Positions 1 to 64,000 of a stretch of 64,000 nucleotides of DNA are shown here, one piece after another. The notes below the pieces were generated by a model. The model had not been told where the DNA came from. It ran no database searches and saw only the letters and a program-made list of their open reading frames with translations. Made by a program: the position numbers and the translations under genes. How positions within the stretch are numbered: the stretch's first letter is position 1; every line of letters begins with the position of its first letter. This DNA comes from Psychroserpens sp. GTDB taxonomy: Bacteria; Bacteroidota; Bacteroidia; Flavobacteriales; Flavobacteriaceae. The stretch is from assembly GCF_017643165.1 (NCBI RefSeq), contig NZ_JAEPNY010000003.1; one strand, given 5' to 3'.

Positions 1-98
1 CTTGTGTTGTAAATGTGTCTTCCAAAAAGGTTTACCGCGCCAACAAATGTTATTCCACATAACACAAGAATTCCAATAATGATGAATGCTTTTTTCAT
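1..98 (-). CDS. Hypothetical protein, N-terminal fragment running off the window edge
   Basis: Minus-strand ATG at 98-96 with an open frame to position 1. It translates to MKKAFIIIGILVLCGITFVGAVNLFGRHIYNT, a hydrophobic signal or TM segment. Product unknown. Confidence 0.3.
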   Translation of the reverse strand, partial: MKKAFIIIGILVLCGITFVGAVNLFGRHIYNT

Positions 99-148
99 TT
101 AGTTAGGTTTATATATCTAACGCATTGAAATTGATTTTCTTATGTCAA

Positions 149-1954
149 TTAATCTTTAACTTTTGAAGCTACGAATGTTCCATTAGGTTGAATGGCCTTA
201 AGCTCTTTTATAGCGCCATTTTCATCTTCAATAAATTCTACTTTAAATCCTTCTAATACTTTAAAATTGAACTTATGTTTCCCTGTTGCTAATAATTCGT
301 ACTCTGGTTGTCCTTCAACAAATAAGTAAAGGACATTTTCATCTTTGATATAGACTTTTATCGTGGTGCCAGCTAAACTGTAGTTACCAACATAGGATTC
401 TAATGTCTCTTTATCTACATCGATTGTATTTGGTGTACGTTTAAAACGCAGAGGATCAACGGTTGGTTCTAGCGTTGCATGTGCCTCAGCAATATCACCC
501 GCTTCATTAGCGTAAAACGTAACTTTTAAGGATTGACCTATAGCTGAAGTGTCGACTTTACCTTCTACAACATCTATGAGCTCAAAAGTATCATAGTGAT
601 AATGATGTAAATACTGGCGATCACCATTTAACTCCGTATAAAGGGTGTCATTTTCGACGATCACATTAAATTCTCCGTATCCAGGGTGACTATACGAACC
701 TGTATAGTCAAGTTTTATATGAGAAGGTCTCGTGTTTTTTACATTTGATTTTTCTGAATCTTCTTTGGCTTCCTCTTGGGCTTTTACAGCTTTGTCAAGA
801 TTTTCTTTATGTTCGGCTGCCCAATCTGTTACATCAACAGCTAACATCCGATCTGCAATTGTGTTTCGAACTAAGCTAGGAACAGCTGATCCATTTTGAT
901 TGGTCAATACGACGATACCAATATTGTCTGTTGGAAAAAATGCAACATTAGCAGAGAACCCATCAATGTTTCCTCCATGTTCCACGCGATAATGACCTTT
1001 ATATGAGGCTAAGAACCATCCATAACCGTAATTCGAAAAATGAACATCCGGATGTTTTTCTCCAGGAACACCTGCTCCAATAATCATTTGAGAACCCATT
1101 GCTTCTTTAATATAATCTTCGGGTATAAGTTGTTCATCATTGAATTTGCCTTTTTGTAACCAAAGGGTAATCCATTTTGTCATATCGTTCACACTACTAT
1201 TGATACTTCCCGCGGGTGACATTCCAGAGATATCATAATAGTCGGTTTTTTCAATCGTTTTATTATCTACTAAATTATAACCGAAAGCCGCGTTGTTATC
1301 GTTTTTCATTCCTTCGATATCTACCTTCGATCGATTCATATCAAGAGGTTTGAAGAATTTTTCTTCAATGTTTTCTTCCCAACTTTTTCCAGTGATTTTT
1401 TCAGTAATTACACCTTGCGCTAGGAACATAAAATTGTTGTAATACCATTGTTGACGCACACCAGTAAATGGTTCTTGATGTTTTACGCGCATCAACAAAC
1501 TGTCTTTGTGTTTGGAAGGGAAAAAGTACCAAGAAGCATCGTGACGCGGCAGACCTGTACTGTGACGCATTAAGTCTTTAATGATAATATTATTATTCAT
1601 ATTATCATTGATAAATTCAAAATCTGGTATATAATCTAGCGGACTATCATCAAAAGATAGTTTTTCTTCACCTCTAAGGATTCCTAAAAGTGAGGATGTA
1701 AATGCTTTGGTTGATGAGCCTATGGCAAATAAGGTATTTGCATCAACAGGTATTTTGTTTTCATAATCTCTATAACCAAATCCCTTAGCATACACGACCT
1801 TGTCTCCTTCAACAACAGCAACGGCAAAGCCTGGAGCTTGTGTAATTTCAAGGATTGAATTCATGGATTTATCGATATTTTTCAATCGTTTGTCATTTTG
1901 AGAAAAAGAAAGTGTGCCTATAAAAAGGAATAGTAATAGCCAGGATGTTTTCAT
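149..1954 (-). CDS. Secreted serine hydrolase, beta-lactamase / PBP-like family, with an extra C-terminal domain
   Basis: N-terminal signal peptide. S-x-x-K motif (GSSTKAF), a YxN-like motif (WYYNNF) and HGG in place of KTG (VEHGGNIDGF), typical of class-C-like esterases and aminopeptidases. About 200 aa of extra C-terminal sequence. Confidence 0.85.
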   Translation of the reverse strand: MKTSWLLLFLFIGTLSFSQNDKRLKNIDKSMNSILEITQAPGFAVAVVEGDKVVYAKGFGYRDYENKIPVDANTLFAIGSSTKAFTSSLLGILRGEEKLSFDDSPLDYIPDFEFINDNMNNNIIIKDLMRHSTGLPRHDASWYFFPSKHKDSLLMRVKHQEPFTGVRQQWYYNNFMFLAQGVITEKITGKSWEENIEEKFFKPLDMNRSKVDIEGMKNDNNAAFGYNLVDNKTIEKTDYYDISGMSPAGSINSSVNDMTKWITLWLQKGKFNDEQLIPEDYIKEAMGSQMIIGAGVPGEKHPDVHFSNYGYGWFLASYKGHYRVEHGGNIDGFSANVAFFPTDNIGIVVLTNQNGSAVPSLVRNTIADRMLAVDVTDWAAEHKENLDKAVKAQEEAKEDSEKSNVKNTRPSHIKLDYTGSYSHPGYGEFNVIVENDTLYTELNGDRQYLHHYHYDTFELIDVVEGKVDTSAIGQSLKVTFYANEAGDIAEAHATLEPTVDPLRFKRTPNTIDVDKETLESYVGNYSLAGTTIKVYIKDENVLYLFVEGQPEYELLATGKHKFNFKVLEGFKVEFIEDENGAIKELKAIQPNGTFVASKVKD

Positions 1955-2152
1955 AATGGTTGGTTTAAATGAATTGATTCAGTTCATTAGTAGTCATTTA
2001 TGGATAGAAGTTACTCATTTTAAACTGAAATTATTAAGATAATTACAATTCATCCATAAAAATTGACGATTTGGTCATTCCCTTTTAGAAATACGCAATT
2101 GCTGATAGATATTTGTCTCATCAATTAAATCGAACAGTTAATTCTAATAATT

Positions 2153-2578
2153 ATGGGAACTTTAGTAAAAATAGTTTTGTTATTCATACTTAGTCAATCA
2201 ATGGTTTTAGCTCAGGAATCAATTACACAAACCATAACGGTAAACATCAATAATCTTGATAATGATAAAGGTGTAGTTTATGTTTCACTATACGATTCTG
2301 AGCATAATTTTTTAAATCAAGGCGTCAGATCGGCTAGTGCAAAAATTGAAAATAACAAATGCAATGTCGTGTTTTCTAATGTACCACAAGGCGTTTATGC
2401 GATTTCATTATATCATGACGAGAATGGTAATAAAAAACTGGATAGTAATTTCTTAGGAATTCCTAAAGAAGATTACGGATGTTCAAATAATGCAAGAGGC
2501 TTTATGGGACCACCAAAATGGAACGATGCCAAATTTGAAGTAAAAAATGAATCTATTGTACAATCTATAACTTTATAA
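2153..2578 (+). CDS. DUF2141-like secreted protein
   Basis: Signal peptide. The motif NFLGIPKEDYGCSNNA and the overall size resemble the DUF2141 family. This assignment is from memory. Confidence 0.65.
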   Translation: MGTLVKIVLLFILSQSMVLAQESITQTITVNINNLDNDKGVVYVSLYDSEHNFLNQGVRSASAKIENNKCNVVFSNVPQGVYAISLYHDENGNKKLDSNFLGIPKEDYGCSNNARGFMGPPKWNDAKFEVKNESIVQSITL

Positions 2579-2582
2579 TATC

Positions 2583-3206
2583 ATGAAACAACTAATCATC
2601 ATCATCATTTTATTTGTATCTGCAGTTGGAACTGCACAAACAAATTTTGAAAAAGGCATGCAAAAAGCCTTCGAATTATGGCAAAATGGCAATGCAGATG
2701 AGGCACAAAATATGTTTGAACGCATCGCTAATGCTGAATCTGAAGAGTGGCTACCTCATTATTACATCGCCCAAATTAATAGTCTTAAGAGCTGGAATGT
2801 AAAAGACGAAGCCGTTCTAAAAGCACAACTTGATAAGGCACAGGAGCACTTAAATTCTGCAATGGCTATTAGTAAGGATAACCCTGAATTAATGGTTATG
2901 CAAGCACAGGTCTTAACCAATTGGGTGGCTTTCGATGGAATGACTTATGGAATGAAATATTCAGCTAAAATTTCTGAATTGTACCGACAAGCCTATGAAT
3001 TGGATCCAAATAATCCTAGAGTTGCATTTGGAAAAGCAGAATGGGGAATGGGAAGTGCTAGATATTTTGGTCAAGACACCACACCATATTGTGAGGAAAT
3101 GGAACGTTCGATAGAACTTTTTACTAACTTTAAACCAGAAAGTGCAATACATCCTGATTGGGGAAAAGAGCGCGCTGAAGAAGTTGTAAAATCTTGTAAA
3201 GAGTAA
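2583..3206 (+). CDS. Secreted helical-repeat (TPR-like) hypothetical protein
   Basis: Signal peptide MKQLIIIIILFVSAVGTAQ. All-helical, Ala/Glu-rich repeats. Lies 4 nt after the previous gene and 3 nt before the kinase. Confidence 0.45.
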   Translation: MKQLIIIIILFVSAVGTAQTNFEKGMQKAFELWQNGNADEAQNMFERIANAESEEWLPHYYIAQINSLKSWNVKDEAVLKAQLDKAQEHLNSAMAISKDNPELMVMQAQVLTNWVAFDGMTYGMKYSAKISELYRQAYELDPNNPRVAFGKAEWGMGSARYFGQDTTPYCEEMERSIELFTNFKPESAIHPDWGKERAEEVVKSCKE

Positions 3207-3209
3207 ATC

Positions 3210-4565
3210 ATGATAAGCAAAGCATTTAAAAATATTGTAGTCACCTTTATCATCGGATGTGCCATATTCGTTGTGGGGAATCTGTTGCAAAATGGTGGAT
3301 TCGAATTCGATTCTGTGACTGATTTTTTAACTGACTTTGCATTTTATCAACTCTATACATTTGTATTAGCATTTATAAATACAACCTTCTTTAATTATAT
3401 GGAGGGACGTCAGTGGAAACAATACGATACAATTAAAAGAATTGTACTCGGAATAGCTGGATCGACAATTCTAACTCTTGCAGGAATCTTTGCCTTAAGA
3501 TTTTGTGTCACGGTATTTTACTACGATGTTCCCTATGAAAAATTCTTAGAGAATGATTCTTGGAGCGGCTATTCATTTGCACTCTGGATAACCCTTACTA
3601 TAGTTTCCATATTTCATATCGCATACTTCTACAACAAGTATCAGAAGAATAAGATTAAAGAACAGAAAGTTATTGCAGGTACAGCTAGTGCCAAGTTTGA
3701 CGCGCTTAAAAACCAACTTGATCCACATTTCTTATTTAATAGTTTGAATGTGTTGACAAGTTTGATCGAGGAAAACCCTAGAAATGCACAACGTTTCACA
3801 ACGTCACTTTCGAAGGTGTATCGCTATGTATTAGAGCAAAAGAATAAAGATTTAGTAACCGTAGATGAAGAGCTAGATTTTGCAAGAACTTATATGTCTT
3901 TGCTAAAAATGAGATTTGAAGATAGTATCATTTTTGAAATACCTGATCGTGCTTCAAATCCTGAAAGTAGAGTTGTTCCTTTATCATTACAATTGCTTTT
4001 GGAAAATGCAGTAAAACATAATATGGTGACGAGTAGTAAACCTTTGCATATTAAAATTTTTGAGCAAAATGGAATGCTAGTCGTAGAGAATAATTTACAG
4101 CCAAAACAAATCGTAAAAAAGAGTAGCGGAGTTGGTTTAGAAAATATCAAACAACGCTACAACTTATTATCAAATAGAAAGGTATCAATCAATCAACAAG
4201 CAAAAAGTTTTGCAGTTGCAATTCCTATGCTTACAAAACAAGTATCAATCATGAAAGCAATCGAACCAAAATCAAAATTTGATGACAGATATGTCAGAGC
4301 ACGTAAACGTGTAGAAGAGTTAAAAGAGTTTTATTATAGCTTATTGTCCTATTTTATTGTGATTCCATTTTTAATTTTTATCTGGTATCGCTATACACCG
4401 CATACCATACAGTGGTTCTGGTTCCCAATGTTAGGTTGGGGTCTCGGATTAGCATTCCATGCCTATAAGGTCTATGTAAATGATGGCATGTTAGGATCTA
4501 ACTGGGAAAAACGTCAGATCGAGAAATACATGCGCGAAGAAGAAGAACAAGAACGATGGAATTAA
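3210..4565 (+). CDS. LytS/YehU-type sensor histidine kinase fused to a C-terminal 2TM module
   Basis: Four or five N-terminal TM helices. His_kinase box LKNQLDPHFLFNSLNVL, N-box LLENAVKHN and G-box GVGLENIKQRY. The last ~95 aa (about 4280-4565) repeat the pattern of the three downstream 2TM proteins. Confidence 0.85.
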   Translation: MISKAFKNIVVTFIIGCAIFVVGNLLQNGGFEFDSVTDFLTDFAFYQLYTFVLAFINTTFFNYMEGRQWKQYDTIKRIVLGIAGSTILTLAGIFALRFCVTVFYYDVPYEKFLENDSWSGYSFALWITLTIVSIFHIAYFYNKYQKNKIKEQKVIAGTASAKFDALKNQLDPHFLFNSLNVLTSLIEENPRNAQRFTTSLSKVYRYVLEQKNKDLVTVDEELDFARTYMSLLKMRFEDSIIFEIPDRASNPESRVVPLSLQLLLENAVKHNMVTSSKPLHIKIFEQNGMLVVENNLQPKQIVKKSSGVGLENIKQRYNLLSNRKVSINQQAKSFAVAIPMLTKQVSIMKAIEPKSKFDDRYVRARKRVEELKEFYYSLLSYFIVIPFLIFIWYRYTPHTIQWFWFPMLGWGLGLAFHAYKVYVNDGMLGSNWEKRQIEKYMREEEEQERWN

Positions 4566-4575
4566 TTCAGGACTG

Positions 4576-4899
4576 ATGAAAATGAATGCTGAAGAACTAA
4601 AATACATAAAGGCCAAATCAAGAGTAGAAAAGCTCAAGTCAATTTATAGACATATCGCAGTTTTTTTAATTACGATTTCTGTGTTGTTTTTATTAATGTC
4701 ATTTTTTCCAGGCTCCAAAGATTCTATGTTCTATTACATATTGAGTTATACTACTGATGTGACTTGGATTGTATGGGGCTTTGTTATTGTCTTGCATGTA
4801 ATTATTGCTTTTGGACTTGATAAGATATTAGGACGCAATTGGGAGGTAGAAAAGATTTCGAAATTCATGGAGAATGAGGATGATTCATCTGTTTACTAA
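4576..4899 (+). CDS. 2TM domain-containing protein, paralogue 1
   Basis: Basic helix YIKAKSRVEKLKSIYRHI, two TM helices, then LGRNWEVEKISKFM and an acidic tail. Same pattern as the kinase C-terminus. Confidence 0.8.
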   Translation: MKMNAEELKYIKAKSRVEKLKSIYRHIAVFLITISVLFLLMSFFPGSKDSMFYYILSYTTDVTWIVWGFVIVLHVIIAFGLDKILGRNWEVEKISKFMENEDDSSVY

Positions 4900-4911
4900 A
4901 AGTAGAACAAA

Positions 4912-5226
4912 ATGAAGGAATTTACAGAAGACTATAAGTATGAAAGGGCGAAATCGAAGATGCAAAATTTAAAAGCCTTTTATATTCATTTTACTGTTTA
5001 TGTAATTGTGAACACTATAATTAGTATTGCCAAGGTTATTAGAAATGTAAATAATGGAGAAACTTTTAATGAAGCCATATTTGATTTTGCGACTATTGGA
5101 TTATGGACAATTTGGGGAGTAGGTATTGCATTTCACGCGTTTTCAGTTTATGGCTTAGATTTCTTTCTCGGCAAAAATTGGGAAACCAAACAATTAGAAA
5201 AATATATGAATCAAGACGACCGTTAA
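4912..5226 (+). CDS. 2TM domain-containing protein, paralogue 2
   Basis: YERAKSKMQNLKAFYIHF, two TM helices with WGVGIAFH, then LGKNWETKQLEKYM. Confidence 0.8.
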   Translation: MKEFTEDYKYERAKSKMQNLKAFYIHFTVYVIVNTIISIAKVIRNVNNGETFNEAIFDFATIGLWTIWGVGIAFHAFSVYGLDFFLGKNWETKQLEKYMNQDDR

Positions 5227-5250
5227 AAATGCGGTTAAAAAAATAATATT

Positions 5251-5598
5251 ATGGAACGTGGAGTAGAACCTTACGGAAGTGAACAAAGACAAAAAGATTT
5301 TGAACGCGAAGACGCCTATTTAAGAGCACAGAAGAAAGTAAAGAGCTTAGTTGGATTCTATTGGCATCTGGCATCTTATGTGATTGTGAATATTTTTATC
5401 ATTCTATTGATCGTTACGAATGGTGGTCGATTTTGGAGTTTTGGAACATTCGCAACAGCATTTTTCTGGGGCATTGGTCTGTTCTTTCATTTTATTGGTG
5501 TTTTCGGTCCTGACTTTTTATTCGGGAAAGACTGGGAACAACGAAAGATCAGAGAATATATGGATAAAGACAAAGACAGCTACAATCGATTTGAATAA
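5251..5598 (+). CDS. 2TM domain-containing protein, paralogue 3
   Basis: YLRAQKKVKSLVGFYWHL, two TM helices with WGIGLFFH, then FGKDWEQRKIREYM. Confidence 0.8.
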   Translation: MERGVEPYGSEQRQKDFEREDAYLRAQKKVKSLVGFYWHLASYVIVNIFIILLIVTNGGRFWSFGTFATAFFWGIGLFFHFIGVFGPDFLFGKDWEQRKIREYMDKDKDSYNRFE

Positions 5599-6068
5599 TG
5601 CTCACAGAAATCATAGATAGTTCGGTTGGATGGTTCCACTTTATCACTGCAATTTTGGCCATGGTATCGGGAACAATTGTACTGCTTAATAAGAAAGGTA
5701 CGACATTTCATAAACGCGTAGGTTATACCTATGTACAATCAATGATTTTTATGAATGTTAGTTCATTTTTCATTATCAATTTTGACGGTTTTAGCATCTT
5801 TCATTTCTTTGCCATTATCAGTTTGCTCAGTATAATTGGTGGTATGCTCCCTACGATTAAAAAGAAAAATAACTGGTTGGCATATCATTTTTACTTTATG
5901 AATTGGTCTGTTGTTGGTCTTTATTGTGCGTTTTGGGCGGAAGTTGGAACGCGATTCGTTAATAATATGAAAGACTTTTGGTGGATGGTCGCTCTAGCGA
6001 CATTTGTTACAGCATTCATTGGAAGTATAATTATAAATAAACAAGCGAAAAAATTAAACTTAAAATAA
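5598..6068 (+). CDS. Polytopic membrane protein (DUF2306-like)
   Basis: Four predicted TM helices. The motif HKRVGYTY after TM1 resembles DUF2306. The start overlaps the previous stop by 1 nt (TAATG). Confidence 0.5.
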   Translation: MLTEIIDSSVGWFHFITAILAMVSGTIVLLNKKGTTFHKRVGYTYVQSMIFMNVSSFFIINFDGFSIFHFFAIISLLSIIGGMLPTIKKKNNWLAYHFYFMNWSVVGLYCAFWAEVGTRFVNNMKDFWWMVALATFVTAFIGSIIINKQAKKLNLK

Positions 6069-6824
6069 ATGAATATCATAATCATAGAAGACGAGAAGCC
6101 TTCGGCAAGACGATTACAACGAATGTTGGCCGAATTACAAATGGAAGCTCAAACATTATTGCATTCGGTTGAAGAATCAATAGAATGGTTTCAAAATAAT
6201 CCGCATCCAGATCTCATATTTTTAGATATTCAATTAAGTGATGGTTTATCGTTCGAAATCTTCGATGCCATTAATATTAAATCGGCTGTAATTTTTACAA
6301 CAGCGTATGACGAATATGCCTTACAAGCATTTAAACTAAATAGTATTGATTATTTATTGAAACCGATTGATGAGGATGAGCTCGAGAGAGCAGTTTCAGA
6401 ATATAAAGATAGACTACCTCAAAATCAGTCGGTCACACTAGATTTTAATGATATTAGAAGGCTTTTAGTCAATCCAATTGAACGCGAATATAAAAAGCGA
6501 TTTTCAGTTAAAGTAGGTCAACATTTAAAGCTTATCAACATAGATGATATTGAATGTTTTTACAGCGAAAATAAAGGGACTTATGCCTTTACAAATGAAG
6601 GTAGAAATTATTTACTCGATACAACATTAGAACAACTAGAAGACGAGTTAGAGCCACATAAATTCTTTAGAATTAGTAGAAAATTCTTTGTAAATATTAA
6701 TGCTATTGATGACATGGTTAGTTATACAAATTCACGACTTCAAATTAAATTGAATACCTATAAAGAACAGGATGTAATAGTGGCTAGAGAACGCGTGAAA
6801 GATTTCAAGAATTGGTTGGCTTAG
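6069..6824 (+). CDS. LytR/AlgR-family response regulator (receiver plus LytTR DNA-binding domain)
   Basis: Receiver domain with IIIEDE and FLDIQLSDG. The C-terminal LytTR pattern includes FFRISRKFFVNINAI. It starts directly after the previous stop. Confidence 0.9.
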   Translation: MNIIIIEDEKPSARRLQRMLAELQMEAQTLLHSVEESIEWFQNNPHPDLIFLDIQLSDGLSFEIFDAINIKSAVIFTTAYDEYALQAFKLNSIDYLLKPIDEDELERAVSEYKDRLPQNQSVTLDFNDIRRLLVNPIEREYKKRFSVKVGQHLKLINIDDIECFYSENKGTYAFTNEGRNYLLDTTLEQLEDELEPHKFFRISRKFFVNINAIDDMVSYTNSRLQIKLNTYKEQDVIVARERVKDFKNWLA

Positions 6825-7261
6825 AATATATCAAAAATATCGCCCAGCGAATCACCTATACCATCGAATAGGTCGTCGGCACCAGATAGAAGACCCGAAA
6901 ATCCAACATCAAAAAACAACTCTAACAGAAGAAGACTTTCCAGATCTTTTAACCAATAGGTGTCAGATTTTTTCTTAGCTTCTTTTTGCCATTCTTTGTA
7001 TTCTTTCTCTACTTTTGGTTCAATTACCATTGGCTTATTCGTGGCTGCAGTTTTAAGCATTTCGTCATAGCGTTGTCTTTTCTTAGGATTTGATAGGACA
7101 TCGAATGCCTCGACGAGTTCATCGAATCGAGCTCTCGCACCCTCCGATTTATTTTTGTCAGGATGATATAGCGCTATCTGAGTTCTAAAAGCTTTTTTAA
7201 TCGTTTCTAGATCGGTATTCTGGTCTACACCCAATAAACTATAATATTGTTTTAATTCCAT
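6821..7261 (-). CDS. J-domain (DnaJ-like) protein with an acidic-hydrophobic C-terminal tail
   Basis: YYSLLGV followed by the HPD motif (ALYHPDKNK). There is no Gly/Phe or zinc-finger region. The tail reads DDLFDGIGDSLGDIFDIF. Confidence 0.85.
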   Translation of the reverse strand: MELKQYYSLLGVDQNTDLETIKKAFRTQIALYHPDKNKSEGARARFDELVEAFDVLSNPKKRQRYDEMLKTAATNKPMVIEPKVEKEYKEWQKEAKKKSDTYWLKDLESLLLLELFFDVGFSGLLSGADDLFDGIGDSLGDIFDIF

Positions 7262-7265
7262 GGGA

Positions 7266-8291
7266 TTACATCGGATTTGAAAGTTTGGATTCTATTTGAG
7301 AAACGAATCTTTGATGATCATCAACAAAGAAGTAAAGTTCTCGATATGTTTTCGCCTTTCCATATAGGAAAGCCAAGCGATGGGGAGATTTTAATCGAAT
7401 TACGATATTGGAATTTTCAAGACTTCCAAGTAACGATATGGTCTTGGTGTTTTTTGAAGATTTATAATCATCTGCATGAGCAATCGCTATAGATTCTATA
7501 GCAGAATAAGAAATACTAGTTTCACTCAGCATTCCAAATCGGAGTACTAATTCGTTTTCTAAAATTTGAATTGGACGTTTTGGGACAGATCTGATTATAC
7601 CAATGAGCTGTAAAGCTGAATAGATACTTAATCCAGTGAGAATCCATGCTAGAGTCGAACTCCATTTACTGGCTAATATATGGATACTAACCATCTCAAT
7701 TGCAACTACAAAAATTACTGCGACCAATGTTGATAAGATACCAGAGCCTTTATAATTTGAAAATTCGTTGGCTTTCAGTTCGACCTTTTTAAAATTAAAA
7801 AAACCATAATAGATCAGCGCAATTTCATTTGCGACTAGTTTGGCAGCAGTCTTTGGAAAAAGAGATGCAGAGGTTTCATTTAAAATGGTAAAGAAATCTT
7901 GACCTTTCTTGGCAGCGGCCTTATAAGATTTAATTGCCTTGGTAACTTTATATATGACTATGCTAATCACGCTGAGTTCCACAATTGGAATCAGCCAGGT
8001 TTTCGCAAGCGATAGCATATCTTGATTTGCTTCAGGAATTGCATACGATGCAATAACGATACAGGCGATGAGAAAAGGCGCTATAGTCAATTTCGAAACA
8101 TTAGTTTTTCTAATCAATAGAAAATAAATGATCGGAATCGTTAAAATAAAATCTATGGTAATAAAGGTTGATAATTGACTTGCATTGGCACTAAATATTT
8201 GAGATTGTAATAAGGCTATTAGGCTCAAAATGAGTAATAAAGGTATGCCAAAAGCGAAAAGGTATGGTCGAATCTGGATCGATTTTGTCAT
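7266..8291 (-). CDS. Polytopic membrane protein with a C-terminal bacterial-PH-like domain
   Basis: About 7 TM helices followed by a ~110 aa soluble domain. The ATG at 8291 (MTKSIQIRPYLF) is preferred over the TTG at 8327 used by the ORF track. Confidence 0.55.
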   Translation of the reverse strand: MTKSIQIRPYLFAFGIPLLLILSLIALLQSQIFSANASQLSTFITIDFILTIPIIYFLLIRKTNVSKLTIAPFLIACIVIASYAIPEANQDMLSLAKTWLIPIVELSVISIVIYKVTKAIKSYKAAAKKGQDFFTILNETSASLFPKTAAKLVANEIALIYYGFFNFKKVELKANEFSNYKGSGILSTLVAVIFVVAIEMVSIHILASKWSSTLAWILTGLSIYSALQLIGIIRSVPKRPIQILENELVLRFGMLSETSISYSAIESIAIAHADDYKSSKNTKTISLLGSLENSNIVIRLKSPHRLAFLYGKAKTYRELYFFVDDHQRFVSQIESKLSNPM

Positions 8292-8441
8292 ATGCCAAGT
8301 ACGTTTAATTTCACCAATTTGACGCAAATTTCGATTATTTGTTACGAAAAACGCCCCTTAAATCTTAAATAATGACCACTTTAGCCTGATTTTTTGCTCT
8401 TCCACTCACATTAACTTAGTTTCAACTCAAAATCAGCTATT

Positions 8442-10046
8442 ATGAAATTCAGAGTTCAATTTTTTCTACTGTGCTTTTTTGCTTGTACGTTACTCACTGC
8501 TCAAGACTGGAAAGTTTATCCATACACACCAGCCGGACAAGTTGCATTTCCGGTGGATGAAGGGCGCCATGCAGCAGAACCAATAGAATGGTGGTATACT
8601 GCAGGACATGTAGTTGGACAGACTTCTGGAAAAAGTTATAGTTTTATGTATACTTTTTTTCATTATCCTCAATCTACATTTGATGGCTTTAGGATTTTGA
8701 ATATTACTGACGACGATACTGGTACGTTCTATCAAGATGTTTTGCCACTTAATTATACAACACTCTCAACTACAGGGTTCGATATTGAAGCCAGTGTGTT
8801 TTTAGCAGGTATAGAAACGTGGCGTAACAAGGTTGATGGTGGAAACCAACCTATACCTTTTGAATATGAGCTTTTTGCAAGTACAGCGCAAGCAGGTCTT
8901 GATATAGACTTGGTTACAACCAAACGACCGTTAATACTTGGTGATGATGGTTTTTTGAATCAAGGTATCGTAAATTATACCTATTATTTTTCTCAAACTG
9001 CCAATACCGTATCAGGAAACCTTACATTCAATGGAGTTACTGAACCAGTTGTAGGGACAGCATGGATCGATAGACAATACGGAAACTTTAATCCATTAAC
9101 AGGTGAAAAGTATGAATGGTTTAGTATGCAATTATCGAATGGAATGGATCTGAATCTTTGGAATATTTTCACACCAGATCGCCTCATACCAGACGATGAA
9201 AAGTATAAGATATTATCTGCATATGTGGATGAAAGTACCCAATATACGACCGATGATTTTCAAATTGAACGACTCGCGTATAACTGCATGCCAGATGAGG
9301 TAATGTGCTATTCAAAACAATGGCGATTAACGTCGGTTGTAAATAATATTGACCTAGTAATTTCTACGCTACATGATAATACAGAGGTGCAGTTGCCATT
9401 TCGATTTTTTGAAGGTGCAACTTCGGTATCAGGTACAGTAAATGGAGTTGCTGTCACAGGTATTGGCTTTGCCGAGTTATTGCATTCTTATGAAGATCCA
9501 GCTATAACAGTTACATCACCAATCGATGGAACCTACGATCCGTCAAATGCTATAACTTGGGATCTCGATAACCCAGACGATGGAAGACCTGTTTTTTATG
9601 ATCTTGAATATAGTGATGATAATCAAAATTCATTTAATTCTATCGTAACCGATTTAACTAGTCCATCGTACCTTTGGAGTACGACTCCCTTAATAAACGG
9701 TGATGAAGTGATTTTTAGAATTACCTCACGATCGGTTGATGGTGTTCTAAGTTCTACAACATTAAGCCCAGTAGCAACCTTGGCTACATTGTCATTAACC
9801 GAATTAGATCTCGGGAAATTAAAAAGTTATCCAAATCCAGTAACTAACGTATTAACCGTAAATCTTGAAACTATAAGAAGCGGAACATACAATATTGTTG
9901 ATCTTAAAGGCAGCATTATTAGCGACTCCGAGTTTTTAGATCGTGACATTCTGGAAATTGAAACTTCAGTGCTTCAATCAGGAATCTACATTCTCAATAT
10001 ACAAACGGATAGCGGTGTATTTAATTTACGTTTTATTAAACAGTAA
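8442..10046 (+). CDS. Secreted AttH/CrtC-like (lipocalin-like hydratase fold) protein with a T9SS C-terminal sorting domain
   Basis: Signal peptide. EPIEWWYTAGHV and AWIDRQYGNF are typical of the AttH / hydroxyneurosporene-synthase-like family. The C-terminus (SYPNPVTNVLTV ... GIYILNIQTDSG) is a T9SS sorting domain. Confidence 0.7.
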   Translation: MKFRVQFFLLCFFACTLLTAQDWKVYPYTPAGQVAFPVDEGRHAAEPIEWWYTAGHVVGQTSGKSYSFMYTFFHYPQSTFDGFRILNITDDDTGTFYQDVLPLNYTTLSTTGFDIEASVFLAGIETWRNKVDGGNQPIPFEYELFASTAQAGLDIDLVTTKRPLILGDDGFLNQGIVNYTYYFSQTANTVSGNLTFNGVTEPVVGTAWIDRQYGNFNPLTGEKYEWFSMQLSNGMDLNLWNIFTPDRLIPDDEKYKILSAYVDESTQYTTDDFQIERLAYNCMPDEVMCYSKQWRLTSVVNNIDLVISTLHDNTEVQLPFRFFEGATSVSGTVNGVAVTGIGFAELLHSYEDPAITVTSPIDGTYDPSNAITWDLDNPDDGRPVFYDLEYSDDNQNSFNSIVTDLTSPSYLWSTTPLINGDEVIFRITSRSVDGVLSSTTLSPVATLATLSLTELDLGKLKSYPNPVTNVLTVNLETIRSGTYNIVDLKGSIISDSEFLDRDILEIETSVLQSGIYILNIQTDSGVFNLRFIKQ

Positions 10047-10047
10047 A

Positions 10048-11235
10048 TTATTTTTCAATACGATTATCATCAAAAGATGATGGTAATAGATTAGGGATAA
10101 GCTTAGCGAATAGTGGTAATAATATAGCACCTCCTGGCAACATAAAAATCGCAAGACTAGGTATGGATTTTAGAATATCAAGTAATTGAGATTGCATTAG
10201 TTTTTGTTCTTCCTTACTTAAATCTGTGTGCGTAGATTTACTGATCAAAAGCATTAGATCTTTGCTTTGACGTAATTCTTTTACAAGACGTTTGCTGTTT
10301 CTCCTGATTAGTTTATTTACCAATTGCGAGGAGTTTTCATAAAAGTTATTTATTGGATTGGTTTGCTGAAATAGCATAACACTTTTCTTGTGCTTTGTGT
10401 GAAAGTTAGAAACACAAAGAATCGAATCATGTACTTCAGAAATATTGATTTCTAATACTCTAGATAGCTGTTTTAAAAATTGGTATTCAGATTTTTCTAA
10501 AATTTCATCATCCCAGATTGATAAACACATGAGATCAATTAAATATTTTTTCTCTTGCGTGTTTATATGATATTCAATGTCCAATATTAAATTCTCTTCC
10601 AGTTTTGAATCTTCCTCAATAAATGATGTTGAAGTTTCTATGACCTCAATAATTTCTTGATCATAATCGGTAATTTTACTCTTTGCATTGAGCGATTGAT
10701 ATAAGGTTCCAATTATGATACGTTCAAGATTGGCGGCATAAGATTTGGGGTCGATATCAGCACTTAAATATTGATCATAAGTTAGAACATCTACGAAAAG
10801 CAGTGAATTTGTAATTGATTTGTTAAAGTTACGTGTAAGTAGATTGTCATCAATTTGAACGCGATCATGAATAAGTCGTTCTAGTAAAGACGCATCGCTT
10901 TTTCCAATCATAAAACGATCCCATAATGAGAGATCACTCACTTCCAGAGATTTGTAATATTTTAAAAGTGAGCTGATAAATGCGTCTCTCTTGAAATTTG
11001 GATGCCGAAATCGATAGATGTGATAAAGTCCGGTGAGAAGGTTAACTTTAGCCAATTCATCTTCCGAATATCGATGGATTTGCTCTACCTTTTTTGTAAT
11101 CGCAACGTTGACGCCATAAATAAATCCGAAATCCTTTAAACACTTGTATAATTGATCATAGTTCTCATAAGGCATTCCTTTTTTTGAGATCTGAGAACAA
11201 AATTTAGCGATCCAACCGTGAGTAGAAGGGTTCAT
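10048..11235 (-). CDS. LETM1-like domain protein
   Basis: The C-terminal stretch IFMLPGGAILLPLFAKLIPNLLPSSF closely matches the LETM1 signature (LFPNMLPSTF). Confidence 0.5.
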   Translation of the reverse strand: MNPSTHGWIAKFCSQISKKGMPYENYDQLYKCLKDFGFIYGVNVAITKKVEQIHRYSEDELAKVNLLTGLYHIYRFRHPNFKRDAFISSLLKYYKSLEVSDLSLWDRFMIGKSDASLLERLIHDRVQIDDNLLTRNFNKSITNSLLFVDVLTYDQYLSADIDPKSYAANLERIIIGTLYQSLNAKSKITDYDQEIIEVIETSTSFIEEDSKLEENLILDIEYHINTQEKKYLIDLMCLSIWDDEILEKSEYQFLKQLSRVLEINISEVHDSILCVSNFHTKHKKSVMLFQQTNPINNFYENSSQLVNKLIRRNSKRLVKELRQSKDLMLLISKSTHTDLSKEEQKLMQSQLLDILKSIPSLAIFMLPGGAILLPLFAKLIPNLLPSSFDDNRIEK

Positions 11236-11291
11236 ACAATTAGACTATTGTAATAACAAAGTTAATTTTATTTGATTTACGGAAAAATAAA

Positions 11292-11321
11292 AAAAGCATT
11301 CTACCGAAGTAAAATGCTTTT
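11292..11321 (-). terminator. Rho-independent terminator after the SOD-like gene
   Basis: AAAAGCATT / AATGCTTTT stem, followed on the minus strand by a T-run (the A-run at 11285-11295 on plus). Confidence 0.6.
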
Positions 11322-11342
11322 CAATGTTTTTTTAACAAGAAA

Positions 11343-11900
11343 TTATTCAATAGTTCCACATGCCAAATGAATTGGCTTGTCGGTAGTACCTTGATTCACA
11401 ATTATCGTTTTACCTAAAATGTTTTTCGATACATCATCACATCCAATACACCAGCTATCAGAGACTTTTGTTATTTGTGCCTTACCTTCCGCGTTAGCAA
11501 CAAGTTTACCAATATCATCTTGATGATATGACGTCGAAGCATTACTCTTATCAGATGAACAGTCTCCGGATTCGTAAATATGAAGTGCGTGCTCTCCTTC
11601 TGTTAAACCAGTAATAATAGCCAACATGGTTACAACACCAGATTCTTGAGAGAAAATGATTGAACCAGTAACGCCGCTTTCATTGTTTGATTCTAATTTA
11701 ACAGTAACGGTTCGTTTTTCATCAAAATAATCTGGGCGATTGCTCGCCGGTTCTTTATTTTCTCTAGTTGTTTCTTTTACTTCAGATTCAACTTCGGTTG
11801 TTGGTTCAGAAATTTCTGGTGTTTCTTCTTTTTTATCAGATTTACAAGCAGCACTTAAGCATAATGCTAGAAATGCTAGATAAAATATGGATCTTTTCAT
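11343..11900 (-). CDS. Cu/Zn superoxide-dismutase-like lipoprotein with incomplete metal ligands
   Basis: Lipoprotein signal MKRSIFYLAFLALCLSAAC. SodC-like GEHALHIYESGDCS and a C-terminal ACGTIE. The zinc loop is shortened, and Asn replaces the His of the hVHxGxDD strand (IIVNQGTTD). ATG at 11900 is preferred. Confidence 0.7.
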   Translation of the reverse strand: MKRSIFYLAFLALCLSAACKSDKKEETPEISEPTTEVESEVKETTRENKEPASNRPDYFDEKRTVTVKLESNNESGVTGSIIFSQESGVVTMLAIITGLTEGEHALHIYESGDCSSDKSNASTSYHQDDIGKLVANAEGKAQITKVSDSWCIGCDDVSKNILGKTIIVNQGTTDKPIHLACGTIE

Positions 11901-11977
11901 TGATTTAAGGGTTTGTGTTAATCGGAGTTGAAAGATAATCATTATTTAATATCATCCGAATTTTATACGTTTAAATT

Positions 11978-12469
11978 CTATCTATTAGATTTTAACCACA
12001 ATTTTTGGTCAGTAACACCGCGTTTAAGGTTCTCGGTAAGTATTAGGGACTTGTCAATGCGCGTTTGAGATGATTTATAACGCAGAATCGCATAAATTAT
12101 GCTACGCTGTTTTCCTGGCGTTAAATTCTCGAAAATAATGTAAGCATCGTGATCACTTAAGAGTACAGCTTCTAATTCTTCTGGCATATCTACACCATAC
12201 TTTGATTGGTCCTCAAAAAGTTGCATCGTGAAATAATCATTCATAAATACACCCAAAGCTTTTTGCTTTTCTTTACTGAACATCAACACGCATAGTCCAT
12301 TTTTTTTTGCGGTTAAAGCGGCATAAAATACAATTTGCTGGTCATGGTAACTGGCATGTACTTTAACACGCTTTTGTTTTTCTGATAAAAACAAGTGCGC
12401 AACAGTATCGGGAATTATAACCGCATGAGAATGTGCTAAGCTCACTTCAAATGGATCACTCTGTAGCAT
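11978..12469 (-). CDS. YdeI/OmpD-associated family protein (DUF1905-like N-terminus)
   Basis: Size and the C-terminal pattern LTPGKQRSIIYAILRYKSSQTRIDK fit this family. Confidence 0.6.
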   Translation of the reverse strand: MLQSDPFEVSLAHSHAVIIPDTVAHLFLSEKQKRVKVHASYHDQQIVFYAALTAKKNGLCVLMFSKEKQKALGVFMNDYFTMQLFEDQSKYGVDMPEELEAVLLSDHDAYIIFENLTPGKQRSIIYAILRYKSSQTRIDKSLILTENLKRGVTDQKLWLKSNR

Positions 12470-12494
12470 ACATAAAATGATTAAGTTTTCAAGA

Positions 12495-12539
12495 TATGAC
12501 TAATGTCATATTTTTTCCAAATCATTGCTGCTATTTTTG
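12495..12539 (+). promoter_or_regulatory. Candidate Fnr-type box plus -7 promoter element upstream of hemN
   Basis: Perfect palindrome TATGAC-TAAT-GTCATA at 12495-12510. TATTTTTG (fits TAnnTTTG) at 12532-12539. Centre-to-TA distance is 29.5 nt. ATG at 12557. Confidence 0.6.
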
Positions 12540-12556
12540 ACTCAAATTGTTAAGGT

Positions 12557-13921
12557 ATGTGCAATTCATTAGTCAATAAGTATAATGTGGCTGGTCCGCG
12601 TTATACAAGTTACCCAACTGTACCGTATTGGGATAACAACTCATTTTCATTAAAACGATGGAAAGAATCATTAGCTGTTTCTTTTGATGAGAGCAATACG
12701 TCTGAAGGAATAAGTATTTATATCCATTTACCGTTTTGCGAAAGTATGTGTACGTTTTGTGGCTGCAATAAACGAATAACAAAGCGCCATGAGGTGGAGA
12801 TGCCTTATATCAAGGCCGTACTAAAGGAGTGGGATTTGTACTGCGAATTATTGAATGGAAGACCAGTTATTAAGGAACTTCATTTAGGTGGTGGAACACC
12901 AACATTTTTTTCTGCTGAGAATTTAGAGTATCTAATCAATGGGATTACACGTAAAGCACGCCTCAGTAAAGATTACGAGTTTAGTTTTGAAGGTCATCCT
13001 AATAATACAACTCGGGAACAACTTCAATCATTATATGATTTAGGATTTAGACGTGTTAGTTTTGGTGTTCAAGACTATAATGAGACGGTTCAAAAGGCTA
13101 TTAATAGAATTCAACCCTTTGAAAAAGTTAAGGCTGTGACAGACGCAGCGCGTGAGATTGGATACACCTCTGTTGGGCATGATATTATATTTGGCTTACC
13201 ATTTCAAACCAAATCACACATAGAAACTACAATAGCTTTGACTAAAGCATTAATGCCAGATCGAATCGCATTTTACAGTTATGCTCATGTGCCTTGGTTG
13301 AAAGGAAATGGACAACGTGGCTATAGAGATGAAGATGTTCCGAATGGTGATGTGAAACGCGAGCAATATGAATATGGAAAAGCATTATTGAGTGCTGCAG
13401 GCTATCATGAGATAGGAATGGATCATTTCGCCTTACAAACGGATAGTCTCTATAAAGCAATGGAGTCTAAATCGTTACATCGCAACTTTATGGGCTATAC
13501 AGCTTCCAAAACTCAAGCTATGATTGGCTTAGGTGTTTCTTCCATTAGTGATAGTTGGTATGGCTTTGCTCAAAATGTAAAAGGTATAGAAGAGTATTAT
13601 CACCTTGTAAACCAAGGGATTATTCCGGTGTATCGCGGACATATTTTAACTCCGGAAGATCTCATTGTAAGACAACATATATTGAATTTAATGTGTCATT
13701 TCGAAACGAACTGGAGTGACCGATCGTTATATATTGAAGAACTTAAGGACATCGTATTTAAACTTCATGAAATGGAGTCTGATGGCTTGGTTACCTTTGA
13801 AAAGCATGGCTTGAAAATTACCGAAAAAGGTAGACCATTCGTACGAAATGTATGCATGGCATTCGATGTTCTTTTACAGCGAAAACAACCAAGTACACGA
13901 TTGTTTTCGATGACCGTTTAA
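12557..13921 (+). CDS. hemN: Oxygen-independent coproporphyrinogen III oxidase (radical SAM)
   Basis: GPRYTSYPT N-terminus. Radical SAM CxxxCxxC motif (CESMCTFCGC). GGGTPTF. The length of ~454 aa is typical of HemN. Confidence 0.92.
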   Translation: MCNSLVNKYNVAGPRYTSYPTVPYWDNNSFSLKRWKESLAVSFDESNTSEGISIYIHLPFCESMCTFCGCNKRITKRHEVEMPYIKAVLKEWDLYCELLNGRPVIKELHLGGGTPTFFSAENLEYLINGITRKARLSKDYEFSFEGHPNNTTREQLQSLYDLGFRRVSFGVQDYNETVQKAINRIQPFEKVKAVTDAAREIGYTSVGHDIIFGLPFQTKSHIETTIALTKALMPDRIAFYSYAHVPWLKGNGQRGYRDEDVPNGDVKREQYEYGKALLSAAGYHEIGMDHFALQTDSLYKAMESKSLHRNFMGYTASKTQAMIGLGVSSISDSWYGFAQNVKGIEEYYHLVNQGIIPVYRGHILTPEDLIVRQHILNLMCHFETNWSDRSLYIEELKDIVFKLHEMESDGLVTFEKHGLKITEKGRPFVRNVCMAFDVLLQRKQPSTRLFSMTV

Positions 13922-14003
13922 ATCGGATTTATTCGATGAAATAGTTTTGTTAGTTAGACAAAACATGTATTTTTAGCAGACTCAAACCAAAAAACTTAAT
14001 ATT

Positions 14004-14828
14004 ATGAACAAAATAATCGTCCCGATAGACTTTTCAGAGTATTCTGATTATGCTTTGGAAACAGCGTCAATCCTAGCGAAGCGATATGGCTCAGAATTAT
14101 TGGTCCTACATATGTTAGAGATCGATAAAGGTCGTGTTACAGACTCAACAAATGAATTAAATGAGAAGATGGTGTTTTTCTTAAAACTTGCCGAAAAGAA
14201 ATTCGATGAGTTTTTAGCTAAAGATTACCTCGAGGGCGTAAATATTACACCTATCGTAAAACACTTTAAAGTATTTAGCGAAGTAGCAGAAGTAGCGGAA
14301 GAACATGATGCAGACTTGATTGTTATGGGTTCGCATGGTTCAAGTGGGTTATCTGAAATTTTTGTAGGATCAAATACAGAGAAGGTTGTTCGTCATTCAG
14401 AGTTGCCTGTTTTAGTGGTAAAACAAAAACCAACGACTTTAGATTTCAATACGGTTGCATTTGCAAGTGATTTTTCTTTAGAAATGATTGAACCTTATTT
14501 GAAAGCCAGACAACTTTTTGACAATTTGAAACTTATTCATGTCAATGTTCCAGGTGAAGGATTCAGAAGTTCTTCAGAAATTGATTCGACAGTAGCTAAC
14601 TTTTTGAAAACTGCTGATGGCAATTTAGATAAACTTAACGATGTGCATTACATCGCTGATTATAGTATTGAAAAAGGAATATTAAATGCGTCAAACCTCC
14701 TTGGTGCCGATTTGATTGCAGTGCCAACGCATGGTAGAAAAGGATTAGCGCATTTCTTCGCTGGAAGTGTTTCGGAAGATGTCGCAAATCATGCAACAAT
14801 TCCAGTAATAACATTTAAGATTAAATAA
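14004..14828 (+). CDS. Universal stress protein (tandem Usp domains)
   Basis: Two Usp repeats, each ending in a G-x2-G-x9-G(S/T)-like ATP-binding pattern (MGSHGSSGLSEIFVGSNTEKVV and THGRKGLAHFFAGSVSEDV). Confidence 0.85.
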   Translation: MNKIIVPIDFSEYSDYALETASILAKRYGSELLVLHMLEIDKGRVTDSTNELNEKMVFFLKLAEKKFDEFLAKDYLEGVNITPIVKHFKVFSEVAEVAEEHDADLIVMGSHGSSGLSEIFVGSNTEKVVRHSELPVLVVKQKPTTLDFNTVAFASDFSLEMIEPYLKARQLFDNLKLIHVNVPGEGFRSSSEIDSTVANFLKTADGNLDKLNDVHYIADYSIEKGILNASNLLGADLIAVPTHGRKGLAHFFAGSVSEDVANHATIPVITFKIK

Positions 14829-14857
14829 TAAGTAGTTGAATTTACTATTATTAAAGA

Positions 14858-14889
14858 AAAGAGCTTACAAATTAATGTAAGCTCTTTTT
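14858..14889. terminator. Bidirectional terminator between the usp gene (+) and the S9 peptidase gene (-)
   Basis: 12-bp stem AAAGAGCTTACA / TGTAAGCTCTTT followed by TTTTT. Confidence 0.8.
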
Positions 14890-14906
14890 ATTTGTTCTAA
14901 TTAGAA

Positions 14907-16859
14907 TCAATCAGTTTCTTCGACTTCGATTTCAGTTGATTCTGTTTCGCCGTCAATAGGTGTATTCTGATCTTTCAAATGCTGATCTAAGAATTCCAAT
15001 ATGCGACTGTAGGCTTCAATCTGATTTTCTTTTTTAACAAATCCATGACCTTCATCTTCAAATAAAACATAATCTACAGGTACATTATTTGCTTTTACCG
15101 CGGAGACAATTTCATCAGATTCTACCTGAAGCACTCGAGGATCTTGAGAGCCTTGTAACACTATTAGCGGTTTAGTTACCTTATCTGCATGGAATAGCGG
15201 AGAGATACGTTTTAATCGAACAGAGTCTGCTGAAAACGGATCACCTAATTCCAGATAAAGTGATTCTCTAAATGATTCCCAGTATGGCGGAATACTTTTT
15301 AAAGTTCTTATCCAGTTAGTGACGCCAAAAAGATTTACACCAACATCAAATTCTTCAGGTGTATAGGTTAATGCTGCCATGGTCATATAACCACCATATG
15401 AGCCTCCAATAATTCCGATTTTGTCGCCATCAATTTCTTGCTGCCTAGCCAACCAGTTTTTACCTTCAACACAATCTTGAAGATCTTTTTCACCATGGTT
15501 TAAATCATCCATTTGATAGAAGGTTTTACCATATCCACTACTACCACGATTGTTAACCGCAAGAACTGCATAACCTTTATTTACCATATATTGAATAAGA
15601 GGGTTAAAGCCTTGGCGAGATTGTCCTCCTGGTCCACCATGAACCCATACCATAGCAGGAACTTTATTTTCAGAAGATGCTTGATGTGGTAAATAATAGA
15701 TCGCAGGAATTACGGTACCGTCAAAAGATTTATAGCGAATCACTTCTGCGGTTACTAAATCATCACCATTAATCTCATCGTTAAGTACATTCGTTAATTT
15801 ATACTGTTCTTTGGTTAAAAGATTATATGTATACAAGTCTGAAGGTGTATTTGAACCACCAACATACATACGCATCCAATTCTCATCTTCACTAAATCCT
15901 ACACTAGTGATACTCTTGTTACCAAAATCAGGTAATTCGATTGGAGTCATAGATTCAGTGTCTAAGATTTCTATAGCATTTTTACCGTCTTCATTCACAT
16001 ATACAATCATATAATTGTCTTCTGATGTAAATCCGCTACCTGCAACATCCCATGATCGTTCAATGACCTTATTCTTTTCTTTCGTGTTAAGATCATAAGC
16101 CATTAAATAAGAGAATTCACTTCCGTCATCAGTCGTGTAGTAGAACGTTGAATTATCTCCAGAAAAATCTTGAGCAGAATTCGCACTTTGATTCTCGTTA
16201 ACCTTAATCATTTCTTTAGTAGATGCATCATATAAGAAAAGATCACTATCGTTGGTGTTTAAGTTTTTAGACAGTGCAAAGAAATTTTCATCGTCTGTCA
16301 TACCACTGAAATCGAGATTATCATTATTCTGATATAAGATTTCCGACGTATAATCTGCTAACGACATTTTATAGACATCAAAAAATCTTGGGTCTCGTTT
16401 ATTCGATCCAAAGTATAAGGATTGTTTGTCTTTTGACCATCCGTAGAACGCTGCTTTTGCACCTTCCTCAGGAGTGATATCTTTAATGGTCCCATCCAAC
16501 TCACGTACAAATAAATGATCTATTTCATCACCATTACCATCGGCATTTAAAAGCATCCTATCGTCGTTTGGGAAGAAGGAATTAACAAATATTGAAGTGC
16601 TATCAGATTGAGTAATTGCGGTCATTTCACCACCTTTGGCAGGAATTGTATACACGTTATAAATTCCCGTTCGATTACTGGTTACCAGTAACTTACTGTT
16701 ATCTGATGAGAAGCTTCCGCCACCTACAGATTCATTATCCATAAATTGCGCTATAGAATACTGTCCGATTTCGCGTTCTGCCATTGCTTTTTCTTTTGAA
16801 TCCTCTTTACAGGAAAACATAAGAACTAACAGGCAAAGTGCTAAGAGTTTTGTTTTCAT
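14907..16859 (-). CDS. S9 family serine peptidase (prolyl oligopeptidase / DPP-like) with an N-terminal beta-propeller
   Basis: Lipoprotein-like signal. Nucleophile motif GGSYGG. C-terminal QGSQDPRV and DEGHGF complete the catalytic triad. Confidence 0.9.
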   Translation of the reverse strand: MKTKLLALCLLVLMFSCKEDSKEKAMAEREIGQYSIAQFMDNESVGGGSFSSDNSKLLVTSNRTGIYNVYTIPAKGGEMTAITQSDSTSIFVNSFFPNDDRMLLNADGNGDEIDHLFVRELDGTIKDITPEEGAKAAFYGWSKDKQSLYFGSNKRDPRFFDVYKMSLADYTSEILYQNNDNLDFSGMTDDENFFALSKNLNTNDSDLFLYDASTKEMIKVNENQSANSAQDFSGDNSTFYYTTDDGSEFSYLMAYDLNTKEKNKVIERSWDVAGSGFTSEDNYMIVYVNEDGKNAIEILDTESMTPIELPDFGNKSITSVGFSEDENWMRMYVGGSNTPSDLYTYNLLTKEQYKLTNVLNDEINGDDLVTAEVIRYKSFDGTVIPAIYYLPHQASSENKVPAMVWVHGGPGGQSRQGFNPLIQYMVNKGYAVLAVNNRGSSGYGKTFYQMDDLNHGEKDLQDCVEGKNWLARQQEIDGDKIGIIGGSYGGYMTMAALTYTPEEFDVGVNLFGVTNWIRTLKSIPPYWESFRESLYLELGDPFSADSVRLKRISPLFHADKVTKPLIVLQGSQDPRVLQVESDEIVSAVKANNVPVDYVLFEDEGHGFVKKENQIEAYSRILEFLDQHLKDQNTPIDGETESTEIEVEETD

Positions 16860-16890
16860 AATGTATTGATATTAGTTGTTGTTTTTGTCA

Positions 16891-19800
16891 TTAATCATCA
16901 AGACTAAATATTGATGTGTCTTTAAACGGACTCGCTTGTACACCTTCCATAGTGCTACGATATTCTGTCCATTCGTTATTAAAGAAGGCATTAACCTCAC
17001 CAAGTACTTTGTCCATGGCGTTTTTAGCATTCTTTATTAGGGTCGTTTCTGTAGCTGTAATACCATTTTGCCTCGACCCAACATAACTTCGGGCAAGCCC
17101 TAAACGCTGCATCACAGTTACTTCTGGATTTCTAGTTATTCCTTGGCGTTTATCTTCTTTACCTAAAAACTTATCTACGATACTATCGATATGCTTTACA
17201 ACGTCTTTAGAGGCTTTGATTTGTTCTTTATACTTCTCTTTGTCTAGCTTTTTTAATAAAGATTGGTAATCATTTGCTATTGTCTTACTTTCTATAAGCT
17301 GTTTTACTGCATCTGCAGCAGTCTGTTGCATATTTTGTAGTTTTTTTGAAGCATCGTAGACTTGATCGATACTAGCCATAGATGCCTTTACTCTAGGATC
17401 TAATTCAACGTTAACCATAGTTTCAGAAGTTTGATCACCATAAGTCATAACGGCTTTGTAAGATCCAGGTTTTACTGAAACGCCTCCTGGTTCTCTGGTA
17501 CGTTTTCTTATGCGTTTGGACGGATAATCGGCGCCCGCTTCTCGCATATACCAATTCCATTTATAAACTCCTGTTGTATCAGGTGTTTTACGTTTTAAGC
17601 TTCTTATTAGGCGATCGCCATCATATATTTTTAAATGGATAGAATCCCATTTAACCTTAGTTTCGGCGGTTTCAGCTGTTTCTGCTTTATCTTTATCCTC
17701 AGACGCTTTTTTAGCAGGTTTTTCAACTTTTAGATAATATGAAAATTGTGCACCATAGCCTCGATTCTCACCATGGTACATAGCATCTGCACCAAATCGA
17801 CTTCCTGTTGGTTGTTGATAAGCAGCCTGATATGCTGTAGGTGGTTCAAATAGATTTAATTTTTTATCCAAAAGTGAGCTGTTGGCAGCAAATGCACGTA
17901 ACGGTCTAATATCATCAAGAACCCAAGCAGCTCTTCCAAAGGTTCCTATGATTAGATCGTGTTCTCTAGGATGAATAACAAGATCTTTTACTGAAACCGT
18001 TGGGAAACCATTGGTCCATTTTGTCCATTTTTCTCCAGCATCAAACGAAATGTATAATCCGTCATCAGTTCCTAAGAATAAAAGATCTGCAACTTCAGGG
18101 TCTTCAACTATAGCTAATGTATAACTTTCAACATCATTACTGTCCACAATGCGCGTCCACGATTTCCCGTAGTCTGTAGTTCTATAGGTATATGGCGTAT
18201 AATTGTAGCGTCTATAGTCATTTGCAATAATAAGTGCTTCCCCTTTATTTTTATTCGATGCTTTTATTTGAGCGATCCAACTCCCTTCAGGCAGACCTTT
18301 TAGATTTTTAGAAACATCGTTCCATGAGTTTCCACCATCTGTAGTATAATGTACGCGACCGTCATCTGTTCCTACCCACAACATATCACGTTCTAAAGGT
18401 GATGGTTCGATTACGAGTATTGTAGTATGGTTTTCGGCTCCAGTAGCATCCATTGTTAAACCGCCACTTTCTGATTGTTTTTGTTTTTCAGGATCGTTGG
18501 TTGTTAAATCTGAAGAAATAATCTGCCAGGTATCGCCTTTGTCTGTCGATTTATGAACAAACTGGCTTCCGAAGTAGATTGTGTTGTTATCAAAAGGATC
18601 AATATTTATTGCGGCATTCCAATTAAATCGCAAACGTACATTTGGATCGGGATGCGTTGGTCTAACCGAATAATTATTCCCAGTTTGCCAATCATAGCGA
18701 CTCACATATCCTTGTTGACTCATAGACCATCCATAACGTGAATCATCTCTATCTGGCACGACATCAAAGCCGTCTCCGAAACTTATTTCTTGCCAATAAC
18801 TATTTCTGATGCCCTGATCTCTCCAGACATATGCTGGTCCTCTCCAAGATCCGTTATCTTGCATTCCACCGTAAACATTATATGGTATTTCATTATCAAC
18901 ATTAATATGATAAAATTGCGCCACAGGAAGGTTTCCTATAAAGCGCCATGTTTTACCACCATCTTTGGTAATATTCATACCTCCATCATTACCGTCAATC
19001 ATGAAATTTCCATTTTTCGGATGAATCCACCACGCATGATGATCTGGATGGACGCCATTACTAACACCATAAGCAGGCATTAACTGCGAGAAGTTCTTTC
19101 CGCCATCTTCGGATACATTTACGTAAGTAAAGACGGAATATACGCGATTCTCATTTTGAGGATCTACGAATATATCGGAATAATAAAATGGTCGATTTCC
19201 AATATCATTTTTTTTATTGATCATCGTCCAATTAAATCCACCATCTGTACTCTTGTAAAGTGCATTCTTCTTGGCTTCGACCAAAGCGTAGATCACGTTT
19301 GGTTTATTAGCTGCAATAGCTATACCTATACGGCCTAAATTTCCTTTTGGGAACCCTTCTTTATCAGTCACTTTTTTCCAAGTCTTTCCGCCATCATGAG
19401 TAATGTGCAGACCAGAACCTTCACCACCTGAATTAAAGAACCAAGGATCGCGTTTATGCTCCCACATTGCTGCAATCAATTTATTTGGATTGCTTGGATC
19501 CATAACTAAATCAGCTGCACCTGTTTTATTATTTGCGAATAAGATCTGATTCCATGTAGCACCACCATCTGTTGTTTTATATACACCACGTTCAGGATGT
19601 TCGCCCCAAGGAGAGCCAATTGCTGCAACGTAGACGATATCTGGATTTGTTGGGTCTATGATTATTCTGTGAATATGACGAGTTTTTTCTAAGCCCATGG
19701 CTGTCCAACTTTTTCCACCGTCTAATGTTTTATAAATACCATATCCACCATTTAAACTATTTCTAGGATTTCCTTCTCCCGTGCCTGCCCAAACCACACT

Positions 19801-20091
19801 CGGATTTGATTGTTGAATGGCTACTGCTCCAATTGAGGCAGTAACTTCGTTGTCAAAAATTGGTGTCCATGTGATTCCGCCCGATTCGCTTTTCCAAAGT
19901 CCTCCAGACGCAGTACCTACGTACATAATGTCAGGATTTGAATGAACAGCGTCAATAGAAGTAACACGGCCAGACATACCGCCAGGACCAATATTACGAG
20001 GAGACATTGTTTTTAATAAATCGAGTGAAATTTCTTGTGAAAACAAGGCGCTAGATGCTATAAATAGCAACGCGAAAAGTAATTTTTTCAT
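16891..20091 (-). CDS. Secreted VPS10/sortilin-like BNR-repeat protein
   Basis: Signal peptide. Many S/T-x-D-x-G-x-T/S-W BNR/Asp-box repeats, such as TLDGGKSW, TTDGGATW, THDGGKTW, STDGGFNW, SEDGGKNF, TKDGGKTW, STDKGDTW and TTDGGNSW. Confidence 0.8.
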   Translation of the reverse strand: MKKLLFALLFIASSALFSQEISLDLLKTMSPRNIGPGGMSGRVTSIDAVHSNPDIMYVGTASGGLWKSESGGITWTPIFDNEVTASIGAVAIQQSNPSVVWAGTGEGNPRNSLNGGYGIYKTLDGGKSWTAMGLEKTRHIHRIIIDPTNPDIVYVAAIGSPWGEHPERGVYKTTDGGATWNQILFANNKTGAADLVMDPSNPNKLIAAMWEHKRDPWFFNSGGEGSGLHITHDGGKTWKKVTDKEGFPKGNLGRIGIAIAANKPNVIYALVEAKKNALYKSTDGGFNWTMINKKNDIGNRPFYYSDIFVDPQNENRVYSVFTYVNVSEDGGKNFSQLMPAYGVSNGVHPDHHAWWIHPKNGNFMIDGNDGGMNITKDGGKTWRFIGNLPVAQFYHINVDNEIPYNVYGGMQDNGSWRGPAYVWRDQGIRNSYWQEISFGDGFDVVPDRDDSRYGWSMSQQGYVSRYDWQTGNNYSVRPTHPDPNVRLRFNWNAAINIDPFDNNTIYFGSQFVHKSTDKGDTWQIISSDLTTNDPEKQKQSESGGLTMDATGAENHTTILVIEPSPLERDMLWVGTDDGRVHYTTDGGNSWNDVSKNLKGLPEGSWIAQIKASNKNKGEALIIANDYRRYNYTPYTYRTTDYGKSWTRIVDSNDVESYTLAIVEDPEVADLLFLGTDDGLYISFDAGEKWTKWTNGFPTVSVKDLVIHPREHDLIIGTFGRAAWVLDDIRPLRAFAANSSLLDKKLNLFEPPTAYQAAYQQPTGSRFGADAMYHGENRGYGAQFSYYLKVEKPAKKASEDKDKAETAETAETKVKWDSIHLKIYDGDRLIRSLKRKTPDTTGVYKWNWYMREAGADYPSKRIRKRTREPGGVSVKPGSYKAVMTYGDQTSETMVNVELDPRVKASMASIDQVYDASKKLQNMQQTAADAVKQLIESKTIANDYQSLLKKLDKEKYKEQIKASKDVVKHIDSIVDKFLGKEDKRQGITRNPEVTVMQRLGLARSYVGSRQNGITATETTLIKNAKNAMDKVLGEVNAFFNNEWTEYRSTMEGVQASPFKDTSIFSLDD

Positions 20092-20268
20092 TATGGGTTT
20101 GGTTTAGTTGCTTAAATATAAGTAAAAGTGATGGTCAACCTGTGTTAATATAGATACCTTAAAATTTATTTAACAATGTATTATGATTTTGAAATATTGA
20201 TATTGTAGTAAATTCAAATCCATTGTAATAGATCTTCAGTATTTTTGTGAAATCAAATTTACCTTATA

Positions 20269-20766
20269 ATGCGATCGAAATTAAATTATCTTCTGATTAT
20301 TCTCCTCTTACTAAATTTGGGCTGTGGCAGTGAGGAAAAGCAAGCGAAAGAATCGATTCAATTTGGAAGAAAAGATGCGCCTTCAAATACAGAAGAATCC
20401 AAAACTTCTAGCAAGTTGGCATCGGAAACCATAGATCTTAGCAACAATGGAATAGGACCAATTACCACAATTACATTAGATAAAATTGATGACGCCTTAG
20501 TTAAAGAAGGCGAGGTGATTCATGAAACGATGTGCGCAGCGTGTCATAGAACCGACAAAAAGTTTATTGGTCCACCTTTTAAAGATATTCTTAAACGACG
20601 CACACCAGAATGGGTCATGAATATGACCTTGAATCCTGTAGAAATGGTGAAAAAAGATCCATTGGCTAAAGCTTTGTTTGAAGAATATGACGGTTCATTA
20701 ATGGCTAATCAGAACTTATCAGAGGATCAAGCACGTGCTGTATTAGAATATATGCGTTCGCTTTAA
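20269..20766 (+). CDS. Mono-haem c-type cytochrome lipoprotein
   Basis: Lipobox LLNLGC and a single CxxCH motif (CAACH). Confidence 0.8.
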
Positions 20767-21464
20767 TCTAAGGTAGATAGAGCAATCTCAATCATTGTAT
20801 TAAATGTAGATTCGCGTTCATCAGCTGATGTGGCTTCTTTAGTCACCAATGAATCTGATATCGTTAGAATTGAAAGGGCATTCACACCATGCTTTGCAGC
20901 TACTGTATATAGTCCTGCAGTTTCCATTTCAACACATAGGACACCAAAACCAGCCCATATTTTATATGAGTCAAAATCATCATGATAAAACTCGTCAGAC
21001 GACAAGACATTTCCTGCTTTGATTTTTATATTATTCGTCTTAGCATATTGAGCAGCTTTCATGAACAGGTCAAAATTTGCAGTAGGTGCATAATCTGAAT
21101 TAATAAATCTTGAATTATTAATGCCAGAAGTCGAAGAAGCAGCCATAGCAATTACAATATCTCTTATATGAATATCTTTTTGATAAGAACCTGCTGAACC
21201 AACTCTTATAAGATTTTTTACGCCGTATTCATTTATCAGTTCATGACAATAAATGAGCGTAGATGGAATTCCCATTCCTGTACCTTGTACTGAAACTCTT
21301 TTGCCTTTATATGTGCCTGTAAACCCTAACATTCCACGAACATCATTATACTGCTTAGGCGCTTCCAAAAAGGTTTCTGCAATCCATTTTGCCCGCATTG
21401 GGTCTCCAGGTAATAATACCGTTTCTGCTATTTCTCCTTTTTTTGCTTCAATATGTATACTCAT
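20763..21464 (-). CDS. deoD: Purine nucleoside phosphorylase, DeoD type
   Basis: [36 protein letters not shown] and VEMETAGLY are strongly characteristic of DeoD. Confidence 0.92.
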
Positions 21465-21574
21465 GGAACTGTATTTAATTTGATGTTATCAAGGTACTAA
21501 TTTACGTAACTCTCAAATGATGTTTAGTTTTTATATAAATAAATTCGGATTATCTCCTGAAAGAAATTAAGATA

Positions 21575-22306
21575 TCAGGCATTACAATACTTCTGTTCTA
21601 ATGCAATTGCTTTAGGGAATAATATATTATTTTCTAAATGGATATGTGTGTGCAGATTGTGTTCAAATTCATCTAAGAGTTTAATAAGTGTCTTATAAGT
21701 TTCACAATTCCCTATAAAACCAGAAAAGTTTTTAGTGAGTTGTGAAATAAACCTAAAACGTTCATCTTCATTATTATGCTGCTCTTTTGCGATACTTATT
21801 GGATTTTTGACCGAACCGAATAATGATGCATCAATTCTTTTTTCATTGAGTGCTTTTTGGAGCTTCTTTATAAACGGAAACAATATGAGTTCTTCTTTTT
21901 TGATATGTGAATTCAATTCTCTGGCAAAATCGTTGAATAAAGACCGTAGCATATGAAGACCTTCGTGAACCTCACCATGAGATTCACAGAGTGTGTCTAA
22001 ATGATTTGATAAAATTGGTAATTGCGCTTCGATGTAGCTATGGTGAATATTTTGAATACTATCTGCTAATTCGTCTAAAGGAATATGTTTATAATTCACA
22101 CCTTTATAAGGTGCACTAGTAATTGTTTCAAGATCTTTAAATACATGATTAATGTTCAAACTCTTTGCCTCGCAAACTTCAGACAATAAATCATCACCAT
22201 GGCAATAGAAATCTATGTCATATGCGTTAAATACTTTAGCAGTTCTCTGATCTTCAGCGACAAATTCACCGATAGGTTTGTCTTTTAATTGCTTTCCAGG
22301 TTTCAT
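21575..22306 (-). CDS. ric: Iron-sulfur cluster repair di-iron protein (RIC / ScdA / YtfE family)
   Basis: ScdA_N-like N-terminus (FNAYDIDFYCHG). The rest is hemerythrin-like, with His/Glu ligands (HHSYIE, HIKKEE, HIHLENN). Confidence 0.85.
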   Translation of the reverse strand: MKPGKQLKDKPIGEFVAEDQRTAKVFNAYDIDFYCHGDDLLSEVCEAKSLNINHVFKDLETITSAPYKGVNYKHIPLDELADSIQNIHHSYIEAQLPILSNHLDTLCESHGEVHEGLHMLRSLFNDFARELNSHIKKEELILFPFIKKLQKALNEKRIDASLFGSVKNPISIAKEQHNNEDERFRFISQLTKNFSGFIGNCETYKTLIKLLDEFEHNLHTHIHLENNILFPKAIALEQKYCNA

Positions 22307-22403
22307 AAATTCATCCGTGATTACTCAGGTTTAAAATCTGTAATCAGGTTTTCTATGTTATCAATCAAATATTCAGTCTTATGATATGTTTTAGTTGTTT
22401 AAA

Positions 22404-22823
22404 TTAAAATTGATCTAATAAAAAATTTATTAGATCGGTTGTGGTTACAATACCGACTAGCTTGTCATTATCTACAACTGGTAAAGCGTGAAATTCACGT
22501 TTAGAGAGAATTCTTGCTACCTCTTTAATAGACGTACTTGGGTTGACGCTTATTAGATTTTTCGCCATTACTTGTTCAATAGTGAACATATTATAAACGA
22601 TAGTGTCAACATCTTGTTCATACTCATCGACGGCATCTGCAAAGCTTATTCTAAGAAGATCTGTGTAACTTAACATTCCTATAATTTCCTTTTGATGAAC
22701 AACAGGAATATGACGTATGTTATTCTTCTTAAATAGTAATTCTGCTGTGTCTAAATTATCTGTTCTATTCAACGTTATCACATCTTTGGTCATAATCGTT
22801 GATACTGGTATATTATGTTTCAT
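22404..22823 (-). CDS. CBS domain pair protein
   Basis: Two CBS repeats (IMTKDVITL ... HIPVV and VMAKNLISV ... ALPVVD). Confidence 0.85.
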   Translation of the reverse strand: MKHNIPVSTIMTKDVITLNRTDNLDTAELLFKKNNIRHIPVVHQKEIIGMLSYTDLLRISFADAVDEYEQDVDTIVYNMFTIEQVMAKNLISVNPSTSIKEVARILSKREFHALPVVDNDKLVGIVTTTDLINFLLDQF

Positions 22824-22846
22824 GATGTTCGGTTTTAATTCCTTAA

Positions 22847-22891
22847 TAAATGTACTTCCAGATAATCAGAAATAATATGATAATTGTCAGC
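22847..22891 (-). promoter_or_regulatory. Candidate Fnr-type box plus -7-like element upstream of the CBS gene (and ric)
   Basis: Minus-strand GCTGAC-AATT-ATCATA at 22891-22876. TACATTTA at 22854-22847. Spacing is 29.5 nt. Confidence 0.5.
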
Positions 22892-22949
22892 TTAAGAATT
22901 GTTTTTAATTGAGTCAGTGCTTTTAAGTTGAATAAAATTCATATTGAAT

Positions 22950-23651
22950 TTAGTGACAATCAATGGCGCTTGTTGCCATTTCAACTATAGGTGCAGGAGA
23001 GAGGTAGGGTATTCCTAGACCAAGACCTCTAACAATAAAAAGTGCTCCAATTATAATTACGAATACAGGAATTGCTTTTTGAATACGACGCTTAACCGTA
23101 GTATTCAAAAATTTTCCTAAATATATGGCTGTGGTCATTAATGGAATTGTACCTAATCCAAATAATGCCATGTACAGACTACTATGGGCTACGTTTTGTG
23201 CAGCGATAGATGCAATTACGGCCATATAAACCAATCCGCACGGTAAGAAACCATTTAAAAACCCTATGGTTAAAAACGTATCTGCAGACTTCTTTTTTAA
23301 GGCTTGTCCTAATGACGATTTGACCTTTGAAATGACTTTATAAATAGGTTTTGAGAAGTTGCATTTATTGAATGTGTTAACTGGTATGAGTACGATGATT
23401 ATCATTAAGACGCCAACAACAATCGAAAGTTGTTGCTGTATTCCGAAGATGTATAAACCTTTCCCAACCAATCCAAATATGAGACCTATGACGCTGTAGG
23501 CAAGTATTCTTCCTATATGATATGTCGAAATTTGAAGGATCTTTTTGGACGTGTTATTTCGGTCAACTGGAAGCATAAACGCGATTGGTCCACACATGCC
23601 AACACAGTGGAAGCTACCTAATAATCCGAATATGAGCGCCGACCATAACAT
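22950..23651 (-). CDS. TauE/SafE- or DsbD_2-like membrane protein of the cbb3 accessory cluster
   Basis: Six TM helices and the N-terminal motif GSFHCVGMCGP. It is the last gene of the ccoG-fixH string. Confidence 0.7.
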   Translation of the reverse strand: MLWSALIFGLLGSFHCVGMCGPIAFMLPVDRNNTSKKILQISTYHIGRILAYSVIGLIFGLVGKGLYIFGIQQQLSIVVGVLMIIIVLIPVNTFNKCNFSKPIYKVISKVKSSLGQALKKKSADTFLTIGFLNGFLPCGLVYMAVIASIAAQNVAHSSLYMALFGLGTIPLMTTAIYLGKFLNTTVKRRIQKAIPVFVIIIGALFIVRGLGLGIPYLSPAPIVEMATSAIDCH

Positions 23652-23662
23652 AGTTTAATGTT

Positions 23663-24109
23663 TTAGTAAACGATTGCTTTTTTGAAGAGATATGATTTTC
23701 CTCTATATTGCCAATCTACTTTAATGTTCCAACGACCATCCAACAAACGTTTGTCAGGTATGAGCAAATTGTGATTAGACAATGAAATAGAGCTTTCAAA
23801 GTCTAGTTGTTTGTTAGATGGTCTATATAGGAACACTTTTCCAGTAATGTTATCAATATTTAAATCTTCAGGGAATGAGATTAAAAGTCCGTCCTCTGTA
23901 CGTTTCCATGTGATATCATTTTCAAGTGTCTTTGCGTTACTTTCTTTATCAATATCACTTTGATATTCTAGTTCTTGCTTGTAATAGTCTTCCGTCACTA
24001 ATGACGTGTCATATTTGTCTACAGCACTCATGTTTATTACGAAGTACATTATAAATGCAATGAATGCAACAAATGCTATTACGATTCCTGTTCCCCAATT
24101 TAGTTTCAT
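23663..24109 (-). CDS. FixH family protein (CcoH-like)
   Basis: Single N-terminal TM (MKLNWGTGIVIAFVAFIAFIMYFV) followed by a ~110 aa domain. It sits directly downstream of ccoG. Confidence 0.75.
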   Translation of the reverse strand: MKLNWGTGIVIAFVAFIAFIMYFVINMSAVDKYDTSLVTEDYYKQELEYQSDIDKESNAKTLENDITWKRTEDGLLISFPEDLNIDNITGKVFLYRPSNKQLDFESSISLSNHNLLIPDKRLLDGRWNIKVDWQYRGKSYLFKKAIVY

Positions 24110-24120
24110 AACGTCTCTTT

Positions 24121-25545
24121 TTAATTATAACTTCTAGGGCCTAAAAAACTTACAGTTGTTGTTTCTATAAGCTCATCATTGCTATAGACATCGATCATAA
24201 GTTTGTTTTTATCGCCTTTGAGTTCGTTTTGATTTATTTCGATGAATAATGTGCCTTCGGCTAATCCTTGCGCTGGGACAAATACCTCATCATTTGTGGA
24301 TACCAGTTTAATTTCTCCATTGTAATTTCTTACTTTGAAATTAACATCTGTAATAGTATCCGTTGTTTTGTTAACTAGTTTATAAGTAAATACATTACTA
24401 ATCACATTTTCTGCTTTCCTTTCGAATAGTTGTCCAGGCAAACGTAATACTCGTGCTTCGACATCATTTCTTAATAATAGCATACCTGAAAGAACTCCAA
24501 TTAGAATTACTAAAACGGCCGTATATCCTTTTAGTCTAGGTGTAAATTCAAATTTTTTCTTCTTTTCAATATTATCTTCACTTGCATATCGGATAAGACC
24601 TCTAGGAAGGTTTATACTATCCATAATGTGATCACATTCGTCAATACAAGCGGTACAGTTTACACATTCTAATTGCGTACCATTTCTAATATCGATACCC
24701 GTAGGGCAAACATGTACACATTGCAAACAATCGATGCAATCGCCATGACCTAAAGCCTGTCTATCCTCATTCTTTCTAAATTTCTTACGTCCGTTTTCTC
24801 CTTCACCTCGTTTATGGTCGTAGGCGACAACGATAGATTTATTATCAAGCAATACACCTTGTAATCTTCCATAAGGGCATGCAATAATGCACACTTGCTC
24901 TCTAAACCAAGCAAATACAAAATAGAAGAGACCTGTAAATATCATTAACGGAAACAGGGTCCCTAAATGCGACCTTGGACCATCACTGATATAACCCAGT
25001 AGTTTATCACTTCCTATAAGATATGCTAAGAAGATATTCGCGATTAAGAAAGAGATCACTAAAAAGATGAACCATTTCAATACACGTTTTTTAATTTTTT
25101 CGGCATCCCATTTCTGTCTATCCAGTTTTCGCTGTTTATTTCTGTCACCATCAATCCAGTATTCGATACGTCGAAATACCATTTCCATAAATATGGTTTG
25201 AGGGCAAATCCATCCACAAAATATTCGACCAAATCCAACTGTGAATAAGGTTACGAAGATGACACCAATGATCATAGAGATCACAAACAAGTGAAAATCT
25301 TGTGGCCAAAACGGAAAGCTAAAAATATTAAAGCGACGTTCGAGTACATTAAACAACAAGAACTGGTTACCATTAATTTTAATAAATGGCGCCGCAAACA
25401 AAAACCCAAGTAAAAAATAGCTAACTACTTTACGTCGGTCGTAATAACGACCACTAGGTTTTTTTGGAAAGATCCAAGCGCGATTACCTTCTTCGGTAAC
25501 CGTTGCTATTGAATCTCTGAAGCTTTCGTTTTGGGGTGCATCCAT
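24121..25545 (-). CDS. ccoG: Cytochrome c oxidase accessory protein CcoG (4Fe-4S ferredoxin-type membrane protein)
   Basis: TM helices plus two Cys clusters (CIDCLQCVHVCP and CVNCTACIDEC). Confidence 0.9.
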   Translation of the reverse strand: MDAPQNESFRDSIATVTEEGNRAWIFPKKPSGRYYDRRKVVSYFLLGFLFAAPFIKINGNQFLLFNVLERRFNIFSFPFWPQDFHLFVISMIIGVIFVTLFTVGFGRIFCGWICPQTIFMEMVFRRIEYWIDGDRNKQRKLDRQKWDAEKIKKRVLKWFIFLVISFLIANIFLAYLIGSDKLLGYISDGPRSHLGTLFPLMIFTGLFYFVFAWFREQVCIIACPYGRLQGVLLDNKSIVVAYDHKRGEGENGRKKFRKNEDRQALGHGDCIDCLQCVHVCPTGIDIRNGTQLECVNCTACIDECDHIMDSINLPRGLIRYASEDNIEKKKKFEFTPRLKGYTAVLVILIGVLSGMLLLRNDVEARVLRLPGQLFERKAENVISNVFTYKLVNKTTDTITDVNFKVRNYNGEIKLVSTNDEVFVPAQGLAEGTLFIEINQNELKGDKNKLMIDVYSNDELIETTTVSFLGPRSYN

Positions 25546-25548
25546 GGC

Positions 25549-26541
25549 TTAGTTTTGTGCTACAGAAACTGAATCTGTAACGACTTCATTAACTTCAGTT
25601 TCTGGTGTTCCTTCTTCAGTTGTACCTTCAGTAGCATCTGTTGATTCTTCTGAAGATGCTGCAGTTTCATCAACCCATATTTCACCTTCAGCAGCTTTAG
25701 GTTCTGCTGGAGTAGTCCCTTGGAATTCTAAAACATAACTTGCTACTTGAGCCATTTGTGATGGTTTTAAACTTTGCTTCCAAGCAATCATGCCTTTACC
25801 ATCACGACCGCCTTCAGAAATGGTTTTAAATACATTCTTAATGCCACCACCCAAAATCCAATTTTCATCCGTTAGGTTAGGTCCAATACCGCCACCACCA
25901 TCAGATTTGTGACATGCCACACAGTTGGTTTCAAAAATGGCTTTCCCAGCGCTAAGATCTGAAGCATCTGTTAAGCGTTCTACTGTGTTAAAATCGACTA
26001 AATCTTTAGCTGTCTTTTTATATTCTTCAATATCTATTTTTGCTTGGGCAATATCAGCTTCGAGATCTTCAAATTGATTATTGCCGTCAAAAATGTGGAA
26101 TCTCGCCAAGTAAATTGCTGCAAAAATGATCGTTGCATAGAATCCGTACAGCCACCAAGGTGGGAGATCGTTATCAAGCTCTTTGATACCATCATAATTG
26201 TGATCTAAGATCAATTCATGCTCCTCTTCAATAGGTTTAGAACCTAAAAGCTTCAAGTATGTTTTTTTCGCCCATAGTGCAAATTTTGAAGGCGCTTTTT
26301 GTTTCGAATTATAGCGTTCCTTAGCTTCTTCACTTAGACTCTGGTATAAAACATTGTCAATAGAACCCACAATGCCTTCAATGGCAATTAGTATCAACAA
26401 TACAAGTAGTAAGAACAATAATATTACGGGTTGTTCTATAAATGCTGGTTGATCACCAGATTCTACAACGTATTCAACGCCTGCAAATATGATAAAGAAT
26501 ACAACTGGTACTCTTATCCAAGATGGAATTCTATTTCTCAT
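25549..26541 (-). CDS. ccoP: cbb3-type cytochrome c oxidase subunit III-like protein (CcoP, single haem c)
   Basis: CcoP N-terminal domain (DGIKELDNDLPPWW). One CxxCH motif (CVACH). The C-terminal tail is rich in acidic, Ser and Thr residues. Confidence 0.85.
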   Translation of the reverse strand: MRNRIPSWIRVPVVFFIIFAGVEYVVESGDQPAFIEQPVILLFLLLVLLILIAIEGIVGSIDNVLYQSLSEEAKERYNSKQKAPSKFALWAKKTYLKLLGSKPIEEEHELILDHNYDGIKELDNDLPPWWLYGFYATIIFAAIYLARFHIFDGNNQFEDLEADIAQAKIDIEEYKKTAKDLVDFNTVERLTDASDLSAGKAIFETNCVACHKSDGGGGIGPNLTDENWILGGGIKNVFKTISEGGRDGKGMIAWKQSLKPSQMAQVASYVLEFQGTTPAEPKAAEGEIWVDETAASSEESTDATEGTTEEGTPETEVNEVVTDSVSVAQN

Positions 26542-26723
26542 AGTTCTGATTGGTTTTGATTGTCTAAAGGAATATTACTCACTTTCGTGATATAGTCTTT
26601 TTTAGCAGTTATGACCCACCATCCAAGGATGACGAAAAAACTGAAAAATATAATTAAGGAGATCAAAGGATAGATTTCTATTCCTGTGATGCTTTCCATA
26701 TGATGTTTTACAAATTTTAGCAT
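26538..26723 (-). CDS. ccoQ: CcoQ/FixQ-like small membrane subunit
   Basis: 61 aa with one TM (IYPLISLIIFFSFFVILGWWV). It lies between ccoNO and ccoP and overlaps ccoP by 4 nt. Confidence 0.6.
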   Translation of the reverse strand: MLKFVKHHMESITGIEIYPLISLIIFFSFFVILGWWVITAKKDYITKVSNIPLDNQNQSEL

Positions 26724-26729
26724 GACGTC

Positions 26730-28919
26730 TTAGTTTTGAGTTGTTGTTAGTTCAGGCTCTTTCACTTTGATATCAGTACCTAAACGTTGTAAATAAGCTA
26801 TTATCGCTACGATCTCACGATTACGCATTTCTATAAAATCTTCACCACCTGCAGCTTTATCAGCTTCATAGGTTTTTGCAAAATCTGGATCTGTATATAG
26901 ATTTTTCTCGATCTGAGTACCTTGCGCAAGCATTGATTCTTGAGCGTTAGCAATGTCATCCTCAGAATATGGAACTCCTAGTGTTACCATCGCTCGCATT
27001 TTTGCCTCAGTCTGAGACTTATCAAGTTCATTTCTAACTAACCATTGATAAGCAGGCATTATGGAACCAGATGAGGTACTCTGTGGGTCATACATATGAT
27101 TTAAGTGCCAGTTATCGGAATACTTACCACCGACACGATGTAAGTCTGGACCTGTACGTTTACTACCCCAAAGGAATGGGTGATCGTATACATATTCACC
27201 AGCCTTAGAATATTCACCGTAGCGTTCGACTTCATTTCTAAACGGTCTAACCATTTGAGAGTGACAGCCAACACAGCCTTCTCTGATATATATATCTCGT
27301 CCTTCAAGTTCTAAAGGTGTGTAGGGTTGGACGCTTGTAATTGTTGGAATATTCGATTCAACAAGTAGAGTTGGAATAATTTGCACAACACCACCGATAA
27401 GGATCGCAATAGTTGCGAAAATGGTTAATTTGATCGGCTTACGCTCTAACCAAGTATGCCATCCTTCACCTGTTACTCGACGCTTAGATACACGCTTCAA
27501 TGGTGCAGCTTCAGCTAATTCGTCTGTTACGGCGCTACCATTTCTGATTGTGATGATCACGTTAACAATCATGATAATCATACCAGTTAAGAATAATGTA
27601 CCACCAATAGCACGCATCCAGTACATTGGAATAATTTCTGTAACAGTTTCTAAGAAGTTACCATACACTAATGTTCCATCTGGGTTAAATTGTTTCCACA
27701 TTGCCCATTGCGTAAATCCTGCAACATACATTGGGAGTGCATAGAAAATGATACCTAAGGTACCTATCCAGAAATGCAAATTGGCCATTGGCACCGAGTG
27801 TAGTTTCGTTTTAAATAATTTCGGAACCAGATAATAGATCATACCAAAGGTGAGGAATCCATTCCAAGCTAATGCTCCAACGTGAACGTGTGCAATAATC
27901 CAGTCTGTAAAGTGTGCCATGGCATTCATACTTTTTACCGAAAGCATTGGTCCTTCAAATGTGGCCATACCATAACCGGTAATCGCCACCACCATAAACT
28001 TTAAAACGGGGTCTGTACGAACTTTATCCCATGCACCTCGCAGTGTTAACAGTCCGTTAATCATACCACCCCAAGAAGGCATAATTAGCATTACAGAGAA
28101 TGTTACACCTAAATTTTGTGCCCATTCTGGTAAAGCTGTATATAATAAATGGTGAGGACCAGCCCAGATGTAAATGAAAATTAAAGACCAGAAGTGCACA
28201 ATAGAAAGCCTGTAGGAATACACAGGTCTATTAGCTGCTTTTGGTACAAAGTAATACATCAGTCCTAAAAATGGTGTTGTAAGGAAGAACGCCACGGCAT
28301 TATGTCCATACCACCATTGAACGAGTGCATCTTGAACACCAGCATAGACAGAGTAACTTTTCAGACCACTTACTGGGAGTTCTAAACTATTAAAAATATG
28401 AAGTACAGCAACAGTCACAAATGTCGCTATGTAGAACCAAATGGCTACATATAAATGACGTTGTCTACGTTTTAGGATCGTTGCGATTAAATTCCAACCG
28501 AATACAACCCATACCAGAGCAATGGCGATATCAATTGGCCACTCCAATTCTGCGTATTCTTTCGATGTTGTAATTCCGAGTGGAAGTGTAACGGCCGCGC
28601 TCACTATGATTAATTGCCATCCCCAGAAATTAATTTTACTCAAAGTATCACTCCACATACGCGTCTTGAGAAGTCGTTGCGACGAGTAATATACTCCAGC
28701 GAAAATGGCATTACCAACGAATGCAAAAATGACTGCATTGGTATGTAACGGTCGTAATCGACCGAAACTTAACCATGAAATACCGTCAGTGAGGTTAGGG
28801 AATAAAAACATGAATGCCAGGATGAGACCTACGAGCATTCCTACAACTCCCCAAAGCATGGTAGCGTAGAGGAAATTTTTAACGATTTTGTTATCGTAAT
28901 GAAACTGTTGAACTTCCAT
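26730..28919 (-). CDS. ccoNO: cbb3-type cytochrome c oxidase, fused subunits I and II (CcoN-CcoO)
   Basis: About 12 or more TM helices with haem-copper His motifs (HNAVAFF, GPHHL, AHVHVGA). The C-terminal CcoO part carries CVGCHSQMVRP. Confidence 0.93.
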   Translation of the reverse strand: MEVQQFHYDNKIVKNFLYATMLWGVVGMLVGLILAFMFLFPNLTDGISWLSFGRLRPLHTNAVIFAFVGNAIFAGVYYSSQRLLKTRMWSDTLSKINFWGWQLIIVSAAVTLPLGITTSKEYAELEWPIDIAIALVWVVFGWNLIATILKRRQRHLYVAIWFYIATFVTVAVLHIFNSLELPVSGLKSYSVYAGVQDALVQWWYGHNAVAFFLTTPFLGLMYYFVPKAANRPVYSYRLSIVHFWSLIFIYIWAGPHHLLYTALPEWAQNLGVTFSVMLIMPSWGGMINGLLTLRGAWDKVRTDPVLKFMVVAITGYGMATFEGPMLSVKSMNAMAHFTDWIIAHVHVGALAWNGFLTFGMIYYLVPKLFKTKLHSVPMANLHFWIGTLGIIFYALPMYVAGFTQWAMWKQFNPDGTLVYGNFLETVTEIIPMYWMRAIGGTLFLTGMIIMIVNVIITIRNGSAVTDELAEAAPLKRVSKRRVTGEGWHTWLERKPIKLTIFATIAILIGGVVQIIPTLLVESNIPTITSVQPYTPLELEGRDIYIREGCVGCHSQMVRPFRNEVERYGEYSKAGEYVYDHPFLWGSKRTGPDLHRVGGKYSDNWHLNHMYDPQSTSSGSIMPAYQWLVRNELDKSQTEAKMRAMVTLGVPYSEDDIANAQESMLAQGTQIEKNLYTDPDFAKTYEADKAAGGEDFIEMRNREIVAIIAYLQRLGTDIKVKEPELTTTQN

Positions 28920-28925
28920 AATAAT

Positions 28926-29114
28926 TTAATTAGACTTTTTGATTTTAATAGATGGTTTAGGCTGTTCTTTTACGAGTTCGTCCTCGAAAAGCATTCTAAC
29001 AGAAGGCGTATAGCTGTCATCAAATTGACCTCTTTTTACTGCTGTTATGAACGCAATAAAAAAGCCAATAGCAACAATTATACTGATGCACAATAAAATA
29101 TATATAACACTCAT
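28926..29114 (-). CDS. ccoS: cbb3 oxidase maturation protein CcoS
   Basis: 62 aa with an N-terminal TM, followed by VKRGQFDD, which is typical of CcoS/FixS. Confidence 0.85.
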   Translation of the reverse strand: MSVIYILLCISIIVAIGFFIAFITAVKRGQFDDSYTPSVRMLFEDELVKEQPKPSIKIKKSN

Positions 29115-29134
29115 ACCTATTAGAAGTTATGGTT

Positions 29135-29181
29135 CAAAAATACTTCTGAACTGATTCTTAAAACATGACTTATGTCATGTT
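29135..29181 (-). promoter_or_regulatory. Candidate Fnr-type box plus -7 element upstream of ccoS-ccoNOQP
   Basis: Palindrome AACATGAC-TTAT-GTCATGTT at 29162-29181 with 8-nt arms. Minus-strand TATTTTTG at 29142-29135. Spacing is 29.5 nt. Confidence 0.6.
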
Positions 29182-29194
29182 CATTTATTTTTAT

Positions 29195-31567
29195 TCATTC
29201 TAATCTTCTTCCTAATACATTTGTTGCAATTGTGGTGAAAATCACAATGCTGATTGAACTTAATGGCATTAGAATAGCTGCAATCACTGGTGCTAACTGT
29301 CCAGTTACCGCGAAATAGAGTCCGATGATATTGTATATAAATGACAATACGAAGCTCCATTTTATGATTGAAATAGCACTTCGTGAAGCGCTAATAAACT
29401 TGTCTAGTTGATTGAATTTTGAGGCGTCTAAAATGGCATCACATGCCGGAGAGAATACGTTGACGTTTTCGGAAATAGCTATACCTACGTTACTTTGCGC
29501 TAATGCTCCAGCATCATTTAATCCATCGCCAATCATTAAAACCTTAGCGCCTTCACCTTGATGATATTTAATATACTCCAGCTTATCATCTGGTTTCTGA
29601 TTGAATATTAGTTTCGTCTTTGCTGGCAATAGCTTTTTTAAATTTTCTTGCTCACCTTCATTATCACCGGATAAGACAACGAGATCATATTTTGATTTTA
29701 GGGTATTAAATAATTTTGAAAGTCCTTTACGATAACTATTATAAAAGGTGAATTTTCCTTTATACACATCATTAGTACTGACATGCACTGTTGTATTTAA
29801 AATGGTGTTTTCTTGTGCTCCGACAAAGCTTGCAGATCCGATTTTGATATGATCGTTATGATGTTTGGCTTCGATACCTTTTCCTAAATGTTCTTTAAAA
29901 TGTTCAAGAGGTATAATATTGTGTTCATCTAAGATGTCATAGAGCGTTCTACTAAGGGGGTGATTAGAACCTCGCAGCGTGTTTTTTAGAAGCGTTTCTT
30001 CAGAATTTGTCAATGGGATACCATCATAATTAGCACGACTCTTTTTGTTTGAAGTAATCGTGCCTGTTTTATCAAAAATGATCGTATTTATATGAGCGAG
30101 TTGTTCTAATGCAGACGCATTCTTGACATAAAATTTTAATTTTCCGAAGATGCGTAATAAATTACCAAAAGTGAATGGTGCAGATAACGCTATAGCACAT
30201 GGGCACGCAATAATAAGAACTGCTGTAAATACATTCATGGCCTTTGATGCATCAATTATGAGCCAATAGGTTGTTGCGATAAACGCAATGGCTAAAACAG
30301 CTATAGTAAATCGTTTACTAATGGCATTGGTCAAATTGGTGAAACCATCCTCTTTATTTTTATTAAAGACATCATTACTCCATAGCTGCGTGAGGTAACT
30401 TTGTTCAACAGATTTGAGTGCTTCCATTTCAATAACACCTGTTGTTTGTTTACCTCCAGCGAATAGTTTGTCTCCTGATTGTTTTCGCACCGATTCAGAT
30501 TCACCGGTTACAAAACTATAATCGATATGCGCATTTCCGTTTATTAGTATACCATCGACAGGGATCAACTCCTCATTACGTATTAATAAGCGGTCGCCTT
30601 TTTTTATATCATACACCTGAATAGGCGTTTCTTCTCCTGATTTCGATATTTTCGTGACTGCGATTGGAAAATAAGATTTGTAATCACGTTCAAAGGATAA
30701 AAATGAATACGTCTTCTGCTGAAAGAACTTTCCAACTAAAAGGAAAAATACTAATCCAGTTAGGCTATCGAAGAAACCAGATCCTAAATCGAACATGATC
30801 TCAACCGTACTCCTGATAAAGAGAACCGCAATACCTAAAGCGATCGGTACATCAATATTTAAAAGCCTGGATCGTAAGCCTTTATACGCTGAAATAAAGT
30901 AATCTCGTCCGGCATAAAAAACAACGGGTAGCGCATAACCAAACATAATCCATCTGAATAAATGCTTGTACTGCTCCAGCCAATATTCTCCAACCTCGAA
31001 ATACTCTGGAAATGACAAAAACATCACATTTCCGAAGGCAAAACCTGCTACACCTAGTTTATAAATAAGAGATCTATTAACTTTAGATGATCCTGTTTTA
31101 AAGTCGTCAAGTGATATATAAGGTTCATAACCAATTGAACTTAGTAAGAGCACTACGTCTTTTAAGCTCACATTTTCGGCGTTATACGTGACGCGTACTG
31201 TCTTCTTACCAAAGTTCACCATAGAAGCAGTGATGCTTTGATTCAGTTTATTAAGATTCTCTAAAATCCAGATACAAGAACTACAGTGAATGTGTGGAAT
31301 ATAAAGTGTCGCGATTTGTGTTTTACCATCGTTAAATTCGGTAAGTTTTTCAATGATGTTTTCTTCTGAAAGAAAATCGTATTTGCCTTGAATTTCCTTC
31401 GGAATGGCTCCAGGTGATGATTCTAAGTCATAGTAGCATGTAAGATCATTTTCTGAAAATATCTCATACACAGTTTTACAGCCATTACAACAGAAATGCT
31501 TTTCCTGGAATGTTATTTTGGTGGAATTACAGTCATCACCACAGTGGAAACAAGTTGTTTGTTCCAT
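29195..31567 (-). CDS. ccoI: Heavy-metal (copper) translocating P-type ATPase, CcoI/FixI type
   Basis: N-terminal CxxC pairs (CFHCGDDC, CCNGC). CPC motif (IIACPCAIALS). DKTGT and GDGLNDAGAL. ATG at 31567 (MEQTTCFHCG) is preferred over the ORF-track start at 31603. Confidence 0.9.
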   Translation of the reverse strand: MEQTTCFHCGDDCNSTKITFQEKHFCCNGCKTVYEIFSENDLTCYYDLESSPGAIPKEIQGKYDFLSEENIIEKLTEFNDGKTQIATLYIPHIHCSSCIWILENLNKLNQSITASMVNFGKKTVRVTYNAENVSLKDVVLLLSSIGYEPYISLDDFKTGSSKVNRSLIYKLGVAGFAFGNVMFLSFPEYFEVGEYWLEQYKHLFRWIMFGYALPVVFYAGRDYFISAYKGLRSRLLNIDVPIALGIAVLFIRSTVEIMFDLGSGFFDSLTGLVFFLLVGKFFQQKTYSFLSFERDYKSYFPIAVTKISKSGEETPIQVYDIKKGDRLLIRNEELIPVDGILINGNAHIDYSFVTGESESVRKQSGDKLFAGGKQTTGVIEMEALKSVEQSYLTQLWSNDVFNKNKEDGFTNLTNAISKRFTIAVLAIAFIATTYWLIIDASKAMNVFTAVLIIACPCAIALSAPFTFGNLLRIFGKLKFYVKNASALEQLAHINTIIFDKTGTITSNKKSRANYDGIPLTNSEETLLKNTLRGSNHPLSRTLYDILDEHNIIPLEHFKEHLGKGIEAKHHNDHIKIGSASFVGAQENTILNTTVHVSTNDVYKGKFTFYNSYRKGLSKLFNTLKSKYDLVVLSGDNEGEQENLKKLLPAKTKLIFNQKPDDKLEYIKYHQGEGAKVLMIGDGLNDAGALAQSNVGIAISENVNVFSPACDAILDASKFNQLDKFISASRSAISIIKWSFVLSFIYNIIGLYFAVTGQLAPVIAAILMPLSSISIVIFTTIATNVLGRRLE

Positions 31568-31593
31568 AGAAATTTGCTCATTAATACCTGTTA

Positions 31594-31638
31594 CAAAAGT
31601 CACAAAAGAACTGCGGGAAAAATATGATTTTTGTCATG
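31594..31638 (-). promoter_or_regulatory. Candidate Fnr-type box plus -7-like element upstream of ccoI, in the divergent region shared with the Crp/Fnr gene
   Basis: Minus-strand CATGAC-AAAA-ATCATA at 31638-31623. GACTTTTG at 31601-31594. Spacing is 29.5 nt. Confidence 0.5.
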
Positions 31639-31674
31639 TTTTAATTATCTTTACCCTTGACTAAAAAATTAGGT

Positions 31675-32352
31675 ATGAGTAGATGTGAACAATGCATCAT
31701 ACGCGAGTTTAACACCTTAAAAGCACTTACAAAAGAGGAGTTAATTCGCATCTCGGGATGTAAAACTTCCAAAACTGTTAAGAAAGGAGAAATCATTTTT
31801 GAAGAGGGCGATACCCTGAATGGCGTTTATTGTGTCAAAGACGGAATTTGTAAAATGTCGAAGTTAAGTGCCAATGGCAAAGATCAGATCGTCAAGCTGA
31901 TCGTTAAAGGAGATCTTATGGGTAAGAATTCCATTATTCGAGAAGAATCAGCCAACTTAACAGCTGTTGCTTTAAATGATATGGAAGTATGCTTCATACC
32001 TAAACAGGAGATTATGAATGATCTTAAGAAGAACCCGAATTTCTCCATGGAGGTGCTTAAAAAGATGACCAATGATCTAAAAACCTCAGAAAACATAATA
32101 GTGAATATGGCACAGAAGTCGGTTAAGCAACGATTAGCCGACCTTCTTATTTATATACATGACTCATTTGGAGTGGACGAGAACGGTTTCCTGAAAATTG
32201 TATTGTCACGTGAAGATTATGCGAATGTTGTAGGAACGGCTACAGAATCTGCGATTCGCATATTATCTCAGTTTAAGAAAGCTGGTTACATTTCAACAGA
32301 AGGTAAACAGATAAAAATTGAGCGTATTCAAAAACTCAAGCTCATAGAGTAA
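31675..32352 (+). CDS. Crp/Fnr family transcriptional regulator
   Basis: cNMP-binding-like beta-roll (GEIIFEEGDTLNGVYCVKDGICK) and a C-terminal HTH (REDYANVVGTATESAIRILSQF). The N-terminus MSRCEQC carries a CxxC pair. ATG at 31675 is preferred over the TTG at 31657. Confidence 0.85.
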   Translation: MSRCEQCIIREFNTLKALTKEELIRISGCKTSKTVKKGEIIFEEGDTLNGVYCVKDGICKMSKLSANGKDQIVKLIVKGDLMGKNSIIREESANLTAVALNDMEVCFIPKQEIMNDLKKNPNFSMEVLKKMTNDLKTSENIIVNMAQKSVKQRLADLLIYIHDSFGVDENGFLKIVLSREDYANVVGTATESAIRILSQFKKAGYISTEGKQIKIERIQKLKLIE

Positions 32353-32406
32353 TTTTATAATTCCTTTAGTATTTTTCAGTAGAAAATGCCTTAATTTTAT
32401 ACGGCA

Positions 32407-33534
32407 ATGAAACAGAAAAATAATTACAGGAAAGGATTCGTCTTCAAAAGCTACGAGGCGCCTAATCAATCACCATTTGAAAAACTCTTCGAGATCTTTA
32501 AAGAGCTCATTACGTATACATCTGGGGACTTTGATGAAGCCATAGATTGGCTACGGCAGTTAGATAAGGAATACGAACTAACCACTGCCGAATATACTAT
32601 AGATGATTTTATTGAAGACCTAAAAAAGAAAGGATATATCAAGGAAGAAATAGATCCTGATGGAAATGGTGGTCTATCAATAACCGCTAAAACAGAACGC
32701 GCGATACGTCAGCAAGCCTTAGATCATATTTTCGGAAAAATCAAACGCAGCGGACGTGGAAATCATAAAAGTAAAAGTCCGGGATTAGGCGATGAGCATA
32801 CAGGAGATTTTAGATCCTATCAATTTGGTGATGCTTTAGAGAAAGTGTCCGTTACCGAGAGTTTACGCAACGCTCAAATCAATCATGGTATTGGTAATTT
32901 TAATTTGACCGAAGATGATCTCGTGGTTGAAGAAACGATGCATAAATCTCAAATGAGTACCGTACTTATGATTGATATAAGTCACAGTATGATATTGTAT
33001 GGAGAAGACCGAATTACGCCTGCTAAAAAAGTGGCTTTGGCTTTGGCGGAGTTAATAACAACCCGTTATCCTAAAGATACTTTGGACATTTTAGTATTTG
33101 GGAACGATGCCTGGCAAATTCAGATTAAAGATTTACCGTATTTAAAAGTAGGACCTTATCATACCAATACAGTTGCTGGATTGCAATTGGCCATGGATTT
33201 ATTAAGACGCAAAAGAAATACGAACAAACAAATTTTCATGATTACAGATGGTAAACCTAGTTGCTTGCGTTTATCTGATGGACAGTATTATAAGGATAGT
33301 AATGGGTTGAATCCATATATTACGAATAAGTGCTATGCGATGGCACAGCAAGCCCGTAAATTGCATATTCCAATAACCACATTTATGATTGCGCAGGATC
33401 GCTATTTGATGCAGTTCGTTCAAGAATTCACACGCGCTAATCAAGGGAAAGCTTTTTACACAGGATTAAAAGGATTAGGAGAGATGATCTTCGAAGATTA
33501 TGAAACCAACAGGAAAAAAAGAATTAAAGGATAA
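32407..33534 (+). CDS. VWA (von Willebrand factor A) domain protein
   Basis: MIDAS motif DxSxS (MIDISHSM) with downstream MITDGKPS. The stop overlaps the next start by 1 nt. Confidence 0.8.
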   Translation: MKQKNNYRKGFVFKSYEAPNQSPFEKLFEIFKELITYTSGDFDEAIDWLRQLDKEYELTTAEYTIDDFIEDLKKKGYIKEEIDPDGNGGLSITAKTERAIRQQALDHIFGKIKRSGRGNHKSKSPGLGDEHTGDFRSYQFGDALEKVSVTESLRNAQINHGIGNFNLTEDDLVVEETMHKSQMSTVLMIDISHSMILYGEDRITPAKKVALALAELITTRYPKDTLDILVFGNDAWQIQIKDLPYLKVGPYHTNTVAGLQLAMDLLRRKRNTNKQIFMITDGKPSCLRLSDGQYYKDSNGLNPYITNKCYAMAQQARKLHIPITTFMIAQDRYLMQFVQEFTRANQGKAFYTGLKGLGEMIFEDYETNRKKRIKG

Positions 33535-35000
33535 TGAATATAGAAAAGATAAAAACTTTAGGTGAATTGAAGGCCACTGGCTATCATTCAAGATCAATTA
33601 AAGATGAACTTCGTGTCAATTTAATTGAGAATATCAGAAATGGACATAACACTTTTGAAGGTGTACATGGCTATGAAAACACTGTGATTCCTGAATTAGA
33701 ACGCGCTATTTTATCACGACATAATATCAACTTACTCGGTTTACGAGGTCAGGCCAAGACACGCTTGGCGAGACTTATGTTGAATCTTCTAGATGAATAT
33801 ATACCAGTAGTTGAAGGCTCTGAGATCAACGACGATCCTTTGGCGCCTATTTCTAGATATGCTGTACAATTGATTGAAGACAAAGGTGACGCTACTCCAA
33901 TATCATGGCTGCATCGTAGTGAACGATTTGCAGAAAAATTAGCAACACCAGATGTAACCGTAGCCGATATTATTGGTGATGTAGACCCAATCAAAGCTGC
34001 TAACCTGAAATTGAGTTATGCTGATGATCGTGTGATTCACTATGGGATGATTCCACGAGCGAATAGATGTATTTTCGTGATTAATGAACTTCCTGATTTA
34101 CAGGCAAGAATTCAAGTAGCCCTTTTTAATATCTTACAGGAAGGTGACATTCAAATACGTGGTTTTAAACTGCGATTACCATTAGATCTACAATTTATTT
34201 TTACGGCCAACCCTGAAGACTACACAAATCGTGGAAGTATCGTTACACCGTTAAAAGATCGAATAGGAAGTCAAATTTTAACCCACTATCCAACCGACAT
34301 TGAGACGGCAAGATTGATAACAGAGCAAGAAGCGCGAATATTAGAAGAACAAAATTCATCGGTTACTGTTCCTGATCTCGCGAAAGATCTATTGGAACAA
34401 ATTGTTTTCGAAGCCAGAGAAAGTGAACTGATTGATGCGAAGAGTGGAGTAAGTGCAAGACTAAGCATAACCGCGTTTGAAAATTTATTAAGTACTGCGG
34501 AACGACGCGCATTAAAAGTGGGCGATGATCAAACCTTATTGCGTTTAAGTGATTTTTTAGGAATTATTCCTGCAATTACGGGTAAAGTAGAGCTGGTTTA
34601 TGAAGGCGAACAAGAAGGCGCTGCAGTTGTTGCATATAATTTGATAGGTGAAGCAGTTAAAAGTTTATTTCCAGAGTTTTTCCCTAAAATTGAAAAGCTG
34701 AAGAAGGAAGATGATGATACACCTTACGATGATATCGTGTCTTGGTTCTTTAATCAGCAAGACGGATTTGAACTTATGGATGACTTAAGAGATAAGGAAT
34801 ATAAAGCAATACTTGATGCAATTTCACCTTTAGATGATTTACTAGGGGAATATCAACCGGGATTAAAGAAAGCGGAGAGTTATTTTGTTAAAGAATTTGT
34901 TTTATGGGCACTTGTCGAATATAAGCAACTGAGCAAATTTCGTTTTACTGAAGGTATTCAATTTAAAGACCCTTACGGTAGTTTTATAAGTGGAATATAA
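33534..35000 (+). CDS. AAA+ ATPase, Mg-chelatase (ChlI/BchI)-like
   Basis: ChlI-like layout: GYENTVIPELERAIL, the P-loop region LLGLRGQAKTRLAR and the Walker-B region CIFVINELPDL. It is coupled to the VWA gene. Confidence 0.7.
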   Translation: MNIEKIKTLGELKATGYHSRSIKDELRVNLIENIRNGHNTFEGVHGYENTVIPELERAILSRHNINLLGLRGQAKTRLARLMLNLLDEYIPVVEGSEINDDPLAPISRYAVQLIEDKGDATPISWLHRSERFAEKLATPDVTVADIIGDVDPIKAANLKLSYADDRVIHYGMIPRANRCIFVINELPDLQARIQVALFNILQEGDIQIRGFKLRLPLDLQFIFTANPEDYTNRGSIVTPLKDRIGSQILTHYPTDIETARLITEQEARILEEQNSSVTVPDLAKDLLEQIVFEARESELIDAKSGVSARLSITAFENLLSTAERRALKVGDDQTLLRLSDFLGIIPAITGKVELVYEGEQEGAAVVAYNLIGEAVKSLFPEFFPKIEKLKKEDDDTPYDDIVSWFFNQQDGFELMDDLRDKEYKAILDAISPLDDLLGEYQPGLKKAESYFVKEFVLWALVEYKQLSKFRFTEGIQFKDPYGSFISGI

Positions 35001-35002
35001 GC

Positions 35003-35584
35003 TTATTCCAATTGAAAAGGAATATTTGTTTCACCCTCTGTATTACTTAGCATCCAACGCGTTCCATAAACATCTTCATAAACTATTTTGAAAATAATAG
35101 GGGTAGAGGCCATGACTTGTTTAAATCGGTTAATATTGTCTTGGCCTGACACTTCGATTACGTTGATGAAATCATTTGCTGGTAGGACGAAACCTTTTAC
35201 GATAGTACTTTGAACGTAAGGCACAGACTCTAATATCTTCTTATTACGAAAAATATATTTAATTAAATCTTTTGAATTATTGAAGGTGTTGGTTGAATCT
35301 AACTTAAATTCTACTTCCTTAATAAAGGCTGGTCCTACACCTTTATTACCGATGATAATTTTAAATTCGTCATTGTAATCGCTAAACCATTGATTGAGGT
35401 GTGGAAGAACACTTGCGCTTTGTTGCATTTGATTGAGTTTATTCTCTTCTCGCGCTAGATAAGATTGATATAATAGAGCGATAAGAGAGATGACACTTAT
35501 AAAAAGTGCCGATGTACTCATAATCTTGTCGGTGGTCCAATTAACCTTCCATTTACGATTTGAATTTGTAGTTTTTTTAGACAT
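35003..35584 (-). CDS. Hypothetical single-pass membrane protein
   Basis: Long ORF with one TM (ALFISVISLIALLY). I recognise no motif. Confidence 0.45.
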   Translation of the reverse strand: MSKKTTNSNRKWKVNWTTDKIMSTSALFISVISLIALLYQSYLAREENKLNQMQQSASVLPHLNQWFSDYNDEFKIIIGNKGVGPAFIKEVEFKLDSTNTFNNSKDLIKYIFRNKKILESVPYVQSTIVKGFVLPANDFINVIEVSGQDNINRFKQVMASTPIIFKIVYEDVYGTRWMLSNTEGETNIPFQLE

Positions 35585-35608
35585 AAGTTTTAGTTGATTA
35601 TCGGTTGA

Positions 35609-36199
35609 TTAATCTCTGCTCTTTTTATTTAGTAAGCAAAATTCAATAATTTGATCTATACGATTTTGTCTGGTATTAGGACGTTTCGCTTGATGTAACC
35701 AATATAAATAACTTTTTCTGTAGGAGCGTGCAAAGCCATTATAGTTTGTAAATGCTTCAGGATGTTTATCAAAAGCAAGTTTTAGATCATCTGGTATAAT
35801 TCCATTTTCTACATCATCAAGAGCTGTCCAACTCCCGTTTGATTGTGCAACTTCAATAGACTTTAATCCACTTTCATGCATTAGATTATTATGTATTAAA
35901 TCTTTAATGTATGACTTATTTAAGGCACTCCAAACACTTTTGGCTTTGCGAGGACAAAAATATTGACGACGTTTGCCGTTACCTAAACTCTTTACTGTAG
36001 AATCGATCCACCCAAAACAAAGCGCCACTTTTACAGCTTCTTCCCAACGCATCGAAGCCTCTTTATTTTCTAGTTTATAAAAGATGAGATACACACCACT
36101 AGATGTGTTATAGTTTTGTTCGAGCCAAGAACGCCACTCATGATCTGTTTTGAAATATAATTCCATGTCTAAATCTAGTAAAACTTCATTTAATTTCAA
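35609..36199 (-). CDS. YdeI/OmpD-associated family protein
   Basis: EWRSWLEQN near the N-terminus and a C-terminal KSYLYWLHQAKRPNTRQNRI pattern fit this family. Confidence 0.6.
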   Translation of the reverse strand: MKLNEVLLDLDMELYFKTDHEWRSWLEQNYNTSSGVYLIFYKLENKEASMRWEEAVKVALCFGWIDSTVKSLGNGKRRQYFCPRKAKSVWSALNKSYIKDLIHNNLMHESGLKSIEVAQSNGSWTALDDVENGIIPDDLKLAFDKHPEAFTNYNGFARSYRKSYLYWLHQAKRPNTRQNRIDQIIEFCLLNKKSRD

Positions 36200-36385
36200 T
36201 ATTGCTTATAACTTATTGATTTATATGTTTTTAGCTATGAGTAATTTGATACCGTTTAACGATGAATTTTACTAAATTGTGATGATAAACGATTAAAAAT
36301 TATACTTTATCGAGTTTTCTTAGTTAACGTAATCTGTAGGTATACTTTTACAAGCGTTATTGATTATGGTGAAAACCGTATAGAT

Positions 36386-36406
36386 TTTGGCCCCAAGCCT
36401 ATGAAA
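36386..36406 (+). promoter_or_regulatory. Conserved 21-nt leader block, copy A (TTTGGCCCCAAGCCTATGAAA)
   Basis: Identical to 41681-41701. It is a GC-rich island in an AT-rich 439-nt intergenic region upstream of the 1590-aa T9SS gene. Confidence 0.55.
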
Positions 36407-36638
36407 CAAGAATACCTACAATTAGCAGCACCTACTGCAACGTTATGTAACTACTCATTTTTCCTGGCATTCAGGAAATCCCTTAATTATAGTTTTTTAG
36501 CGTAGATTTTAGAGTATTATAATTTCATACCTATTCTTCAATAGCTTATTAATCCATAATACGTTTAGCGAAAGCGATGTATGATCCCTCAATGATTTTT
36601 AAATCAATGATGCGACACATCATTAAAAAGCTATTAAT

Positions 36639-39600
36639 ATGGAAGCTAGTAAGAATTTTAAAAAGCCTACAACGGTCAAGTTAGTAATACTTGTCCTTTT
36701 ATTCTTATTTAATACGATTTATGTATTAGCTCAGAATCAAGAAAATGATGGTAATACCAATGTTGGTGAAGTTTCATCAAATTTTGGTGTTTCAGGAACT
36801 ACAGTAATTAGTCATTCTACATTCGAAAGTGGACTTGATGGATGGACGTTAGGTGGTGGTCATGCGCTAAGACAATCGAATTCAACATGGTCTTATAAAG
36901 GGTCATATTCACTTATGATCAGAAATCAAGATGCAATTGGAAACGCATCATCAGTTTTATCTCCATTAATGGATTTATCTACTTATGATAAAGTAGATAT
37001 CAAATTCTTCTTTAAACCATTTAGTATGGAATCAACCTATAACAGTTCAGGAACGAAAACATATTCCGAAGATTTTATGGTTGAGTATAGTAGTGATGGA
37101 GGATCTAGTTGGACGACCGTAGCTACCTTTGAAAGTGGACAAGTATGGCGTAAATCTGCAGATTTTGAATCGACCAGTTCAGCTATTGCGTACGGTAAGG
37201 TTGTGACCATATTTAAAACCGATCATATATTCCCATCGGGTTTAAATGGTCAGTTTAGAATTCGATGTGCGGCAAATGCAACTGATGACAGAGTCTTCCT
37301 AGATGAAATAACTATTTCTGGAACAACATTCCATACATTTAGCAAAGCCCCAGGAGGGATTACTGCCGACCTAGATCTTTGGTTAAAAGCAGATCAATTG
37401 GATGGTACATCCTATGGAACAGATGGTGCATCAGTAAATCAATGGATTGATAACGGAAAAGGAAATAACGCGGAGGTTATGGTTACTGGACAAGAACCTG
37501 TATATCGCAACAATACGGACCGCAACTTTAATTTCAATCCGGTTATCGACTTTGACAATAACAATAGCACAGCAAATCGTGATATGACCTATATCATTAG
37601 TGATGGTAGTAGGAAAGAGCTCACTGGAACTGGTGGATTTAATTCAAATGAGATGTTTGTTGTAATTATGCCAGATCCAACGATTACTACTTCAATGATT
37701 CCTTTAGATACATTTACGAGTACTGATCCAGCTGGACCATCCTACACTGAAGATGTAACAGGATTTGGATATGGTGGTTATACCGCAAGATTCGAAAATG
37801 AACGATTGGCGTACTGTATTGCAACGACATCAGAGACGCCATCTAATCCAACCGAAAATGGTTATGGACGAGCAGATACGAGTACGGGAACGGATTATAA
37901 TAAAATTCATATTATAAATATTCGTCAGAACGCTTCAGATACTGATATGGAGTTGTTTTTTAATGCCAATCAAGTTGGTACAGAAACTAATGACATTCCA
38001 AAATATAAGATGATCAATAACGGCCGATTTTGGATTGGAAGAAGCCAGTATTGGAATGGAAGTTTTAACGGACGAATCGCTGAAATAGTAACCTACAATA
38101 CAAGAAAAAATGACGCTAGTCTAGTAACAGACCATAATAGAATTCAGTCGTATCTGGCTATAAAATATGGTATTACATTAGGTGTCAATGGTACATCACA
38201 AGATTATGCTGATAGTGATGGTAAAGTGATATGGGATCAATCTGCAAATGCTGGTTATAATTATGATATTACTGGTATTGGTAGAGATGATGTGTCAGAA
38301 TTAAACCAAAAACAATCGCGCAGTGTTAATGATGCAACCGATGGTGTAGGACGTACCGAAGGAATTCTTACAATGGGCTTGAATGACATTTATGATACTA
38401 ATAAAGAGCACCAAACGTCAGACCCAACAACATTTAATGATAAAGAGTTTTTAGTGTGGGGTAATAATGGTGCGGATTTAAATTTGGCATCATCGACGGT
38501 TTCTGTAAATATGAGTGCTGGAATTAGCCCTTCGTTAACTACAGATGTTACTTTTACAGCTATGCAACGTACTTGGAAGGTTGTAGAAACAGGTGGTGAT
38601 ATTCCAGCTGTAAAGGTAAGAATACCTCAAGATGCTATTCGAAATATTAATCCTCCTGGAAGTTATCTGATGTTTATTTCAGATACAGGAGTATTTGATC
38701 CAACCGCAGATTATAGAATTATGACTTCTGACGGAAATGGCAACCTAGAAACCTCTTATGATTTTGATGGAACAAAATATATAACATTTGGATATGCACC
38801 TCAAGTTATTGTTGAGCGTTCCGTGTATTTTGATGGATTGGTCGATTATATCGATATGGAAAATGTATTAAATCTTAATTCCTCTGAGTTTACTGTATCA
38901 GCTTGGATCAAAAGAGACGCATCCGACTCAGGAACAAAATCAATTTTATCAAAACGAGATGCTGCTTTTACTCAAGGTTATGATTTAAGAATATTAGATA
39001 ATAATAGAATACAATTTTACTGGAAGAATGGGGCTAACCAAGTCACGCGTTCGTATACGTATCTTTCTGATGATGTATGGCATCATGTAGCTGCCATTTA
39101 TGATGGTTCAAATCTTGCGCTTTACATAGATGGTGTATTAGATATTCAGGAGTCTAAGTCGCCTCCAGTAGATACTAATGAATCTTTTTATATCGCTGCA
39201 GCTGGAAAAAATTCGCCTACACAACACTTTAGAGGAAATGTTGATGAGGTTCGTATTTGGGATACCAATTTAACCGTTGATCAATTACGCTATATCATGA
39301 ATCAAGAGATTGAAGAGAATTCGAGCTTTGTTTCAGGTAAAGTGATTCCGAATGACATTACTAAAAATGAAGTTGACGAAATTCCATGGTCTGAATTAGC
39401 AGGATACTATCCGATGTCTGTATATACCTATACAAATACGGATGATGCTTCTGGAAACGGACATCAAGGAGCGTTAAGAAATTTAGATACTGTAGATAGA
39501 CAAACTGCACCTTTACCTTATGAGTCTAATACAAATGGTAATTGGACGTCTTCAGGTACTTGGTCAAACGGGAGTATACAAACAATTCCAGGTGCTCCAT

Positions 39601-41411
39601 CTATCGTAGATTCATCAATTCCTGTAGATTGGAATATTGTTAGAACATCGCACAATGTAACTATGTCAAATAGTACAATAACAACTAATAATAGAACATT
39701 ACTAGGTTTATTTGTTGATGCAAACACGCTTACAGTCGATGGAGACAATGCTGCCGATACTGGAAATGGATTAACAGTCTCACACTATTTAAAACTTGAC
39801 GGTAAGATTGATCTTCAAGGAGAATCACAAATGATTCAAACTGAAGACAGTGATTTAGATGTTAATAGTGCTGGAACTTTAGAAAAAGATCAACAAGGGA
39901 CTCGAGATATGTTCACTTATAATTATTGGTCATCACCTGTTGGAAATACAAGCACGACCATTAATAACACATCATATAGTGTGAGTTCAGTTTTAAAAGA
40001 TGGAACGAATCCTAGTAGTCCTCAAAATATTACATTCATTACTAATAGTTATGATGGAACATCAGGTTCACCAATTGGTATTGCTGATTATTGGATATGG
40101 AAATTTGTAAATCAAACTAGTGGTGATTATTCATCATGGCAACATGTTAGGAGCAATGGTACTTTAAATCCTGGTGAAGGATATACTATGAAAGGTGTTG
40201 CTGATACTGCTGGAAATGTAACTTTAGAGCAAAATTATACTGTAAATGGGAAACCTAATAATGGATCTATTTCATTACCAATTAATGCAGGTAATGATTA
40301 TCTAGTAGGTAATCCATATGCATCTGCTATTGATGCTCATGCATTTATCCAAGATAATGCACCAACAATTGATGCAGCAGGTAATACCACAGGGACACTA
40401 TACTTTTGGGAACATTGGGGTGGAGGATCTCATGTTTTAAATGAATATCAAGGTGGTTATGCAACTTACAATTTGGCTGGTGCTGTACCAGCAGCTGCCT
40501 ATGGTATTGCTGATGATGATGTAGATCAGAGTGTATTGGTAGGAACCAAATTACCAGGACGTTACATTCCTGTAGGTCAAGGTTTCTTTGTAGTTGGTGA
40601 GAATACTGGAACAATTCGATTCAATAACAGTCAACGTGTATTCCAAAAGGAAGGATCTAGCGCATCTGTATTTATGCGTAATGATGGATCACAATCATCG
40701 GCTGATACATCTGAAGAGGTATTTGACCCTAGAATGAAAATTAGATTGCAATTTAATTCTGTAAATACCTACTTAAGAAAAATTCTTGTAGTTGCAGATG
40801 ATAATGCCTCAATGGCCTATGATTGGGGTTATGATGCAGAGCTCTATGATAATCAAGTGGATGATATGTACTGGTTGATCGATGATACTAAGTATGTGAT
40901 TCAAGGGATCAATACAATCGAGTCGACAACTGAATTACCGTTAGGTATTAACACTAATACCGATGGTTTAAATACAATTTCAATTGATAAATTGGATAAT
41001 ATACCAGATGACATGAACATTTATGTCTATGACATGGTATTAGGAATCTATCATGATCTGAGAGCGTCAGCATATGAAGTTGATTTAACGGCAGGGACGT
41101 ATATGGATCGATTTAAGATTGTATTCATAGCAGGCGATACTTTAAGTATTGAAACGCCTGAAAATAATGAAAATGTGTTAAGTGTATTTTATAATACTAC
41201 AGATAAGAATATAACAATACAAAACCCTAATGGACTTGTAATAGAAGGTATAGAAATCTATACAATTTTAGGACAAACTATGGTGAGTATTGAGGAGAGT
41301 AATTCTCAAAATGAAATTAGGATTGATACAACTGCTTTCAGTACTGGAACTTACATCGTAAAAGTTCAATCGGAAACAGGAAGTATCTCTCAGAAGATTA
41401 TAGTTAATTAG
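36639..41411 (+). CDS. Very large T9SS-secreted surface protein (MAM-like and LamG-like domains, C-terminal sorting domain)
   Basis: Signal peptide. MAM-like N-terminal domain (FESGLDGWTLGG ... FLDEITISG). LamG/ConA-like domain (about 38820-39310: FTVSAWIKRD, WHHVAAIYDG, FRGNVDEVRIWD). T9SS sorting domain (IEIYTILGQTM ... GTYIVKVQSETG). Confidence 0.85.
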   Translation: MEASKNFKKPTTVKLVILVLLFLFNTIYVLAQNQENDGNTNVGEVSSNFGVSGTTVISHSTFESGLDGWTLGGGHALRQSNSTWSYKGSYSLMIRNQDAIGNASSVLSPLMDLSTYDKVDIKFFFKPFSMESTYNSSGTKTYSEDFMVEYSSDGGSSWTTVATFESGQVWRKSADFESTSSAIAYGKVVTIFKTDHIFPSGLNGQFRIRCAANATDDRVFLDEITISGTTFHTFSKAPGGITADLDLWLKADQLDGTSYGTDGASVNQWIDNGKGNNAEVMVTGQEPVYRNNTDRNFNFNPVIDFDNNNSTANRDMTYIISDGSRKELTGTGGFNSNEMFVVIMPDPTITTSMIPLDTFTSTDPAGPSYTEDVTGFGYGGYTARFENERLAYCIATTSETPSNPTENGYGRADTSTGTDYNKIHIINIRQNASDTDMELFFNANQVGTETNDIPKYKMINNGRFWIGRSQYWNGSFNGRIAEIVTYNTRKNDASLVTDHNRIQSYLAIKYGITLGVNGTSQDYADSDGKVIWDQSANAGYNYDITGIGRDDVSELNQKQSRSVNDATDGVGRTEGILTMGLNDIYDTNKEHQTSDPTTFNDKEFLVWGNNGADLNLASSTVSVNMSAGISPSLTTDVTFTAMQRTWKVVETGGDIPAVKVRIPQDAIRNINPPGSYLMFISDTGVFDPTADYRIMTSDGNGNLETSYDFDGTKYITFGYAPQVIVERSVYFDGLVDYIDMENVLNLNSSEFTVSAWIKRDASDSGTKSILSKRDAAFTQGYDLRILDNNRIQFYWKNGANQVTRSYTYLSDDVWHHVAAIYDGSNLALYIDGVLDIQESKSPPVDTNESFYIAAAGKNSPTQHFRGNVDEVRIWDTNLTVDQLRYIMNQEIEENSSFVSGKVIPNDITKNEVDEIPWSELAGYYPMSVYTYTNTDDASGNGHQGALRNLDTVDRQTAPLPYESNTNGNWTSSGTWSNGSIQTIPGAPSIVDSSIPVDWNIVRTSHNVTMSNSTITTNNRTLLGLFVDANTLTVDGDNAADTGNGLTVSHYLKLDGKIDLQGESQMIQTEDSDLDVNSAGTLEKDQQGTRDMFTYNYWSSPVGNTSTTINNTSYSVSSVLKDGTNPSSPQNITFITNSYDGTSGSPIGIADYWIWKFVNQTSGDYSSWQHVRSNGTLNPGEGYTMKGVADTAGNVTLEQNYTVNGKPNNGSISLPINAGNDYLVGNPYASAIDAHAFIQDNAPTIDAAGNTTGTLYFWEHWGGGSHVLNEYQGGYATYNLAGAVPAAAYGIADDDVDQSVLVGTKLPGRYIPVGQGFFVVGENTGTIRFNNSQRVFQKEGSSASVFMRNDGSQSSADTSEEVFDPRMKIRLQFNSVNTYLRKILVVADDNASMAYDWGYDAELYDNQVDDMYWLIDDTKYVIQGINTIESTTELPLGINTNTDGLNTISIDKLDNIPDDMNIYVYDMVLGIYHDLRASAYEVDLTAGTYMDRFKIVFIAGDTLSIETPENNENVLSVFYNTTDKNITIQNPNGLVIEGIEIYTILGQTMVSIEESNSQNEIRIDTTAFSTGTYIVKVQSETGSISQKIIVN

Positions 41412-41436
41412 TTAGTTTTTTAATTTATGTCGACTT

Positions 41437-41467
41437 AAAGGCTGCCCTCGGGTGGTCTTTTTGTTTT
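41437..41467 (+). terminator. Terminator after the 1590-aa T9SS gene
   Basis: The stem AAAGGCTGCC / GGTGGTCTTT needs G-U pairs, so it forms only in plus-strand RNA. A CUCG loop and then TTTTTGTTTT follow. Confidence 0.6.
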
Positions 41468-41680
41468 ATAATTAGAATTCTGTCTCGTATTTTATAATAA
41501 CTACCTTATAAACAATGTTTTAAGTTTGAATTTAACGATTAAAATGTATTTCAACGATAAAACAAGCGTATTGTATCATCTTAACGAGTATATCAAGCTA
41601 CTAATCGAGTAATTCGGGCTTGATATAGGGGCTAGTTTATCTTTGAAAAGTTATTGATAACGAGTGGTTTATCAAGAATA

Positions 41681-41701
41681 TTTGGCCCCAAGCCTATGAA
41701 A
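41681..41701 (+). promoter_or_regulatory. Conserved 21-nt leader block, copy B (TTTGGCCCCAAGCCTATGAAA)
   Basis: Identical to 36386-36406. It lies in the 494-nt intergenic region upstream of the 265-aa T9SS paralogue. Confidence 0.55.
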
Positions 41702-41905
41702 TAATGACCTATTTAATACTTCATTAGCTCCAACCTAATATTCGTTTATTAAGCTCTTCAATAACTAGTTAATCCACATGCTTTTCATAATTGTAAAGTA
41801 TGCTCCCTCATAAGTCAGAACATTTGTTGCTGACATTTTAGTAAAGAACATAAGTTATTAATTAAACCAATGAGGTGAGCAATCACTTTTTAAAATCCTA
41901 CTATT

Positions 41906-42703
41906 ATGAAAAAAACTACGCTATTTAACTTTAAATCAGTAATTGCAGCGCTTTGCATTTTACTTAGTACCGGAACTCCGTTCTCTGTTGCCCACGCTCA
42001 GCAGTCTGATGTTGAACCGGACCTTAGAATGAAAATACGTTTAGAGTATAATTCTCCGGACAGTTACAGTAGAGAAATATTAGTAATTGCAGATGAAACT
42101 GCAACGGATGGAGTAGATGAAGATTTTGATGTAGTGATGAATAATTTACAACCAGACGATATGTTTTGGTTAATCGGTTCGGAAAAATACTCAAATCAAG
42201 CCATTAGCGAGATAAATACAGAAACTGTAATTCCAGTTGGAATCACCGTAAATAGTTCTGGTATGAATTCTATAGCAATTGATAAACTTGAAAATATCCC
42301 GGAAAACTTTAAAATTTTCGTTCACGATATCACTTTAGGAGTTTATCATGAGATTAAAGAAGGTGCATATGAAGTTAATTTGACTTCTGGTGTGTACTTA
42401 GATCGTTTTGAAATTGTATTTACTCAGCCAGAAACCTTAGGCGTTAACTCGTTTGAGTTAGACAAAGAAGATATAATCGTATTTTTCGATCAAAATGCAG
42501 ATGAAATCAAAGTAATTAATAAGAACAATCTAGTAATTCAAGGTGTTGATGTGTATTCAATTTTAGGGCAGTCTGTCTATAGAAATCAAACTACTAACAC
42601 ATCTAATTTGAATATTAACGTGAATCAGTTAACGACAGGAGCCTACATAGTTTTAGTTCACACTAACACTGGTAAAGTTTCGAAGAAGATATTAATCAAT
42701 TAA
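41906..42703 (+). CDS. Small T9SS C-terminal-domain protein, paralogous to the last ~228 aa of the upstream 1590-aa protein
   Basis: A signal peptide followed directly by DLRMKIRLEYNS ... IDKLENIPENFKIFVHD ... YLDRFEIVF ... VDVYSILGQS ... GAYIVLVHTNTG. This is colinear with residues ~1363-1590 of the large protein. Confidence 0.8.
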   Translation: MKKTTLFNFKSVIAALCILLSTGTPFSVAHAQQSDVEPDLRMKIRLEYNSPDSYSREILVIADETATDGVDEDFDVVMNNLQPDDMFWLIGSEKYSNQAISEINTETVIPVGITVNSSGMNSIAIDKLENIPENFKIFVHDITLGVYHEIKEGAYEVNLTSGVYLDRFEIVFTQPETLGVNSFELDKEDIIVFFDQNADEIKVINKNNLVIQGVDVYSILGQSVYRNQTTNTSNLNINVNQLTTGAYIVLVHTNTGKVSKKILIN

Positions 42704-42728
42704 TCAATTTTTACTAATATTCATAATT

Positions 42729-42755
42729 AAGGCTGCTCATGAGCAGCCTTTTTTT
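42729..42755 (+). terminator. Terminator after the 265-aa T9SS gene
   Basis: Perfect palindrome AAGGCTGCTCATGAGCAGCCTT followed by TTTTT. Confidence 0.85.
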
Positions 42756-42775
42756 ATACTATTTGTTCAAAATAA

Positions 42776-44122
42776 TTATCTCATAATGCGATTCGGGAAA
42801 ACAACGACACTTTCGAAACCATCCTCACTTACTGAAGCTACGCCAAAATAGTAATTGTCAATAACAATACCTTCTAAAGTAAACTCGGTAACGTCACCAA
42901 CATAACGGCTGTGATCCCAAGTAGGAGAGGTTGTTGATCTCCAATAAATTTTATAACCTTTTGCGCCTTCAATGGCATTCCATTTTAATTTTGCCGAAGG
43001 CTCTACAATACCGCCTATCTCTACTGTGGTAGGTGCAGGAGGTGCAGAGGCTAAACTTGCCATGTTAATTGCATTCACAGCTGTAAGTTTCTTTGCATAA
43101 CCAAAATTCACGTGCTCAAACGTGTCCCCATAGTCTATACCATCTTCTGTTCTAATGTCTTGATGCTGCTGCGTATAGTTTTCATGAGCTTCCATGATTC
43201 TAATTCCTGCGTAGCCTAGTTCATTAAATGGGCGGTGGTGACCACCACGACCAAAACGATCCAAACGATAAATCATCATAGGATTCATTTCGGGCATATA
43301 TATTTTTACCGTATTATAAACATAACGTGCTAATTGACGCGAAATACCGTCAACTTCACCACCATAAAATCGTCGAGCTCGATTCTGACGCGCGATCACA
43401 ACAGGATCTGTTTCTGCAGTGGTAATAGGTTCGGAAAAAATACGGAATGTACGATTATCAATGACACCATCAACACCTTCAATATTTCCAATCATGTCGT
43501 TGTTTAAAACTCCAATAATGTCCCAATTATTTGCTTTTGCGTAACGCGCTAATCCAGCACCTCCAAATAGACCTTGTTCCTCCCCAGAGAGTCCTACATA
43601 AACAATACTACTTTCAAATTGATAATTTGATAAAACTCTAGCCGCTTCAATGGCACCTGCCATCCCTGAAGCATTATCATTTGCTCCTGGTGCATCGGTC
43701 GTAAAATCCATGGTGTCACTTGCTCTAGAATCAATATCACCACTCATAATAATGTAGCGATTAGGATATTTTGTGCCTTTCTGAATTGCAACCACATTCA
43801 CAACCCAAGCATCTTTAGGTACACGTCTGTTACCTTCTTTCGTCACGAAGTCTTTTTGATAAAACACATCTAAGCAGTTGTTGCAATCAGCCGAGATCGA
43901 TTCGAATTCTTTTTTTATCCAACGTCTTGCTGCACCAATACCACGTGTTTCACTAATAGTGTCGCTAAACGTGTTTCGTGTTCCAAAATCTGCAAGGGTT
44001 TTTACATCTTGTCTTAGTCGATCTTCTGAAACAGCATCAACAATATCAAAAATGATTTGATTGGTTTGGGCATAGGTTAGTAAGGTCACCAACAGACAAA
44101 TTGGTGTTATAATCTTTTTCAT
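42776..44122 (-). CDS. M28 family metallopeptidase with a C-terminal fibronectin-III-like domain
   Basis: Signal peptide. GANDNASGMAGAIEAARVL and GLSGEEQGLFG are M28 zinc-site motifs. The C-terminal KLKWNAIEGAKGYKIYWR is FN3-like. Confidence 0.85.
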   Translation of the reverse strand: MKKIITPICLLVTLLTYAQTNQIIFDIVDAVSEDRLRQDVKTLADFGTRNTFSDTISETRGIGAARRWIKKEFESISADCNNCLDVFYQKDFVTKEGNRRVPKDAWVVNVVAIQKGTKYPNRYIIMSGDIDSRASDTMDFTTDAPGANDNASGMAGAIEAARVLSNYQFESSIVYVGLSGEEQGLFGGAGLARYAKANNWDIIGVLNNDMIGNIEGVDGVIDNRTFRIFSEPITTAETDPVVIARQNRARRFYGGEVDGISRQLARYVYNTVKIYMPEMNPMMIYRLDRFGRGGHHRPFNELGYAGIRIMEAHENYTQQHQDIRTEDGIDYGDTFEHVNFGYAKKLTAVNAINMASLASAPPAPTTVEIGGIVEPSAKLKWNAIEGAKGYKIYWRSTTSPTWDHSRYVGDVTEFTLEGIVIDNYYFGVASVSEDGFESVVVFPNRIMR

Positions 44123-44136
44123 AGCGTTTTTTATTG

Positions 44137-44892
44137 TTAGTTTTCAAGTACTAAAGTTCCAAAAATATCTGCATCTATCCAACCTCTATTCTTATCTTCT
44201 CCTTCAACATGAAGCGATCCAATAAAATGCTCTCGATTTAAACTACCATCGTTATCACAATAGGCTAAGGCAAAACCAACGTATTTTCCAGCTGTTAGTT
44301 CCACAGGTGTGTTGTCTTTAGTATCGTCATATGTATCATCAAATAATAAAACTTTAACCTCCCATATCGTTGTATTTCCTTTTGTGTTTAGTGCTGATTG
44401 AATGTCGGAGTTAAATAGTTTACCAGCTTCTGCGGTTGACATGTCTACGACATTACCATCAAGTGCTACGTGATAAGCAAATGCATTATGATTGAATTGA
44501 TGATTTCCACCGCTATTGTCTTCATCAATAAAAATTTCCAAACAGTCATCATCCCACCACGCTGTCAATGGGTCTTGATGTTGATCAAATAAGGTATCAT
44601 CTTTAATTTCTGCTAATAGAAAAAGTGCCTCATTCGTCCAAGAGAGTTTATATCTCCCACTAAAGTCAGTTTCAATTAGAGAATCGCCTAACCATAGGTG
44701 ATCCAGCTGGTGCCATTCTGCGGATTGCCATATCGACTCATTAGCGACTCCATCTATATTGATCGCAGATTTCGCCTTTTTCACATGAATTAATTGCGTG
44801 CTTTTTTTGGAATTTGAAGGCTCAATACGCGTTTCTTTTTTACAACTTACGCACAGTAGAATACTAGCACAGATTAAAAGGATCTTTTTCAT
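44137..44892 (-). CDS. CBM9-like sugar-binding lipoprotein
   Basis: Lipobox (ILLCVSC). IDGVANESIWQSAEW and DDCLEIFIDEDNSGG resemble carbohydrate-binding family 9-like domains. Confidence 0.55.
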   Translation of the reverse strand: MKKILLICASILLCVSCKKETRIEPSNSKKSTQLIHVKKAKSAINIDGVANESIWQSAEWHQLDHLWLGDSLIETDFSGRYKLSWTNEALFLLAEIKDDTLFDQHQDPLTAWWDDDCLEIFIDEDNSGGNHQFNHNAFAYHVALDGNVVDMSTAEAGKLFNSDIQSALNTKGNTTIWEVKVLLFDDTYDDTKDNTPVELTAGKYVGFALAYCDNDGSLNREHFIGSLHVEGEDKNRGWIDADIFGTLVLEN

Positions 44893-45360
44893 TTAGTCTT
44901 TTTTATAATTGAATTTCATTGTATCTATTTTGCCATCTTCGCTTTTTAAATCGACATAAACATTCATTTCATTCTCGTTTACTTTTTCGAAAGTCATACC
45001 TTCAAATTCAACCCGATTAGGAGTAATTTTTATTAATGGAAAGTCAACTGTTTTGTTTTTGGTTTCCCATCCTTTCAATGTATTGTCGAAATGTTTGAGT
45101 TGCAGTACCAAAGAATTTTCAATTTCTCTAATAATTTCAATTTCATAAAAGGATACCTTATCATCGTTTATTAGTTTGAAAGTTGCCATCATAGAACCAC
45201 CTGAAGGTGTACTCCAGTTTTCTTCCACTTGTCCGCCGAAAGCTTCTCCTTTCCAATTTCCACTAATCCAAGAAATATTTTCAAGCTTAGGTTCAAGAGT
45301 TGTTTCCTGAGCGTTCAAGTGTAAGGATGTAACCAACAAAAAAAAGCAAAGATATTTCAT
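44893..45360 (-). CDS. Small secreted protein (DUF6265-like; assignment from memory)
   Basis: Signal peptide. ISWISGNWKGEAFGGQVEENWSTPSGGSMM pattern. It abuts the next gene with no gap. Confidence 0.45.
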   Translation of the reverse strand: MKYLCFFLLVTSLHLNAQETTLEPKLENISWISGNWKGEAFGGQVEENWSTPSGGSMMATFKLINDDKVSFYEIEIIREIENSLVLQLKHFDNTLKGWETKNKTVDFPLIKITPNRVEFEGMTFEKVNENEMNVYVDLKSEDGKIDTMKFNYKKD

Positions 45361-45372
45361 GAGTTCTACAAA

Positions 45373-46635
45373 TTATTGAATGAATGTCACTTTAGTAATC
45401 TTGCCATTGTTGACTTCATATATGGCTACAGCATGAAAGGTCTGTCCGTTTGCTGTGACTTCCTCTTCGTCAATTACCTTGTTGCCTATAACGATACGTT
45501 TTTTGATTGCAGCATTTAAACCTTGTGCGCGTTCAAACCAGCTTTGATAACTCTTGCGCATGGCATCTTTGCCTTCTGTTTGTAATTGGTTTGGATAAGC
45601 ATACAGTTTAATATCATCAGCGTAGTCACTCATAAATGCATCAATATTTTTAGCGTTATAGGCCTCCAGATTACGTTGAACAATTGCCTCAACACTCGAA
45701 GAATCATTCGATTCATTAGAAGAATTCTCGTTCGTTTCAGAAGTTTCAGAAGTCGTAGTTTCTGATGTGGCTGAGGTACTTAATTCACCTGCAATTAATA
45801 ATTTAGTGCTTACAGTATTTACACTTAGTCGCGTGATCTTAGAAATACCATTCGTACTGAGATCCTGAACTTGTTTCCAGTTATTATCACGTTTTAAACG
45901 CAGTTTATATAGCATGCTATCTTTTCCAGATAACAGAGTTTTGCTATCCATCCAGCAAATATCTTCAACACCTTCTATCGTATTAGCAACTAATTTTGTT
46001 TCACCTGTCAACGGATTAAGTGATTTAATCTGCCATGTGTCATTTTCCTTCGAGATAAAACTTACCAAGTTTGAATTTGGAATCTTATGAAACGAACGGC
46101 CAACTTGAGTGGCATATTTGCGATTTGTTTGATTTTTAAGATCAGAAACAAATAAGTTTAATTGTTCACCTTCAATCACGGCTGATACAATAATATCTTC
46201 GTTAAACCATGTATAATAGGCTACTACTAGATCTGCTATGAGTTCTGTTGATTTTGTGTCACTTCGGTCATAGGCATAAAGGCGCTGTTTTCCATTTGGA
46301 TCAAGGCGAACTGCTGAAACTTGATTTTTATTGGGAATTTTTAGAGGTGTGTATTCACCTCCTTCGGTAAAATTGAGCCAGGTTTTTGAACCATATCGCG
46401 TATCGTATTTGGCAATATCCGTTTGTCCGTCGCGGGTTGATGAAAATAATATATAACGATCATTCATAAATGATGGCTGATTATCATAGCCTTCATTATT
46501 GGAAATATTTTCACCGTTTTCAACTGAAATAGATGAGCCAGAGCTATTAATATCGAATAAGAAAATATCTGTATTTGGTTGAGCAAAAGTCAAAGACAAT
46601 GCAAATAAGAAAAGGAAGGAGAAATACTGTTTCAT
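45373..46635 (-). CDS. Secreted TolB-like beta-propeller protein fused to a SnoaL/NTF2-like domain
   Basis: Signal peptide. PD40-like repeats (NEGYDNQPSF, DGQTDIAKYD). A Ser/Thr/Glu-rich linker. The C-terminal ~110 aa has a SnoaL-like pattern (VQRNLEAYNAKNIDAFMSDYADDI). Confidence 0.6.
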   Translation of the reverse strand: MKQYFSFLFLFALSLTFAQPNTDIFLFDINSSGSSISVENGENISNNEGYDNQPSFMNDRYILFSSTRDGQTDIAKYDTRYGSKTWLNFTEGGEYTPLKIPNKNQVSAVRLDPNGKQRLYAYDRSDTKSTELIADLVVAYYTWFNEDIIVSAVIEGEQLNLFVSDLKNQTNRKYATQVGRSFHKIPNSNLVSFISKENDTWQIKSLNPLTGETKLVANTIEGVEDICWMDSKTLLSGKDSMLYKLRLKRDNNWKQVQDLSTNGISKITRLSVNTVSTKLLIAGELSTSATSETTTSETSETNENSSNESNDSSSVEAIVQRNLEAYNAKNIDAFMSDYADDIKLYAYPNQLQTEGKDAMRKSYQSWFERAQGLNAAIKKRIVIGNKVIDEEEVTANGQTFHAVAIYEVNNGKITKVTFIQ

Positions 46636-46673
46636 GATGTGATAATTAGTAGACTTAAAGATAATAAAATAAA

Positions 46674-46702
46674 AAAGCCAATCTCAAATAGAGATTGGCT
46701 TT
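46674..46702 (-). terminator. Terminator after fadE
   Basis: 12-bp stem AAAGCCAATCTC / GAGATTGGCTTT. On the minus strand TTTTTATTTT follows. Confidence 0.8.
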
Positions 46703-46737
46703 AAACAATGTTCATAAAATTTGAATTAGCCTAAATT

Positions 46738-48540
46738 TTAGAAACAATATTTATTCTCAGCTTTTACCTTATCGGCAACTACATTTCGTAAAGCTACAAC
46801 GTTAGGGTAGTTTTGATATTTCGTGAAACGTTTTAGGCCCATTAGCATCATGCGTTGTTCGTCACCTTCTGCAAATGAGATAATACCTTCACGACCCTTA
46901 GCTTCGGTTAAGCTTACCGCATTATAAAGGTATAATTTTGCCATTGCGATTTGCGCTTCTTGATCAGCTTCACCAAATCGTTTCGCGTTCTTTTCAGCTC
47001 TTAGTATTGCCGATTCTGCCATATAGATTTCGATTAAGATGTCAGATGCCGCAGAGAGTAGCTGTTGGTGCTGTTCTAGATCTGGTCCAAATTTTTGAAC
47101 AGCTGCTCCAGCCACCATCAAGAATACTTTTTTCAATTTCGCGATCATCGCTTTTTCTTCGGAAAATAATTCTGAGTAATCTGGCGTTTCAAACGAAGGA
47201 ATACCCATTAGTTCTTCTTGAACCTTCATTGCTGGACCTAAAAGATCAACATGACCTTTCATGGCTTTTTTAACAAGCATTCCAACTGCTAACATGCGGT
47301 TGATCTCATTTGTTCCTTCATAAATTCGAGCGATACGTGCATCTCTCCAAGCAGCTTCCATAGGCGTTTCTTCTGAGAATCCCATTCCACCAAAGATTTG
47401 AATGCCTTCATCAGCGCAATTTTGTACATCCTCGGACACAGCCACTTTTAGAATCGAACACTCAATGGCGTATTCTTCTACACCTTTAAGTTCTGCTTCT
47501 TGATGCGTATTTCCAGAGGCTTCTCTAATAGCGATTCTGTCTTCAATATTTTTTGAAGCACGATAGGTAGCAGATTCACCAGCATAAGCGCTAGCTGCCA
47601 TTTCTGCAAGCTTTGATTTAATCGCACCAAATTCAGCAATAGGCGTTTTAAATTGCTTACGCTCATTTGCATAGTTAACCGCAGTCGTTAGAATTCGTCT
47701 CTGAGAATCTAAACAAGCTGCTGCTAATTTTATACGTCCAACATTTAAAGCATTCATTGCGATCTTAAATCCTTCACCACGACCAGCTAGCATATTTTCT
47801 ACAGGCACAACACAGTCATTAAAGAATACTTGGCGTGTAGAACTTGCACGAATACCTAATTTGTGTTCTTCTTCACCTAGAGTAATACCATTAGAAGGAT
47901 CGTTTTCTACTATAAAGCCTGTAATATTCTTATCATCTTCGATACGCGCAAAAACGATGAACAATTTACAGAAACCTGCATTTGAGATCCACATCTTTTG
48001 GCCGTTAATCTTATAGGTCTTACCATCCGCTGAAAGTTCAGCAGTAGTCTTACCAGAATTTGCATCAGATCCTGCTCCAGGTTCTGTCAAACAATACGCA
48101 CCAAACCATTCTCCAGAAGCAAGGTTAGGTACATATTTTAATTTTTGTTCTTCTGTTCCGTAAAGTGTGATTGGCATAGTTCCAATTCCTGTATGCGCTC
48201 CAAATGCTGTACTGAATGATCCAGTTCCACTAGAGATGTAATCGCACGTTAAAACGGTTGAAACAAATCCCATTCCTAATCCACCATAAGCTTCAGGAAC
48301 AGCAACGCCAAGGAAGCCTAATTGACCAGCTTTAACCATACATTCTTCAGTGAAGGCATAATCTTTAGCCTCAAAACGTTCTCTATGTGCTATTACTTCG
48401 CGGTCGTTAAATTCCATAACCGCTTCTTTCATCATTTTCTGTTCTTCGCTAAAATCTTCTGGTGTAAATACATCTTCACACGTCGTTTCTTTTACAAGGA
48501 ATTGTCCTCCTCTTAAGATTTCCTTTTCTGTTGTTTCCAT
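46738..48540 (-). CDS. fadE: Acyl-CoA dehydrogenase (long form, FadE-type)
   Basis: ACAD motifs (CLTEPGAGSDA, QIFGGMGFSEE, YEGTNEI) plus a ~200 aa C-terminal extension. Confidence 0.92.
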   Translation of the reverse strand: METTEKEILRGGQFLVKETTCEDVFTPEDFSEEQKMMKEAVMEFNDREVIAHRERFEAKDYAFTEECMVKAGQLGFLGVAVPEAYGGLGMGFVSTVLTCDYISSGTGSFSTAFGAHTGIGTMPITLYGTEEQKLKYVPNLASGEWFGAYCLTEPGAGSDANSGKTTAELSADGKTYKINGQKMWISNAGFCKLFIVFARIEDDKNITGFIVENDPSNGITLGEEEHKLGIRASSTRQVFFNDCVVPVENMLAGRGEGFKIAMNALNVGRIKLAAACLDSQRRILTTAVNYANERKQFKTPIAEFGAIKSKLAEMAASAYAGESATYRASKNIEDRIAIREASGNTHQEAELKGVEEYAIECSILKVAVSEDVQNCADEGIQIFGGMGFSEETPMEAAWRDARIARIYEGTNEINRMLAVGMLVKKAMKGHVDLLGPAMKVQEELMGIPSFETPDYSELFSEEKAMIAKLKKVFLMVAGAAVQKFGPDLEQHQQLLSAASDILIEIYMAESAILRAEKNAKRFGEADQEAQIAMAKLYLYNAVSLTEAKGREGIISFAEGDEQRMMLMGLKRFTKYQNYPNVVALRNVVADKVKAENKYCF

Positions 48541-48563
48541 CGCTATATTTTGTTTTGTTCTAA

Positions 48564-49754
48564 TTAATTTAAAAATTCAAAGATTCCGCAAGCACCTTGT
48601 CCTGTACCAACACACATGGTAACGGCACCATATTTACTCGTCATTTCACGTTTTCGCATCTCGTCAAATAGTTGAACGGATAGTTTGGCTCCTGTACATC
48701 CAAGAGGATGTCCTAATGCAATGGCGCCACCATTTACATTGATGATATCTGGATTGAGTCCTAATTCACGAATTACAGCTAAAGACTGAGAAGCAAAAGC
48801 TTCGTTCAATTCTATCAGTCCTAAATCTTCTTGTTTTAAGCCGGCTTGACTTAAAGCTTTTGGAATGGCCTTTACTGGTCCAATTCCCATAATTCGTGGT
48901 TCTACACCTGCCGCGGCATAGCTTACTAGTCTTGCAACTGGCTCGATGTTAAGTTCTTTAACCATATCTTCACTCATGACCATAACGAATGCTGCACCAT
49001 CACTCATTTGAGAGGAGTTACCTGCAGTAACCGAACCACCTTGAGCGAATACTGCTCTTAGTTTCGCAAGTGCTTCTAAATTCGTGCCAGCTCTAGGTCC
49101 TTCGTCTTTAGTAACAGTATAAGAACGCGTCGCTTTTTTGCCGTTTCCGTCAATGAACGTTTGATCTACAGTAATAGGAACGATTTGATCTTGAAAACGA
49201 TTCTCAGCCTGAGCACGTAACGCCTTCATATGTGAATTATATGCAAATTCATCCTGATCTTCTCTTGATACATTAAATTGATTTGCAACAGCCTCTGCAG
49301 TGTTCCCCATTCCCCAATAATATTCTTCATGTCCTGCTTTAACCGTATCGTAATTTAATTCTGGCTTAAATCCTGTCATAGGCACTGAGCTCATACTTTC
49401 CGAACCACCGGCAATGATACAATCTGCCATTCCAGATTGAATTTTGGCAGCCGCAATACCTATGGTCTCAAGCCCAGACGAGCAAAATCTATTTACTGTA
49501 ACACCAGGGACATCAACACTATTTAATCCGATTAGTGAAATGAAGCGCGCCATGTTGAGTCCTTGTGACCCTTCAGGCATAGCATTACCTACAATGACAT
49601 CATCAATTCTAGATACGTCTAGATTAGGTAACTCCTTCATCATATGTTGAATGGTTTCGGCGCCTAATTCATCAGCTCTTTTAAATCTGAAAACGCCTTT
49701 TGGTGCTTTCCCTACGGCTGTTCTATATGCTTTTACTATATATGCTTGTCTCAT
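48564..49754 (-). CDS. fadA: Acetyl-CoA C-acyltransferase (3-ketoacyl-CoA thiolase)
   Basis: Active-site Cys (NRFCSSGLE), with GHPLGCTG and CVGTGQG near the C-terminus. Confidence 0.93.
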
Positions 49755-49759
49755 TGTTT

Positions 49760-52168
49760 TTAGTTTCTTAATGGTTTACCAGTTTTAAGCATGTGCTGAA
49801 TTCTTTCTAATGTTTTACGTTCTGTACAAAGCGAAAGGAATGCCTCACGTTCGATATCTAATAGATATTGTTCTGAGACTAGTGTAGGTTCTGATAAGTC
49901 TCCTCCAGCCATCACATAGGCCAATTTGTTAGCAATCTTTTGATCATGTTCACTAATGTAGTTACTAGCGTTCATCGCATCTGTTCCTACCAAGAACATA
50001 CCTAAGGCTTGTTTTCCTAATACTTTAATATCCTTACGTTTTACTGGTTGGGTGTAACCAGCATCGGCCATTAATCTGGCATGTGCTTTAGCCGTTGCTA
50101 TTTGGCGGTCTTTATTCACGACAACAATATCTTTGCCCTTCTGAAGTACACCTAGATCGAATGCCTCATAAGCTGATGTAGCTACCTTAGCCATTCCGAT
50201 CGTTAAGAAATAATCTTGCAATACATTTAGTTCAACATCACCTTTTCTAAAGGTATCTTGAGCACGTAGTGCCATTTCTTTTGAACCACCACCTCCAGGG
50301 ATCACACCAACACCGAATTCTACTAATCCAATATAAGTCTCCGCTGCAGCTACAACTTTATCGGCATGCATTGATAATTCACAACCACCACCAAGTGTCA
50401 TACCGTGAGGTGCTGAAATGGTAGGAATTGAAGAATAACGCATACGCATCATCGTATCTTGGAAGTATTTAATCGCCATATTTAGCTCATCGTATTCTTG
50501 CTCGGCAGCCATCATGAAGATCATACCAATATTAGCACCTACAGAAAAATTGGCTCCTTGATTTCCAACAACCAATCCATCAAAATCTTTTTCTGCTATA
50601 TCGATTGCTTTATTTAATCCAGCGAGTACATCTCCACCAATAGTATTCATCTTCGAGCGGAACTCAACGTTTATAATACCATCACCTAAATCTTCAACTA
50701 CAACACCTGAATTCTTATATACTTCATTTGACTTTCTGATATTATCGAGAATAATGAAGTTGTCTTGACCCGGAATTTTCTCCTGAGATTTCTTCGGAAT
50801 ATCATAGGCATAAGTGGCTCCGTCTTTAACGGTGTAAAATGAGGTGCTTCCAGAAGCCAACATTTCGGTTACCCAAGTATTAGGCTCCAGTCCTTCAGCT
50901 TTCATCATTTCTATTCCTGCTTCAACACCAATTTCATCCCATATTTGGAAAGGTCCGTGACCCCAACCAAATCCTGCTTTCATGGCATCGTCAATCTTGT
51001 ATAGCTCATCGGTGATTTCAGGAATTCTATTTGAAACATAAGCAAAAAGTGCAGCTAAATGTTTTCTATAAAATTCGCCTGCTTTATCCTTACCTTTAAC
51101 TAACACTTTGAAACGATCTGCAACATCGTCAATTGTTTTAGTCAATTCTAATGTAGCGAACTTGGCACGTTGCTTCGATCTGTAGTCTAGGGTGTTTAAA
51201 TCTAATGACAGAATTTCTTTTTTGCCTTCAGCGGAAACACTTTTTTTATAAAACCCTTGACCTGTTTTACTTCCTAACCATTTATTTTCCATCATAGTAT
51301 TGATGAAATCTGGAATTTGGAAGAGCTCATGACGTTCGTCATCTGGACAATTGTCTTTTATACCATTAGCAACATGAACTAAGGTATCCAAACCAACAAC
51401 ATCTACTGTTCTGAAGGTGGCAGATTTAGGTCTACCGATTACTGGTCCTGATAATTTATCTACTTCCTCAATAGTTAAATCTAATTCTTTGACGACATGG
51501 AACACGTTCATAATACTGAAGATTCCGATTCGATTTCCAATAAACGCTGGTGTATCTTTAGCAATTACAGATGTTTTGCCTAAAAATTGTTCACCATATC
51601 CGTTTAAAAATTCTAATACAGTCGCGTCTGTTTTAGGACCAGGTATGATTTCAAATAATTTTAAGTAGCGCGCTGGGTTAAAGAAGTGGGTACCACAAAA
51701 ATGCTTTTGAAAATCTTCACTTCGTCCTTCACTCATGAATTTGATAGGAATACCCGACGTATTTGAAGTAATTAGAGTACCAGGAGTTCTGTATTTTTCT
51801 AATTTTTCAAAAACCTGTTGTTTAATGTCAAGTCGTTCAACGACAACCTCCATGATCCAATCAACATCTTTGACTTTGGCAATATCATCTTCTAGATTAC
51901 CAGTGGTAATTCGGTTTTTAAAAGACGGATGATAGAGTGGTGCTGGTTTTGATTTTATAGCTGATGTTAGTGCATCATTCACGAGTCTATTTCTGACTAC
52001 AGTATCTTCTAAAGTGAGTCCTTTAGCCTTTTCTTTATCGTTCAGTTCTCTAGGAACGATATCCAATAATAAAACGTCAACTCCAATATTGGCAAAATGA
52101 CAAGCGATTCCGCTTCCCATGATTCCGGAGCCAATAATGGCAATTTTTTTAATTCGTCGTTTACTCAT
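49760..52168 (-). CDS. fadN: Bifunctional 3-hydroxyacyl-CoA dehydrogenase / enoyl-CoA hydratase (dehydrogenase-first, FadN-like)
   Basis: N-terminal NAD fold (IAIIGSGIMGSGIA). C-terminal crotonase fold (GANFSVGANI, LGGGCEL). ATG at 52168 is preferred and lies 1 nt after the marR stop. Confidence 0.92.
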   Translation of the reverse strand: MSKRRIKKIAIIGSGIMGSGIACHFANIGVDVLLLDIVPRELNDKEKAKGLTLEDTVVRNRLVNDALTSAIKSKPAPLYHPSFKNRITTGNLEDDIAKVKDVDWIMEVVVERLDIKQQVFEKLEKYRTPGTLITSNTSGIPIKFMSEGRSEDFQKHFCGTHFFNPARYLKLFEIIPGPKTDATVLEFLNGYGEQFLGKTSVIAKDTPAFIGNRIGIFSIMNVFHVVKELDLTIEEVDKLSGPVIGRPKSATFRTVDVVGLDTLVHVANGIKDNCPDDERHELFQIPDFINTMMENKWLGSKTGQGFYKKSVSAEGKKEILSLDLNTLDYRSKQRAKFATLELTKTIDDVADRFKVLVKGKDKAGEFYRKHLAALFAYVSNRIPEITDELYKIDDAMKAGFGWGHGPFQIWDEIGVEAGIEMMKAEGLEPNTWVTEMLASGSTSFYTVKDGATYAYDIPKKSQEKIPGQDNFIILDNIRKSNEVYKNSGVVVEDLGDGIINVEFRSKMNTIGGDVLAGLNKAIDIAEKDFDGLVVGNQGANFSVGANIGMIFMMAAEQEYDELNMAIKYFQDTMMRMRYSSIPTISAPHGMTLGGGCELSMHADKVVAAAETYIGLVEFGVGVIPGGGGSKEMALRAQDTFRKGDVELNVLQDYFLTIGMAKVATSAYEAFDLGVLQKGKDIVVVNKDRQIATAKAHARLMADAGYTQPVKRKDIKVLGKQALGMFLVGTDAMNASNYISEHDQKIANKLAYVMAGGDLSEPTLVSEQYLLDIEREAFLSLCTERKTLERIQHMLKTGKPLRN

Positions 52169-52169
52169 A

Positions 52170-52625
52170 TTATTTAACAATGTGTTCTTTAGTGTTGTAT
52201 ATCTGTTTGTTGGAGATCATATTATTAATGACTTCAGCTACTTTGTAGAAGTTAGTAAGCTCATCTTCAGAAACATTCTCTCTTATTGTATCATTAAAGG
52301 TTAGCACTTTTTCTCTTGAATAAGCTCTCTTTTCTCTACCAAATTCGGTTAAATAGATTAGAACACCGCGACCATCTTCTGGATTTGGTTTTCTTATGAT
52401 TAAGCCTTTTTCTTCCATAGTTTTTAGCGTACGTGAAAGGCTGGTTGCTTCCATTCCCATTTTTGGCCCTAGTGAAGTTGAAGGTGTGCCGTTTTCTGGA
52501 TCGATACTTAATAGCGCAAATCCTGTGGCCATTGTTGTACCGAATTGTGAGGCTTCTTCATTATACATCTTATTGACTGCTAACCATGTGGTTCGCAGTA
52601 CGTAATCTATAGTTTTGTCCTTCAT
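52170..52625 (-). CDS. MarR family transcriptional regulator
   Basis: About 150 aa winged-helix protein (SLSRTLKTMEEKGLIIRKPNPEDGRGVLIYLTEFG). It is the first gene of the fad operon. Confidence 0.88.
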   Translation of the reverse strand: MKDKTIDYVLRTTWLAVNKMYNEEASQFGTTMATGFALLSIDPENGTPSTSLGPKMGMEATSLSRTLKTMEEKGLIIRKPNPEDGRGVLIYLTEFGREKRAYSREKVLTFNDTIRENVSEDELTNFYKVAEVINNMISNKQIYNTKEHIVK

Positions 52626-52642
52626 AAATTAAAATTGAATTC

Positions 52643-52701
52643 CAAATATACTAAAAAATACTATGCATGCATAGTATTTTAGAAAAAATTATGCATGCAT
52701 A
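52643..52701 (-). promoter_or_regulatory. Candidate MarR operators and -7 element of the marR-fadNAE promoter
   Basis: 26-nt perfect palindrome AAAATACTATGCATGCATAGTATTTT at 52655-52680. A second copy of the core, TATGCATGCATA, at 52690-52701. Minus-strand TATATTTG at 52650-52643. Confidence 0.6.
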
Positions 52702-52803
52702 GTAAACAGGTGTTTGGATTGAAATTTGTGGTATATAATAAAACTAGGGTTTAAATAGCACCCAATATTCTATTGAAACGTAAGGAAGTTCTATTGAGAA
52801 GAA

Positions 52804-54579
52804 TTATCCTCGATAAATTTTTTCGTAGAGATCTTTATAAATTCCTTTAATAACGTCACGCTTCATTTTCATAGTTGGTGTTAGGTGTCCACCATCAATA
52901 GACCATACATCTGAAGTTAATTCGAAGCGTTTTATTTGTTCCCATTTACCAAATCGAGCGTTGTATTTGTTAACTTCTTTCTGAATGCGCTTAATCACTT
53001 TTTCTGAAGACGCAATTTCTTCTTCAGTCGTACCGATGTTGTGTTCTTTATGTTCGATCCAATCTCTTATGAATTCAAAATTAGGTTGAATTAATGCAGC
53101 AGGCATTTTTTCGCCTTCACCAATGACCATAACTTGCTCAATAAATAGGGATTGTTTGAGATCGTTCTCCAAAAGGGTAGGAATGATATACTTACCACCC
53201 GAAGTTTTAAACATTTCTTTCTTACGACCTGTAATCTTTAAGAAGCCATCAGCGTCTATTTCTCCTTTATCTCCAGTATGGAAAAAATCACCAGTCATTA
53301 CACTTGCTGTCTTTTCCGGATCTTTGTAATAGCCTTGCATGACATTAGGTCCTTTTATTAAAAGTTCGCCATCATCAGCAATTTTGACTTCTACATTATC
53401 GATAGGTTTTCCAACTGTGCCTACCTTATACATGTTATCTCTGTATAATCCAACCGATACAACTGGGGAGGTCTCTGTTAAACCATAGCCTTCCATCACT
53501 TGCATACCAGCCGCTGCAAACACTCTCGATAATCGAGGTTGGAGTGCTGCACTTCCTGAGACCATTGTAGTTAATTCGCCTCCTAGTGCTTCGCGCCATT
53601 TACTAAAAATAAGTTTATTGGCAATTTTTAATTTAAAGTTGTACCATCCGCCATTGGCACCATAAGGTTCCCATTGTTCACCAAGTCTAACGGCCCAAAA
53701 GAATAGTGCTTTTTTGATGCCAGTTAAGTCTTCACCTTTCAACATGATCTTATCGAATACTTTTTCAAGTAATCGAGGGACTACACTCATGAGATGCGGA
53801 TTTATTTCTTTCGCATTGTCGCCTATTTTATCTAATGCTTCAGCAAAATATATTGAAGTTCCAGCATATTGATACACGTAAATCAAAACGCGTTCAAAAA
53901 TGTGACAGATCGGTAAAAAACTCAGTACTCTTGTTTCACCGCTAGGAGGTAGTGGTACTCTAGGCGAGCTATCGAGAACGTTACTGGTAATATTCCAATG
54001 TGATAACATAACACCTTTTGGTTTTCCAGTAGTTCCAGATGTGTAAATTATAGTAGCTAAATCGTCTGGTTGAACAGCGTCTTTGCGAGCTTCAACCTCA
54101 GATTGGTTACTATCATCTTTACCGTGTTCAAAAAGTTCTGAATAATGCTTACAGCCATCAATATGATCAAAAGAGTAGACCTCTTTGACTTTCGTATTAG
54201 ATTTTACTTTCTTGACTTTTTCATAGACTTCTTCATCTGATACAAAACAATAAATAGCTTCGCTATGATTCAAAACGTACTCATAATCTTCGGCGCTAAT
54301 TGTTGGGTAAATAGGAATGTTTTGTGCTCCAATTTGAAGTACACCTATGTCCATAATATTCCATTCAGTGCGATTCGTAGATGAGATTACGGCGATTTTA
54401 TCATTCTTCTTTACACCCATCTTTAGTAACGCTCGACTAACGGCATTTGCTTTATCCAAATACTTTTTAGTTGAGGTTTTAACCCATTCACCATCGTATT
54501 TTGTGACTAACGCAGCATCTAAATTATGGGTTTCTAATTGGTAATATGCAAAGTCAAATAATCTTGTAATTTCTATCAT
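52804..54579 (-). CDS. fadD: Long-chain fatty acid-CoA ligase (AMP-forming)
   Basis: AMP-binding motifs YTSGTTGKPKGV and GYGLTE, with TGD at the C-terminal end. Confidence 0.9.
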   Translation of the reverse strand: MIEITRLFDFAYYQLETHNLDAALVTKYDGEWVKTSTKKYLDKANAVSRALLKMGVKKNDKIAVISSTNRTEWNIMDIGVLQIGAQNIPIYPTISAEDYEYVLNHSEAIYCFVSDEEVYEKVKKVKSNTKVKEVYSFDHIDGCKHYSELFEHGKDDSNQSEVEARKDAVQPDDLATIIYTSGTTGKPKGVMLSHWNITSNVLDSSPRVPLPPSGETRVLSFLPICHIFERVLIYVYQYAGTSIYFAEALDKIGDNAKEINPHLMSVVPRLLEKVFDKIMLKGEDLTGIKKALFFWAVRLGEQWEPYGANGGWYNFKLKIANKLIFSKWREALGGELTTMVSGSAALQPRLSRVFAAAGMQVMEGYGLTETSPVVSVGLYRDNMYKVGTVGKPIDNVEVKIADDGELLIKGPNVMQGYYKDPEKTASVMTGDFFHTGDKGEIDADGFLKITGRKKEMFKTSGGKYIIPTLLENDLKQSLFIEQVMVIGEGEKMPAALIQPNFEFIRDWIEHKEHNIGTTEEEIASSEKVIKRIQKEVNKYNARFGKWEQIKRFELTSDVWSIDGGHLTPTMKMKRDVIKGIYKDLYEKIYRG

Positions 54580-54641
54580 TTTATATCAAGGGATTGAAGT
54601 ATTGCAAAATATGAAATATTGAGGGATTTTCAAATGTGGCA

Positions 54642-54674
54642 TAAAAAAAAGGAGTCGTATATAAACAACCCCTT
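54642..54674 (-). terminator. Possible terminator after the AraC gene
   Basis: Minus-strand stem AAGGGGT / ACTCCTT (one G-U pair), a 12-nt loop, then eight T residues. Confidence 0.45.
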
Positions 54675-54826
54675 CTATTGTTGAATTAATAGAAAAAATA
54701 GTTAATGCTTTACTACAAATAATTAAAACTAATAAACCCTATATATTAATTTTTAATGACCAACTATCTTTTCTGAGTTAAAAATAAGGTATCAAACTGG
54801 TTAAATGGTGTAAATTATCGTAACTA

Positions 54827-55627
54827 TTAATTTTTAAATACCGCTTTTAATAACGGGTAATCTTTCTTAAAATAGGAACTCGGACTTTCATTCATAAACA
54901 GTTTAAAATCTTTGGCAAAATGCGATCTATCATAATAATCAAACATGTAAATCAAATCTTTGATTTCAAGTTCCTGATTTTCATATCGTTTCATTAATTT
55001 AATGAAGCGATAGAGCCTTATATATTTTCCTGGTGTAAGTCCAACTACTTTTTTAAACTGCGTTTCGAGTGTTTTTTGTGATAGATTGATTTCTTCTAAA
55101 ATCTCACTGACATTAAGTAACCCTTCTTTATTTTGAATCAATTGAATGACTTTATCGATTGTGTCTGTAGTTTTATTGATGGTAAGATCAAGAGAATTGA
55201 AAAAGGTGTTTAATCGGTTTACCATATCTTCAGCTGTTGTGAAGTCATTAAATATGGTCGATATTTTTTTCTCAAATTTTGGATGAAAGGTTTTAAGATT
55301 TAAATGTTTGTTGTCAAGCTTAGATATATTGGTATTTAGGAGCTTGTACAAGGCCGTAGGATGAAAACTCATTCCGAATGACATGGCCTCAGAGTTACAT
55401 TTGAAGTGATAGGATCTAGAGAATTGACCACTGATAATCGTGTCTTTTAAAATGGTTTTATTCTCATTAATAATGGCTTTTTGATCACCAAAGTAAAGAT
55501 GTGTTATATGCGTGAACCCCTGTGGTAAAATTGTAGATTCAAACGGAATACTTCCATTACTGAACGACAATTGATAATATTCTTCGATTAATTGAGGTAT
55601 CCCATTCTTAAAGTACTTAAGCGTCAT
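54827..55627 (-). CDS. AraC family transcriptional regulator
   Basis: C-terminal AraC-type double HTH (SQKTLETQFKKVVGLTPGKYIRLYRF and YYDRSHFAKDFKLFMNESPSSY). ATG at 55627 is preferred. Confidence 0.8.
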   Translation of the reverse strand: MTLKYFKNGIPQLIEEYYQLSFSNGSIPFESTILPQGFTHITHLYFGDQKAIINENKTILKDTIISGQFSRSYHFKCNSEAMSFGMSFHPTALYKLLNTNISKLDNKHLNLKTFHPKFEKKISTIFNDFTTAEDMVNRLNTFFNSLDLTINKTTDTIDKVIQLIQNKEGLLNVSEILEEINLSQKTLETQFKKVVGLTPGKYIRLYRFIKLMKRYENQELEIKDLIYMFDYYDRSHFAKDFKLFMNESPSSYFKKDYPLLKAVFKN

Positions 55628-55915
55628 AAAGTTTAATTTCAATAGCAATTAATAGTGAAGATAAGGATTAACTCCTTCTGTTTACTAAATCTTAATTGAA
55701 ATTTTAGATATTATCATTAGTCAGGTAAATTTATTAATTAGATCCAATCATATACTTACGCAACCTTTTGAGTTTATTTACATCTATAGTATGTAGTATA
55801 AAAGTGAAACACACCTATTGGATTCTTTTTACCTCTAGAGATGTCCGTTGCTCCGGACTGGTGATAGAAAACTTTTATATGGTTTCCCAATTTAAAACTC
55901 TCATAATTTAATTCT

Positions 55916-55942
55916 ATACCCTAAAGTTTTGCTTTGGGGTAT
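55916..55942 (-). terminator. Possible terminator after sdhB
   Basis: Imperfect hairpin ATACCCTAAAG-TTTTG-CTTTGGGGTAT, 26 nt downstream of the sdhB stop. Confidence 0.5.
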
Positions 55943-55967
55943 TATCTTTAGAGGAATAGGAATTGTA

Positions 55968-56711
55968 TTATTTGGTTAACTTCATTCTTAGCCAACTCGA
56001 ATTCATTTCAGCGATATTACGTATCGAAATTCCTTCTGGGCATTCAATTTCGCAAGCACCTGTATTTGAACAGTTACCAAAACCTTCCAAATCCATTTGA
56101 TAAGTCATTTGTTCTAAGCGTCGAACAGCTTCAGCTTTTCCTTGAGGTAAATTATTCAAATGATTGATTTTAGCAGAAGTGAATAATACAGCAGATGAAT
56201 TTTTACAAGTTGCTACACAAGCGCCACAACCTATACATGCAGCTGCATCCATTGCTTTATCTGCTATATCTTTTGGAATTGGAATGGAATTGGCTTCTGG
56301 TGCTGTTCCTGTCTTTGAACTGATATAAGCACCAGATTCAATAATTCTGTCAAACGCCGATCGATCTACAACTAAGTCTTTTATGATAGGAAAAGATTTT
56401 GCTCTCCAAGGTTCCACTGTAATTATATCTCCATCTGTAAAACTTCGCATATGCAATTGGCAAGTAGTGATATTGTCATGAGGTCCATGAGCCCTACCAT
56501 TAATAAATACGCCACATTGTCCGCAAATACCTTCTCGACAGTCATATTCGTAGGCAATAACTTTCTCGTCTTGTAACACAAGATTCTCATTCAGTTGATC
56601 TAAGGCCTCAAGGAAAGACATATCTTTGGTAAGACCATCAACATCATAAGACCTAAATTCACCTTTAGCTTTAGGATTGTCCTGTCTCCATATTTTAAAC
56701 GTTACGCGCAT
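55968..56711 (-). CDS. sdhB: Succinate dehydrogenase / fumarate reductase iron-sulfur subunit
   Basis: Three Cys clusters: CREGICGQCG, CIGCGACVATC and CSNTGACEIECP. Confidence 0.92.
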   Translation of the reverse strand: MRVTFKIWRQDNPKAKGEFRSYDVDGLTKDMSFLEALDQLNENLVLQDEKVIAYEYDCREGICGQCGVFINGRAHGPHDNITTCQLHMRSFTDGDIITVEPWRAKSFPIIKDLVVDRSAFDRIIESGAYISSKTGTAPEANSIPIPKDIADKAMDAAACIGCGACVATCKNSSAVLFTSAKINHLNNLPQGKAEAVRRLEQMTYQMDLEGFGNCSNTGACEIECPEGISIRNIAEMNSSWLRMKLTK

Positions 56712-56719
56712 TACTTTAA

Positions 56720-58636
56720 CTATTTATAACTACGAACTGTCGGTTTCACAAATTCAAACTCTAATTCTTCTTTATGTAATTTGAAATCACCATTTTGGTA
56801 TTCCCAAGCTGAGACATATGAATACGCCTCGTCTTTTCTTAGGGCTTCTCCATCATTGGTTTGAAATTCTTCTCTGAAATGAGCGCCACAAGATTCATCG
56901 CGCTGTAATGCATCTGTACACATTAGAATTCCGAGTTCAATAAAATCTGCCAAACGATATGCTTTTTCGAGCTCTGTATTCATTTCATTTTCAGACCCAG
57001 TAACTTTTACATCAGACCAAAATGCATCCCTCAGTTTCTTTATTTCTGTTATGGCGTTCTGTAATCCGTTTCGCGTGCGACTCATGGCACATTCTTGCCA
57101 CATAATTTTACCAAGCTCTCGGTGAAAATGATCTACCGTCTTTGATCCATTAATTGCCAGTATTTTACTTATATGTTCTCGGGCCAGTTGTTCAGCTTTT
57201 TCAAATTCGGGATGGTCTATATTGGGTTGTTCTGATTTTATTTCATCGGCAAGGTAATTGTTAATTGTGTTTGGTAATATGAAATAGCCATCAACACTTG
57301 CTTGTAACAAAGAATTAGCACCTAGGCGATTCGCACCATGGTCTGAAAAGTTACACTCACCAACTGCATAAAGTCCAGGAACAGTTGTCATTAATTCATA
57401 ATCTACCCATAAACCTCCCATCGAAAAATGTGCGGTAGGTGAAATGAGCATTGGTGTTGAATAGGCATCAATCCCTGTTATCTTTTTATACATTTTGAAC
57501 AGATTACCATAGCGATCTTTTATGGTGTCCAGCCCAAATTTTTCTATGGCATCTTTAAAATCCAGGTAGACCGCATTTTTTAATCTACCGACACCATGTC
57601 CAGCATCAATGCGTTCCTTGGCCGCACGAGAGGCAATATCTCTTGGAGCTAGATTTCCGAAACTTGGATAACGACGTTCTAAATAATAATCGCGTTCATC
57701 TTCAGGAATGTCAAGTGGTTTTCTTGTATCATCTTTTTTTAAAGGCACCCAAATTCGGCCATCATTCCTAAGGGATTCTGACATTAATGTCAATTTTGAT
57801 TGTGCTTCACTAGACTGCGGTAGTGCCGTTGGGTGAATTTGTGTAAAACTGGGAGCAGCAAAAAAAGCCCCTTTTTTATGCGCCTTCCAAATCGCACTTC
57901 CATTGCATCCAATAGCTAAAGTAGATAGGCGAAATACTCTTGAATAACCTCCTGTTGCTAATACAACGGCATCTGCCGCGTATCGTTCTAGTTTTCCTGT
58001 TACGAGATTTCTAACGATTATTCCTTTGGCTTTTCCATCAATAACAACAAGATCTAGCATTTCACTTCTAGGAAATAGTTCAACCTTTTTTGCGCGGATC
58101 ATTTTATACAATTGAGAATATGATGCTAACAATAATTGTTGTCCTGTTTGTCCGCGAGCATAAAATGTACGTTGAACTTGAACGCCACCAAAACTTCGAT
58201 TAACTAAGGTGCCACCATATTCACGGGCAAAAGGTACGCCCTGTTGTACAAAGTGATCAATTAAGGGAGCAGATAATTCGGCAAGTCTATAGGTATTAGC
58301 TTCTCTTGATCGGAAATCACCGCCTTTAAGCGTATCATAAAACATACGGTAAACACTGTCACCATCGTGCTGATAGTTCTTAGCTGCGTTAATTCCACCT
58401 TGTGCAGCAACAGAATGTGCGCGTCTTGCTGAATCTTGATAACAAAAACATTTAATGTCATATCCTAGTTCGGCTAAGGTAGAAGCTGTTCCAGCACCAC
58501 TTAAGCCTGATCCTACAACAATCACACTAAGTTTCTTTTTGTTTGCGGGATTAATCAGCTGTGACTTCAACTGATAGTTACGCCACTTGTGCTCGATTGG
58601 ACCGTCAGGAACTTTTGAATTTAATATCGTTTTCAC
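56720..58636 (-). CDS. sdhA: Succinate dehydrogenase / fumarate reductase flavoprotein subunit
   Basis: FAD fold [12 protein letters not shown] and the covalent-FAD His context [14 protein letters not shown]. There is no in-frame ATG near the 5' end. I chose the GTG at 58636 ([13 protein letters not shown]), but the TTG at 58672 is also possible. Confidence 0.9.
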
Positions 58637-58702
58637 CAATTCTAAGATACGGTAAAAACAGCTATTTTGCAAAGAAAATTCCCACGCTAGATTTTAATAC
58701 AT

Positions 58703-61700
58703 TTAATGCTTTTCAACCCATTTACGTGCATTAACAAATGCCTCTAACCAAGGTGATGCTTCATCTTTACGACCCTTAGGGTAGTTTGCCCAATTCCATT
58801 GGAAAATTGATCGCTCAATATGCGGCATCATAACCAGATGTCTTCCAGTTTTATCACACATCATGGCGGTGTTAAAATCTGAGCCATTTGGATTTGCAGG
58901 ATAACTTTCGTAACCGTATTTCGCCACGATATCATAATTATCCTCACTCATAGGTAAATTAAATTTACCTTCACCATGACTGATCCAAACACCCAATGTC
59001 GCATCTTTTAAGCTCGATAACATTATCGAATTATTCTCTTGAATTTTTACAGATGTGAATGCACTTTCATGCTTCATAGAATCATTATGGTGTAACTTAC
59101 CATGAACGTCGTGATCTGGATTTATGAGGTCCAGTTCCATAAATAACTGACAACCATTACAGATTCCTATTGATAACGTGTCCTCTCTATCAAAGAAGTT
59201 TCGAATCACACGTTTGGCATTGTCATTATACTTGATCGCTCCAGCCCAACCTTTTGCTGAACCTAGAACGTCACTATTTGAAAAACCACCAACTGCACCT
59301 AAGAACTGAATATCTTCTAATGTTTCTCTTCCAGAAATAAGATCAGTCATATGAACATCTTTTACATCAAATCCAGCTAAATACATCGCATTCGCCATTT
59401 CACGTTCAGAGTTGCTTCCTTTTTCTCTTAAAATGGCAGCCTTCGGACGTGGTCTAGACGTTTCGATTTCTGGTAATTTCCCGGTAAAATGTTCAGGAAA
59501 ATGATAAGTCAGTGGCTGCTTGGTATAATTATCATAACGTTCTCTCGCTAAATTACCAGCGGTCTGTTTCTGATCAAGTAAGAAAGACGTCTTATACCAC
59601 ATATCTCGAAGTCTTGAAACAGTCATAGTGAATACTTCATCAGTATTGATAATACTCAAAACATCACTTTCAGTAACGTGTCCTATTTTATGAAAATCAA
59701 TATTCGCAGAATTTAAAATCTTTTCGATGCTTTGATCCTGAGCTTGGAATACAATACCTGAATTTTCATTGAATAAGAGTTTTATTGAATCGGATTCACC
59801 TAACTCTGTTAAATCTAATTCTGCTCCTACATTATTATCTGCGAAGCACATTTCTAATAGTGTTGTTACTAATCCGCCAGAAGCTACGTCGTGACCCGCT
59901 ACAATTTGATCGTCTTTTATTAATTGCTGAAGGGTGTTAAAAACCTGCTTTACGTACGCTGCATCTTTAACAGTTGGTACTTCATTTCCGATGCTATTAA
60001 GTATCTGAGCGAATGAGCTTCCACCAAGTTTAAAGTCATCTTGTGATATATTGATATAATAGATTGGTCCAGCATTCAATTGAAATACTGGCTCAACAAC
60101 TTGCTGAATATTATGACAATTTGCTGCCGCTGAAATAATTACAGTGCCTGGCGAAATCACTTCTTCATTAGGATATTTTTGTTTCATAGATAAGGAATCC
60201 TTTCCAGTAGGAACATTTATCCCAAGATCAATAGAAAATTCTGAAACCGCTTTCACAGCTTCATACAATCTTGCATCCTCGCCTTCATTTTTACATGGCC
60301 ACATCCAGTTAGCAGAGAGTGATACACTCTTCAGACCATCTTTTAATGGTGCCCACACAATATTTGTTAAGGCTTCGGTGATGCTATTTCGACTTCCCGC
60401 TGTTGCATCTACCAATGCAGAAATTGGAGAGTGACCTATTGATGTAGCAACGCCTTCTTTTCCATTAAAATCAAGTGCCATCACACCAACATTATTTAAT
60501 GGCAGTTGTAATGGTCCTGCACATTGCTGTTTTGCAACACGTCCACCAACACATCGATCTACTTTGTTGGTAAGCCAATCTTTACAAGCAACAGCTTCCA
60601 ATTGAAGTACTTGATCTAAATAATCATAGACATTATCTGTGGTATATTGCAGTGTATCGTAATTTCTAGAGATTGTACTATCGGACATAATCGTTTTGGG
60701 AGAACTACCGAACATATCTTCTAACGCCAGGTCCATGGGTTTGTCGCCATTAGATTTTGATTCGAATGTGAAACGATGATTTCCAGTAACTTCACCAACA
60801 TCATATATAGGAGATCGCTCACGATCGGCAATTTTATGGAGCATGTCCAGATGTTCATCTGCAATGACCAACCCCATTCGTTCTTGTGATTCATTTCCAA
60901 TGATTTCTTTGGCTGAAAGTGTAGGGTCACCAATCGGTAATTTGTCAAGGTTGATATGACCGCCTGTATCTTCGACAAGCTCAGATAGACAATTTAAATG
61001 TCCGCCAGCACCATGGTCATGAATAGAAACGATGAAGTTTTCATCGCTTTCTACCATACCTCGTACGGCATTAGCCGCACGTTTTTGCATTTCTGGATTA
61101 GAGCGTTGTACAGCATTTAATTCTATTCCAGATGAAAATTCACCAGTATCGGCACTAGATACTGCAGCTCCACCCATACCGATACGATAGTTTTCACCAC
61201 CAAGAATAACAACTTTATCACCTTCATTGGGTGTGTCTTTTAATGCTTGATCAGCCTTTCCATAACCAATACCTCCGGCGAGCATAATGACTTTGTCATA
61301 ACCAAGTTTGCGCTCATTTTCTTCATTTTCAAAGGTGAGAACGGAACCACAAATCAATGGTTGACCAAATTTATTTCCGAAATCTGATGCACCATTACTC
61401 GCTTTAATTAAAATATCCATTGGTGTTTGGTACAACCATTTGCGCGCTTCCAGTTTTTGTTCCCACGGGCGATCGTTTTCTAATCGAGAATAGGACGTCA
61501 TATAGACTGCAGTTCCTGCTAATGGCAATGAACCTTTTCCACCTGCAAGACGGTCTCGAATTTCACCACCAGATCCTGTTGCTGCACCATTAAAAGGTTC
61601 TACAGTTGTTGGGAAATTATGCGTTTCTGCTTTTAGTGAAATTACCGATTCAAAGTCATTCTTTTCGTAATATTCAGGAATATCAGCACGTTTTGGAGCG

Positions 61701-62365
61701 AACTGTTCTACAACTGGTCCTTTGATAAAAGCAACGTTGTCTTTATATGCTGAAACAATATCATTCGGATTTTGTTTTGAAGTCTCCTTGATCATTTTAA
61801 ACAAGGAAATTGGTTGCTCTTCACCATCGATAACGAAAGTACCGTTGAATATTTTATGGCGACAATGTTCACTATTTACTTGTGAAAAACCAAATACTTC
61901 AGAGTCAGTAAGTAAACGACCAATTTTATTTGAAACACCTTCTAGGTATTCAATTTCTTCCTGGCTCAAAGCTAAGCCTTCCTGTTCGTTATAAGCGGCA
62001 ATATCATCAATTTCTAAAATAGCCTCTGGTTCAATATCTATATCGAACGTGCTTTGATGTAAACCGTTGAATTTCTCCGAGATCATAGGATCATAACCCA
62101 TGTAATCGGCAGTACAGGATTCAAACTCTTCTATGCGAACAATTCCATCAATACCCATATTTTGAGTTATCTCGACAGCATTTGTGCTCCAAGGAGTGAT
62201 CATGGCTGCTCGTGGACCAACAAAAAAAGCATCCAGAGATGCTTGTTCTATTTTCGGTTGATTCCCAAATAACCATATCAATTTAGCTATGGTATCGTTT
62301 GATAATTCTTTTGTTGCTTGAACAGCGTAAATATTGCTGTTTTGGTTTCCGAAGAAATGAATCAT
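58703..62365 (-). CDS. purL: Phosphoribosylformylglycinamidine synthase (single-chain large PurL)
   Basis: About 1220 aa. It has FGAM synthase motifs and a C-terminal glutaminase domain with ICNGCQ. ATG at 62365 (MIHFFGNQ) is preferred. Confidence 0.95.
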   Translation of the reverse strand: MIHFFGNQNSNIYAVQATKELSNDTIAKLIWLFGNQPKIEQASLDAFFVGPRAAMITPWSTNAVEITQNMGIDGIVRIEEFESCTADYMGYDPMISEKFNGLHQSTFDIDIEPEAILEIDDIAAYNEQEGLALSQEEIEYLEGVSNKIGRLLTDSEVFGFSQVNSEHCRHKIFNGTFVIDGEEQPISLFKMIKETSKQNPNDIVSAYKDNVAFIKGPVVEQFAPKRADIPEYYEKNDFESVISLKAETHNFPTTVEPFNGAATGSGGEIRDRLAGGKGSLPLAGTAVYMTSYSRLENDRPWEQKLEARKWLYQTPMDILIKASNGASDFGNKFGQPLICGSVLTFENEENERKLGYDKVIMLAGGIGYGKADQALKDTPNEGDKVVILGGENYRIGMGGAAVSSADTGEFSSGIELNAVQRSNPEMQKRAANAVRGMVESDENFIVSIHDHGAGGHLNCLSELVEDTGGHINLDKLPIGDPTLSAKEIIGNESQERMGLVIADEHLDMLHKIADRERSPIYDVGEVTGNHRFTFESKSNGDKPMDLALEDMFGSSPKTIMSDSTISRNYDTLQYTTDNVYDYLDQVLQLEAVACKDWLTNKVDRCVGGRVAKQQCAGPLQLPLNNVGVMALDFNGKEGVATSIGHSPISALVDATAGSRNSITEALTNIVWAPLKDGLKSVSLSANWMWPCKNEGEDARLYEAVKAVSEFSIDLGINVPTGKDSLSMKQKYPNEEVISPGTVIISAAANCHNIQQVVEPVFQLNAGPIYYINISQDDFKLGGSSFAQILNSIGNEVPTVKDAAYVKQVFNTLQQLIKDDQIVAGHDVASGGLVTTLLEMCFADNNVGAELDLTELGESDSIKLLFNENSGIVFQAQDQSIEKILNSANIDFHKIGHVTESDVLSIINTDEVFTMTVSRLRDMWYKTSFLLDQKQTAGNLARERYDNYTKQPLTYHFPEHFTGKLPEIETSRPRPKAAILREKGSNSEREMANAMYLAGFDVKDVHMTDLISGRETLEDIQFLGAVGGFSNSDVLGSAKGWAGAIKYNDNAKRVIRNFFDREDTLSIGICNGCQLFMELDLINPDHDVHGKLHHNDSMKHESAFTSVKIQENNSIMLSSLKDATLGVWISHGEGKFNLPMSEDNYDIVAKYGYESYPANPNGSDFNTAMMCDKTGRHLVMMPHIERSIFQWNWANYPKGRKDEASPWLEAFVNARKWVEKH

Positions 62366-62530
62366 TATGTCGTTTTTAAGTGTGTGCTTTTGAAAGGGCA
62401 AATTTACACTTTTTCAACGTAATTGGAAGCTATAATAACATCTAATCTTAGGAGTTATTCACGAATTAATTCACAACCACTTTAAATTGTTTCATCGGAT
62501 TTACTATTTTTAAAAGACTAAACCAATTAT

Positions 62531-63634
62531 ATGTATACAAGACGTATTTTCCCAGTAAGAGGTGTCATTAAATGGACACGTCGTCATATTTTACTTTTTT
62601 TAATAATGTCTACAATTCCTGTCATTTTATTCGATGTTATAGGATTAAAATGGCTACATGTCCCATGGTTGCCTTTAGGCGTACTCGGTACGGCTGTAGC
62701 ATTTATCGTTAGTTTTAAAAATAATGCCTCCTACGATCGTTTATGGGAAGCACGTAAGATTTGGGGCGGCATTGTTAATGCGTCGCGATCATGGACAATT
62801 ATGGTTAAGGATTTCATCAATAATGATCACGCAAAGGTCAAAAAAACGGATAATGAATTAAAGACCTTACATAAGGAAATGGTGCATCGCCATGTAGCAT
62901 GGTTAACTGCTCTTCGATATCAATTGCGTGTTGATAAACCATGGGAACAACATCTTAAGAATAGTAAATCTAATCGTGAATTTAGAGAGAGTTATTATCT
63001 AGTTTGTGAAGATACAATTCCGATAGAGGACGCGATTAAGTCATATATTTCTCAAGAAGATTATGATGATGTATTTGCTAAAGGAAATCAAGCGTCGCAG
63101 TTGTTAGGTATACAGTCTAAGCGATTGAGAGAATTAAAGGAGGATGGGCTCATTGAGGACTTTAGACATATGGAAATGGCTAATTTACTAGTAGAGTTTT
63201 ATGCCCTACAAGGAAAAAGTGAACGCATAAAGAACTTTCCGTATCCAAGACAATTTGCTACACTAAATTATTTGTTTGTTTGGGCATTTATAATATTACT
63301 CCCTTTTGGAATCATGGAGGGGTTTGAAACAATTGGACGACATATTTTAGAGGATCTAGCCATGCACAGCTCACAAACGTCAACCTTTCATCAGGCGCAA
63401 GAATTTATTGCTAAACATTTTGTTTGGTTTTCAATACCATTTAGTACACTATTGGCATGGGTGTTTCATACAATGGAAGCTATAGGAGAAAATACCGAAA
63501 ATCCCTTTGAAGGTGGACCGAATGATGTGCCTATAACCGATTTGAGTAGAGGTATTGAAATCGATATTAGACAACTTATTGATGATGATAATATTCCAGC
63601 ACCTTACGAATGGAAGAACGACATCGTTATGTAA
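62531..63634 (+). CDS. Bestrophin-like (UPF0187/YneE) ion channel family protein
   Basis: LGTAVAFIVSFKNNASYDRLWEARKIWGGIVNASRS matches the bacterial bestrophin signature. TM helices are present. Confidence 0.7.
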   Translation: MYTRRIFPVRGVIKWTRRHILLFLIMSTIPVILFDVIGLKWLHVPWLPLGVLGTAVAFIVSFKNNASYDRLWEARKIWGGIVNASRSWTIMVKDFINNDHAKVKKTDNELKTLHKEMVHRHVAWLTALRYQLRVDKPWEQHLKNSKSNREFRESYYLVCEDTIPIEDAIKSYISQEDYDDVFAKGNQASQLLGIQSKRLRELKEDGLIEDFRHMEMANLLVEFYALQGKSERIKNFPYPRQFATLNYLFVWAFIILLPFGIMEGFETIGRHILEDLAMHSSQTSTFHQAQEFIAKHFVWFSIPFSTLLAWVFHTMEAIGENTENPFEGGPNDVPITDLSRGIEIDIRQLIDDDNIPAPYEWKNDIVM

Positions 63635-63638
63635 AAAA

Positions 63639-63663
63639 AAAGCGACTCATATTGAGTCGCTTT
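63639..63663. terminator. Bidirectional terminator between the bestrophin-like gene (+) and the T9SS cargo gene (-)
   Basis: 11-bp stem AAAGCGACTCA / TGAGTCGCTTT, flanked by an A-run upstream and T residues downstream. Confidence 0.8.
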
Positions 63664-63665
63664 CC

Positions 63666-64000
63666 TTATTGTTTGATAAGCTTTTTCGTAATACTTCGGT
63701 TATCTGAAATTATTCGAACAAGATATAAGCCACTTTTTAAATTACTAACATCTATAGTATTGTTATCAGATGAAACGCTAGTCGTTAGCATACGTTTTCC
63801 AAGGACATCGTAAATCTCCACATTTAGATTTTCGTTTGTAGAAATGAACAAGGTATTTCCATTTAAAGGATTTGGATACATAGTTACAGCGCTCAGACTT
63901 GCTTCTGGCGTACCTAAGGTTTGATTATGCTGACCAAGATCATCGCAATTATTGGTTCCGAAACTATTCCACTCATTTATATCGAATGTAATCGTTGGTC
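63666..64000 (-). CDS. T9SS C-terminal sorting domain protein, C-terminal fragment; the ORF is open to the window edge
   Basis: I translated the frame upstream of the tracked Met and found no stop before position 64000. The tail YPNPLNGNTLFI ... VEIYDVLGKRM ... GLYLVRIISDN is a T9SS sorting domain. Confidence 0.75.
   Translation of the reverse strand, partial: PTITFDINEWNSFGTNNCDDLGQHNQTLGTPEASLSAVTMYPNPLNGNTLFISTNENLNVEIYDVLGKRMLTTSVSSDNNTIDVSNLKSGLYLVRIISDNRSITKKLIKQ

Follow-up and report, generated by a model that had tools for sequence, protein, structure and literature searches.

A probably self-activating LytTR-type two-component operon of marine flavobacteria with PF13239 membrane hairpins and a HusA-family protein

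The eight genes described here probably form a conserved, self-activating two-component operon of marine flavobacteria. They lie in a 64-kb stretch of DNA, which we call the window. Across about 170 related loci, the core comprises a PF06580 kinase with a fused PF13239 (2TM) hairpin, one to eight free 2TM genes and a gene for a REC-LytTR regulator. The reading that we moderately favour is a kinase/LytTR circuit that regulates itself and is linked to tetrapyrrole uptake of the Hus type, in which the 2TM hairpins would act as membrane modulators docking on the kinase. The kinase and the HusA-family context give PF13239, an uncharacterised family of membrane proteins, a testable job.

The genes follow one another on the plus strand from 2153 to 6824 in one packed cluster (Table 1), and the nearest gene upstream (149–1954) is on the minus strand. 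An earlier note on this DNA had counted nine genes, although both the genes and the seven gaps that it lists give eight, as does the list of open reading frames, against which the gaps (4, 3, 10, 12, 24, −1 and 0 nt) are exact. Its five genes for small membrane proteins come down to four (three 2TM and DUF2306), while its four copies of the 2TM module, three stand-alone and one fused to the kinase, were recovered by Pfam. In the HMM searches that it had proposed, all domain calls were above the Pfam gathering scores. Given gaps of −1 to 24 nt, and since no terminator-like or promoter-like excess was found inside the cluster, a single transcription unit of eight genes, encoding a kinase, a LytTR regulator and their probable own targets, is the somewhat more plausible reading. 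No additional 2TM, kinase or LytTR copies were found elsewhere within the 64 kb, and Rfam families gave zero matches across positions 1–12000.

Table 1. Features of the eight-gene cluster and its upstream region
Feature	Position	Strand	Evidence or remark
LytTR-type direct-repeat box ATTACAATTCATCCATAAAAATTGACGATTTGGTCA	2042..2077	+	PWM from orthologous sites
Conserved GATATTTG element	2108..2115	+	37 nt before ATG
Secreted DUF2141 protein (141 aa)	2153..2578	+	PF09912, 2.8e-37; Sec signal peptide
HusA-family haemophore-like protein (207 aa)	2583..3206	+	PDB sequence match, Foldseek
Sensor kinase (451 aa)	3210..4565	+	PF06580, 8.9e-26; C-terminal 2TM PF13239
Kinase-fused 2TM module, residues 363-442, class F	4296..4535	+	PF13239, 1.2e-26
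Free 2TM protein a (107 aa)	4576..4899	+	PF13239, 4.8e-15
Free 2TM protein b (104 aa)	4912..5226	+	PF13239, 1.4e-19
Free 2TM protein c (115 aa), class C	5251..5598	+	PF13239, 1.3e-26
DUF2306 membrane protein (156 aa)	5598..6068	+	PF10067, 9.3e-11
Response regulator (251 aa), receiver (D53) and LytTR DNA-binding domain	6069..6824	+	PF00072, PF04397

Relatives are encoded at no fewer than 515 genomic loci, and the best 80 all have the order kinase-2TM, one to three free 2TM genes and LytTR. The arrangement recurs in these 80 genomes, in 12 further contigs and in 80 metagenome loci, the last with identical layout and 1–8 free 2TM copies; this is far from chance. The gene neighbourhood proposed in the earlier note is therefore conserved for the kinase/2TM/LytTR core but not for DUF2306, which separates the 2TM genes from the regulator in only about 4–5 of the 80 genomes, plus a few metagenome loci, and is a sporadic insertion outside the core.

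The kinase starts with four TM helices, followed by the PF06580 dimerisation/His domain (H173), a short-lid ATPase-like domain with N266 and a G2-like SGVGLEN box, and the C-terminal 2TM hairpin. It was said to have no extracytoplasmic ligand-binding domain, and the topology agrees, with outside loops of only ~16 and ~20 residues. The sequence matches the GanS kinase (6swj), and the best structural match of its AF2 model, which is of low confidence (pLDDT 64), is the GanS kinase domain (6swk), of LytS/LytTR type. Because HATPase_c has no Pfam match in the ATPase domain and, compared with GanS, the G1 box and lid are shortened by ~24 residues, catalytic activity is an assumption here. An equally short lid was seen in one ordinary Bacteroidota PF06580 kinase. 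H173, the N-box and the G2-like box are invariant across relatives, the phosphorelay residues (H173 and N266 in the kinase, D53 in the regulator) are all intact, and no part of the locus is more conserved than the cytoplasmic core of the kinase (median identity 88%).

The regulator, with a median identity of 84% across genomes, is closest to BtsR and LytR in NCBIfam, under their cut-offs. The direct repeat upstream of the operon was missed in the earlier note. It consists of two ACAATTC-like cores repeating every 21 bp, about 95 nt before the operon, the second core being degenerate in the window (GACGATTT). Using a PWM built from orthologous sites, the box scores 35.0 bits, while the runner-up in the 64 kb reaches 0.9 and shuffled sequences at most 12; a simple box pattern applied to the window alone gave 3 matches where 1.84 are expected, which is not significant. 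The box was detected in all 86 loci, always on the coding strand and ~92–118 nt before the first operon gene, and in 44 of 45 loci of an independent metagenome validation set (48 plus-strand sites, none on the minus strand). The exact ACAATTC-N14-ACAATTC occurs once per locus in 26 loci, always at the operon-upstream position. All additional copies stand either ahead of husB-like genes or in the interval separating the kinase from the first free 2TM gene; the free 2TM genes of one clade carry a box of their own, which would form a separate promoter. With this conserved LytTR-type repeat upstream, the operon is probably a target of its own regulator, and a regulatory loop acting through the box at 2042–2077 is likely. 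Closer to the operon, GATATTTG resembles the Bacteroidota −7 promoter motif TAnnTTTG and can be aligned across almost every upstream region, from which we infer a promoter element.

The product of gene 2 has an all-helical TPR-like fold, a type I signal peptide and two cysteines (170 and 205). The description in the earlier note, a TPR-like secreted protein, holds insofar as Pfam confirms TPR repeats, but it missed the identity of a HusA-family haemophore-like protein. HusA (6bqs/6crl) is its only significant sequence match in the PDB (E 5.5e-9, residues 45–206), the P. macacae HusA orthologue matches by BLASTP at 1e-11 and a Haliscomenobacter homologue at 1e-28, and the top Foldseek match of its AF2 model (pLDDT 93.4) is 6bqs (TM 0.78/0.80). 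The operon thus does encode a periplasmic ligand-binding candidate, which also indicates a likely physiological theme. Porphyrins are bound by HusA and by the flavobacterial FqPBP (PMC6173696; bioRxiv 10.64898/2026.04.07.716877). The HusA-like gene adjoins the kinase operon in 81 of 87 genome-type loci, and 19 of the 87 have a husB-like TonB-dependent receptor gene directly upstream. The full-length HusB homologue of these relatives (26% identity, 2e-53) sits under the same box, and the box precedes husB-like genes wherever they adjoin the operon. No husB-like gene was found within the 64-kb window. In Haliscomenobacter, from a different bacterial class, an orthologous kinase/regulator pair is joined to husB-husA, and the husB-husA-kinase-LytTR genes are preceded by a perfect 13-bp repeat, again with a 21-bp period. 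In 38 of 85 genome-type loci, the kinase operon has a neighbouring gene for the DUF2141 protein, whose N-terminus is a hydrophobic segment.

Among 1800 PF13239 clusters at 50% identity, the best 150 representatives all match PF13239; PF06580, present in 12 of them, is the one credible partner. Fusions of the forms kinase-2TM-2TM and 2TM-2TM occur naturally, and every context examined has its free 2TM genes flanked by a 2TM-fused PF06580 kinase on one side and a REC-LytTR regulator on the other. This constant position, the sole fusion partner and the fusions tie the free 2TM genes functionally to the kinase/regulator pair, as had been proposed; our literature search on PF13239 found no paper, in line with the statement that the family has no assigned function. 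The paralogues can be grouped in orthologous classes that follow the order F-(B or F')-C-(D/E), with F (81 loci) and C (79 of 87), the latter termed the universal partner, co-occurring in 79. In the window, 2TM protein a is a singleton among 281 clustered modules, with at most 41% identity to any other locus, and is a lineage-specific paralogue; b belongs to a small class (b2, six loci), and c has the conserved H39, N47 and H80. Residues that are conserved universally map outside the membrane core, to the cytoplasmic helices that flank it. The free classes keep a His and an Asn within the TM helices (H26/N34), which class F lacks; this fits docking and also a separate job for the free proteins. 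In the loci examined, the hairpins are an add-on to the circuit in Flavobacteriaceae and metagenome contigs only, and they are dispensable for the ancestral circuit: the Haliscomenobacter locus has no 2TM gene.

We propose that the phosphorylated regulator would bind the direct repeat and activate the entire operon. One hairpin is fused to the kinase behind the ATPase domain, leaving that domain membrane-anchored at both ends; the universal class C copy and the variable extra paralogues would assemble with it in the inner membrane, setting the balance between kinase and phosphatase. As the free copies would themselves be induced, they may act as feedback modulators or co-sensors. For this role of the hairpins, we put the chance just short of even. 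We give about an even chance to a circuit that governs how a tetrapyrrole, either haem or porphyrin, or a comparable hydrophobic ligand is taken up or handled, based on the HusA-family gene 2 and the link of the orthologous kinase/regulator to husB-husA in another class.

The Hus link could also be incidental synteny, with a circuit that senses the general state of the envelope or membrane and with DUF2141 and the HusA-like protein as interchangeable envelope cargo lacking any tetrapyrrole role. In the metagenome sample, DUF2141 without a HusA-like gene is the commonest partner (the only one upstream in 25 of 40 loci), and a few loci have neither. The residues implicated in porphyrin binding by HusA, L123, V124, W130 and Y164 (PMC12094164), are replaced by F, D, M and G at the aligned positions of the gene-2 protein; the window has no husB, and P. 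gingivalis Hus mutants show little defect in haem uptake (PMC12094164). Such a reading is less easily reconciled with the same box before adjacent husB-like genes, the equal repeat geometry of the husB-husA locus in a different class, the frequency of the HusA-like neighbour and the in vitro porphyrin binding of a flavobacterial homologue (bioRxiv 10.64898/2026.04.07.716877), and we consider it a minority possibility.

Rather unlikely, in our view, is that the free 2TM proteins constitute the system's output and not its modulators, forming in the inner membrane an oligomer for binding, storing or relaying the imported ligand or for protecting the membrane from it, into which the fused hairpin plugs only to read occupancy (co-sensing; compare BceAB-BceS and DcuB-DcuS). 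The co-transcribed genes would be the sole visible regulon, since the box occurs within the 64 kb only before the operon, and the separate box of one clade, the expansion to eight free copies and the polar residues confined to the free classes would suit such a role, as would the lack of any other inner-membrane component in Hus-type loci. However, a two-TM hairpin of ~100 residues without a transport-related Pfam match is unlike any known transporter, the Hus loci of Haliscomenobacter and Porphyromonas work without a 2TM gene, and the universal residues are not in the membrane core. A catalytically dead kinase-like protein, or a phosphatase or scaffold, with the regulator sequestered at the membrane as in HdrRM/BrsRM and the hairpins as membrane inhibitor, would account for the missing HATPase_c match and the short or missing G1 box and ATP lid; an orthologue is entered in one database source as 'sensor, no kinase domain', and small membrane proteins inhibit the LytTR regulator in known LytTR regulatory systems (PMC6193735). 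We think this improbable given the invariant catalytic boxes, the highly conserved core, the complete receiver domain, a short lid common to ordinary Bacteroidota PF06580 kinases and a model that, though of low confidence, best matches a true kinase.

Returning to the favoured kinase/LytTR circuit, the P. gingivalis Hus locus encodes a haemophore-like protein (husA), a TonB-dependent receptor (husB), a regulator (husC) and a membrane protein (husD). Gene 2 is homologous to HusA by sequence and fold, relatives carry a HusB homologue upstream under the box, and both loci encode a dedicated regulator and membrane protein alongside. These are unrelated, with an HTH_34/MarR-like HusC and a 199-aa HusD on one side and a kinase, LytTR and 2TM on the other; HusA is described as a lipoprotein, whereas the gene-2 protein has a type I signal peptide, and neither the ligand contacts nor, in the window, husB is retained. 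In intramembrane-sensing systems whose operons also encode accessory membrane proteins (LiaFSR, SaePQRS, WalKR-YycHI and BceRS-BceAB, with small-protein modulators such as MgrB-PhoQ), the kinase likewise has no extracytoplasmic domain and small membrane and secreted proteins share one autoregulated operon; accessory genes are themselves induced, and feedback is possible. Unlike theirs, the accessory module here is homologous to a kinase-fused domain, C-terminal to the catalytic domain, and is represented by multiple ordered classes of paralogues; a relationship by sequence to LiaF, SaeQ, YycH/I or MgrB was not detected. HdrRM and BrsRM of Streptococcus mutans also combine a LytTR regulator, a controlling small membrane protein and positive autoregulation, but their membrane proteins are unrelated in sequence and the regulator here includes a receiver domain and is paired with a cognate kinase. 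With the LytS/LytTR systems BtsS/BtsR, YpdA/YpdB and LytS/LytR, the operon shares the PF06580 His domain with its PHFLFN histidine, a REC-LytTR regulator next to the kinase, a target site in which two direct repeats are spaced by about two helical turns and the choice of neighbouring membrane or transport genes as targets. It differs from them in a sensor that is a 4-TM bundle without Pfam 5TM-LYT or GAF, in the reduced or absent G1 box and lid of the ATPase domain, in a second membrane anchor after the ATPase domain and in the one to eight free hairpin genes between kinase and regulator.

The plus-strand ORFs between positions 2153 and 6824 number eight (Table). An earlier note on this DNA had announced nine, although its own gene list and seven gaps imply eight genes. 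Those gaps (4, 3, 10, 12, 24, -1 and 0 nt) agree exactly with the ORF list, and every domain call (DUF2141, TPR, PF06580, PF13239, DUF2306, Response_reg and LytTR) was upheld by Pfam above the gathering score. The 2TM (PF13239) modules are indeed four, one fused to the kinase and three free, with all three free proteins matching the model; the small membrane-protein genes, put at five, are four (three 2TM genes and DUF2306). The protein described as TPR-like and secreted has TPR repeats by Pfam and a type I rather than a lipoprotein signal peptide, but belongs more specifically to the HusA family by sequence and fold. No further 2TM, kinase or LytTR copy was detected elsewhere in the 64-kb window, and no Rfam family matched positions 1–12000. 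A generic scan for sigma-70 promoters and terminators was uninformative (25 sites against 27.7 expected). NCBIfam holds no model for the 2TM, DUF2141 or DUF2306 proteins, and no functional literature on DUF2141 was found.

Table. Genes of the operon and its upstream neighbour
Feature	Position	Strand	Evidence
Beta-lactamase-family hydrolase gene, upstream of the operon	149-1954	opposite to the operon	
DUF2141 gene	2153-2578	+	ORF list, Pfam above gathering score
HusA-like gene (TPR repeats by Pfam)	2583-3206	+	ORF list, Pfam above gathering score
Kinase, 451 aa, PF06580 His_kinase and C-terminal PF13239	3210-4565	+	ORF list, Pfam above gathering score
Free 2TM protein 2TMa (PF13239)	4576-4899	+	ORF list, Pfam above gathering score
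Free 2TM protein 2TMb (PF13239)	4912-5226	+	ORF list, Pfam above gathering score
Free 2TM protein 2TMc (PF13239)	5251-5598	+	ORF list, Pfam above gathering score
DUF2306 gene	5598-6068	+	ORF list, Pfam above gathering score
Regulator, Response_reg and LytTR	6069-6824	+	ORF list, Pfam above gathering score

The kinase has four N-terminal TM helices, whose charges obey the positive-inside rule, and, as previously suggested, lacks an extracytoplasmic domain, its outside loops comprising only ~16 and ~20 residues. Given these four helices and the absence from the kinase of any Pfam sensor domain, including 5TM-LYT, it is a PF06580 kinase and not an orthologue of LytS. The PF06580 match is strong (E 8.9e-26), H173 in the LDPHFLFN motif is invariant across 14 orthologues, and the N-box (N266) and a G2-like SGVGLEN motif are also present and invariant. 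The cytoplasmic core shows the highest median identity of the locus (88%), compared with 53% for the N-terminal TM bundle and 63% for the fused hairpin. HATPase_c gave no match in the kinase even at E=10, and the G1/lid segment is ~24 residues shorter than that of GanS, its only sequence match in the PDB. Since an ordinary, 2TM-less PF06580 kinase of Bacteroidota also has a short lid, this trait is not peculiar to 2TM kinases. We infer that the protein is an active kinase. Its low-confidence AF2 model (pLDDT 64) has GanS and other kinases as nearest structures; what the model indicated about packing of the fused hairpin against the N-terminal bundle was set aside as too uncertain at this pLDDT. 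The regulator combines PF00072, with the phosphoacceptor D53, and PF04397, and it is not an equivalog of BtsR or LytR, as it scores below the NCBIfam cut-offs of both.

The four 2TM modules in the window score 93.0, 55.8, 70.3 and 92.9 bits against a PF13239 gathering score of 24.8. Hydropathy and charge distribution of the hairpins are compatible with a predicted N-in/C-in topology, and the AF2 kinase model (pLDDT 64) gives the module as helix-turn-helix plus a C-terminal helix. The literature on PF13239 yielded nothing relevant, the matches to '2TM' being glycine-zipper or Plasmodium proteins. A profile built from the four modules retrieved at least 1800 clusters at 50% identity among 1.84 billion representatives. 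The best 150 of the 1800 all contain PF13239 and 12 contain PF06580, with no other credible domain partner among them, and 24 carry two 2TM modules, either as tandem 2TM-2TM proteins (~200 aa) or as kinases with two hairpins. Sorting 281 modules from 87 loci gave orthologous classes in a fixed order: the fused class F, an optional B or F-like duplicate, C, and an optional D or E. Class C is present in 79 of the 87 loci. In the window, the order is F, 2TMa (a lineage-specific singleton), 2TMb (b2) and 2TMc (C). Residues kept in every class are found at the helix ends and in the flanking helices on the cytoplasmic side: Y..A...V...FY precedes TM1, WG opens TM2 and G..WE..K....M follows TM2. That the free 2TM proteins work with the kinase is indicated chiefly by the natural fusions and by the strict co-location; together with the ordered paralogue classes, these argue indirectly for a physical or functional interaction. 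Kinase orthologues and tandem 2TM proteins (P0125, P0130, P0135 and P0148) often end, behind an acidic tail, in a conserved [KR]-W-[NEK] motif, which in the window kinase reads ERWN.

Kinase identity is 79–82% with Psychroserpens proteins and exceeds 72% across several genera of Flavobacteriaceae. A genome scan detected at least 515 loci, of which the best 80, one per species, were analysed. All of these preserve an invariant core, the 2TM-fused kinase followed by one to three free 2TM genes and the LytTR regulator; one, two and three free copies were found in 13, 35 and 28 of these best loci, respectively. The HusA-like gene lies immediately upstream of the kinase core in 81 of 87 loci, preceded in 38 by the DUF2141 gene. 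DUF2306 occurs in only ~4–5 loci, and this rarity marks it as an occasional insertion. Its position in the window, between the last 2TM gene and the regulator, is taken by an Amidohydro_1 gene in L091 (2615–3754) and by an unannotated ORF of ~378 aa in L023, L031 and L061; this slot seems to tolerate cargo genes. More distant contigs retain the layout at 47% identity for the kinase and 69% for the regulator. A profile search seeded with a very diverse 2TM alignment gave only 12 matches, and metagenome loci were retrieved with a narrower one. The layout is unchanged in these 80 metagenome loci, with one to eight free 2TM copies, and DUF2141 alone is the commonest upstream gene in that sample (25 of 40 loci). 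The largest expansion seen, eight consecutive free 2TM genes from kinase to regulator, is on metagenome contig Ga0209712_10007119 (L145). In Neotamlana nanhaiensis, the entire 13.7-kb locus occurs twice, 100% identical and ~189 kb apart on one contig (L052 and L054; NZ_JTDV01000010.1, 229346–243038 and 40451–54143), which points to a recent duplication of this large region or to an error of assembly.

When the upstream regions were aligned, a repeat of two ACAATTC cores with a 21-bp period emerged (consensus TTACAATTCaTC...TtACAATTCGGT); it starts ~92–118 nt before the first ATG, and a T-rich stretch and then a conserved GATATTTG come after it. The window copy (2042–2077) scores 35.0 bits with the PWM; the second-best site in the 64 kb reaches 0.9, and shuffled sequences no more than 12. 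In 1.1 Mb from 86 related loci, all sites above 14 bits are on the coding strand and in three places only: upstream of the operon (86/86), upstream of any adjacent husB-like gene and, in a distant clade, within the ~100-nt gap from the kinase to the first free 2TM gene. Exact ACAATTC-N14-ACAATTC occurs once per locus in 26 loci, always at the operon position. As the PWM had been trained on related loci, it was tested on independently fetched metagenome loci: among those of at least 6 kb, 44 of 45 contained at least one site, and all 48 sites were on the plus strand. The simple box pattern is not significant in the window alone (3 matches against 1.84 expected), so the significance of the box comes from comparative conservation and not from the pattern count. 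In Haliscomenobacter hydrossis (L088 4715–4750; CP002691.1), a perfect 13-bp direct repeat, TCTACACCTCAGT twice with a 21-bp period, lies ~110 nt before husB. Known LytTR operators, such as those of AgrA, ComE and BtsR, have this direct-repeat geometry, and the regulator would bind the box at 2042–2077 as its operator. An antisense match inside the husA-like gene (2976–3004, minus strand; TCCAATTC-N13-TACAATTC, one mismatch) scores -2 with the PWM, is not conserved in the other loci and is probably due to chance. Three loci (L123, L124 and L162) encode a second kinase/LytTR pair without 2TM after the first. A weaker operator-like site (~20 bits) separates the pairs in L123, L124 and probably L162, a hint of cross-regulation.

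HusA has so far been presented as a speciality of Porphyromonas. Among all PDB sequences, the 207-aa HusA-like protein of the window matched only HusA (PG_2227; 6bqs/6crl), over nearly its full length (E 5.5e-9); in BLASTP, the P. macacae orthologue was matched at 1e-11 and a Haliscomenobacter homologue at 1e-28. Its AF2 model (pLDDT 93.4) had 6bqs as the top Foldseek match (TM 0.78/0.80), with generic TPR proteins well below. The haemophore-like HusA of P. gingivalis binds haem and metal-free porphyrins and passes them to the TonB-dependent receptor HusB (PMC6173696, PMC12094164), and a HusA-like protein from Flavobacterium binds PPIX, Zn-PPIX and hemin, its genomic context not being discussed (2026 preprint, bioRxiv 10.64898/2026.04.07.716877). 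The HusA residues L123, V124, W130 and Y164, to which a part in ligand binding has been ascribed (PMC12094164), align with F, D, M and G in the window protein.

No husB-like gene was found in the 64-kb window. In 19 of 87 loci, however, the operon is preceded by a gene for a CarboxypepD_reg/Plug protein of ~720 aa, which is homologous to HusB over its full length (26% identity, 2e-53). The Hus locus of P. macacae consists of husD (a 199-aa membrane protein), husC (HTH_34), husB and husA, and a Chitinophagales-like contig has husB, husA, a 185-aa membrane protein and HTH_34. HusC and HusD of P. macacae are both dissimilar to all window proteins and to the 2TM model, and HusD was discarded as a 2TM relative after HusD and HusD-like proteins gave no match to the 2TM model. 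In Haliscomenobacter, husB and husA are followed by a PF06580 kinase that has no 2TM module and by a LytTR regulator (kinase core 41% and regulator 47% identical to those of the window). The kinase/LytTR pair is thus an old Hus partner to which the 2TM hairpins were added later. The divergent neighbours of this gene set (L088) include MbnP and a MauG-type peroxidase. HusA- and HusB-like genes are also present in marine Flavobacteriaceae and in Saprospiraceae, Chitinophagaceae-like and Cytophagaceae-like genomes, and outside Porphyromonas they are governed by at least three different regulatory modules.

Given the conserved box, the regulator quite probably switches on the operon that encodes it and, in loci that have them, husB and a separate 2TM-regulator unit. 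We give even odds to a circuit devoted to acquiring or handling a tetrapyrrole or similar ligand, which the HusA-like protein and perhaps DUF2141 would bind. The possibility that the Hus link is incidental, a lesser rival, would accord with the replaced ligand-binding residues and with a window devoid of husB; on the other side stand the near-constant place of the HusA-like gene before the kinase and the box before husB-like genes. Somewhat more tentatively, the fused hairpin may anchor the ATPase domain, tethering it to the membrane, and the free hairpins, class C above all, may assemble with it and shift the kinase/phosphatase balance. As they would be induced by the system itself, the free hairpins would act as feedback elements or co-sensors. 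A dead kinase, with control by sequestration, is another lesser rival, for which the missing HATPase_c match could be cited; the invariant histidine, N-box and G2-like motif speak for activity.

The main rival holds that the free hairpins are the functional output, handling ligand in the inner membrane, and that the kinase merely reads them. It would suit the intramembrane His and Asn retained by the free classes (H39, N47 and H80 of 2TMc), positions at which class F has Ser, Ile/Pro, and His or often Gln; hairpins that act on the kinase would suit the natural fusions. Given the class F residues, a bis-His haem bridge from fused to free hairpin was downgraded as a general mechanism. It also appears unlikely that PF13239 hairpins are membrane-embedded tetrapyrrole sensors, in which the His/Asn of the free copies capture haem or porphyrin from the HusA/HusB-like route, dock in a ligand-dependent manner on the His-poor hairpin of the kinase and, by moving the tethered ATPase domain, switch the kinase. 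If so, a ligand bound within the bilayer would control a histidine kinase by way of the region C-terminal to its catalytic domain, a new type of coupling.

With no extracytoplasmic domain and with three 2TM genes and DUF2306 in the kinase operon, the system has the features of intramembrane sensing and resembles, as a PF06580/LytTR two-component system with operon-encoded accessory proteins, LiaFSR, SaePQRS and WalKR-YycHI. It is attached to a Hus-like uptake gene set, but lacks HusC, HusD and, in this window, HusB and is therefore not a strict Hus operon. A LytTR regulatory system of the HdrRM type, whose regulator has neither receiver domain nor kinase, is excluded by the receiver domain and cognate kinase found here. 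What is new is the apparently exclusive tie of PF13239 to this kinase among the best 150 representatives, the placing of the 2TM module after the catalytic domain, the ordered paralogue classes, and the predicted operator with its Hus connection. Mechanistically, it is unusual for a kinase to have its catalytic domain attached to the membrane at both ends. PF13239, a family without an assigned function, can now be associated with one kinase lineage (among those 150) and a defined cis-element, and its paralogue classes and candidate residues make its role directly testable. For tetrapyrrole acquisition in abundant marine flavobacteria, this is a first regulatory model with a predicted operator.

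Several neighbouring genes lie downstream. A 395-aa membrane protein with a LETM1_RBD match (10048–11235, minus strand) accompanies the operon in 67 of 92 loci. Its gene has no operator box and, where the locus is simplest, is convergent and comes directly after the regulator. A radical-SAM/HemN_C gene (12557–13921, plus strand; coproporphyrinogen oxidase or HemW-like), ~6 kb downstream of the operon, adjoins Sod_Cu (11343–11942) and Usp genes, and HemN is within 6 kb of the operon in seven other loci; a nearby tetrapyrrole gene is suggestive, and may reflect plain synteny. The gene at 8442–10046 (plus strand), present near the operon in only six other loci, encodes a secreted protein that combines CrtC-type and Lipocalin_9 lipocalin domains with a sorting tail for type IX secretion. 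Directly after the regulator, a 146-aa J-domain (DnaJ) protein with a hydrophobic C-terminal segment is encoded on the minus strand (6821–7261); its convergent gene overlaps the regulator stop codon by 4 nt with its own stop, leaving no space for a terminator between them.

Follow-up and report, generated by a model that had tools for sequence, protein, structure and literature searches.

The window analysed here, a stretch of 64,000 nucleotides from a Psychroserpens sp. genome, carries the same 16-nt dyad in front of hemN, the cbb3 oxidase operon and other genes, and this raises the question of what the dyad does and which protein reads it. In the reading preferred here, it is most probably the operator of class II activators of the Crp/Fnr family, which would serve a low-oxygen regulon at σ-A promoters. 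Apart from one published study (PMC9723704), the evidence considered is computational throughout.

The four dyads claimed by the original prediction are all present and read as given when taken in gene orientation. Those of hemN, TATGACTAATGTCATA (TATGAC-TAAT-GTCATA; 12495-12510, plus strand), and of ccoS-ccoNOQP, CATGACATAAGTCATG (CATGAC-ATAA-GTCATG; 29164-29179, minus strand), are perfect palindromes, scoring 20.7 and 21.6, respectively, against a position weight matrix (PWM) built from the four sites; the latter is the highest match in the genome. The third, GCTGACAATTATCATA (GCTGAC-AATT-ATCATA; 22876-22891, minus strand; PWM 16.4), precedes the gene of a CBS-pair protein and has a weaker distal arm, with C at position 2. 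The fourth, CATGACAAAAATCATA (CATGAC-AAAA-ATCATA in ccoI orientation; 31623-31638; PWM 18.9), is shared by ccoI on the minus strand and a regulator gene on the plus strand. At all four, the dyad centre lies exactly 29.5 nt from the first base of a TAnnTTTG-like -7 box, as had been claimed. This box is TATTTTTG both at hemN (12532-12539, plus strand, with a predicted transcription start near 12544) and at the ccoS operon (29142-29135, minus strand), and TACATTTA at the CBS gene (22854-22847, minus strand), all of which match TAnnTTTG. Its counterpart at ccoI, GACTTTTG (31601-31594, minus strand, predicted start 31589), is degenerate and poor as a -7 element, with the TA poor and the TTTG conserved; relatives have AACCTTTG or a similar sequence in the same place. 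Because the start codon of ccoI is the in-frame ATG at 31567, and not the GTG at 31603, this box falls outside the gene. The hemN dyad is followed directly on its 3' side by a T-run (12511-12516, plus strand, about -33 to -28), a feature seen after most dyads and kept at the cco sites of other genera, which represents the TT flank of an extended AA-dyad-TT palindrome and/or a weak -33 element; at promoters of this genome in general, T is only weakly preferred at -35 to -32.

The identities of the genes at these sites were confirmed with Pfam and NCBIfam. The hemN product (12557-13921, plus strand) is an oxygen-independent coproporphyrinogen III oxidase with Radical_SAM and HemN_C domains, matching TIGR00538 with 424 bits (cut-off 325). 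The cbb3 oxidase operon (22950-29114, minus strand) consists of tightly packed genes on one strand, namely ccoS (28926-29114), a ccoNO fusion (26730-28919), a small ORF (26538-26723), ccoP (25549-26541), ccoG (24121-25545), FixH (23663-24109) and DsbD_2 (22950-23651). Upstream of it, ccoI/fixI (29195-31567, minus strand) encodes a P-type copper ATPase of cbb3 maturation, with E1-E2_ATPase, Hydrolase, ATPase-cat_bd and HMA domains. The CBS-pair protein (22404-22823, minus strand) has 139 residues and two CBS domains, and 97 nt downstream of its gene lies ric/scdA (21575-22306, minus strand), with ScdA_N and hemerythrin domains. The regulator gene (31675-32352, plus strand) encodes P0001, a protein of 225 residues with cNMP_binding and HTH_Crp_2 domains.

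The motif ATGAYN4RTCAT occurs five times in the window (0.81 expected), a number that none of 100 shuffles reached; the occurrences at 37584 and 51329 lie within long ORFs, have no box and were taken as chance. Genome-wide, six of the seven copies of ATGAC-N4-GTCAT are intergenic (P=4e-6), intergenic DNA making up 9.2% of the genome on a crude longest-ORF gene map. The genome scan with the four-site PWM, which the original prediction had called for, placed 11 of 15 matches scoring at least 16 in intergenic DNA, and 12 of the 19 intergenic matches scoring at least 13 have TAnnTTT[GA] at exactly +29.5, where chance would give 0.15 (P=3e-20). An unbiased offset scan of the genome, pairing TGAy-N4-rTCA with TAnnTTT[GA], found 27 pairs separated by 29.5 nt, whereas the remaining 48 offsets averaged 1.1 pairs each (P about 3e-28 for the peak). 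Equal frequency of the motif inside genes, named beforehand as evidence against the idea, is thus contradicted by a strong intergenic bias and by coupling at one offset. Neither the canonical Escherichia coli box TTGAT-N4-ATCAA (4 of 39 copies intergenic genome-wide) nor control dyads with other spacers, inverted arms or TCAC/GTGA arms showed comparable intergenic enrichment.

Conservation upstream of orthologous hemN and cco genes, likewise proposed as a check, is found in most of the genera sampled (roughly 25-30 per gene, with 80 named species for the two cco-locus promoters). The hemN site is kept in 23 of 27 genera, with the box at exactly 29.5 in 21, and the ccoS-ccoNO site in 27 of 28, with this spacing in 24; more than 85% of the orthologous sites of these two promoters are at exactly 29.5. 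The dyad shared by ccoI and the regulator gene is kept at a fixed position in 29 of 30 genera. Among the named species, it is present in 74, and the ccoS dyad in 67. Flanking and spacer sequences drift across genera; the dyad and its exact spacing stay. The helical phasing of the dyad to the core promoter is therefore fixed, with a single-offset peak both in the genome and across genera. At the CBS gene, the dyad is found in 24 of 27 orthologous loci, 58-168 nt upstream (mostly 60-75 nt), with the box at 29.5 in 18, and the CBS-pair protein is a conserved member of the regulon. The same does not hold for ric, which had been counted among the targets: a coupled site is present at only 3 of 25 orthologous ric loci, so that only the CBS gene counts as a conserved target, and the membership of ric in this genome is uncertain.

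The position of the dyad relative to transcription starts can be predicted from a start-site map of Flavobacterium psychrophilum, in which the TAnnTTTG box lies at -12 to -5 (PMC9723704). Since the offset is 29.5 nt, the dyads, that of hemN included, would be centred at -41.5, which agrees with the class II position originally guessed, on a value taken from another genus. On the hemN side, the RNA-seq contigs begin at 12553 and 12559 and never include the box or the dyad, and one contig ends at 31590, next to the predicted ccoI start; these ends, imprecise as those of assembled contigs are, are compatible with both predicted starts. Some contigs, of low depth, extend through the cco and CBS promoters. 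The proposed coherence of the targets as a low-oxygen set is borne out in F. psychrophilum, where the genes that oxygen limitation switches on include, according to the supplementary information, those of the cbb3 operon, hemN and a monohaem cytochrome c and, according to the main text, those of haem-biosynthesis enzymes (PMC9723704). The first three all carry sites in the present genome. The C52 cluster of F. psychrophilum, of which cbb3 is a part, responds in the same direction to the iron chelator 2,2'-dipyridyl.

The original prediction pointed to the adjoining Crp/Fnr gene as the regulator, and P0001 does belong to this superfamily: it has an N-terminal beta-roll of the cNMP-binding type (PF00027, E=5.5e-20, above the cut-off) and a C-terminal Crp-type helix-turn-helix (PF13545, E=1.4e-14; PF00325). 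It aligns over its full length with Aliivibrio fischeri FNR (E=4e-23), and its Cys4, Cys7 and Cys106 fall on Cys20, Cys23 and Cys122 of FNR. The place of the third N-terminal cluster cysteine of FNR, Cys29, is taken by Asn13, a residue common to all the aligned orthologues, so that P0001 keeps three of the four cluster cysteines and lacks the four ligands of FNR proper. Six cysteines (4, 7, 29, 53, 59 and 106) are invariant in 18 aligned orthologues, and Cys29, Cys53 or Cys59 of P0001 might possibly provide a different fourth ligand. Its best NCBIfam family is Fnr (NF008365), with 100.5 bits, below the cut-off of 228. Given Asn13 and this score, an Fe-S cluster and oxygen sensing by P0001 are putative; in the preferred reading, the protein likely senses O2 through a cysteine-ligated cluster. 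The recognition helix, TATESAIR, keeps the Glu and Arg of the FNR pattern E--SR, with Ile in place of Ser, and the enriched box is ATGAy-N4-rTCAT and not the TTGAT-N4-ATCAA read by FNR proper.

P0001 is thus FNR-like, with a helix of the shared type, but it is not the only candidate binder, because genera that have a second type of regulator and no P0001 orthologue keep the box; P0001 as sole binder was rejected on these grounds. The second candidate is a receiver-Crp hybrid encoded elsewhere in the genome (contig C2, 169953-171005), which combines Response_reg, cNMP_binding and HTH_Crp_2 domains in one protein. The adjoining upstream gene, whose ORF overlaps it by 4 nt, encodes a histidine kinase with three PAS domains, HisKA and HATPase_c. 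The recognition helix of the hybrid, IATETLIR, has in common with that of P0001 the pattern ATE[ST]xIR, and among the four Crp-type helix-turn-helix proteins of the genome only these two have an FNR-like E...R helix; the paralogues at C3:445663-446334 and C2:334512-335144 lack the pattern and were discarded. The hybrid gene is embedded in an island rich in universal stress proteins. The 340 kb around such genes in 20 other genera hold 61 coupled sites, a density about 20-fold that of the present genome as a whole, and the phasing is fixed at 61 of 102 sites. The regulator patterns recur in more than 580 species. Judging from the helices and the distribution of the box, both regulators probably read the same core.

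The proposed mechanism is that a regulator dimer would bind the core TGAy-N4-rTCA, extended to AA-yATGAy-N4-rTCATr-TT, centred at -41.5 and abutting a weak -33 region, and would recruit or activate RNA polymerase at the TAnnTTTG box. This would switch on the low-oxygen regulon, the conserved core of which is predicted to comprise ccoS-ccoNOQP-ccoGH, ccoI, hemN and the CBS-pair protein. The FNR-like protein would prefer yATGAy...rTCATr, and the hybrid, under the control of the triple-PAS kinase, A(C/A)TGAT...ATCAT(T/A). A broader reading, advanced tentatively and with slightly less than even confidence, is that the hypoxia response of marine Flavobacteriaceae is built on one rigid class II box and two interchangeable sensors of different input chemistry, of which lineages keep one or both, the outer bases tuning which of them dominates. 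As part of it, the FNR-like sensor would use non-canonical ligands, namely the CxxC, Cys106 and a candidate fourth, with three further invariant cysteines, and the tuning positions would be position 2 (A or C) and position 16 (G/A or T/A).

Which of the two proteins reads the box is addressed by its phyletic distribution. In 17 of 20 genera with the hybrid and without the FNR-like protein, the box upstream of ccoS is kept at 29.5, the hybrid gene often lies near cco in other genera, and coupled sites are very dense around it. These observations would suit binding by the hybrid alone, together with its PAS kinase, the FNR-like protein recognising something else and its gene merely having the hybrid's site in front. 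This is nevertheless quite unlikely, since 14 of the 16 FNR-only genera scored keep the cco box and this set of genera also keeps hemN boxes, the E...IR helix is also present in the FNR-like protein, and the outer dyad positions shift with the presence of this protein (P=0.011 and 0.004, phylogenetic non-independence being ignored). In 14 of the 16 FNR-only genera, the P0001 orthologue is the only match at E<=1e-20, absence of the hybrid in those 14 being judged at E<=1e-50. All 18 genera without a P0001 match at E<=1e-20 lack ccoNO, and genera without either regulator have no cbb3. In another rival reading, the dyad would be the operator of a repressor, which would obstruct the -33 region under aerobic conditions and be relieved at low oxygen. 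A protein covering -49 to -34 would indeed overlap that region, and both for the regulator gene and for the one divergent from hemN the dyad is placed as a repressor site would be. Single-base-pair phasing such as that of the orthologous sites, however, is not needed by repressors, and the rigid spacing fits an activator touching RNA polymerase better. In addition, the regulated promoters have good -7 boxes with the dyad in place of a -33 element, and -41.5 is where class II activators of the CRP/FNR family characteristically have their sites centred. Derepression is accordingly held to be very improbable.

An alternative of a different kind, rather unlikely and still to be reckoned with, accepts this architecture and questions the signal: the FNR-like protein would sense NO, redox or thiol state, or haem or iron-sulfur status, and the PAS kinase would provide the oxygen or redox input. 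The Asn at the third ligand position, the three extra invariant cysteines (29, 53 and 59), the presence of ric and CBS proteins near sites and the dipyridyl induction of the C52 cluster all speak for it. Against it, the conserved targets cbb3, ccoI and hemN are the classical set of oxygen limitation and are hypoxia-induced in a relative, and ric is not a conserved target. That the four sites are a coincidence of chance or composition in AT-rich intergenic DNA, as a genome of 36% G+C and the A or T at all four spacer positions of all four sites might suggest, has a negligible probability, being refuted by the shuffles, the intergenic bias, the single-offset peak and the conservation across genera and 80 species.

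The activator reading resembles several known systems. P0001 has the same fold as the FNR of E. coli and Aliivibrio, with equivalents of the N-terminal CxxC and Cys122, and keeps the Glu and Arg by which the FNR helix reads the TGA core; FNR class II promoters likewise have arms of 5-6 nt, a 4-nt spacer and a centre at -41.5 (a value transferred here from F. psychrophilum), and the FNR core targets cbb3/cco, hemN and ompW recur. The differences lie in the box (yATGAy-N4-rTCATr), where A replaces the first T and each arm ends its core in C/T, in the regulator, with Ile for Ser212 and Asn for the third N-terminal cysteine, and in the promoter, which is of the Bacteroidota σ-A -33/-7 type instead of -35/-10. 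Such σ-A promoters reportedly consist of a -33 TTTG and a -7 TAnnTTTG (Bayley 2000; Chen 2007). Here, TAnnTTT[G/A] stands at the expected distance from start codons, whereas the dyad occupies the place of the -33 element, which is almost information-free in this genome. Anr/Dnr of Pseudomonas and the FnrL/FixK and FixLJ-FixK systems of alpha-proteobacteria also pair two members with near-identical core specificity and overlapping low-oxygen regulons, one a direct sensor and the other driven by a PAS histidine kinase. In FixLJ-FixK, however, a separate response regulator induces the Crp/Fnr gene, whereas here one polypeptide holds the receiver together with the cNMP-like and HTH_Crp domains, and, unlike in those pairs, either arm is absent in some genera and the box stays. 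DosS/DosT-DosR of Mycobacterium, too, joins a PAS/GAF-type kinase and a response regulator to a block of universal stress proteins; it differs in its LuxR-type, not Crp-type, output, its box and its phylum, and the likeness is functional only.

A literature search found no description of a flavobacterial FNR box or of this circuit, and the papers found on hypoxic cbb3 and haem induction in F. psychrophilum name no regulator or cis-element. A survey of CRP/FNR proteins (PMC3590769) and a microbiome study with a MalR matrix (PMC8510549) mention Bacteroidetes or Flavobacteriales in passing only. The circuit is best read as a variant of FNR-type class II activation, in which two points are new: two candidate regulators have a common recognition helix, and ric is not a conserved member. 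Flavobacteriaceae, some of which are fish pathogens, have a major part in breaking down algal and particle organic matter, and both ways of life expose these nominally aerobic bacteria to steep oxygen gradients. With a box, a geometry and two candidate regulators, their low-oxygen response becomes directly testable, the regulon can be predicted in hundreds of genomes, and genetic tools for this phylum, in which standard promoters fail, would gain a defined oxygen-responsive one. If true, this would plainly exemplify Crp/FNR-type class II activation on the atypical Bacteroidota σ-A polymerase, and phasing as strict as this, at a predicted -41.5 on promoters of the -33/-7 type, bears on the contacts that activators make with this σ factor.

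Some dyads are placed otherwise. On the regulator side of the shared dyad, TATCTTTA (31647-31654, plus strand), 16.5 nt from the dyad centre, is a possible -7 box of the regulator gene, and a TAtTTTTAC block is conserved in the same place in 29 genera; the dyad may therefore sit inside the core promoter of the regulator itself, in a geometry that would possibly allow autorepression. A repression-type position is also seen at the gene divergent from hemN. A further dyad, between hemA and an AraC gene, lies about 120 nt upstream and is retained by roughly 11 close genera; it has no TAnnTTTG at 29.5 on either strand, so that hemA was dismissed as a class II target and the model does not fit every site. 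Counted as dyad/box pairs, the regulon is predicted to include at least 27 promoters in this genome, among which, besides the conserved core, are those of genes for a TonB-like protein, OmpW, the monohaem cytochrome c, universal stress proteins, PPK2, a ribosome hibernation factor, a CitMHS permease and others.

The 16-nt palindrome yATGAC-N4-(G/A)TCATr is, on sequence grounds, solidly supported as a cis-element with a regulon. Its four copies in the window (C3:166007-230006 of the genome) lie and read in gene orientation as the original prediction held, upstream of hemN (12495-12510, + strand), ccoS (29164-29179, - strand), a CBS-pair protein gene (22876-22891, - strand) and ccoI (31623-31638, - strand). 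At all four promoters the dyad centre is 29.5 nt from the first base of a TAnnTTTG-like 8-base element, the -7 box, which is TATTTTTG at hemN and ccoS, TACATTTA at the CBS gene and GACTTTTG, weaker than the other three, at ccoI. Within the window, ATGAYN4RTCAT occurs 5 times against 0.81 expected. Across the genome (3.14 Mb, 36% G+C, 91% coding in a crude longest-ORF map) ATGAC-N4-GTCAT has seven copies, six of them intergenic on that map, a bias that is not seen genome-wide for control dyads or for the E. coli FNR box TTGAT-N4-ATCAA. A palindromic matrix derived from the four sites gives 15 genome-wide matches scoring at least 16, of which 11 are intergenic, so that the motif is not equally common inside genes. 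Among the 19 intergenic matches scoring at least 13, TAnnTTT[GA] stands exactly at +29.5 in 12, against an expectation of 0.15, and no other offset recurs in more than one of them. In an unbiased scan, all TAnnTTT[GA] on both strands of the genome were tested for a TGAy-N4-rTCA core 12.5 to 60.5 nt away; offset 29.5 yielded 27 pairs, the remaining offsets 1.1 each on average (Poisson P ~3e-28).

The identities proposed for the target genes (hemN, the cbb3 oxidase genes, ccoI, CBS, RIC and the Crp/Fnr neighbour) were confirmed by Pfam and NCBIfam. The hemN product is a true HemN equivalog (NCBIfam), while Pfam identifies ccoS followed on one strand by a ccoNO fusion, ccoP, ccoG, FixH and DsbD_2, the ccoI product as a P-type ATPase, and a RIC/ScdA gene after the CBS-pair gene. 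The Crp/Fnr gene (31675-32352, + strand) is indeed adjacent to one site, being divergent from ccoI. A ccoI start at GTG 31603 was rejected and the in-frame ATG 31567 is the start, which places the ccoI -7 box upstream of the gene. The genome is that of a Psychroserpens, given its named relatives (Psychroserpens, Winogradskyella, Lacinutrix, Algibacter, Kordia and others). In a family-wide survey of one genome per genus, the sites are conserved upstream of orthologous hemN and cco genes. The ccoI/regulator intergenic dyad keeps its place in 29 of 30 genera, the ccoS-ccoNO dyad is found in 27 of 28 (24 at 29.5) and the hemN dyad in 23 of 27, with the box at exactly 29.5 in 21; the 21-nt hemN spacer is not conserved, though the distance is. 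Of 80 named species, the dyad near the regulator is retained in 74, and in 67 the ccoS site is present together with its box. The CBS-gene dyad is present at 24 of 27 loci. RIC had been counted as a member of the target set, but most of its orthologues lack any site, which leaves the CBS gene, and not ric, as the conserved target.

In the transcription start map of Flavobacterium psychrophilum, the sigma-A consensus TAnnTTTG lies at -12 to -5 (PMC9723704), so the dyad is predicted to be centred at -41.5 and to span -49 to -34; a map from another genus thus returns the figure originally put forward. A conserved T-run after the dyad falls at -33 to -30 on the same numbering, and the general -33 element in this genome is almost information-free. 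The cco dyads of other genera have an AA flank on the distal and a TT flank on the proximal side, which makes the palindrome ~20 bp long, as in a CRP site. Public RNA-seq contigs of this organism start at 12553 and 12559 on the hemN side, where 12544 is the predicted start, and at ccoI one contig ends at 31590, against a predicted 31589. These ends are compatible with the predicted starts and lend them weak support, because other low-depth contigs run across the promoters. Under oxygen limitation, F. psychrophilum strongly induces its cbb3 operon, co-expresses hemN and a monohaem c-type cytochrome with it, and induces other haem-biosynthesis enzymes too (PMC9723704); this set is the predicted core regulon. 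No regulator or motif for the response is named in that study, and no paper giving either was found in the literature searched.

Four solid Crp-type HTH proteins are encoded in the genome. The 225-aa regulator beside ccoI (P0001) can be aligned over its full length with FNR of Aliivibrio fischeri (E=4e-23), and its Cys4, Cys7 and Cys106 match FNR Cys20, Cys23 and Cys122. The position of FNR Cys29 is occupied by Asn13, and Cys29, Cys53 and Cys59 of P0001 are extra; the six cysteines and Asn13 are invariant in 18 aligned orthologues, five of the six being also visible in all 30 genera of another comparison. Its best NCBIfam family is Fnr, at 100 bits, below the cut-off of 228, and its recognition helix is TATESAIR (VETISR in FNR), so that P0001 is best described as FNR-like, not demonstrably an FNR. 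The second candidate is a hybrid (C2:169953-171005, - strand) in which a receiver, a cNMP-like domain and HTH_Crp_2 are fused, with IATETLIR as its recognition helix; its gene lies directly 3' of a triple-PAS histidine kinase gene (C2:171002-172882, - strand). The two remaining Crp-type paralogues have unrelated recognition helices.

Twenty cbb3-containing genera lack a P0001 orthologue; the ccoS dyad with 29.5 spacing is found in 17 of them, the others being two contig-edge cases and one locus without a dyad in the scanned region, and the hybrid, present in this genome too, occurs in all 20. Sixteen genera with a P0001 orthologue but without the hybrid (E<=1e-50) were scored at the cco promoter: the orthologue is the sole match at E<=1e-20 in 14 of them, and the coupled cco box is found in 14 of the 16. 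The 18 genera with no P0001 match at E<=1e-20 all lack ccoNO. Since the box is kept in genera with either regulator alone, the simplest reading is that P0001 and the hybrid would both read one core box from one position. In some genera the hybrid gene adjoins the FNR-like gene and the cco cluster (G116:C1:1375796-1384834, G094:C1:1567938-1570631), and elsewhere it lies 5-40 kb away from ccoNO; the regulators are therefore often genomically linked to one locus.

The form of the dyad tends to vary with the regulator present. It inclines at cco to CATGAy...rTCATG in genera having the FNR-like protein and to nCTGAy...rTCAT(T/A) in hybrid-only genera; position 2 is A in 11/14 versus 5/17 (P=0.011) and position 16 is G in 8/14 versus 1/17 (P=0.004), both without phylogeny correction. 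In 20 other genera, 17-kb windows around the hybrid gene contain 61 coupled sites, a density ~20 times that of this genome as a whole, with a single peak at 29.5 and the consensus ACTGAT-N4-ATCAT(T/A). Therefore, the motif proposed as common to all sites stands as the FNR-type flavour, next to this second, hybrid-type one; the CBS site, GCTGAC...ATCATA, seems closer to the latter. Sites near the hybrid gene in this genome are of the AATGAT...ATCATT type and precede five tandem universal-stress-protein genes, a CBS protein, MlaE, a phasin-like protein and neighbours of the kinase operon. The surrounding 'hypoxia island' (C2:147000-190000) has at least 10 dyad/box pairs at 29.5, mostly AATGAT-N4-ATCATT, and includes, with the kinase and hybrid genes, the five tandem-USP genes (C2:164880-169855), a CBS-pair gene, MlaE, the phasin-like gene and others.

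It is proposed that a dimer of P0001 or of the hybrid binds the dyad centred at -41.5 and would there activate sigma-A RNA polymerase at the -7 box. The spacing, rigid to a single base pair within the genome and across genera, speaks for such direct polymerase contact rather than simple repression. In the promoter of the regulator gene itself, the dyad is ~16 nt from a conserved TAtTTTTA block, a geometry suggestive of autorepression, which would resemble E. coli, where fnr is autorepressed. The most likely signals would be O2 acting on a cysteine-ligated cluster for the FNR-like protein and phosphorylation by the PAS kinase for the hybrid. The system would thus work as in FNR class II activation and resemble the paired systems Anr/Dnr or FixLJ-FixK, but it differs from them in its box, in the ligand set of the FNR-like protein, in having receiver and Crp modules in one polypeptide, in two regulators interchangeable among genera, and in the Bacteroidota -33/-7 promoter context.

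Contigs from four public RNA-seq runs have 58-97x word depth at the regulator gene (31679-32500) and ~3-19x in the cco/ccoI region, which suggests that the regulator is well expressed while its targets are low in the sampled conditions. On its 3' side are genes for a VWA-domain protein (32407-33534, + strand) and an AAA_5/MoxR-like ATPase (33534-35000, + strand), a pair that resembles the NorD/NorQ-type factors for haem-copper oxidase maturation and may share a transcript with the regulator gene. The ccoI leader (31567-31593, - strand) has a block, CAGGTATAAATGAGCAAA, between the -7 box and the ATG that is kept in ~29 genera; an out-of-frame ATG in it opens a short uORF of variable length overlapping the ccoI start, and the block might encode a leader peptide or serve in translation initiation. 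Divergent from hemN, a YdeI/OmdA-family gene (11978-12469, - strand) has its start just 33.5 nt away from the centre of the hemN dyad, and an RNA contig from this side reaches 12520; the dyad may therefore lie in the promoter or leader of this gene and repress it when occupied.

Other coupled-site promoters in this genome, besides the block on C2 (147-190 kb), precede genes for a TonB-C protein, a CitMHS/TrkA-C permease, a 616-aa CBS protein, OmpW, a small membrane ORF, a ribosome hibernation factor, PPK2, a monohaem cytochrome c and several genes without known function. A perfect dyad, TATGACAAATGTCATA (C1:292004-292019), flanked by hemA (glutamyl-tRNA reductase) and an AraC-family gene divergent from it, is an exception to the 29.5 coupling: TAnnTTTG is absent at 29.5 on either side, a conserved CTAAAAAACC block occupies that place, and the arrangement is kept ~120 nt upstream of hemA in ~11 close genera. 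A gene for a 350-aa pyridine-nucleotide-disulphide oxidoreductase, similar to thioredoxin reductase or ferredoxin-NADP reductase, has upstream of it the CRP-like perfect palindrome TGTGAC-TTTT-GTCACA (C1:504571-504586), 29.5 from TATTTTTA; either another Crp paralogue or the same regulators may use this site. Upstream of a 168-aa protein with no Pfam match, TTTGAC-TTAA-GTCAAA (C2:914659-914674) is 29.5 from TAGATTTG and is nearer to the canonical FNR/FixK box TTGA-N6-TCAA.

Follow-up and report, generated by a model that had tools for sequence, protein, structure and literature searches.

Conserved blocks ahead of two T9SS genes in Psychroserpens probably form the skeleton of a structured 5' leader RNA

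Introduction

Post-transcriptional control in Bacteroidetes is poorly understood, and to our knowledge few cis-regulatory RNAs have been recognised in this phylum beyond the universal riboswitches. Bacteroidetes mRNAs lack Shine-Dalgarno sequences, and initiation needs an unstructured, A-rich start region (PMC6847099). In F. psychrophilum the median 5' UTR is 24 nt long, and 64 structured 5' regions have been catalogued (PMC9723704). In the literature we searched, no RNA element was tied to the expression of T9SS cargo. Here we analyse two long leaders, A and B, that precede two T9SS genes in a 64-kb stretch of Psychroserpens DNA, which we call the window.

Several described systems resemble these leaders in part. 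Riboswitch-type translational leaders likewise have a long 5' UTR, a multi-helix domain closed by a P1 helix, a near-invariant junction and a position directly upstream of the gene, as well as a segment able to pair either locally (H4 here) or with the start region. They differ in that the leaders described here match no Rfam family, are found in one clade with two copies per genome, and precede genes for secreted surface proteins rather than metabolic or transport genes, a LamG/DUF8202 context that suggests no ligand; moreover, the alternative pairing here is without covariation support. Orphan motifs of Flavobacteriia such as Flavo-1 are structured leaders from the same class that were found by comparative or transcriptome analysis, but Rfam gave no match here, including to Flavo-1, and the present leader is much longer and multi-domain. 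RNA thermometers and cspA-type 5' UTRs share a long leader and a moderately stable A/U-rich helix, here predicted, over the start codon, whereas the sequence-invariant junction and loop of our leaders suggest specific recognition.

The DNA just upstream of the leaders invites two further comparisons. Activator-dependent sigma-A promoters of Bacteroidetes have, as here, a TAnnTTTG -7 box at -12 to -5 and a weak -33 element. LytTR-type sites are direct repeats with 21-bp phasing, and the repeats here are also 21 bp apart and end beside the -33 region. Here no regulator is encoded near the locus, and the likeness concerns the DNA upstream of the leader rather than the conserved blocks. We know of no nameable site that matches the repeat consensus found here, WWNCGAKTWT.

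Results

Two diverged T9SS genes share locus-specific leader blocks

The two genes lie on the same strand:

36639..41411, + strand: gene A, 1590 aa; signal peptide, DUF8202, Laminin_G_3 and T9SS C-terminal sorting domain
41906..42703, + strand: gene B, 265 aa; signal peptide, a module like the C-terminus of A, and T9SS sorting domain

A previous reading of the window from sequence only had called both genes T9SS, and each indeed ends in a PF18962 C-terminal sorting domain. Gene B has its paralogous counterpart in the C-terminal 240 aa of gene A. The modules are diverged, as had been noted, at 43% identity, slightly lower than the "about half" then estimated by eye. The non-coding regions ahead of the genes measure 439 nt and 494 nt, in agreement with that reading, and also hold no long ORF, the longest being 41 aa and none being common to both.

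A 21-mer, TTTGGCCCCAAGCCTATGAAA, has exactly two copies in the window, both on the + strand (36386-36406 and 41681-41701) and identical at 21 of 21 positions, as claimed. Allowing up to 3 mismatches revealed no third copy in the 64 kb, and two matches did not arise in any of 100 shuffles. Three other blocks accompany it in the order first described, which is the same in both leaders: block 0, GTTATTGAT[T/A]A, at 36356 (leader A) and 41650 (leader B); block 2, TCTTCAATAnCTnnTTAATCCA, at 36535 and 41755, with 86% identity between the copies over 22 nt; and block 3, GTATGnTCCCTCA, at 36579 (leader A) and 41798 (leader B). The sequence separating the blocks cannot be aligned between leaders A and B, so the flanks are not equally conserved.

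In at least 15 genomes or MAGs of the Psychroserpens clade, 12 of them labelled Psychroserpens, the orthologous genes are preceded by the same two leaders. The 19-mer core of the 21-mer was found unchanged in 12 Psychroserpens genomes and in a MAG labelled Dokdonia, with no more than two copies in each; these lie ~4.8-5.3 kb apart, ahead of the A-type and B-type genes. Three further metagenome contigs carry the core, all as the exact 21-mer. When changes in the hairpin stem were allowed, a degenerate metagenome scan returned 58 stretches, of which only these 3 were real; the others were chance matches without blocks 2 and 3. In the 64-kb window, a covariance model found two copies only, the A and B leaders. 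Since no genome has more than two copies and the window has none elsewhere, the 21-mer is locus-specific and not a general motif of T9SS cargo. An enrichment ahead of cargo genes, which had been suggested as a check, was not seen: the 21-mer lies only before genes A and B, whereas a dispersed regulon operator would occur at many cargo genes per genome. The 21-mer is perfectly conserved between the window leaders, but leaders found without using it carry variants of one to several nucleotides.

Could the blocks be a neutral remnant of gene duplication, or a mobile repeat? Genes A and B are paralogous and adjacent, as a remnant would require, yet their coding modules are just 43% identical whereas the 21-mer has not changed. 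Across species, conservation reaches 87-99% in the leader blocks, compared with a nucleotide identity of 59-66% over the first 360 nt of the coding regions, and the blocks persist where coding identity is ~60%. A MITE or other mobile repeat fits poorly with two syntenic copies per genome in a conserved locus order. We therefore regard this explanation as hardly credible, and the earlier argument for selection rather than recent duplication holds.

Individual modules have been lost in some lineages (in L012, L090B and L091B, and in the 3' domain of window leader A), and thus not all parts of the leader are essential.

A candidate promoter adjoins block 0

The element is longer than first described, taking in DNA upstream of block 0 and running through to the start codon. 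The upstream features are:

36286..36318, + strand: two CGA-core direct repeats of leader A, TAAACGATT and TTATCGAGT, 21 bp apart; candidate activator sites
36343..36350, + strand: candidate sigma-A -7 box of leader A, TACTTTTA; predicted transcription start ~36355
41581..41613, + strand: direct repeats of leader B, TTAACGAGT and TAATCGAGT, spaced by 21 bp, whose CGAs lie 53 and 32 nt before the -7 box
41638..41645, + strand: perfect sigma-A -7 box of leader B, TATCTTTG

In Bacteroidetes, the -7 box TAHHTTTG spans -12 to -5 (PMC6847099, PMC9723704), and for F. johnsoniae the -33 element has been described as weak (PMC6847099). A standard sigma-70 scan, which found fewer sites than in shuffles, was uninformative, and the Bacteroidetes -7 rule was used in its place. 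A TAnnTTT(G/A) box occupies one alignment position in 32 of 32 leaders, 4-5 nt upstream of block 0. It is perfect in all B-type leaders and reads TAHHTTT(A/G) in A-type leaders, mostly ending in A, not G. Of the two sigma-A elements sought, the -7 box is present and the -33 TTG (~19 bp upstream) is not: no conserved TTG lies 17-21 bp from the box, and some B-type leaders have TTTG at 22 bp. Judged from the consensus, transcription would start 4-5 nt past the -7 box, so block 0 would form the 5' end of the RNA; in leader B the predicted start coincides with the first base of that block, 41650.

Upstream of the -7 box, CGA repeats are phased at 21 and 30 bp, with a CGA at -32/-33 from the box in 25 of 32 promoters, at -53/-54 in 30 and at -83/-84 in 22. 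In leader A the repeat CGAs lie 53 and 32 nt before the box and a third is at 36260-36262 (-83). These CGA-core direct repeats, at about -45, -66 and -96, are probably activator sites.

Two other promoter candidates were rejected. AATATTTG, which abuts the GGCCCC core, has A rather than the near-invariant T at -12 and lies at distances from block 0 that differ by 8 nt. The other, TATGTTTG, is found a further 21 nt upstream in many A-type leaders, though not in window leader A, and carries G at -9. We judged both less likely promoters than the TAnnTTT(G/A) box adjoining block 0.

The leaders are predicted to fold into two domains

The predicted leader is ~284 nt long for gene A and 256 nt for gene B, and reaches ~390 nt in other species. 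The parts of leader A are:

36356..36363, + strand: block 0, P1 5' strand GUUAUUGA, pairing with 36538-36545
36365..36380, + strand: hairpin H0, UAUGGU-GAAA-ACCGUA, with a GNRA loop
36386..36406, + strand: 21-mer; last P2 bases and junction, hairpin GGC-CCCAA-GCC (36389-36399) and P3 5' strand UAUGAAA (36400-36406)
36407..36522, + strand: insert of A-type leaders only, missing from B-type leaders; hairpins H1 (36425-36438, GCAG/CUGC) and H2 (36461-36477, UUCCUG/CAGGAA)
36523..36529, + strand: P3 3' strand UUUCAUA
36535..36558, + strand: block 2; P1 3' strand UCAAUAGC (36538-36545) and invariant linker UUAAUCC
36559..36582, + strand: hairpin H4, AUACGUU..GC-GAAA-GC..GAUGUAU, from single-sequence folding
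36579..36591, + strand: block 3, with conserved UCCCUC (36585-36590)
36606..36624, + strand: terminal hairpin H6, AAUGAUG-CGACA-CAUCAUU, ending 14 nt ahead of the start codon (36639)

The corresponding parts of leader B are:

41650..41675, + strand: block 0 and H0; P1 5' strand GUUAUUGA (41650-41657), overlapped in part by H0 (UUGAUAA/UUAUCAA, 41654-41675)
41676..41701, + strand: P2 5' strand GAAUAUU (41676-41682) and 21-mer (41681-41701), with hairpin GGCCCCAAGCC (41684-41694) and the 5' strand of P3 inside it
41719..41743, + strand: P3 3' strand to P2 3' strand; UUCAU (P3, 41720-41724), a 12-nt lineage-specific insert, and AAUAUUC (P2, 41737-41743)
41755..41776, + strand: block 2; P1 3' strand UCAAUAAC (41758-41765) and linker UUAAUCC
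41777..41809, + strand: H4 (41777-41802) and block 3 (UCCCUC, 41804-41809)
41814..41834, + strand: variable hairpin H5b, GUCAG...CUGAC
41870..41891, + strand: terminal hairpin H6, GGUGA-GCAA-UCACU core with a GNRA loop, 14 nt before 41906

In the 5' domain, block 0 and the first half of block 2 would form helix P1. P1 would enclose the variable hairpin H0 and a three-way junction of P2, the hairpin GGC-CCCAA-GCC and P3, with the 21-mer spanning the junction; in A-type leaders the P3 loop would carry ~100 extra nucleotides of hairpins (H1, H2 and a UACC/GGUA helix). The 3' domain would consist of H4, block 3, a variable hairpin and the terminal H6 ~14 nt before the AUG. The UCCCUC of block 3 could pair with a downstream AAGGGA or GAGAAU box; the AAGGGA partner is deleted in leader A. 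The hairpins at 36606-36624 and 41814-41834, first compared as hairpins of different sequence after block 3, are not homologous: the former is H6 and the latter H5b, and the counterpart of H6 in leader B is at 41870-41891.

Covariation supports the fold

RNAalifold returned P1, H0, the GGC/GCC hairpin, P3 and H1 unprompted. P1 of leader A was also predicted independently by single-sequence folding, and it covaries. Each window leader folded alone gave matching helices (z = -4.83 for B and -3.37 for A).

The sample comprised ~33 related leaders from roughly 20 lineages, and the leaders found without using the 21-mer supplied compensatory variants in P1, P2, P3 and H4. Pairs were counted in MAFFT alignments (A7, A12 and A13) of constructs with the insert excised, in which register errors in H4, H6 and H0 make the counts conservative. 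Alignment A10 was left out because its covariance model misaligned many A-type leaders, with their ~100-nt insert in the P3 loop; the misaligned matches scored ~50 bits and spanned only ~110 nt. In the 5' domain (P1, H0, P2 and P3; 26 leaders), 88% of cells were paired against 36-42% with slid partners, figures that are inflated since the structure was partly derived from these same few, related leaders. Both sides had changed in ten pairs, giving 31 such cells against 13.8, and the covariation score was 0.114 against 0.076; none of 500 shuffles reached any of these values. H4 and H6 together (30 leaders) scored 0.099 against 0.065, again with 0 of 500 shuffles as high, and whole-leader covariation exceeded shuffles too. 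H1 contributed 12 cells with both sides changed, in three pairs.

Individual leaders illustrate these changes. P3 reads UAUAAGA/UCUUAUA in L033B. P2 reads AAAUAA/UUAUUU in L088B, and the GAAUAUU/AAUAUUC of window leader B replaces an A-U pair of AAAUAUU/AAUAUUU, found elsewhere, with G-C; six leaders have a U-U mismatch in this helix. P1 is GUAAUUG/CAAUUAC in the sister leader L091B as against GUUAUUG/CAAUAAC in window leader B. H4 is AUACUUA/UAAGUAU in L088B and wholly different in sequence in L043, and H2 is ACCUG/CAGGU in L091A. The variable hairpins H0, H1, H4 and H6 keep their pairing while their sequences change: H0 of leader A is UUAUGGA-GUGA-UUCAUAA in the sister genome and AUUGUA/UACAAU, GUGAU/AUCAC or GUAAU/AUUAC in other species, and H6 is UUGAUG/CAUCAA in L010 and L024 and GGUGC/GCACC in L013 and L021. 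H5b becomes GAUCA...UGAUC in a sister leader. GNRA loops are also exchanged (GAAA/GCAA, GAAA/GUGA and GCAA/GCGA), as in the GCAA loop of H4 in L091A and the GCGA loop of H6 in L088B. The predicted architecture of the 5' domain is therefore supported by covariation, and this domain has the conserved, structured form expected of a riboswitch sensor.

No riboswitch or leader had been recognised in the sequence-only reading. A search of Rfam 15 (4227 families) at the gathering threshold likewise gave no match in the window or in five orthologous loci, and at E <=10 over 36150-42000 it gave only two chance snoRNA matches inside gene A.

That reading had left three options: a protein operator, a long structured 5' UTR or a small RNA. 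The 5' UTR fits best, as the helix strands covary. If the blocks were DNA elements only, operators or activator sites spread over ~250 bp with incidental RNA structure, a nearly invariant 21-mer would be expected of a protein site; TTGGC-N5-GCC is also weakly palindromic, and real DNA-level elements (the phased CGA repeats and the -7 box) lie just upstream. But a purely DNA-level operator leaves the compensatory changes unexplained: pairing survives two-strand change in P1, P2, P3, H0, H1, H4 and H6, and G-U wobble, functional in RNA alone, is tolerated (for example AUGGUG/CAUCAU in H6). The blocks also lie downstream of the best promoter candidate, at spacings that vary by up to ~100 nt, more than a DNA-protein complex would readily accommodate. 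We consider this reading quite unlikely.

Less probable still is a separate or 5'-UTR-derived small RNA that acts in trans, with no cis role for the 5' domain downstream. P1 closes the 5' domain into a compact module whose CCCAA loop could be a base-pairing seed; a free-standing small RNA would, however, be without a terminator, none being found after the 5' domain or anywhere within the leaders. Moreover, the 5' domain always lies directly upstream of gene A or B in constant orientation, and the 3' domain is co-conserved as far as the start codon.

A regulatory uORF or leader peptide starting at the ATG of the 21-mer is the least plausible of these readings. ATGAAA does lie within the conserved 21-mer and opens a 34-codon ORF in leader A, yet the ORF varies from 2 to 38 codons across leaders, its peptide is not conserved, and the ATG is lost in L033B (ATAAGA, with the opposite strand compensating), L088B (ACGAAA) and L091B. 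The idea that UAUGAAA of the 21-mer is a start-site decoy is weakened by its change in L033B and L088B.

The start codon is predicted to be masked

How might a structured leader act on translation? The AUG is predicted to be unpaired with a probability of at most 0.07 in 20 of 22 leaders, compared with a median of 0.39 for 37 other genes of the window, and opening the start region would cost a median of 5.2 kcal/mol. The partner would be the 5' half of H4: in leader B, UUUUCAUAAU (41782-41791) has its complement in AUUAUGAAAA (41903-41912), a stretch that includes the start codon, and the AUG would be masked unless H4 folds on itself. In leader A, the start region UAUGGA (36638-36643) is matched by the complementary UCCAUA (36553-36558), in this lineage including the sister leader L091A, and UCCAUA/UAUGGA would there replace the pairing between H4 and the start region. 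The anti-start helix, formed by the 5' half of H4 and the start region, is 91% paired and dominates the MFE folds. Its covariation was not above shuffles (223 of 500 reached the observed score), and the pairing may merely reflect A/U-rich conserved sequence.

With the AUG predicted to be paired in nearly all leaders (20 of 22), control of the translation of both genes by the leader is likely but unproven. The proposed action in cis on translation initiation is the weakest step of the mechanism.

Might the masking respond to temperature, as in an RNA thermometer or a cspA-like cold-responsive 5' UTR? Psychroserpens are cold-marine bacteria, and cold-shock mRNAs typically have long 5' UTRs with alternative folds. 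A modest A/U-rich helix, predicted to cost ~5 kcal/mol to open, would mask the start region. A thermometer has no need, though, for a near-invariant 40-nt junction with an exposed CCCAA loop, and retention of the CCCAA-loop hairpin in short leaders of other genera points to sequence-specific recognition. Temperature sensing as the leader's role is thus unlikely.

Discussion

We propose that the blocks probably make up the conserved skeleton of a long and structured leader RNA, an untranslated 5' region that would act in cis on translation. In this RNA, a small molecule, protein, RNA or temperature would be sensed by the invariant 5' domain, which exposes the CCCAA loop. Orthologues in other genera keep the CCCAA-loop hairpin in short leaders, ~22 nt ahead of the start codon of orthologous DUF8202 genes. 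It is conceivable, though we hold this only tentatively, that the leader represents a new riboswitch-like class of sensor RNA tying a signal to the translation of two T9SS-secreted surface proteins in marine Flavobacteriaceae, with the CCCAA hairpin as a recognition element older than the long leader; a trans-acting factor (protein, RNA or metabolite) would then serve this cargo family specifically. Beside the locus we found no dedicated regulator of LytTR or other type, only an Fnr/Crp-type protein near cbb3 oxidase genes.

The narrow distribution of the leader limits its general importance. It is nevertheless a well-defined two-domain RNA of 250-390 nt, backed by covariation, with a clear prediction of start-codon masking. 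One genome holds a minimal (B-type) and an expanded (A-type) natural version side by side, and natural deletion variants exist in other lineages. The leader offers an experimentally tractable entry to how marine flavobacteria switch on surface and secreted proteins.

Two T9SS genes share conserved leader segments

The adjacent paralogous T9SS cargo genes A and B lie behind intergenic regions of 439 and 494 nt, lengths that match the sequence-only reading. As that reading held, neither contains a long ORF (the longest is ≤41 aa, and none is common to both).

36639-41411: gene A, 1590 aa; DUF8202, Laminin_G_3 and T9SS sorting domain
41906-42703: gene B, 265 aa; signal peptide, A-like module and its own sorting domain

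The gene B module shares 43% identity with the C-terminal 240 aa of gene A. Since an intrinsic terminator comes after gene A (41437-41460), gene B has its own promoter. The core of block 1, the 21-mer TTTGGCCCCAAGCCTATGAAA, is indeed identical in both leaders (exact at 36386-36406 and 41681-41701); no further copy was found in the 64-kb window with 3 mismatches allowed, and two matches were obtained in 0/100 shuffles. Blocks 0, 2 and 3 were recovered where they had been placed, in the same order in both leaders.

Does this likeness reflect recent duplication or selection? Outside the blocks, leaders A and B give no meaningful alignment. Cross-species nucleotide identity over the first 360 nt of coding sequence averages 59% (A) and 66% (B), versus 99% for the 21-mer, 94% for extended block 1, 93% for block 2 and 87-89% for blocks 0 and 3. 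Conservation falls to 52-68% in hairpin loops and the A-specific insert. The earlier preference for selection over recent duplication is thus upheld, and this cross-species comparison shows discrete leader segments to be under purifying selection.

The leader is a structured RNA

RNAalifold, run on A-type leaders, B-type leaders and both combined with no structure supplied, returned the following helices.

P1: block 0 (GUUAUUGA) paired to UCAAUAnC, the first half of block 2
H0: hairpin between blocks 0 and 1
GGC-CCCAA-GCC: hairpin
P3: UAUGAAA with UUUCAUA
H1: hairpin
UACC/GGUA: helix in A-type leaders

A further helix, P2 (AAAUAU with AUAUUU), stacks below P3; P2, the hairpin and P3 thus form a three-way junction, which the 21-mer spans. 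Folded singly, the window leaders form the same helices (z = -4.83 for B, -3.37 for A).

The fraction of cells paired, an optimistic value since these same sequences served in part to derive the structure, was 88% in the 5' domain (26 leaders) versus 36-42% in slid controls, and 84% in the 3'-domain hairpins H4 and H6 (30 leaders) versus 30-42%. Changes on both sides of a pair, counts that err low where MAFFT sets variable hairpins out of register, affected 10 pairs in the 5' domain (31 cells vs 13.8 in shuffles) and 12 cells in H4 and H6 (vs 5.0); H1 has three pairs with 12 compensated cells. Covariation scores were 0.114 versus 0.076 and 0.099 versus 0.065, respectively, with 0/500 shuffles as high in either case. 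We have high confidence that the leader is a selected RNA structure. The sequence-only reading had offered a protein operator, a structured 5' UTR or a small RNA; the RNAalifold helices and covariation favor the structured 5' UTR.

Nine extra leaders from orthologous loci (L-numbers; suffix A or B for the gene type) were found without use of the 21-mer, via a covariance model and a protein-based sample. Three carry it exactly (L088A, L089A and L089B), and the other six vary.

L018B: junction U replaced by G
L091A (sister of window A): one additional C in the loop
L033B: CCUAUAAGA, with UCUUAUA on the other P3 strand (compensatory at two pairs); ATG lost
L088B (Formosa sp. Hel1_31_208): GGGUCCCAAGCCUACGAAA; compensatory P2 AAAUAA/UUAUUU and H4 AUACUUA/UAAGUAU
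L091B (sister of window B): P1, H0 and P2 retained, GCCUAUGAAA part diverged; P1 GUAAUUG/CAAUUAC compensatory versus GUUAUUG/CAAUAAC
L090B (L090 6688-7000, Psychroserpens sp. XS_ASV72): minimal, with P1, H0, GGCCCCAAACC hairpin, UUAAUCC and CCUCCCUC, and without P2, P3, H4 and H6

L090 has no gene A, and gene B directly follows OmdA. The core GG(C/U)CCCAA(G/A) is common to all leaders. GNRA tetraloops swap between close relatives (H4 GAAA/GCAA, H0 GAAA/GUGA, H6 GCAA/GCGA), and G-U wobble pairs occur in leader helices; these features and the compensatory changes indicate selection on the RNA.

Some leaders are reduced. Relative to other A-type leaders, those of window A and sister L091A have lost ~80 nt (window 36591-36605; alignment columns about 267-366), comprising the variable hairpin H5b and an AAGGGA box that elsewhere pairs with block 3. 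In Psychroserpens luteus (L012 560-991), a degenerate A-type leader without block 2, H4 and block 3 precedes a gene that a stop cuts to about 60 codons. At L049 1172-1221 the end of this metagenome contig resembles a Nextera adapter (CTGTCTCTTATACACATCTCCGAGCCCACGAGAC), which would be an assembly artefact truncating the leader.

A leader peptide starting at the 21-mer ATG was considered and rejected: the ORF varies from 2 to 38 codons across leaders, no conserved peptide was found, and three lineages have lost the ATG.

Predicted promoter and upstream repeats

A TAnnTTT(G/A) box occupies a single alignment position in 32/32 leaders, 3-5 nt upstream of block 0, and is a perfect TAnnTTTG in all B-type leaders.

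36343: -7 box of leader A, TACTTTTA
41638: -7 box of leader B, TATCTTTG
36260-36318 and 41585-41608: direct repeats with a CGA core

In flavobacteria the -7 box covers -12 to -5, G is avoided at its -10 and -9 positions, and the -33 element is weak (PMC6847099, PMC9723704). With the box at -12 to -5, transcription is therefore predicted to start at about 36355 (A) and 41650 (B). This would make block 0 the 5' terminus of a predicted 5' UTR of 284 nt (A) or 256 nt (B); the median in F. psychrophilum is 24 nt (PMC9723704). We have moderate confidence that the leader is transcribed from this promoter.

CGA recurs at -32/-33, -53/-54 and -83/-84 from the box in 25/32, 30/32 and 22/32 promoters, within direct repeats such as AACGAGTAT (consensus WWNCGAKTWT). 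Counted by hand, the proximal CGA keeps its -32/-33 position in orthologues of other genera that have short leaders. These repeats are probably activator sites; no regulator was found encoded near the locus.

A possible two-state switch at the start codon

For 20/22 full leaders, MFE and ensemble folding places the start codon in a helix (P(unpaired) ≤0.07), versus a median of 0.39 for 37 other window genes, 8% of which fall below 0.1. The start codon nearly always pairs with UUUUC(A/G)UAAUA, which lies 130-160 nt upstream within the 5' half of H4. In window A and L091A the start context is changed (AUGGAA), and UCCAUA of block 2 pairs with UAUGGA. Opening the start region costs a median of 5.2 kcal/mol, and H4 then self-folds in roughly half of leaders. 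Covariation in the anti-start helix was not above shuffles. With lower confidence, these folding models suggest that the leader masks the translation start. We propose a two-state platform that would be ON with H4 folded and OFF with H4 paired to the start region, its state perhaps set by a ligand, protein or RNA recognizing the invariant junction and CCCAA loop, or by temperature.

Distribution and possible origin of the leader

The sequence-only reading proposed testing the 21-mer for enrichment upstream of T9SS cargo genes; the genome surveys show that it is no shared motif of such genes. Scanning one genome per species, we found a 19-nt core in 12 Psychroserpens genomes and one Dokdonia-labelled MAG, with one chance match in Pandoraea. 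Genomes hold ≤2 copies, 4.8-5.3 kb apart on the same strand, one 307-336 nt upstream of a 1300-1600-aa gene (A-type) and the other 207-213 nt upstream of a 265-269-aa gene (B-type). Because of this low copy number, and because the 5'-domain covariance model matches only the two known copies in the window, the 21-mer is specific to the A/B pair. A degenerate metagenome scan gained three real contigs, its remaining 55 stretches being chance matches, and the long leader also precedes the A orthologue on metagenome contig L004. In the Dokdonia-labelled MAG (L009, JBLHML010000016.1), leader and A gene are almost identical to L004, and the A-gene N-terminus resembles Psychroserpens burtonensis (L026); the label or binning may be wrong.

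Gene order is kept across orthologous loci (OmdA, A, B, peptidase M28 and onwards), and the nearest named relatives of window protein B are in Formosa sp. Hel1_31_208 (59%) and Psychroserpens spp. Upstream, the window (32407-35000) and L090 encode a VWA-domain protein and AAA_5 (MoxR-like) ATPase pair, with an ATPase gene in the equivalent position in L088 and L091. Unrelated to the leaders is a cbb3-type cytochrome oxidase cluster at window 24121-32352 (CcoN/O fusion, FixP, FixG-like), accompanied by a copper-type P-ATPase and an Fnr/Crp-family regulator. In L001 the orthologous locus is followed by a giant SprB-like gene (13154-16850) with at least 17 tandem repeats of period 231 nt, identical across the 77 nt shown.

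How might the long leader have arisen? Leaders are short at the DUF8202 genes of Winogradskyella wandonensis and four metagenome contigs. The first element in 3/5 of these loci (L001, L003, L006) is a perfect TTTG-N20-21-TAnnTTTG promoter; L002 shows just a perfect -7 box and L005 just an approximate one. About 10-20 nt after the promoter, all five present CCCAA(G/A) on a small hairpin (AGUCCCAAGCU, AGCCCCAAAUCU or AGUCCCAAAUU), followed by a conserved TTAACC. The hairpin lies about 22 nt from the AUG in 4/5 loci and 34 nt in L002.

CCCAA hairpin units: L001 7205-7254; L003 790-839; L005 380-442; L006 600-646; L002 505-573

L005 has another such unit (241-270), immediately following the T9SS gene upstream and its stop codon. 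From these five loci, we tentatively suggest that the CCCAA hairpin predates the long leader, which was built around it.

No Rfam family matches the leader, which agrees with the initial failure to place it among known riboswitches or leaders, although it behaves as a riboswitch-type structured leader. We class it as a two-domain leader RNA of T9SS cargo genes that is restricted to one clade and had not been catalogued before.
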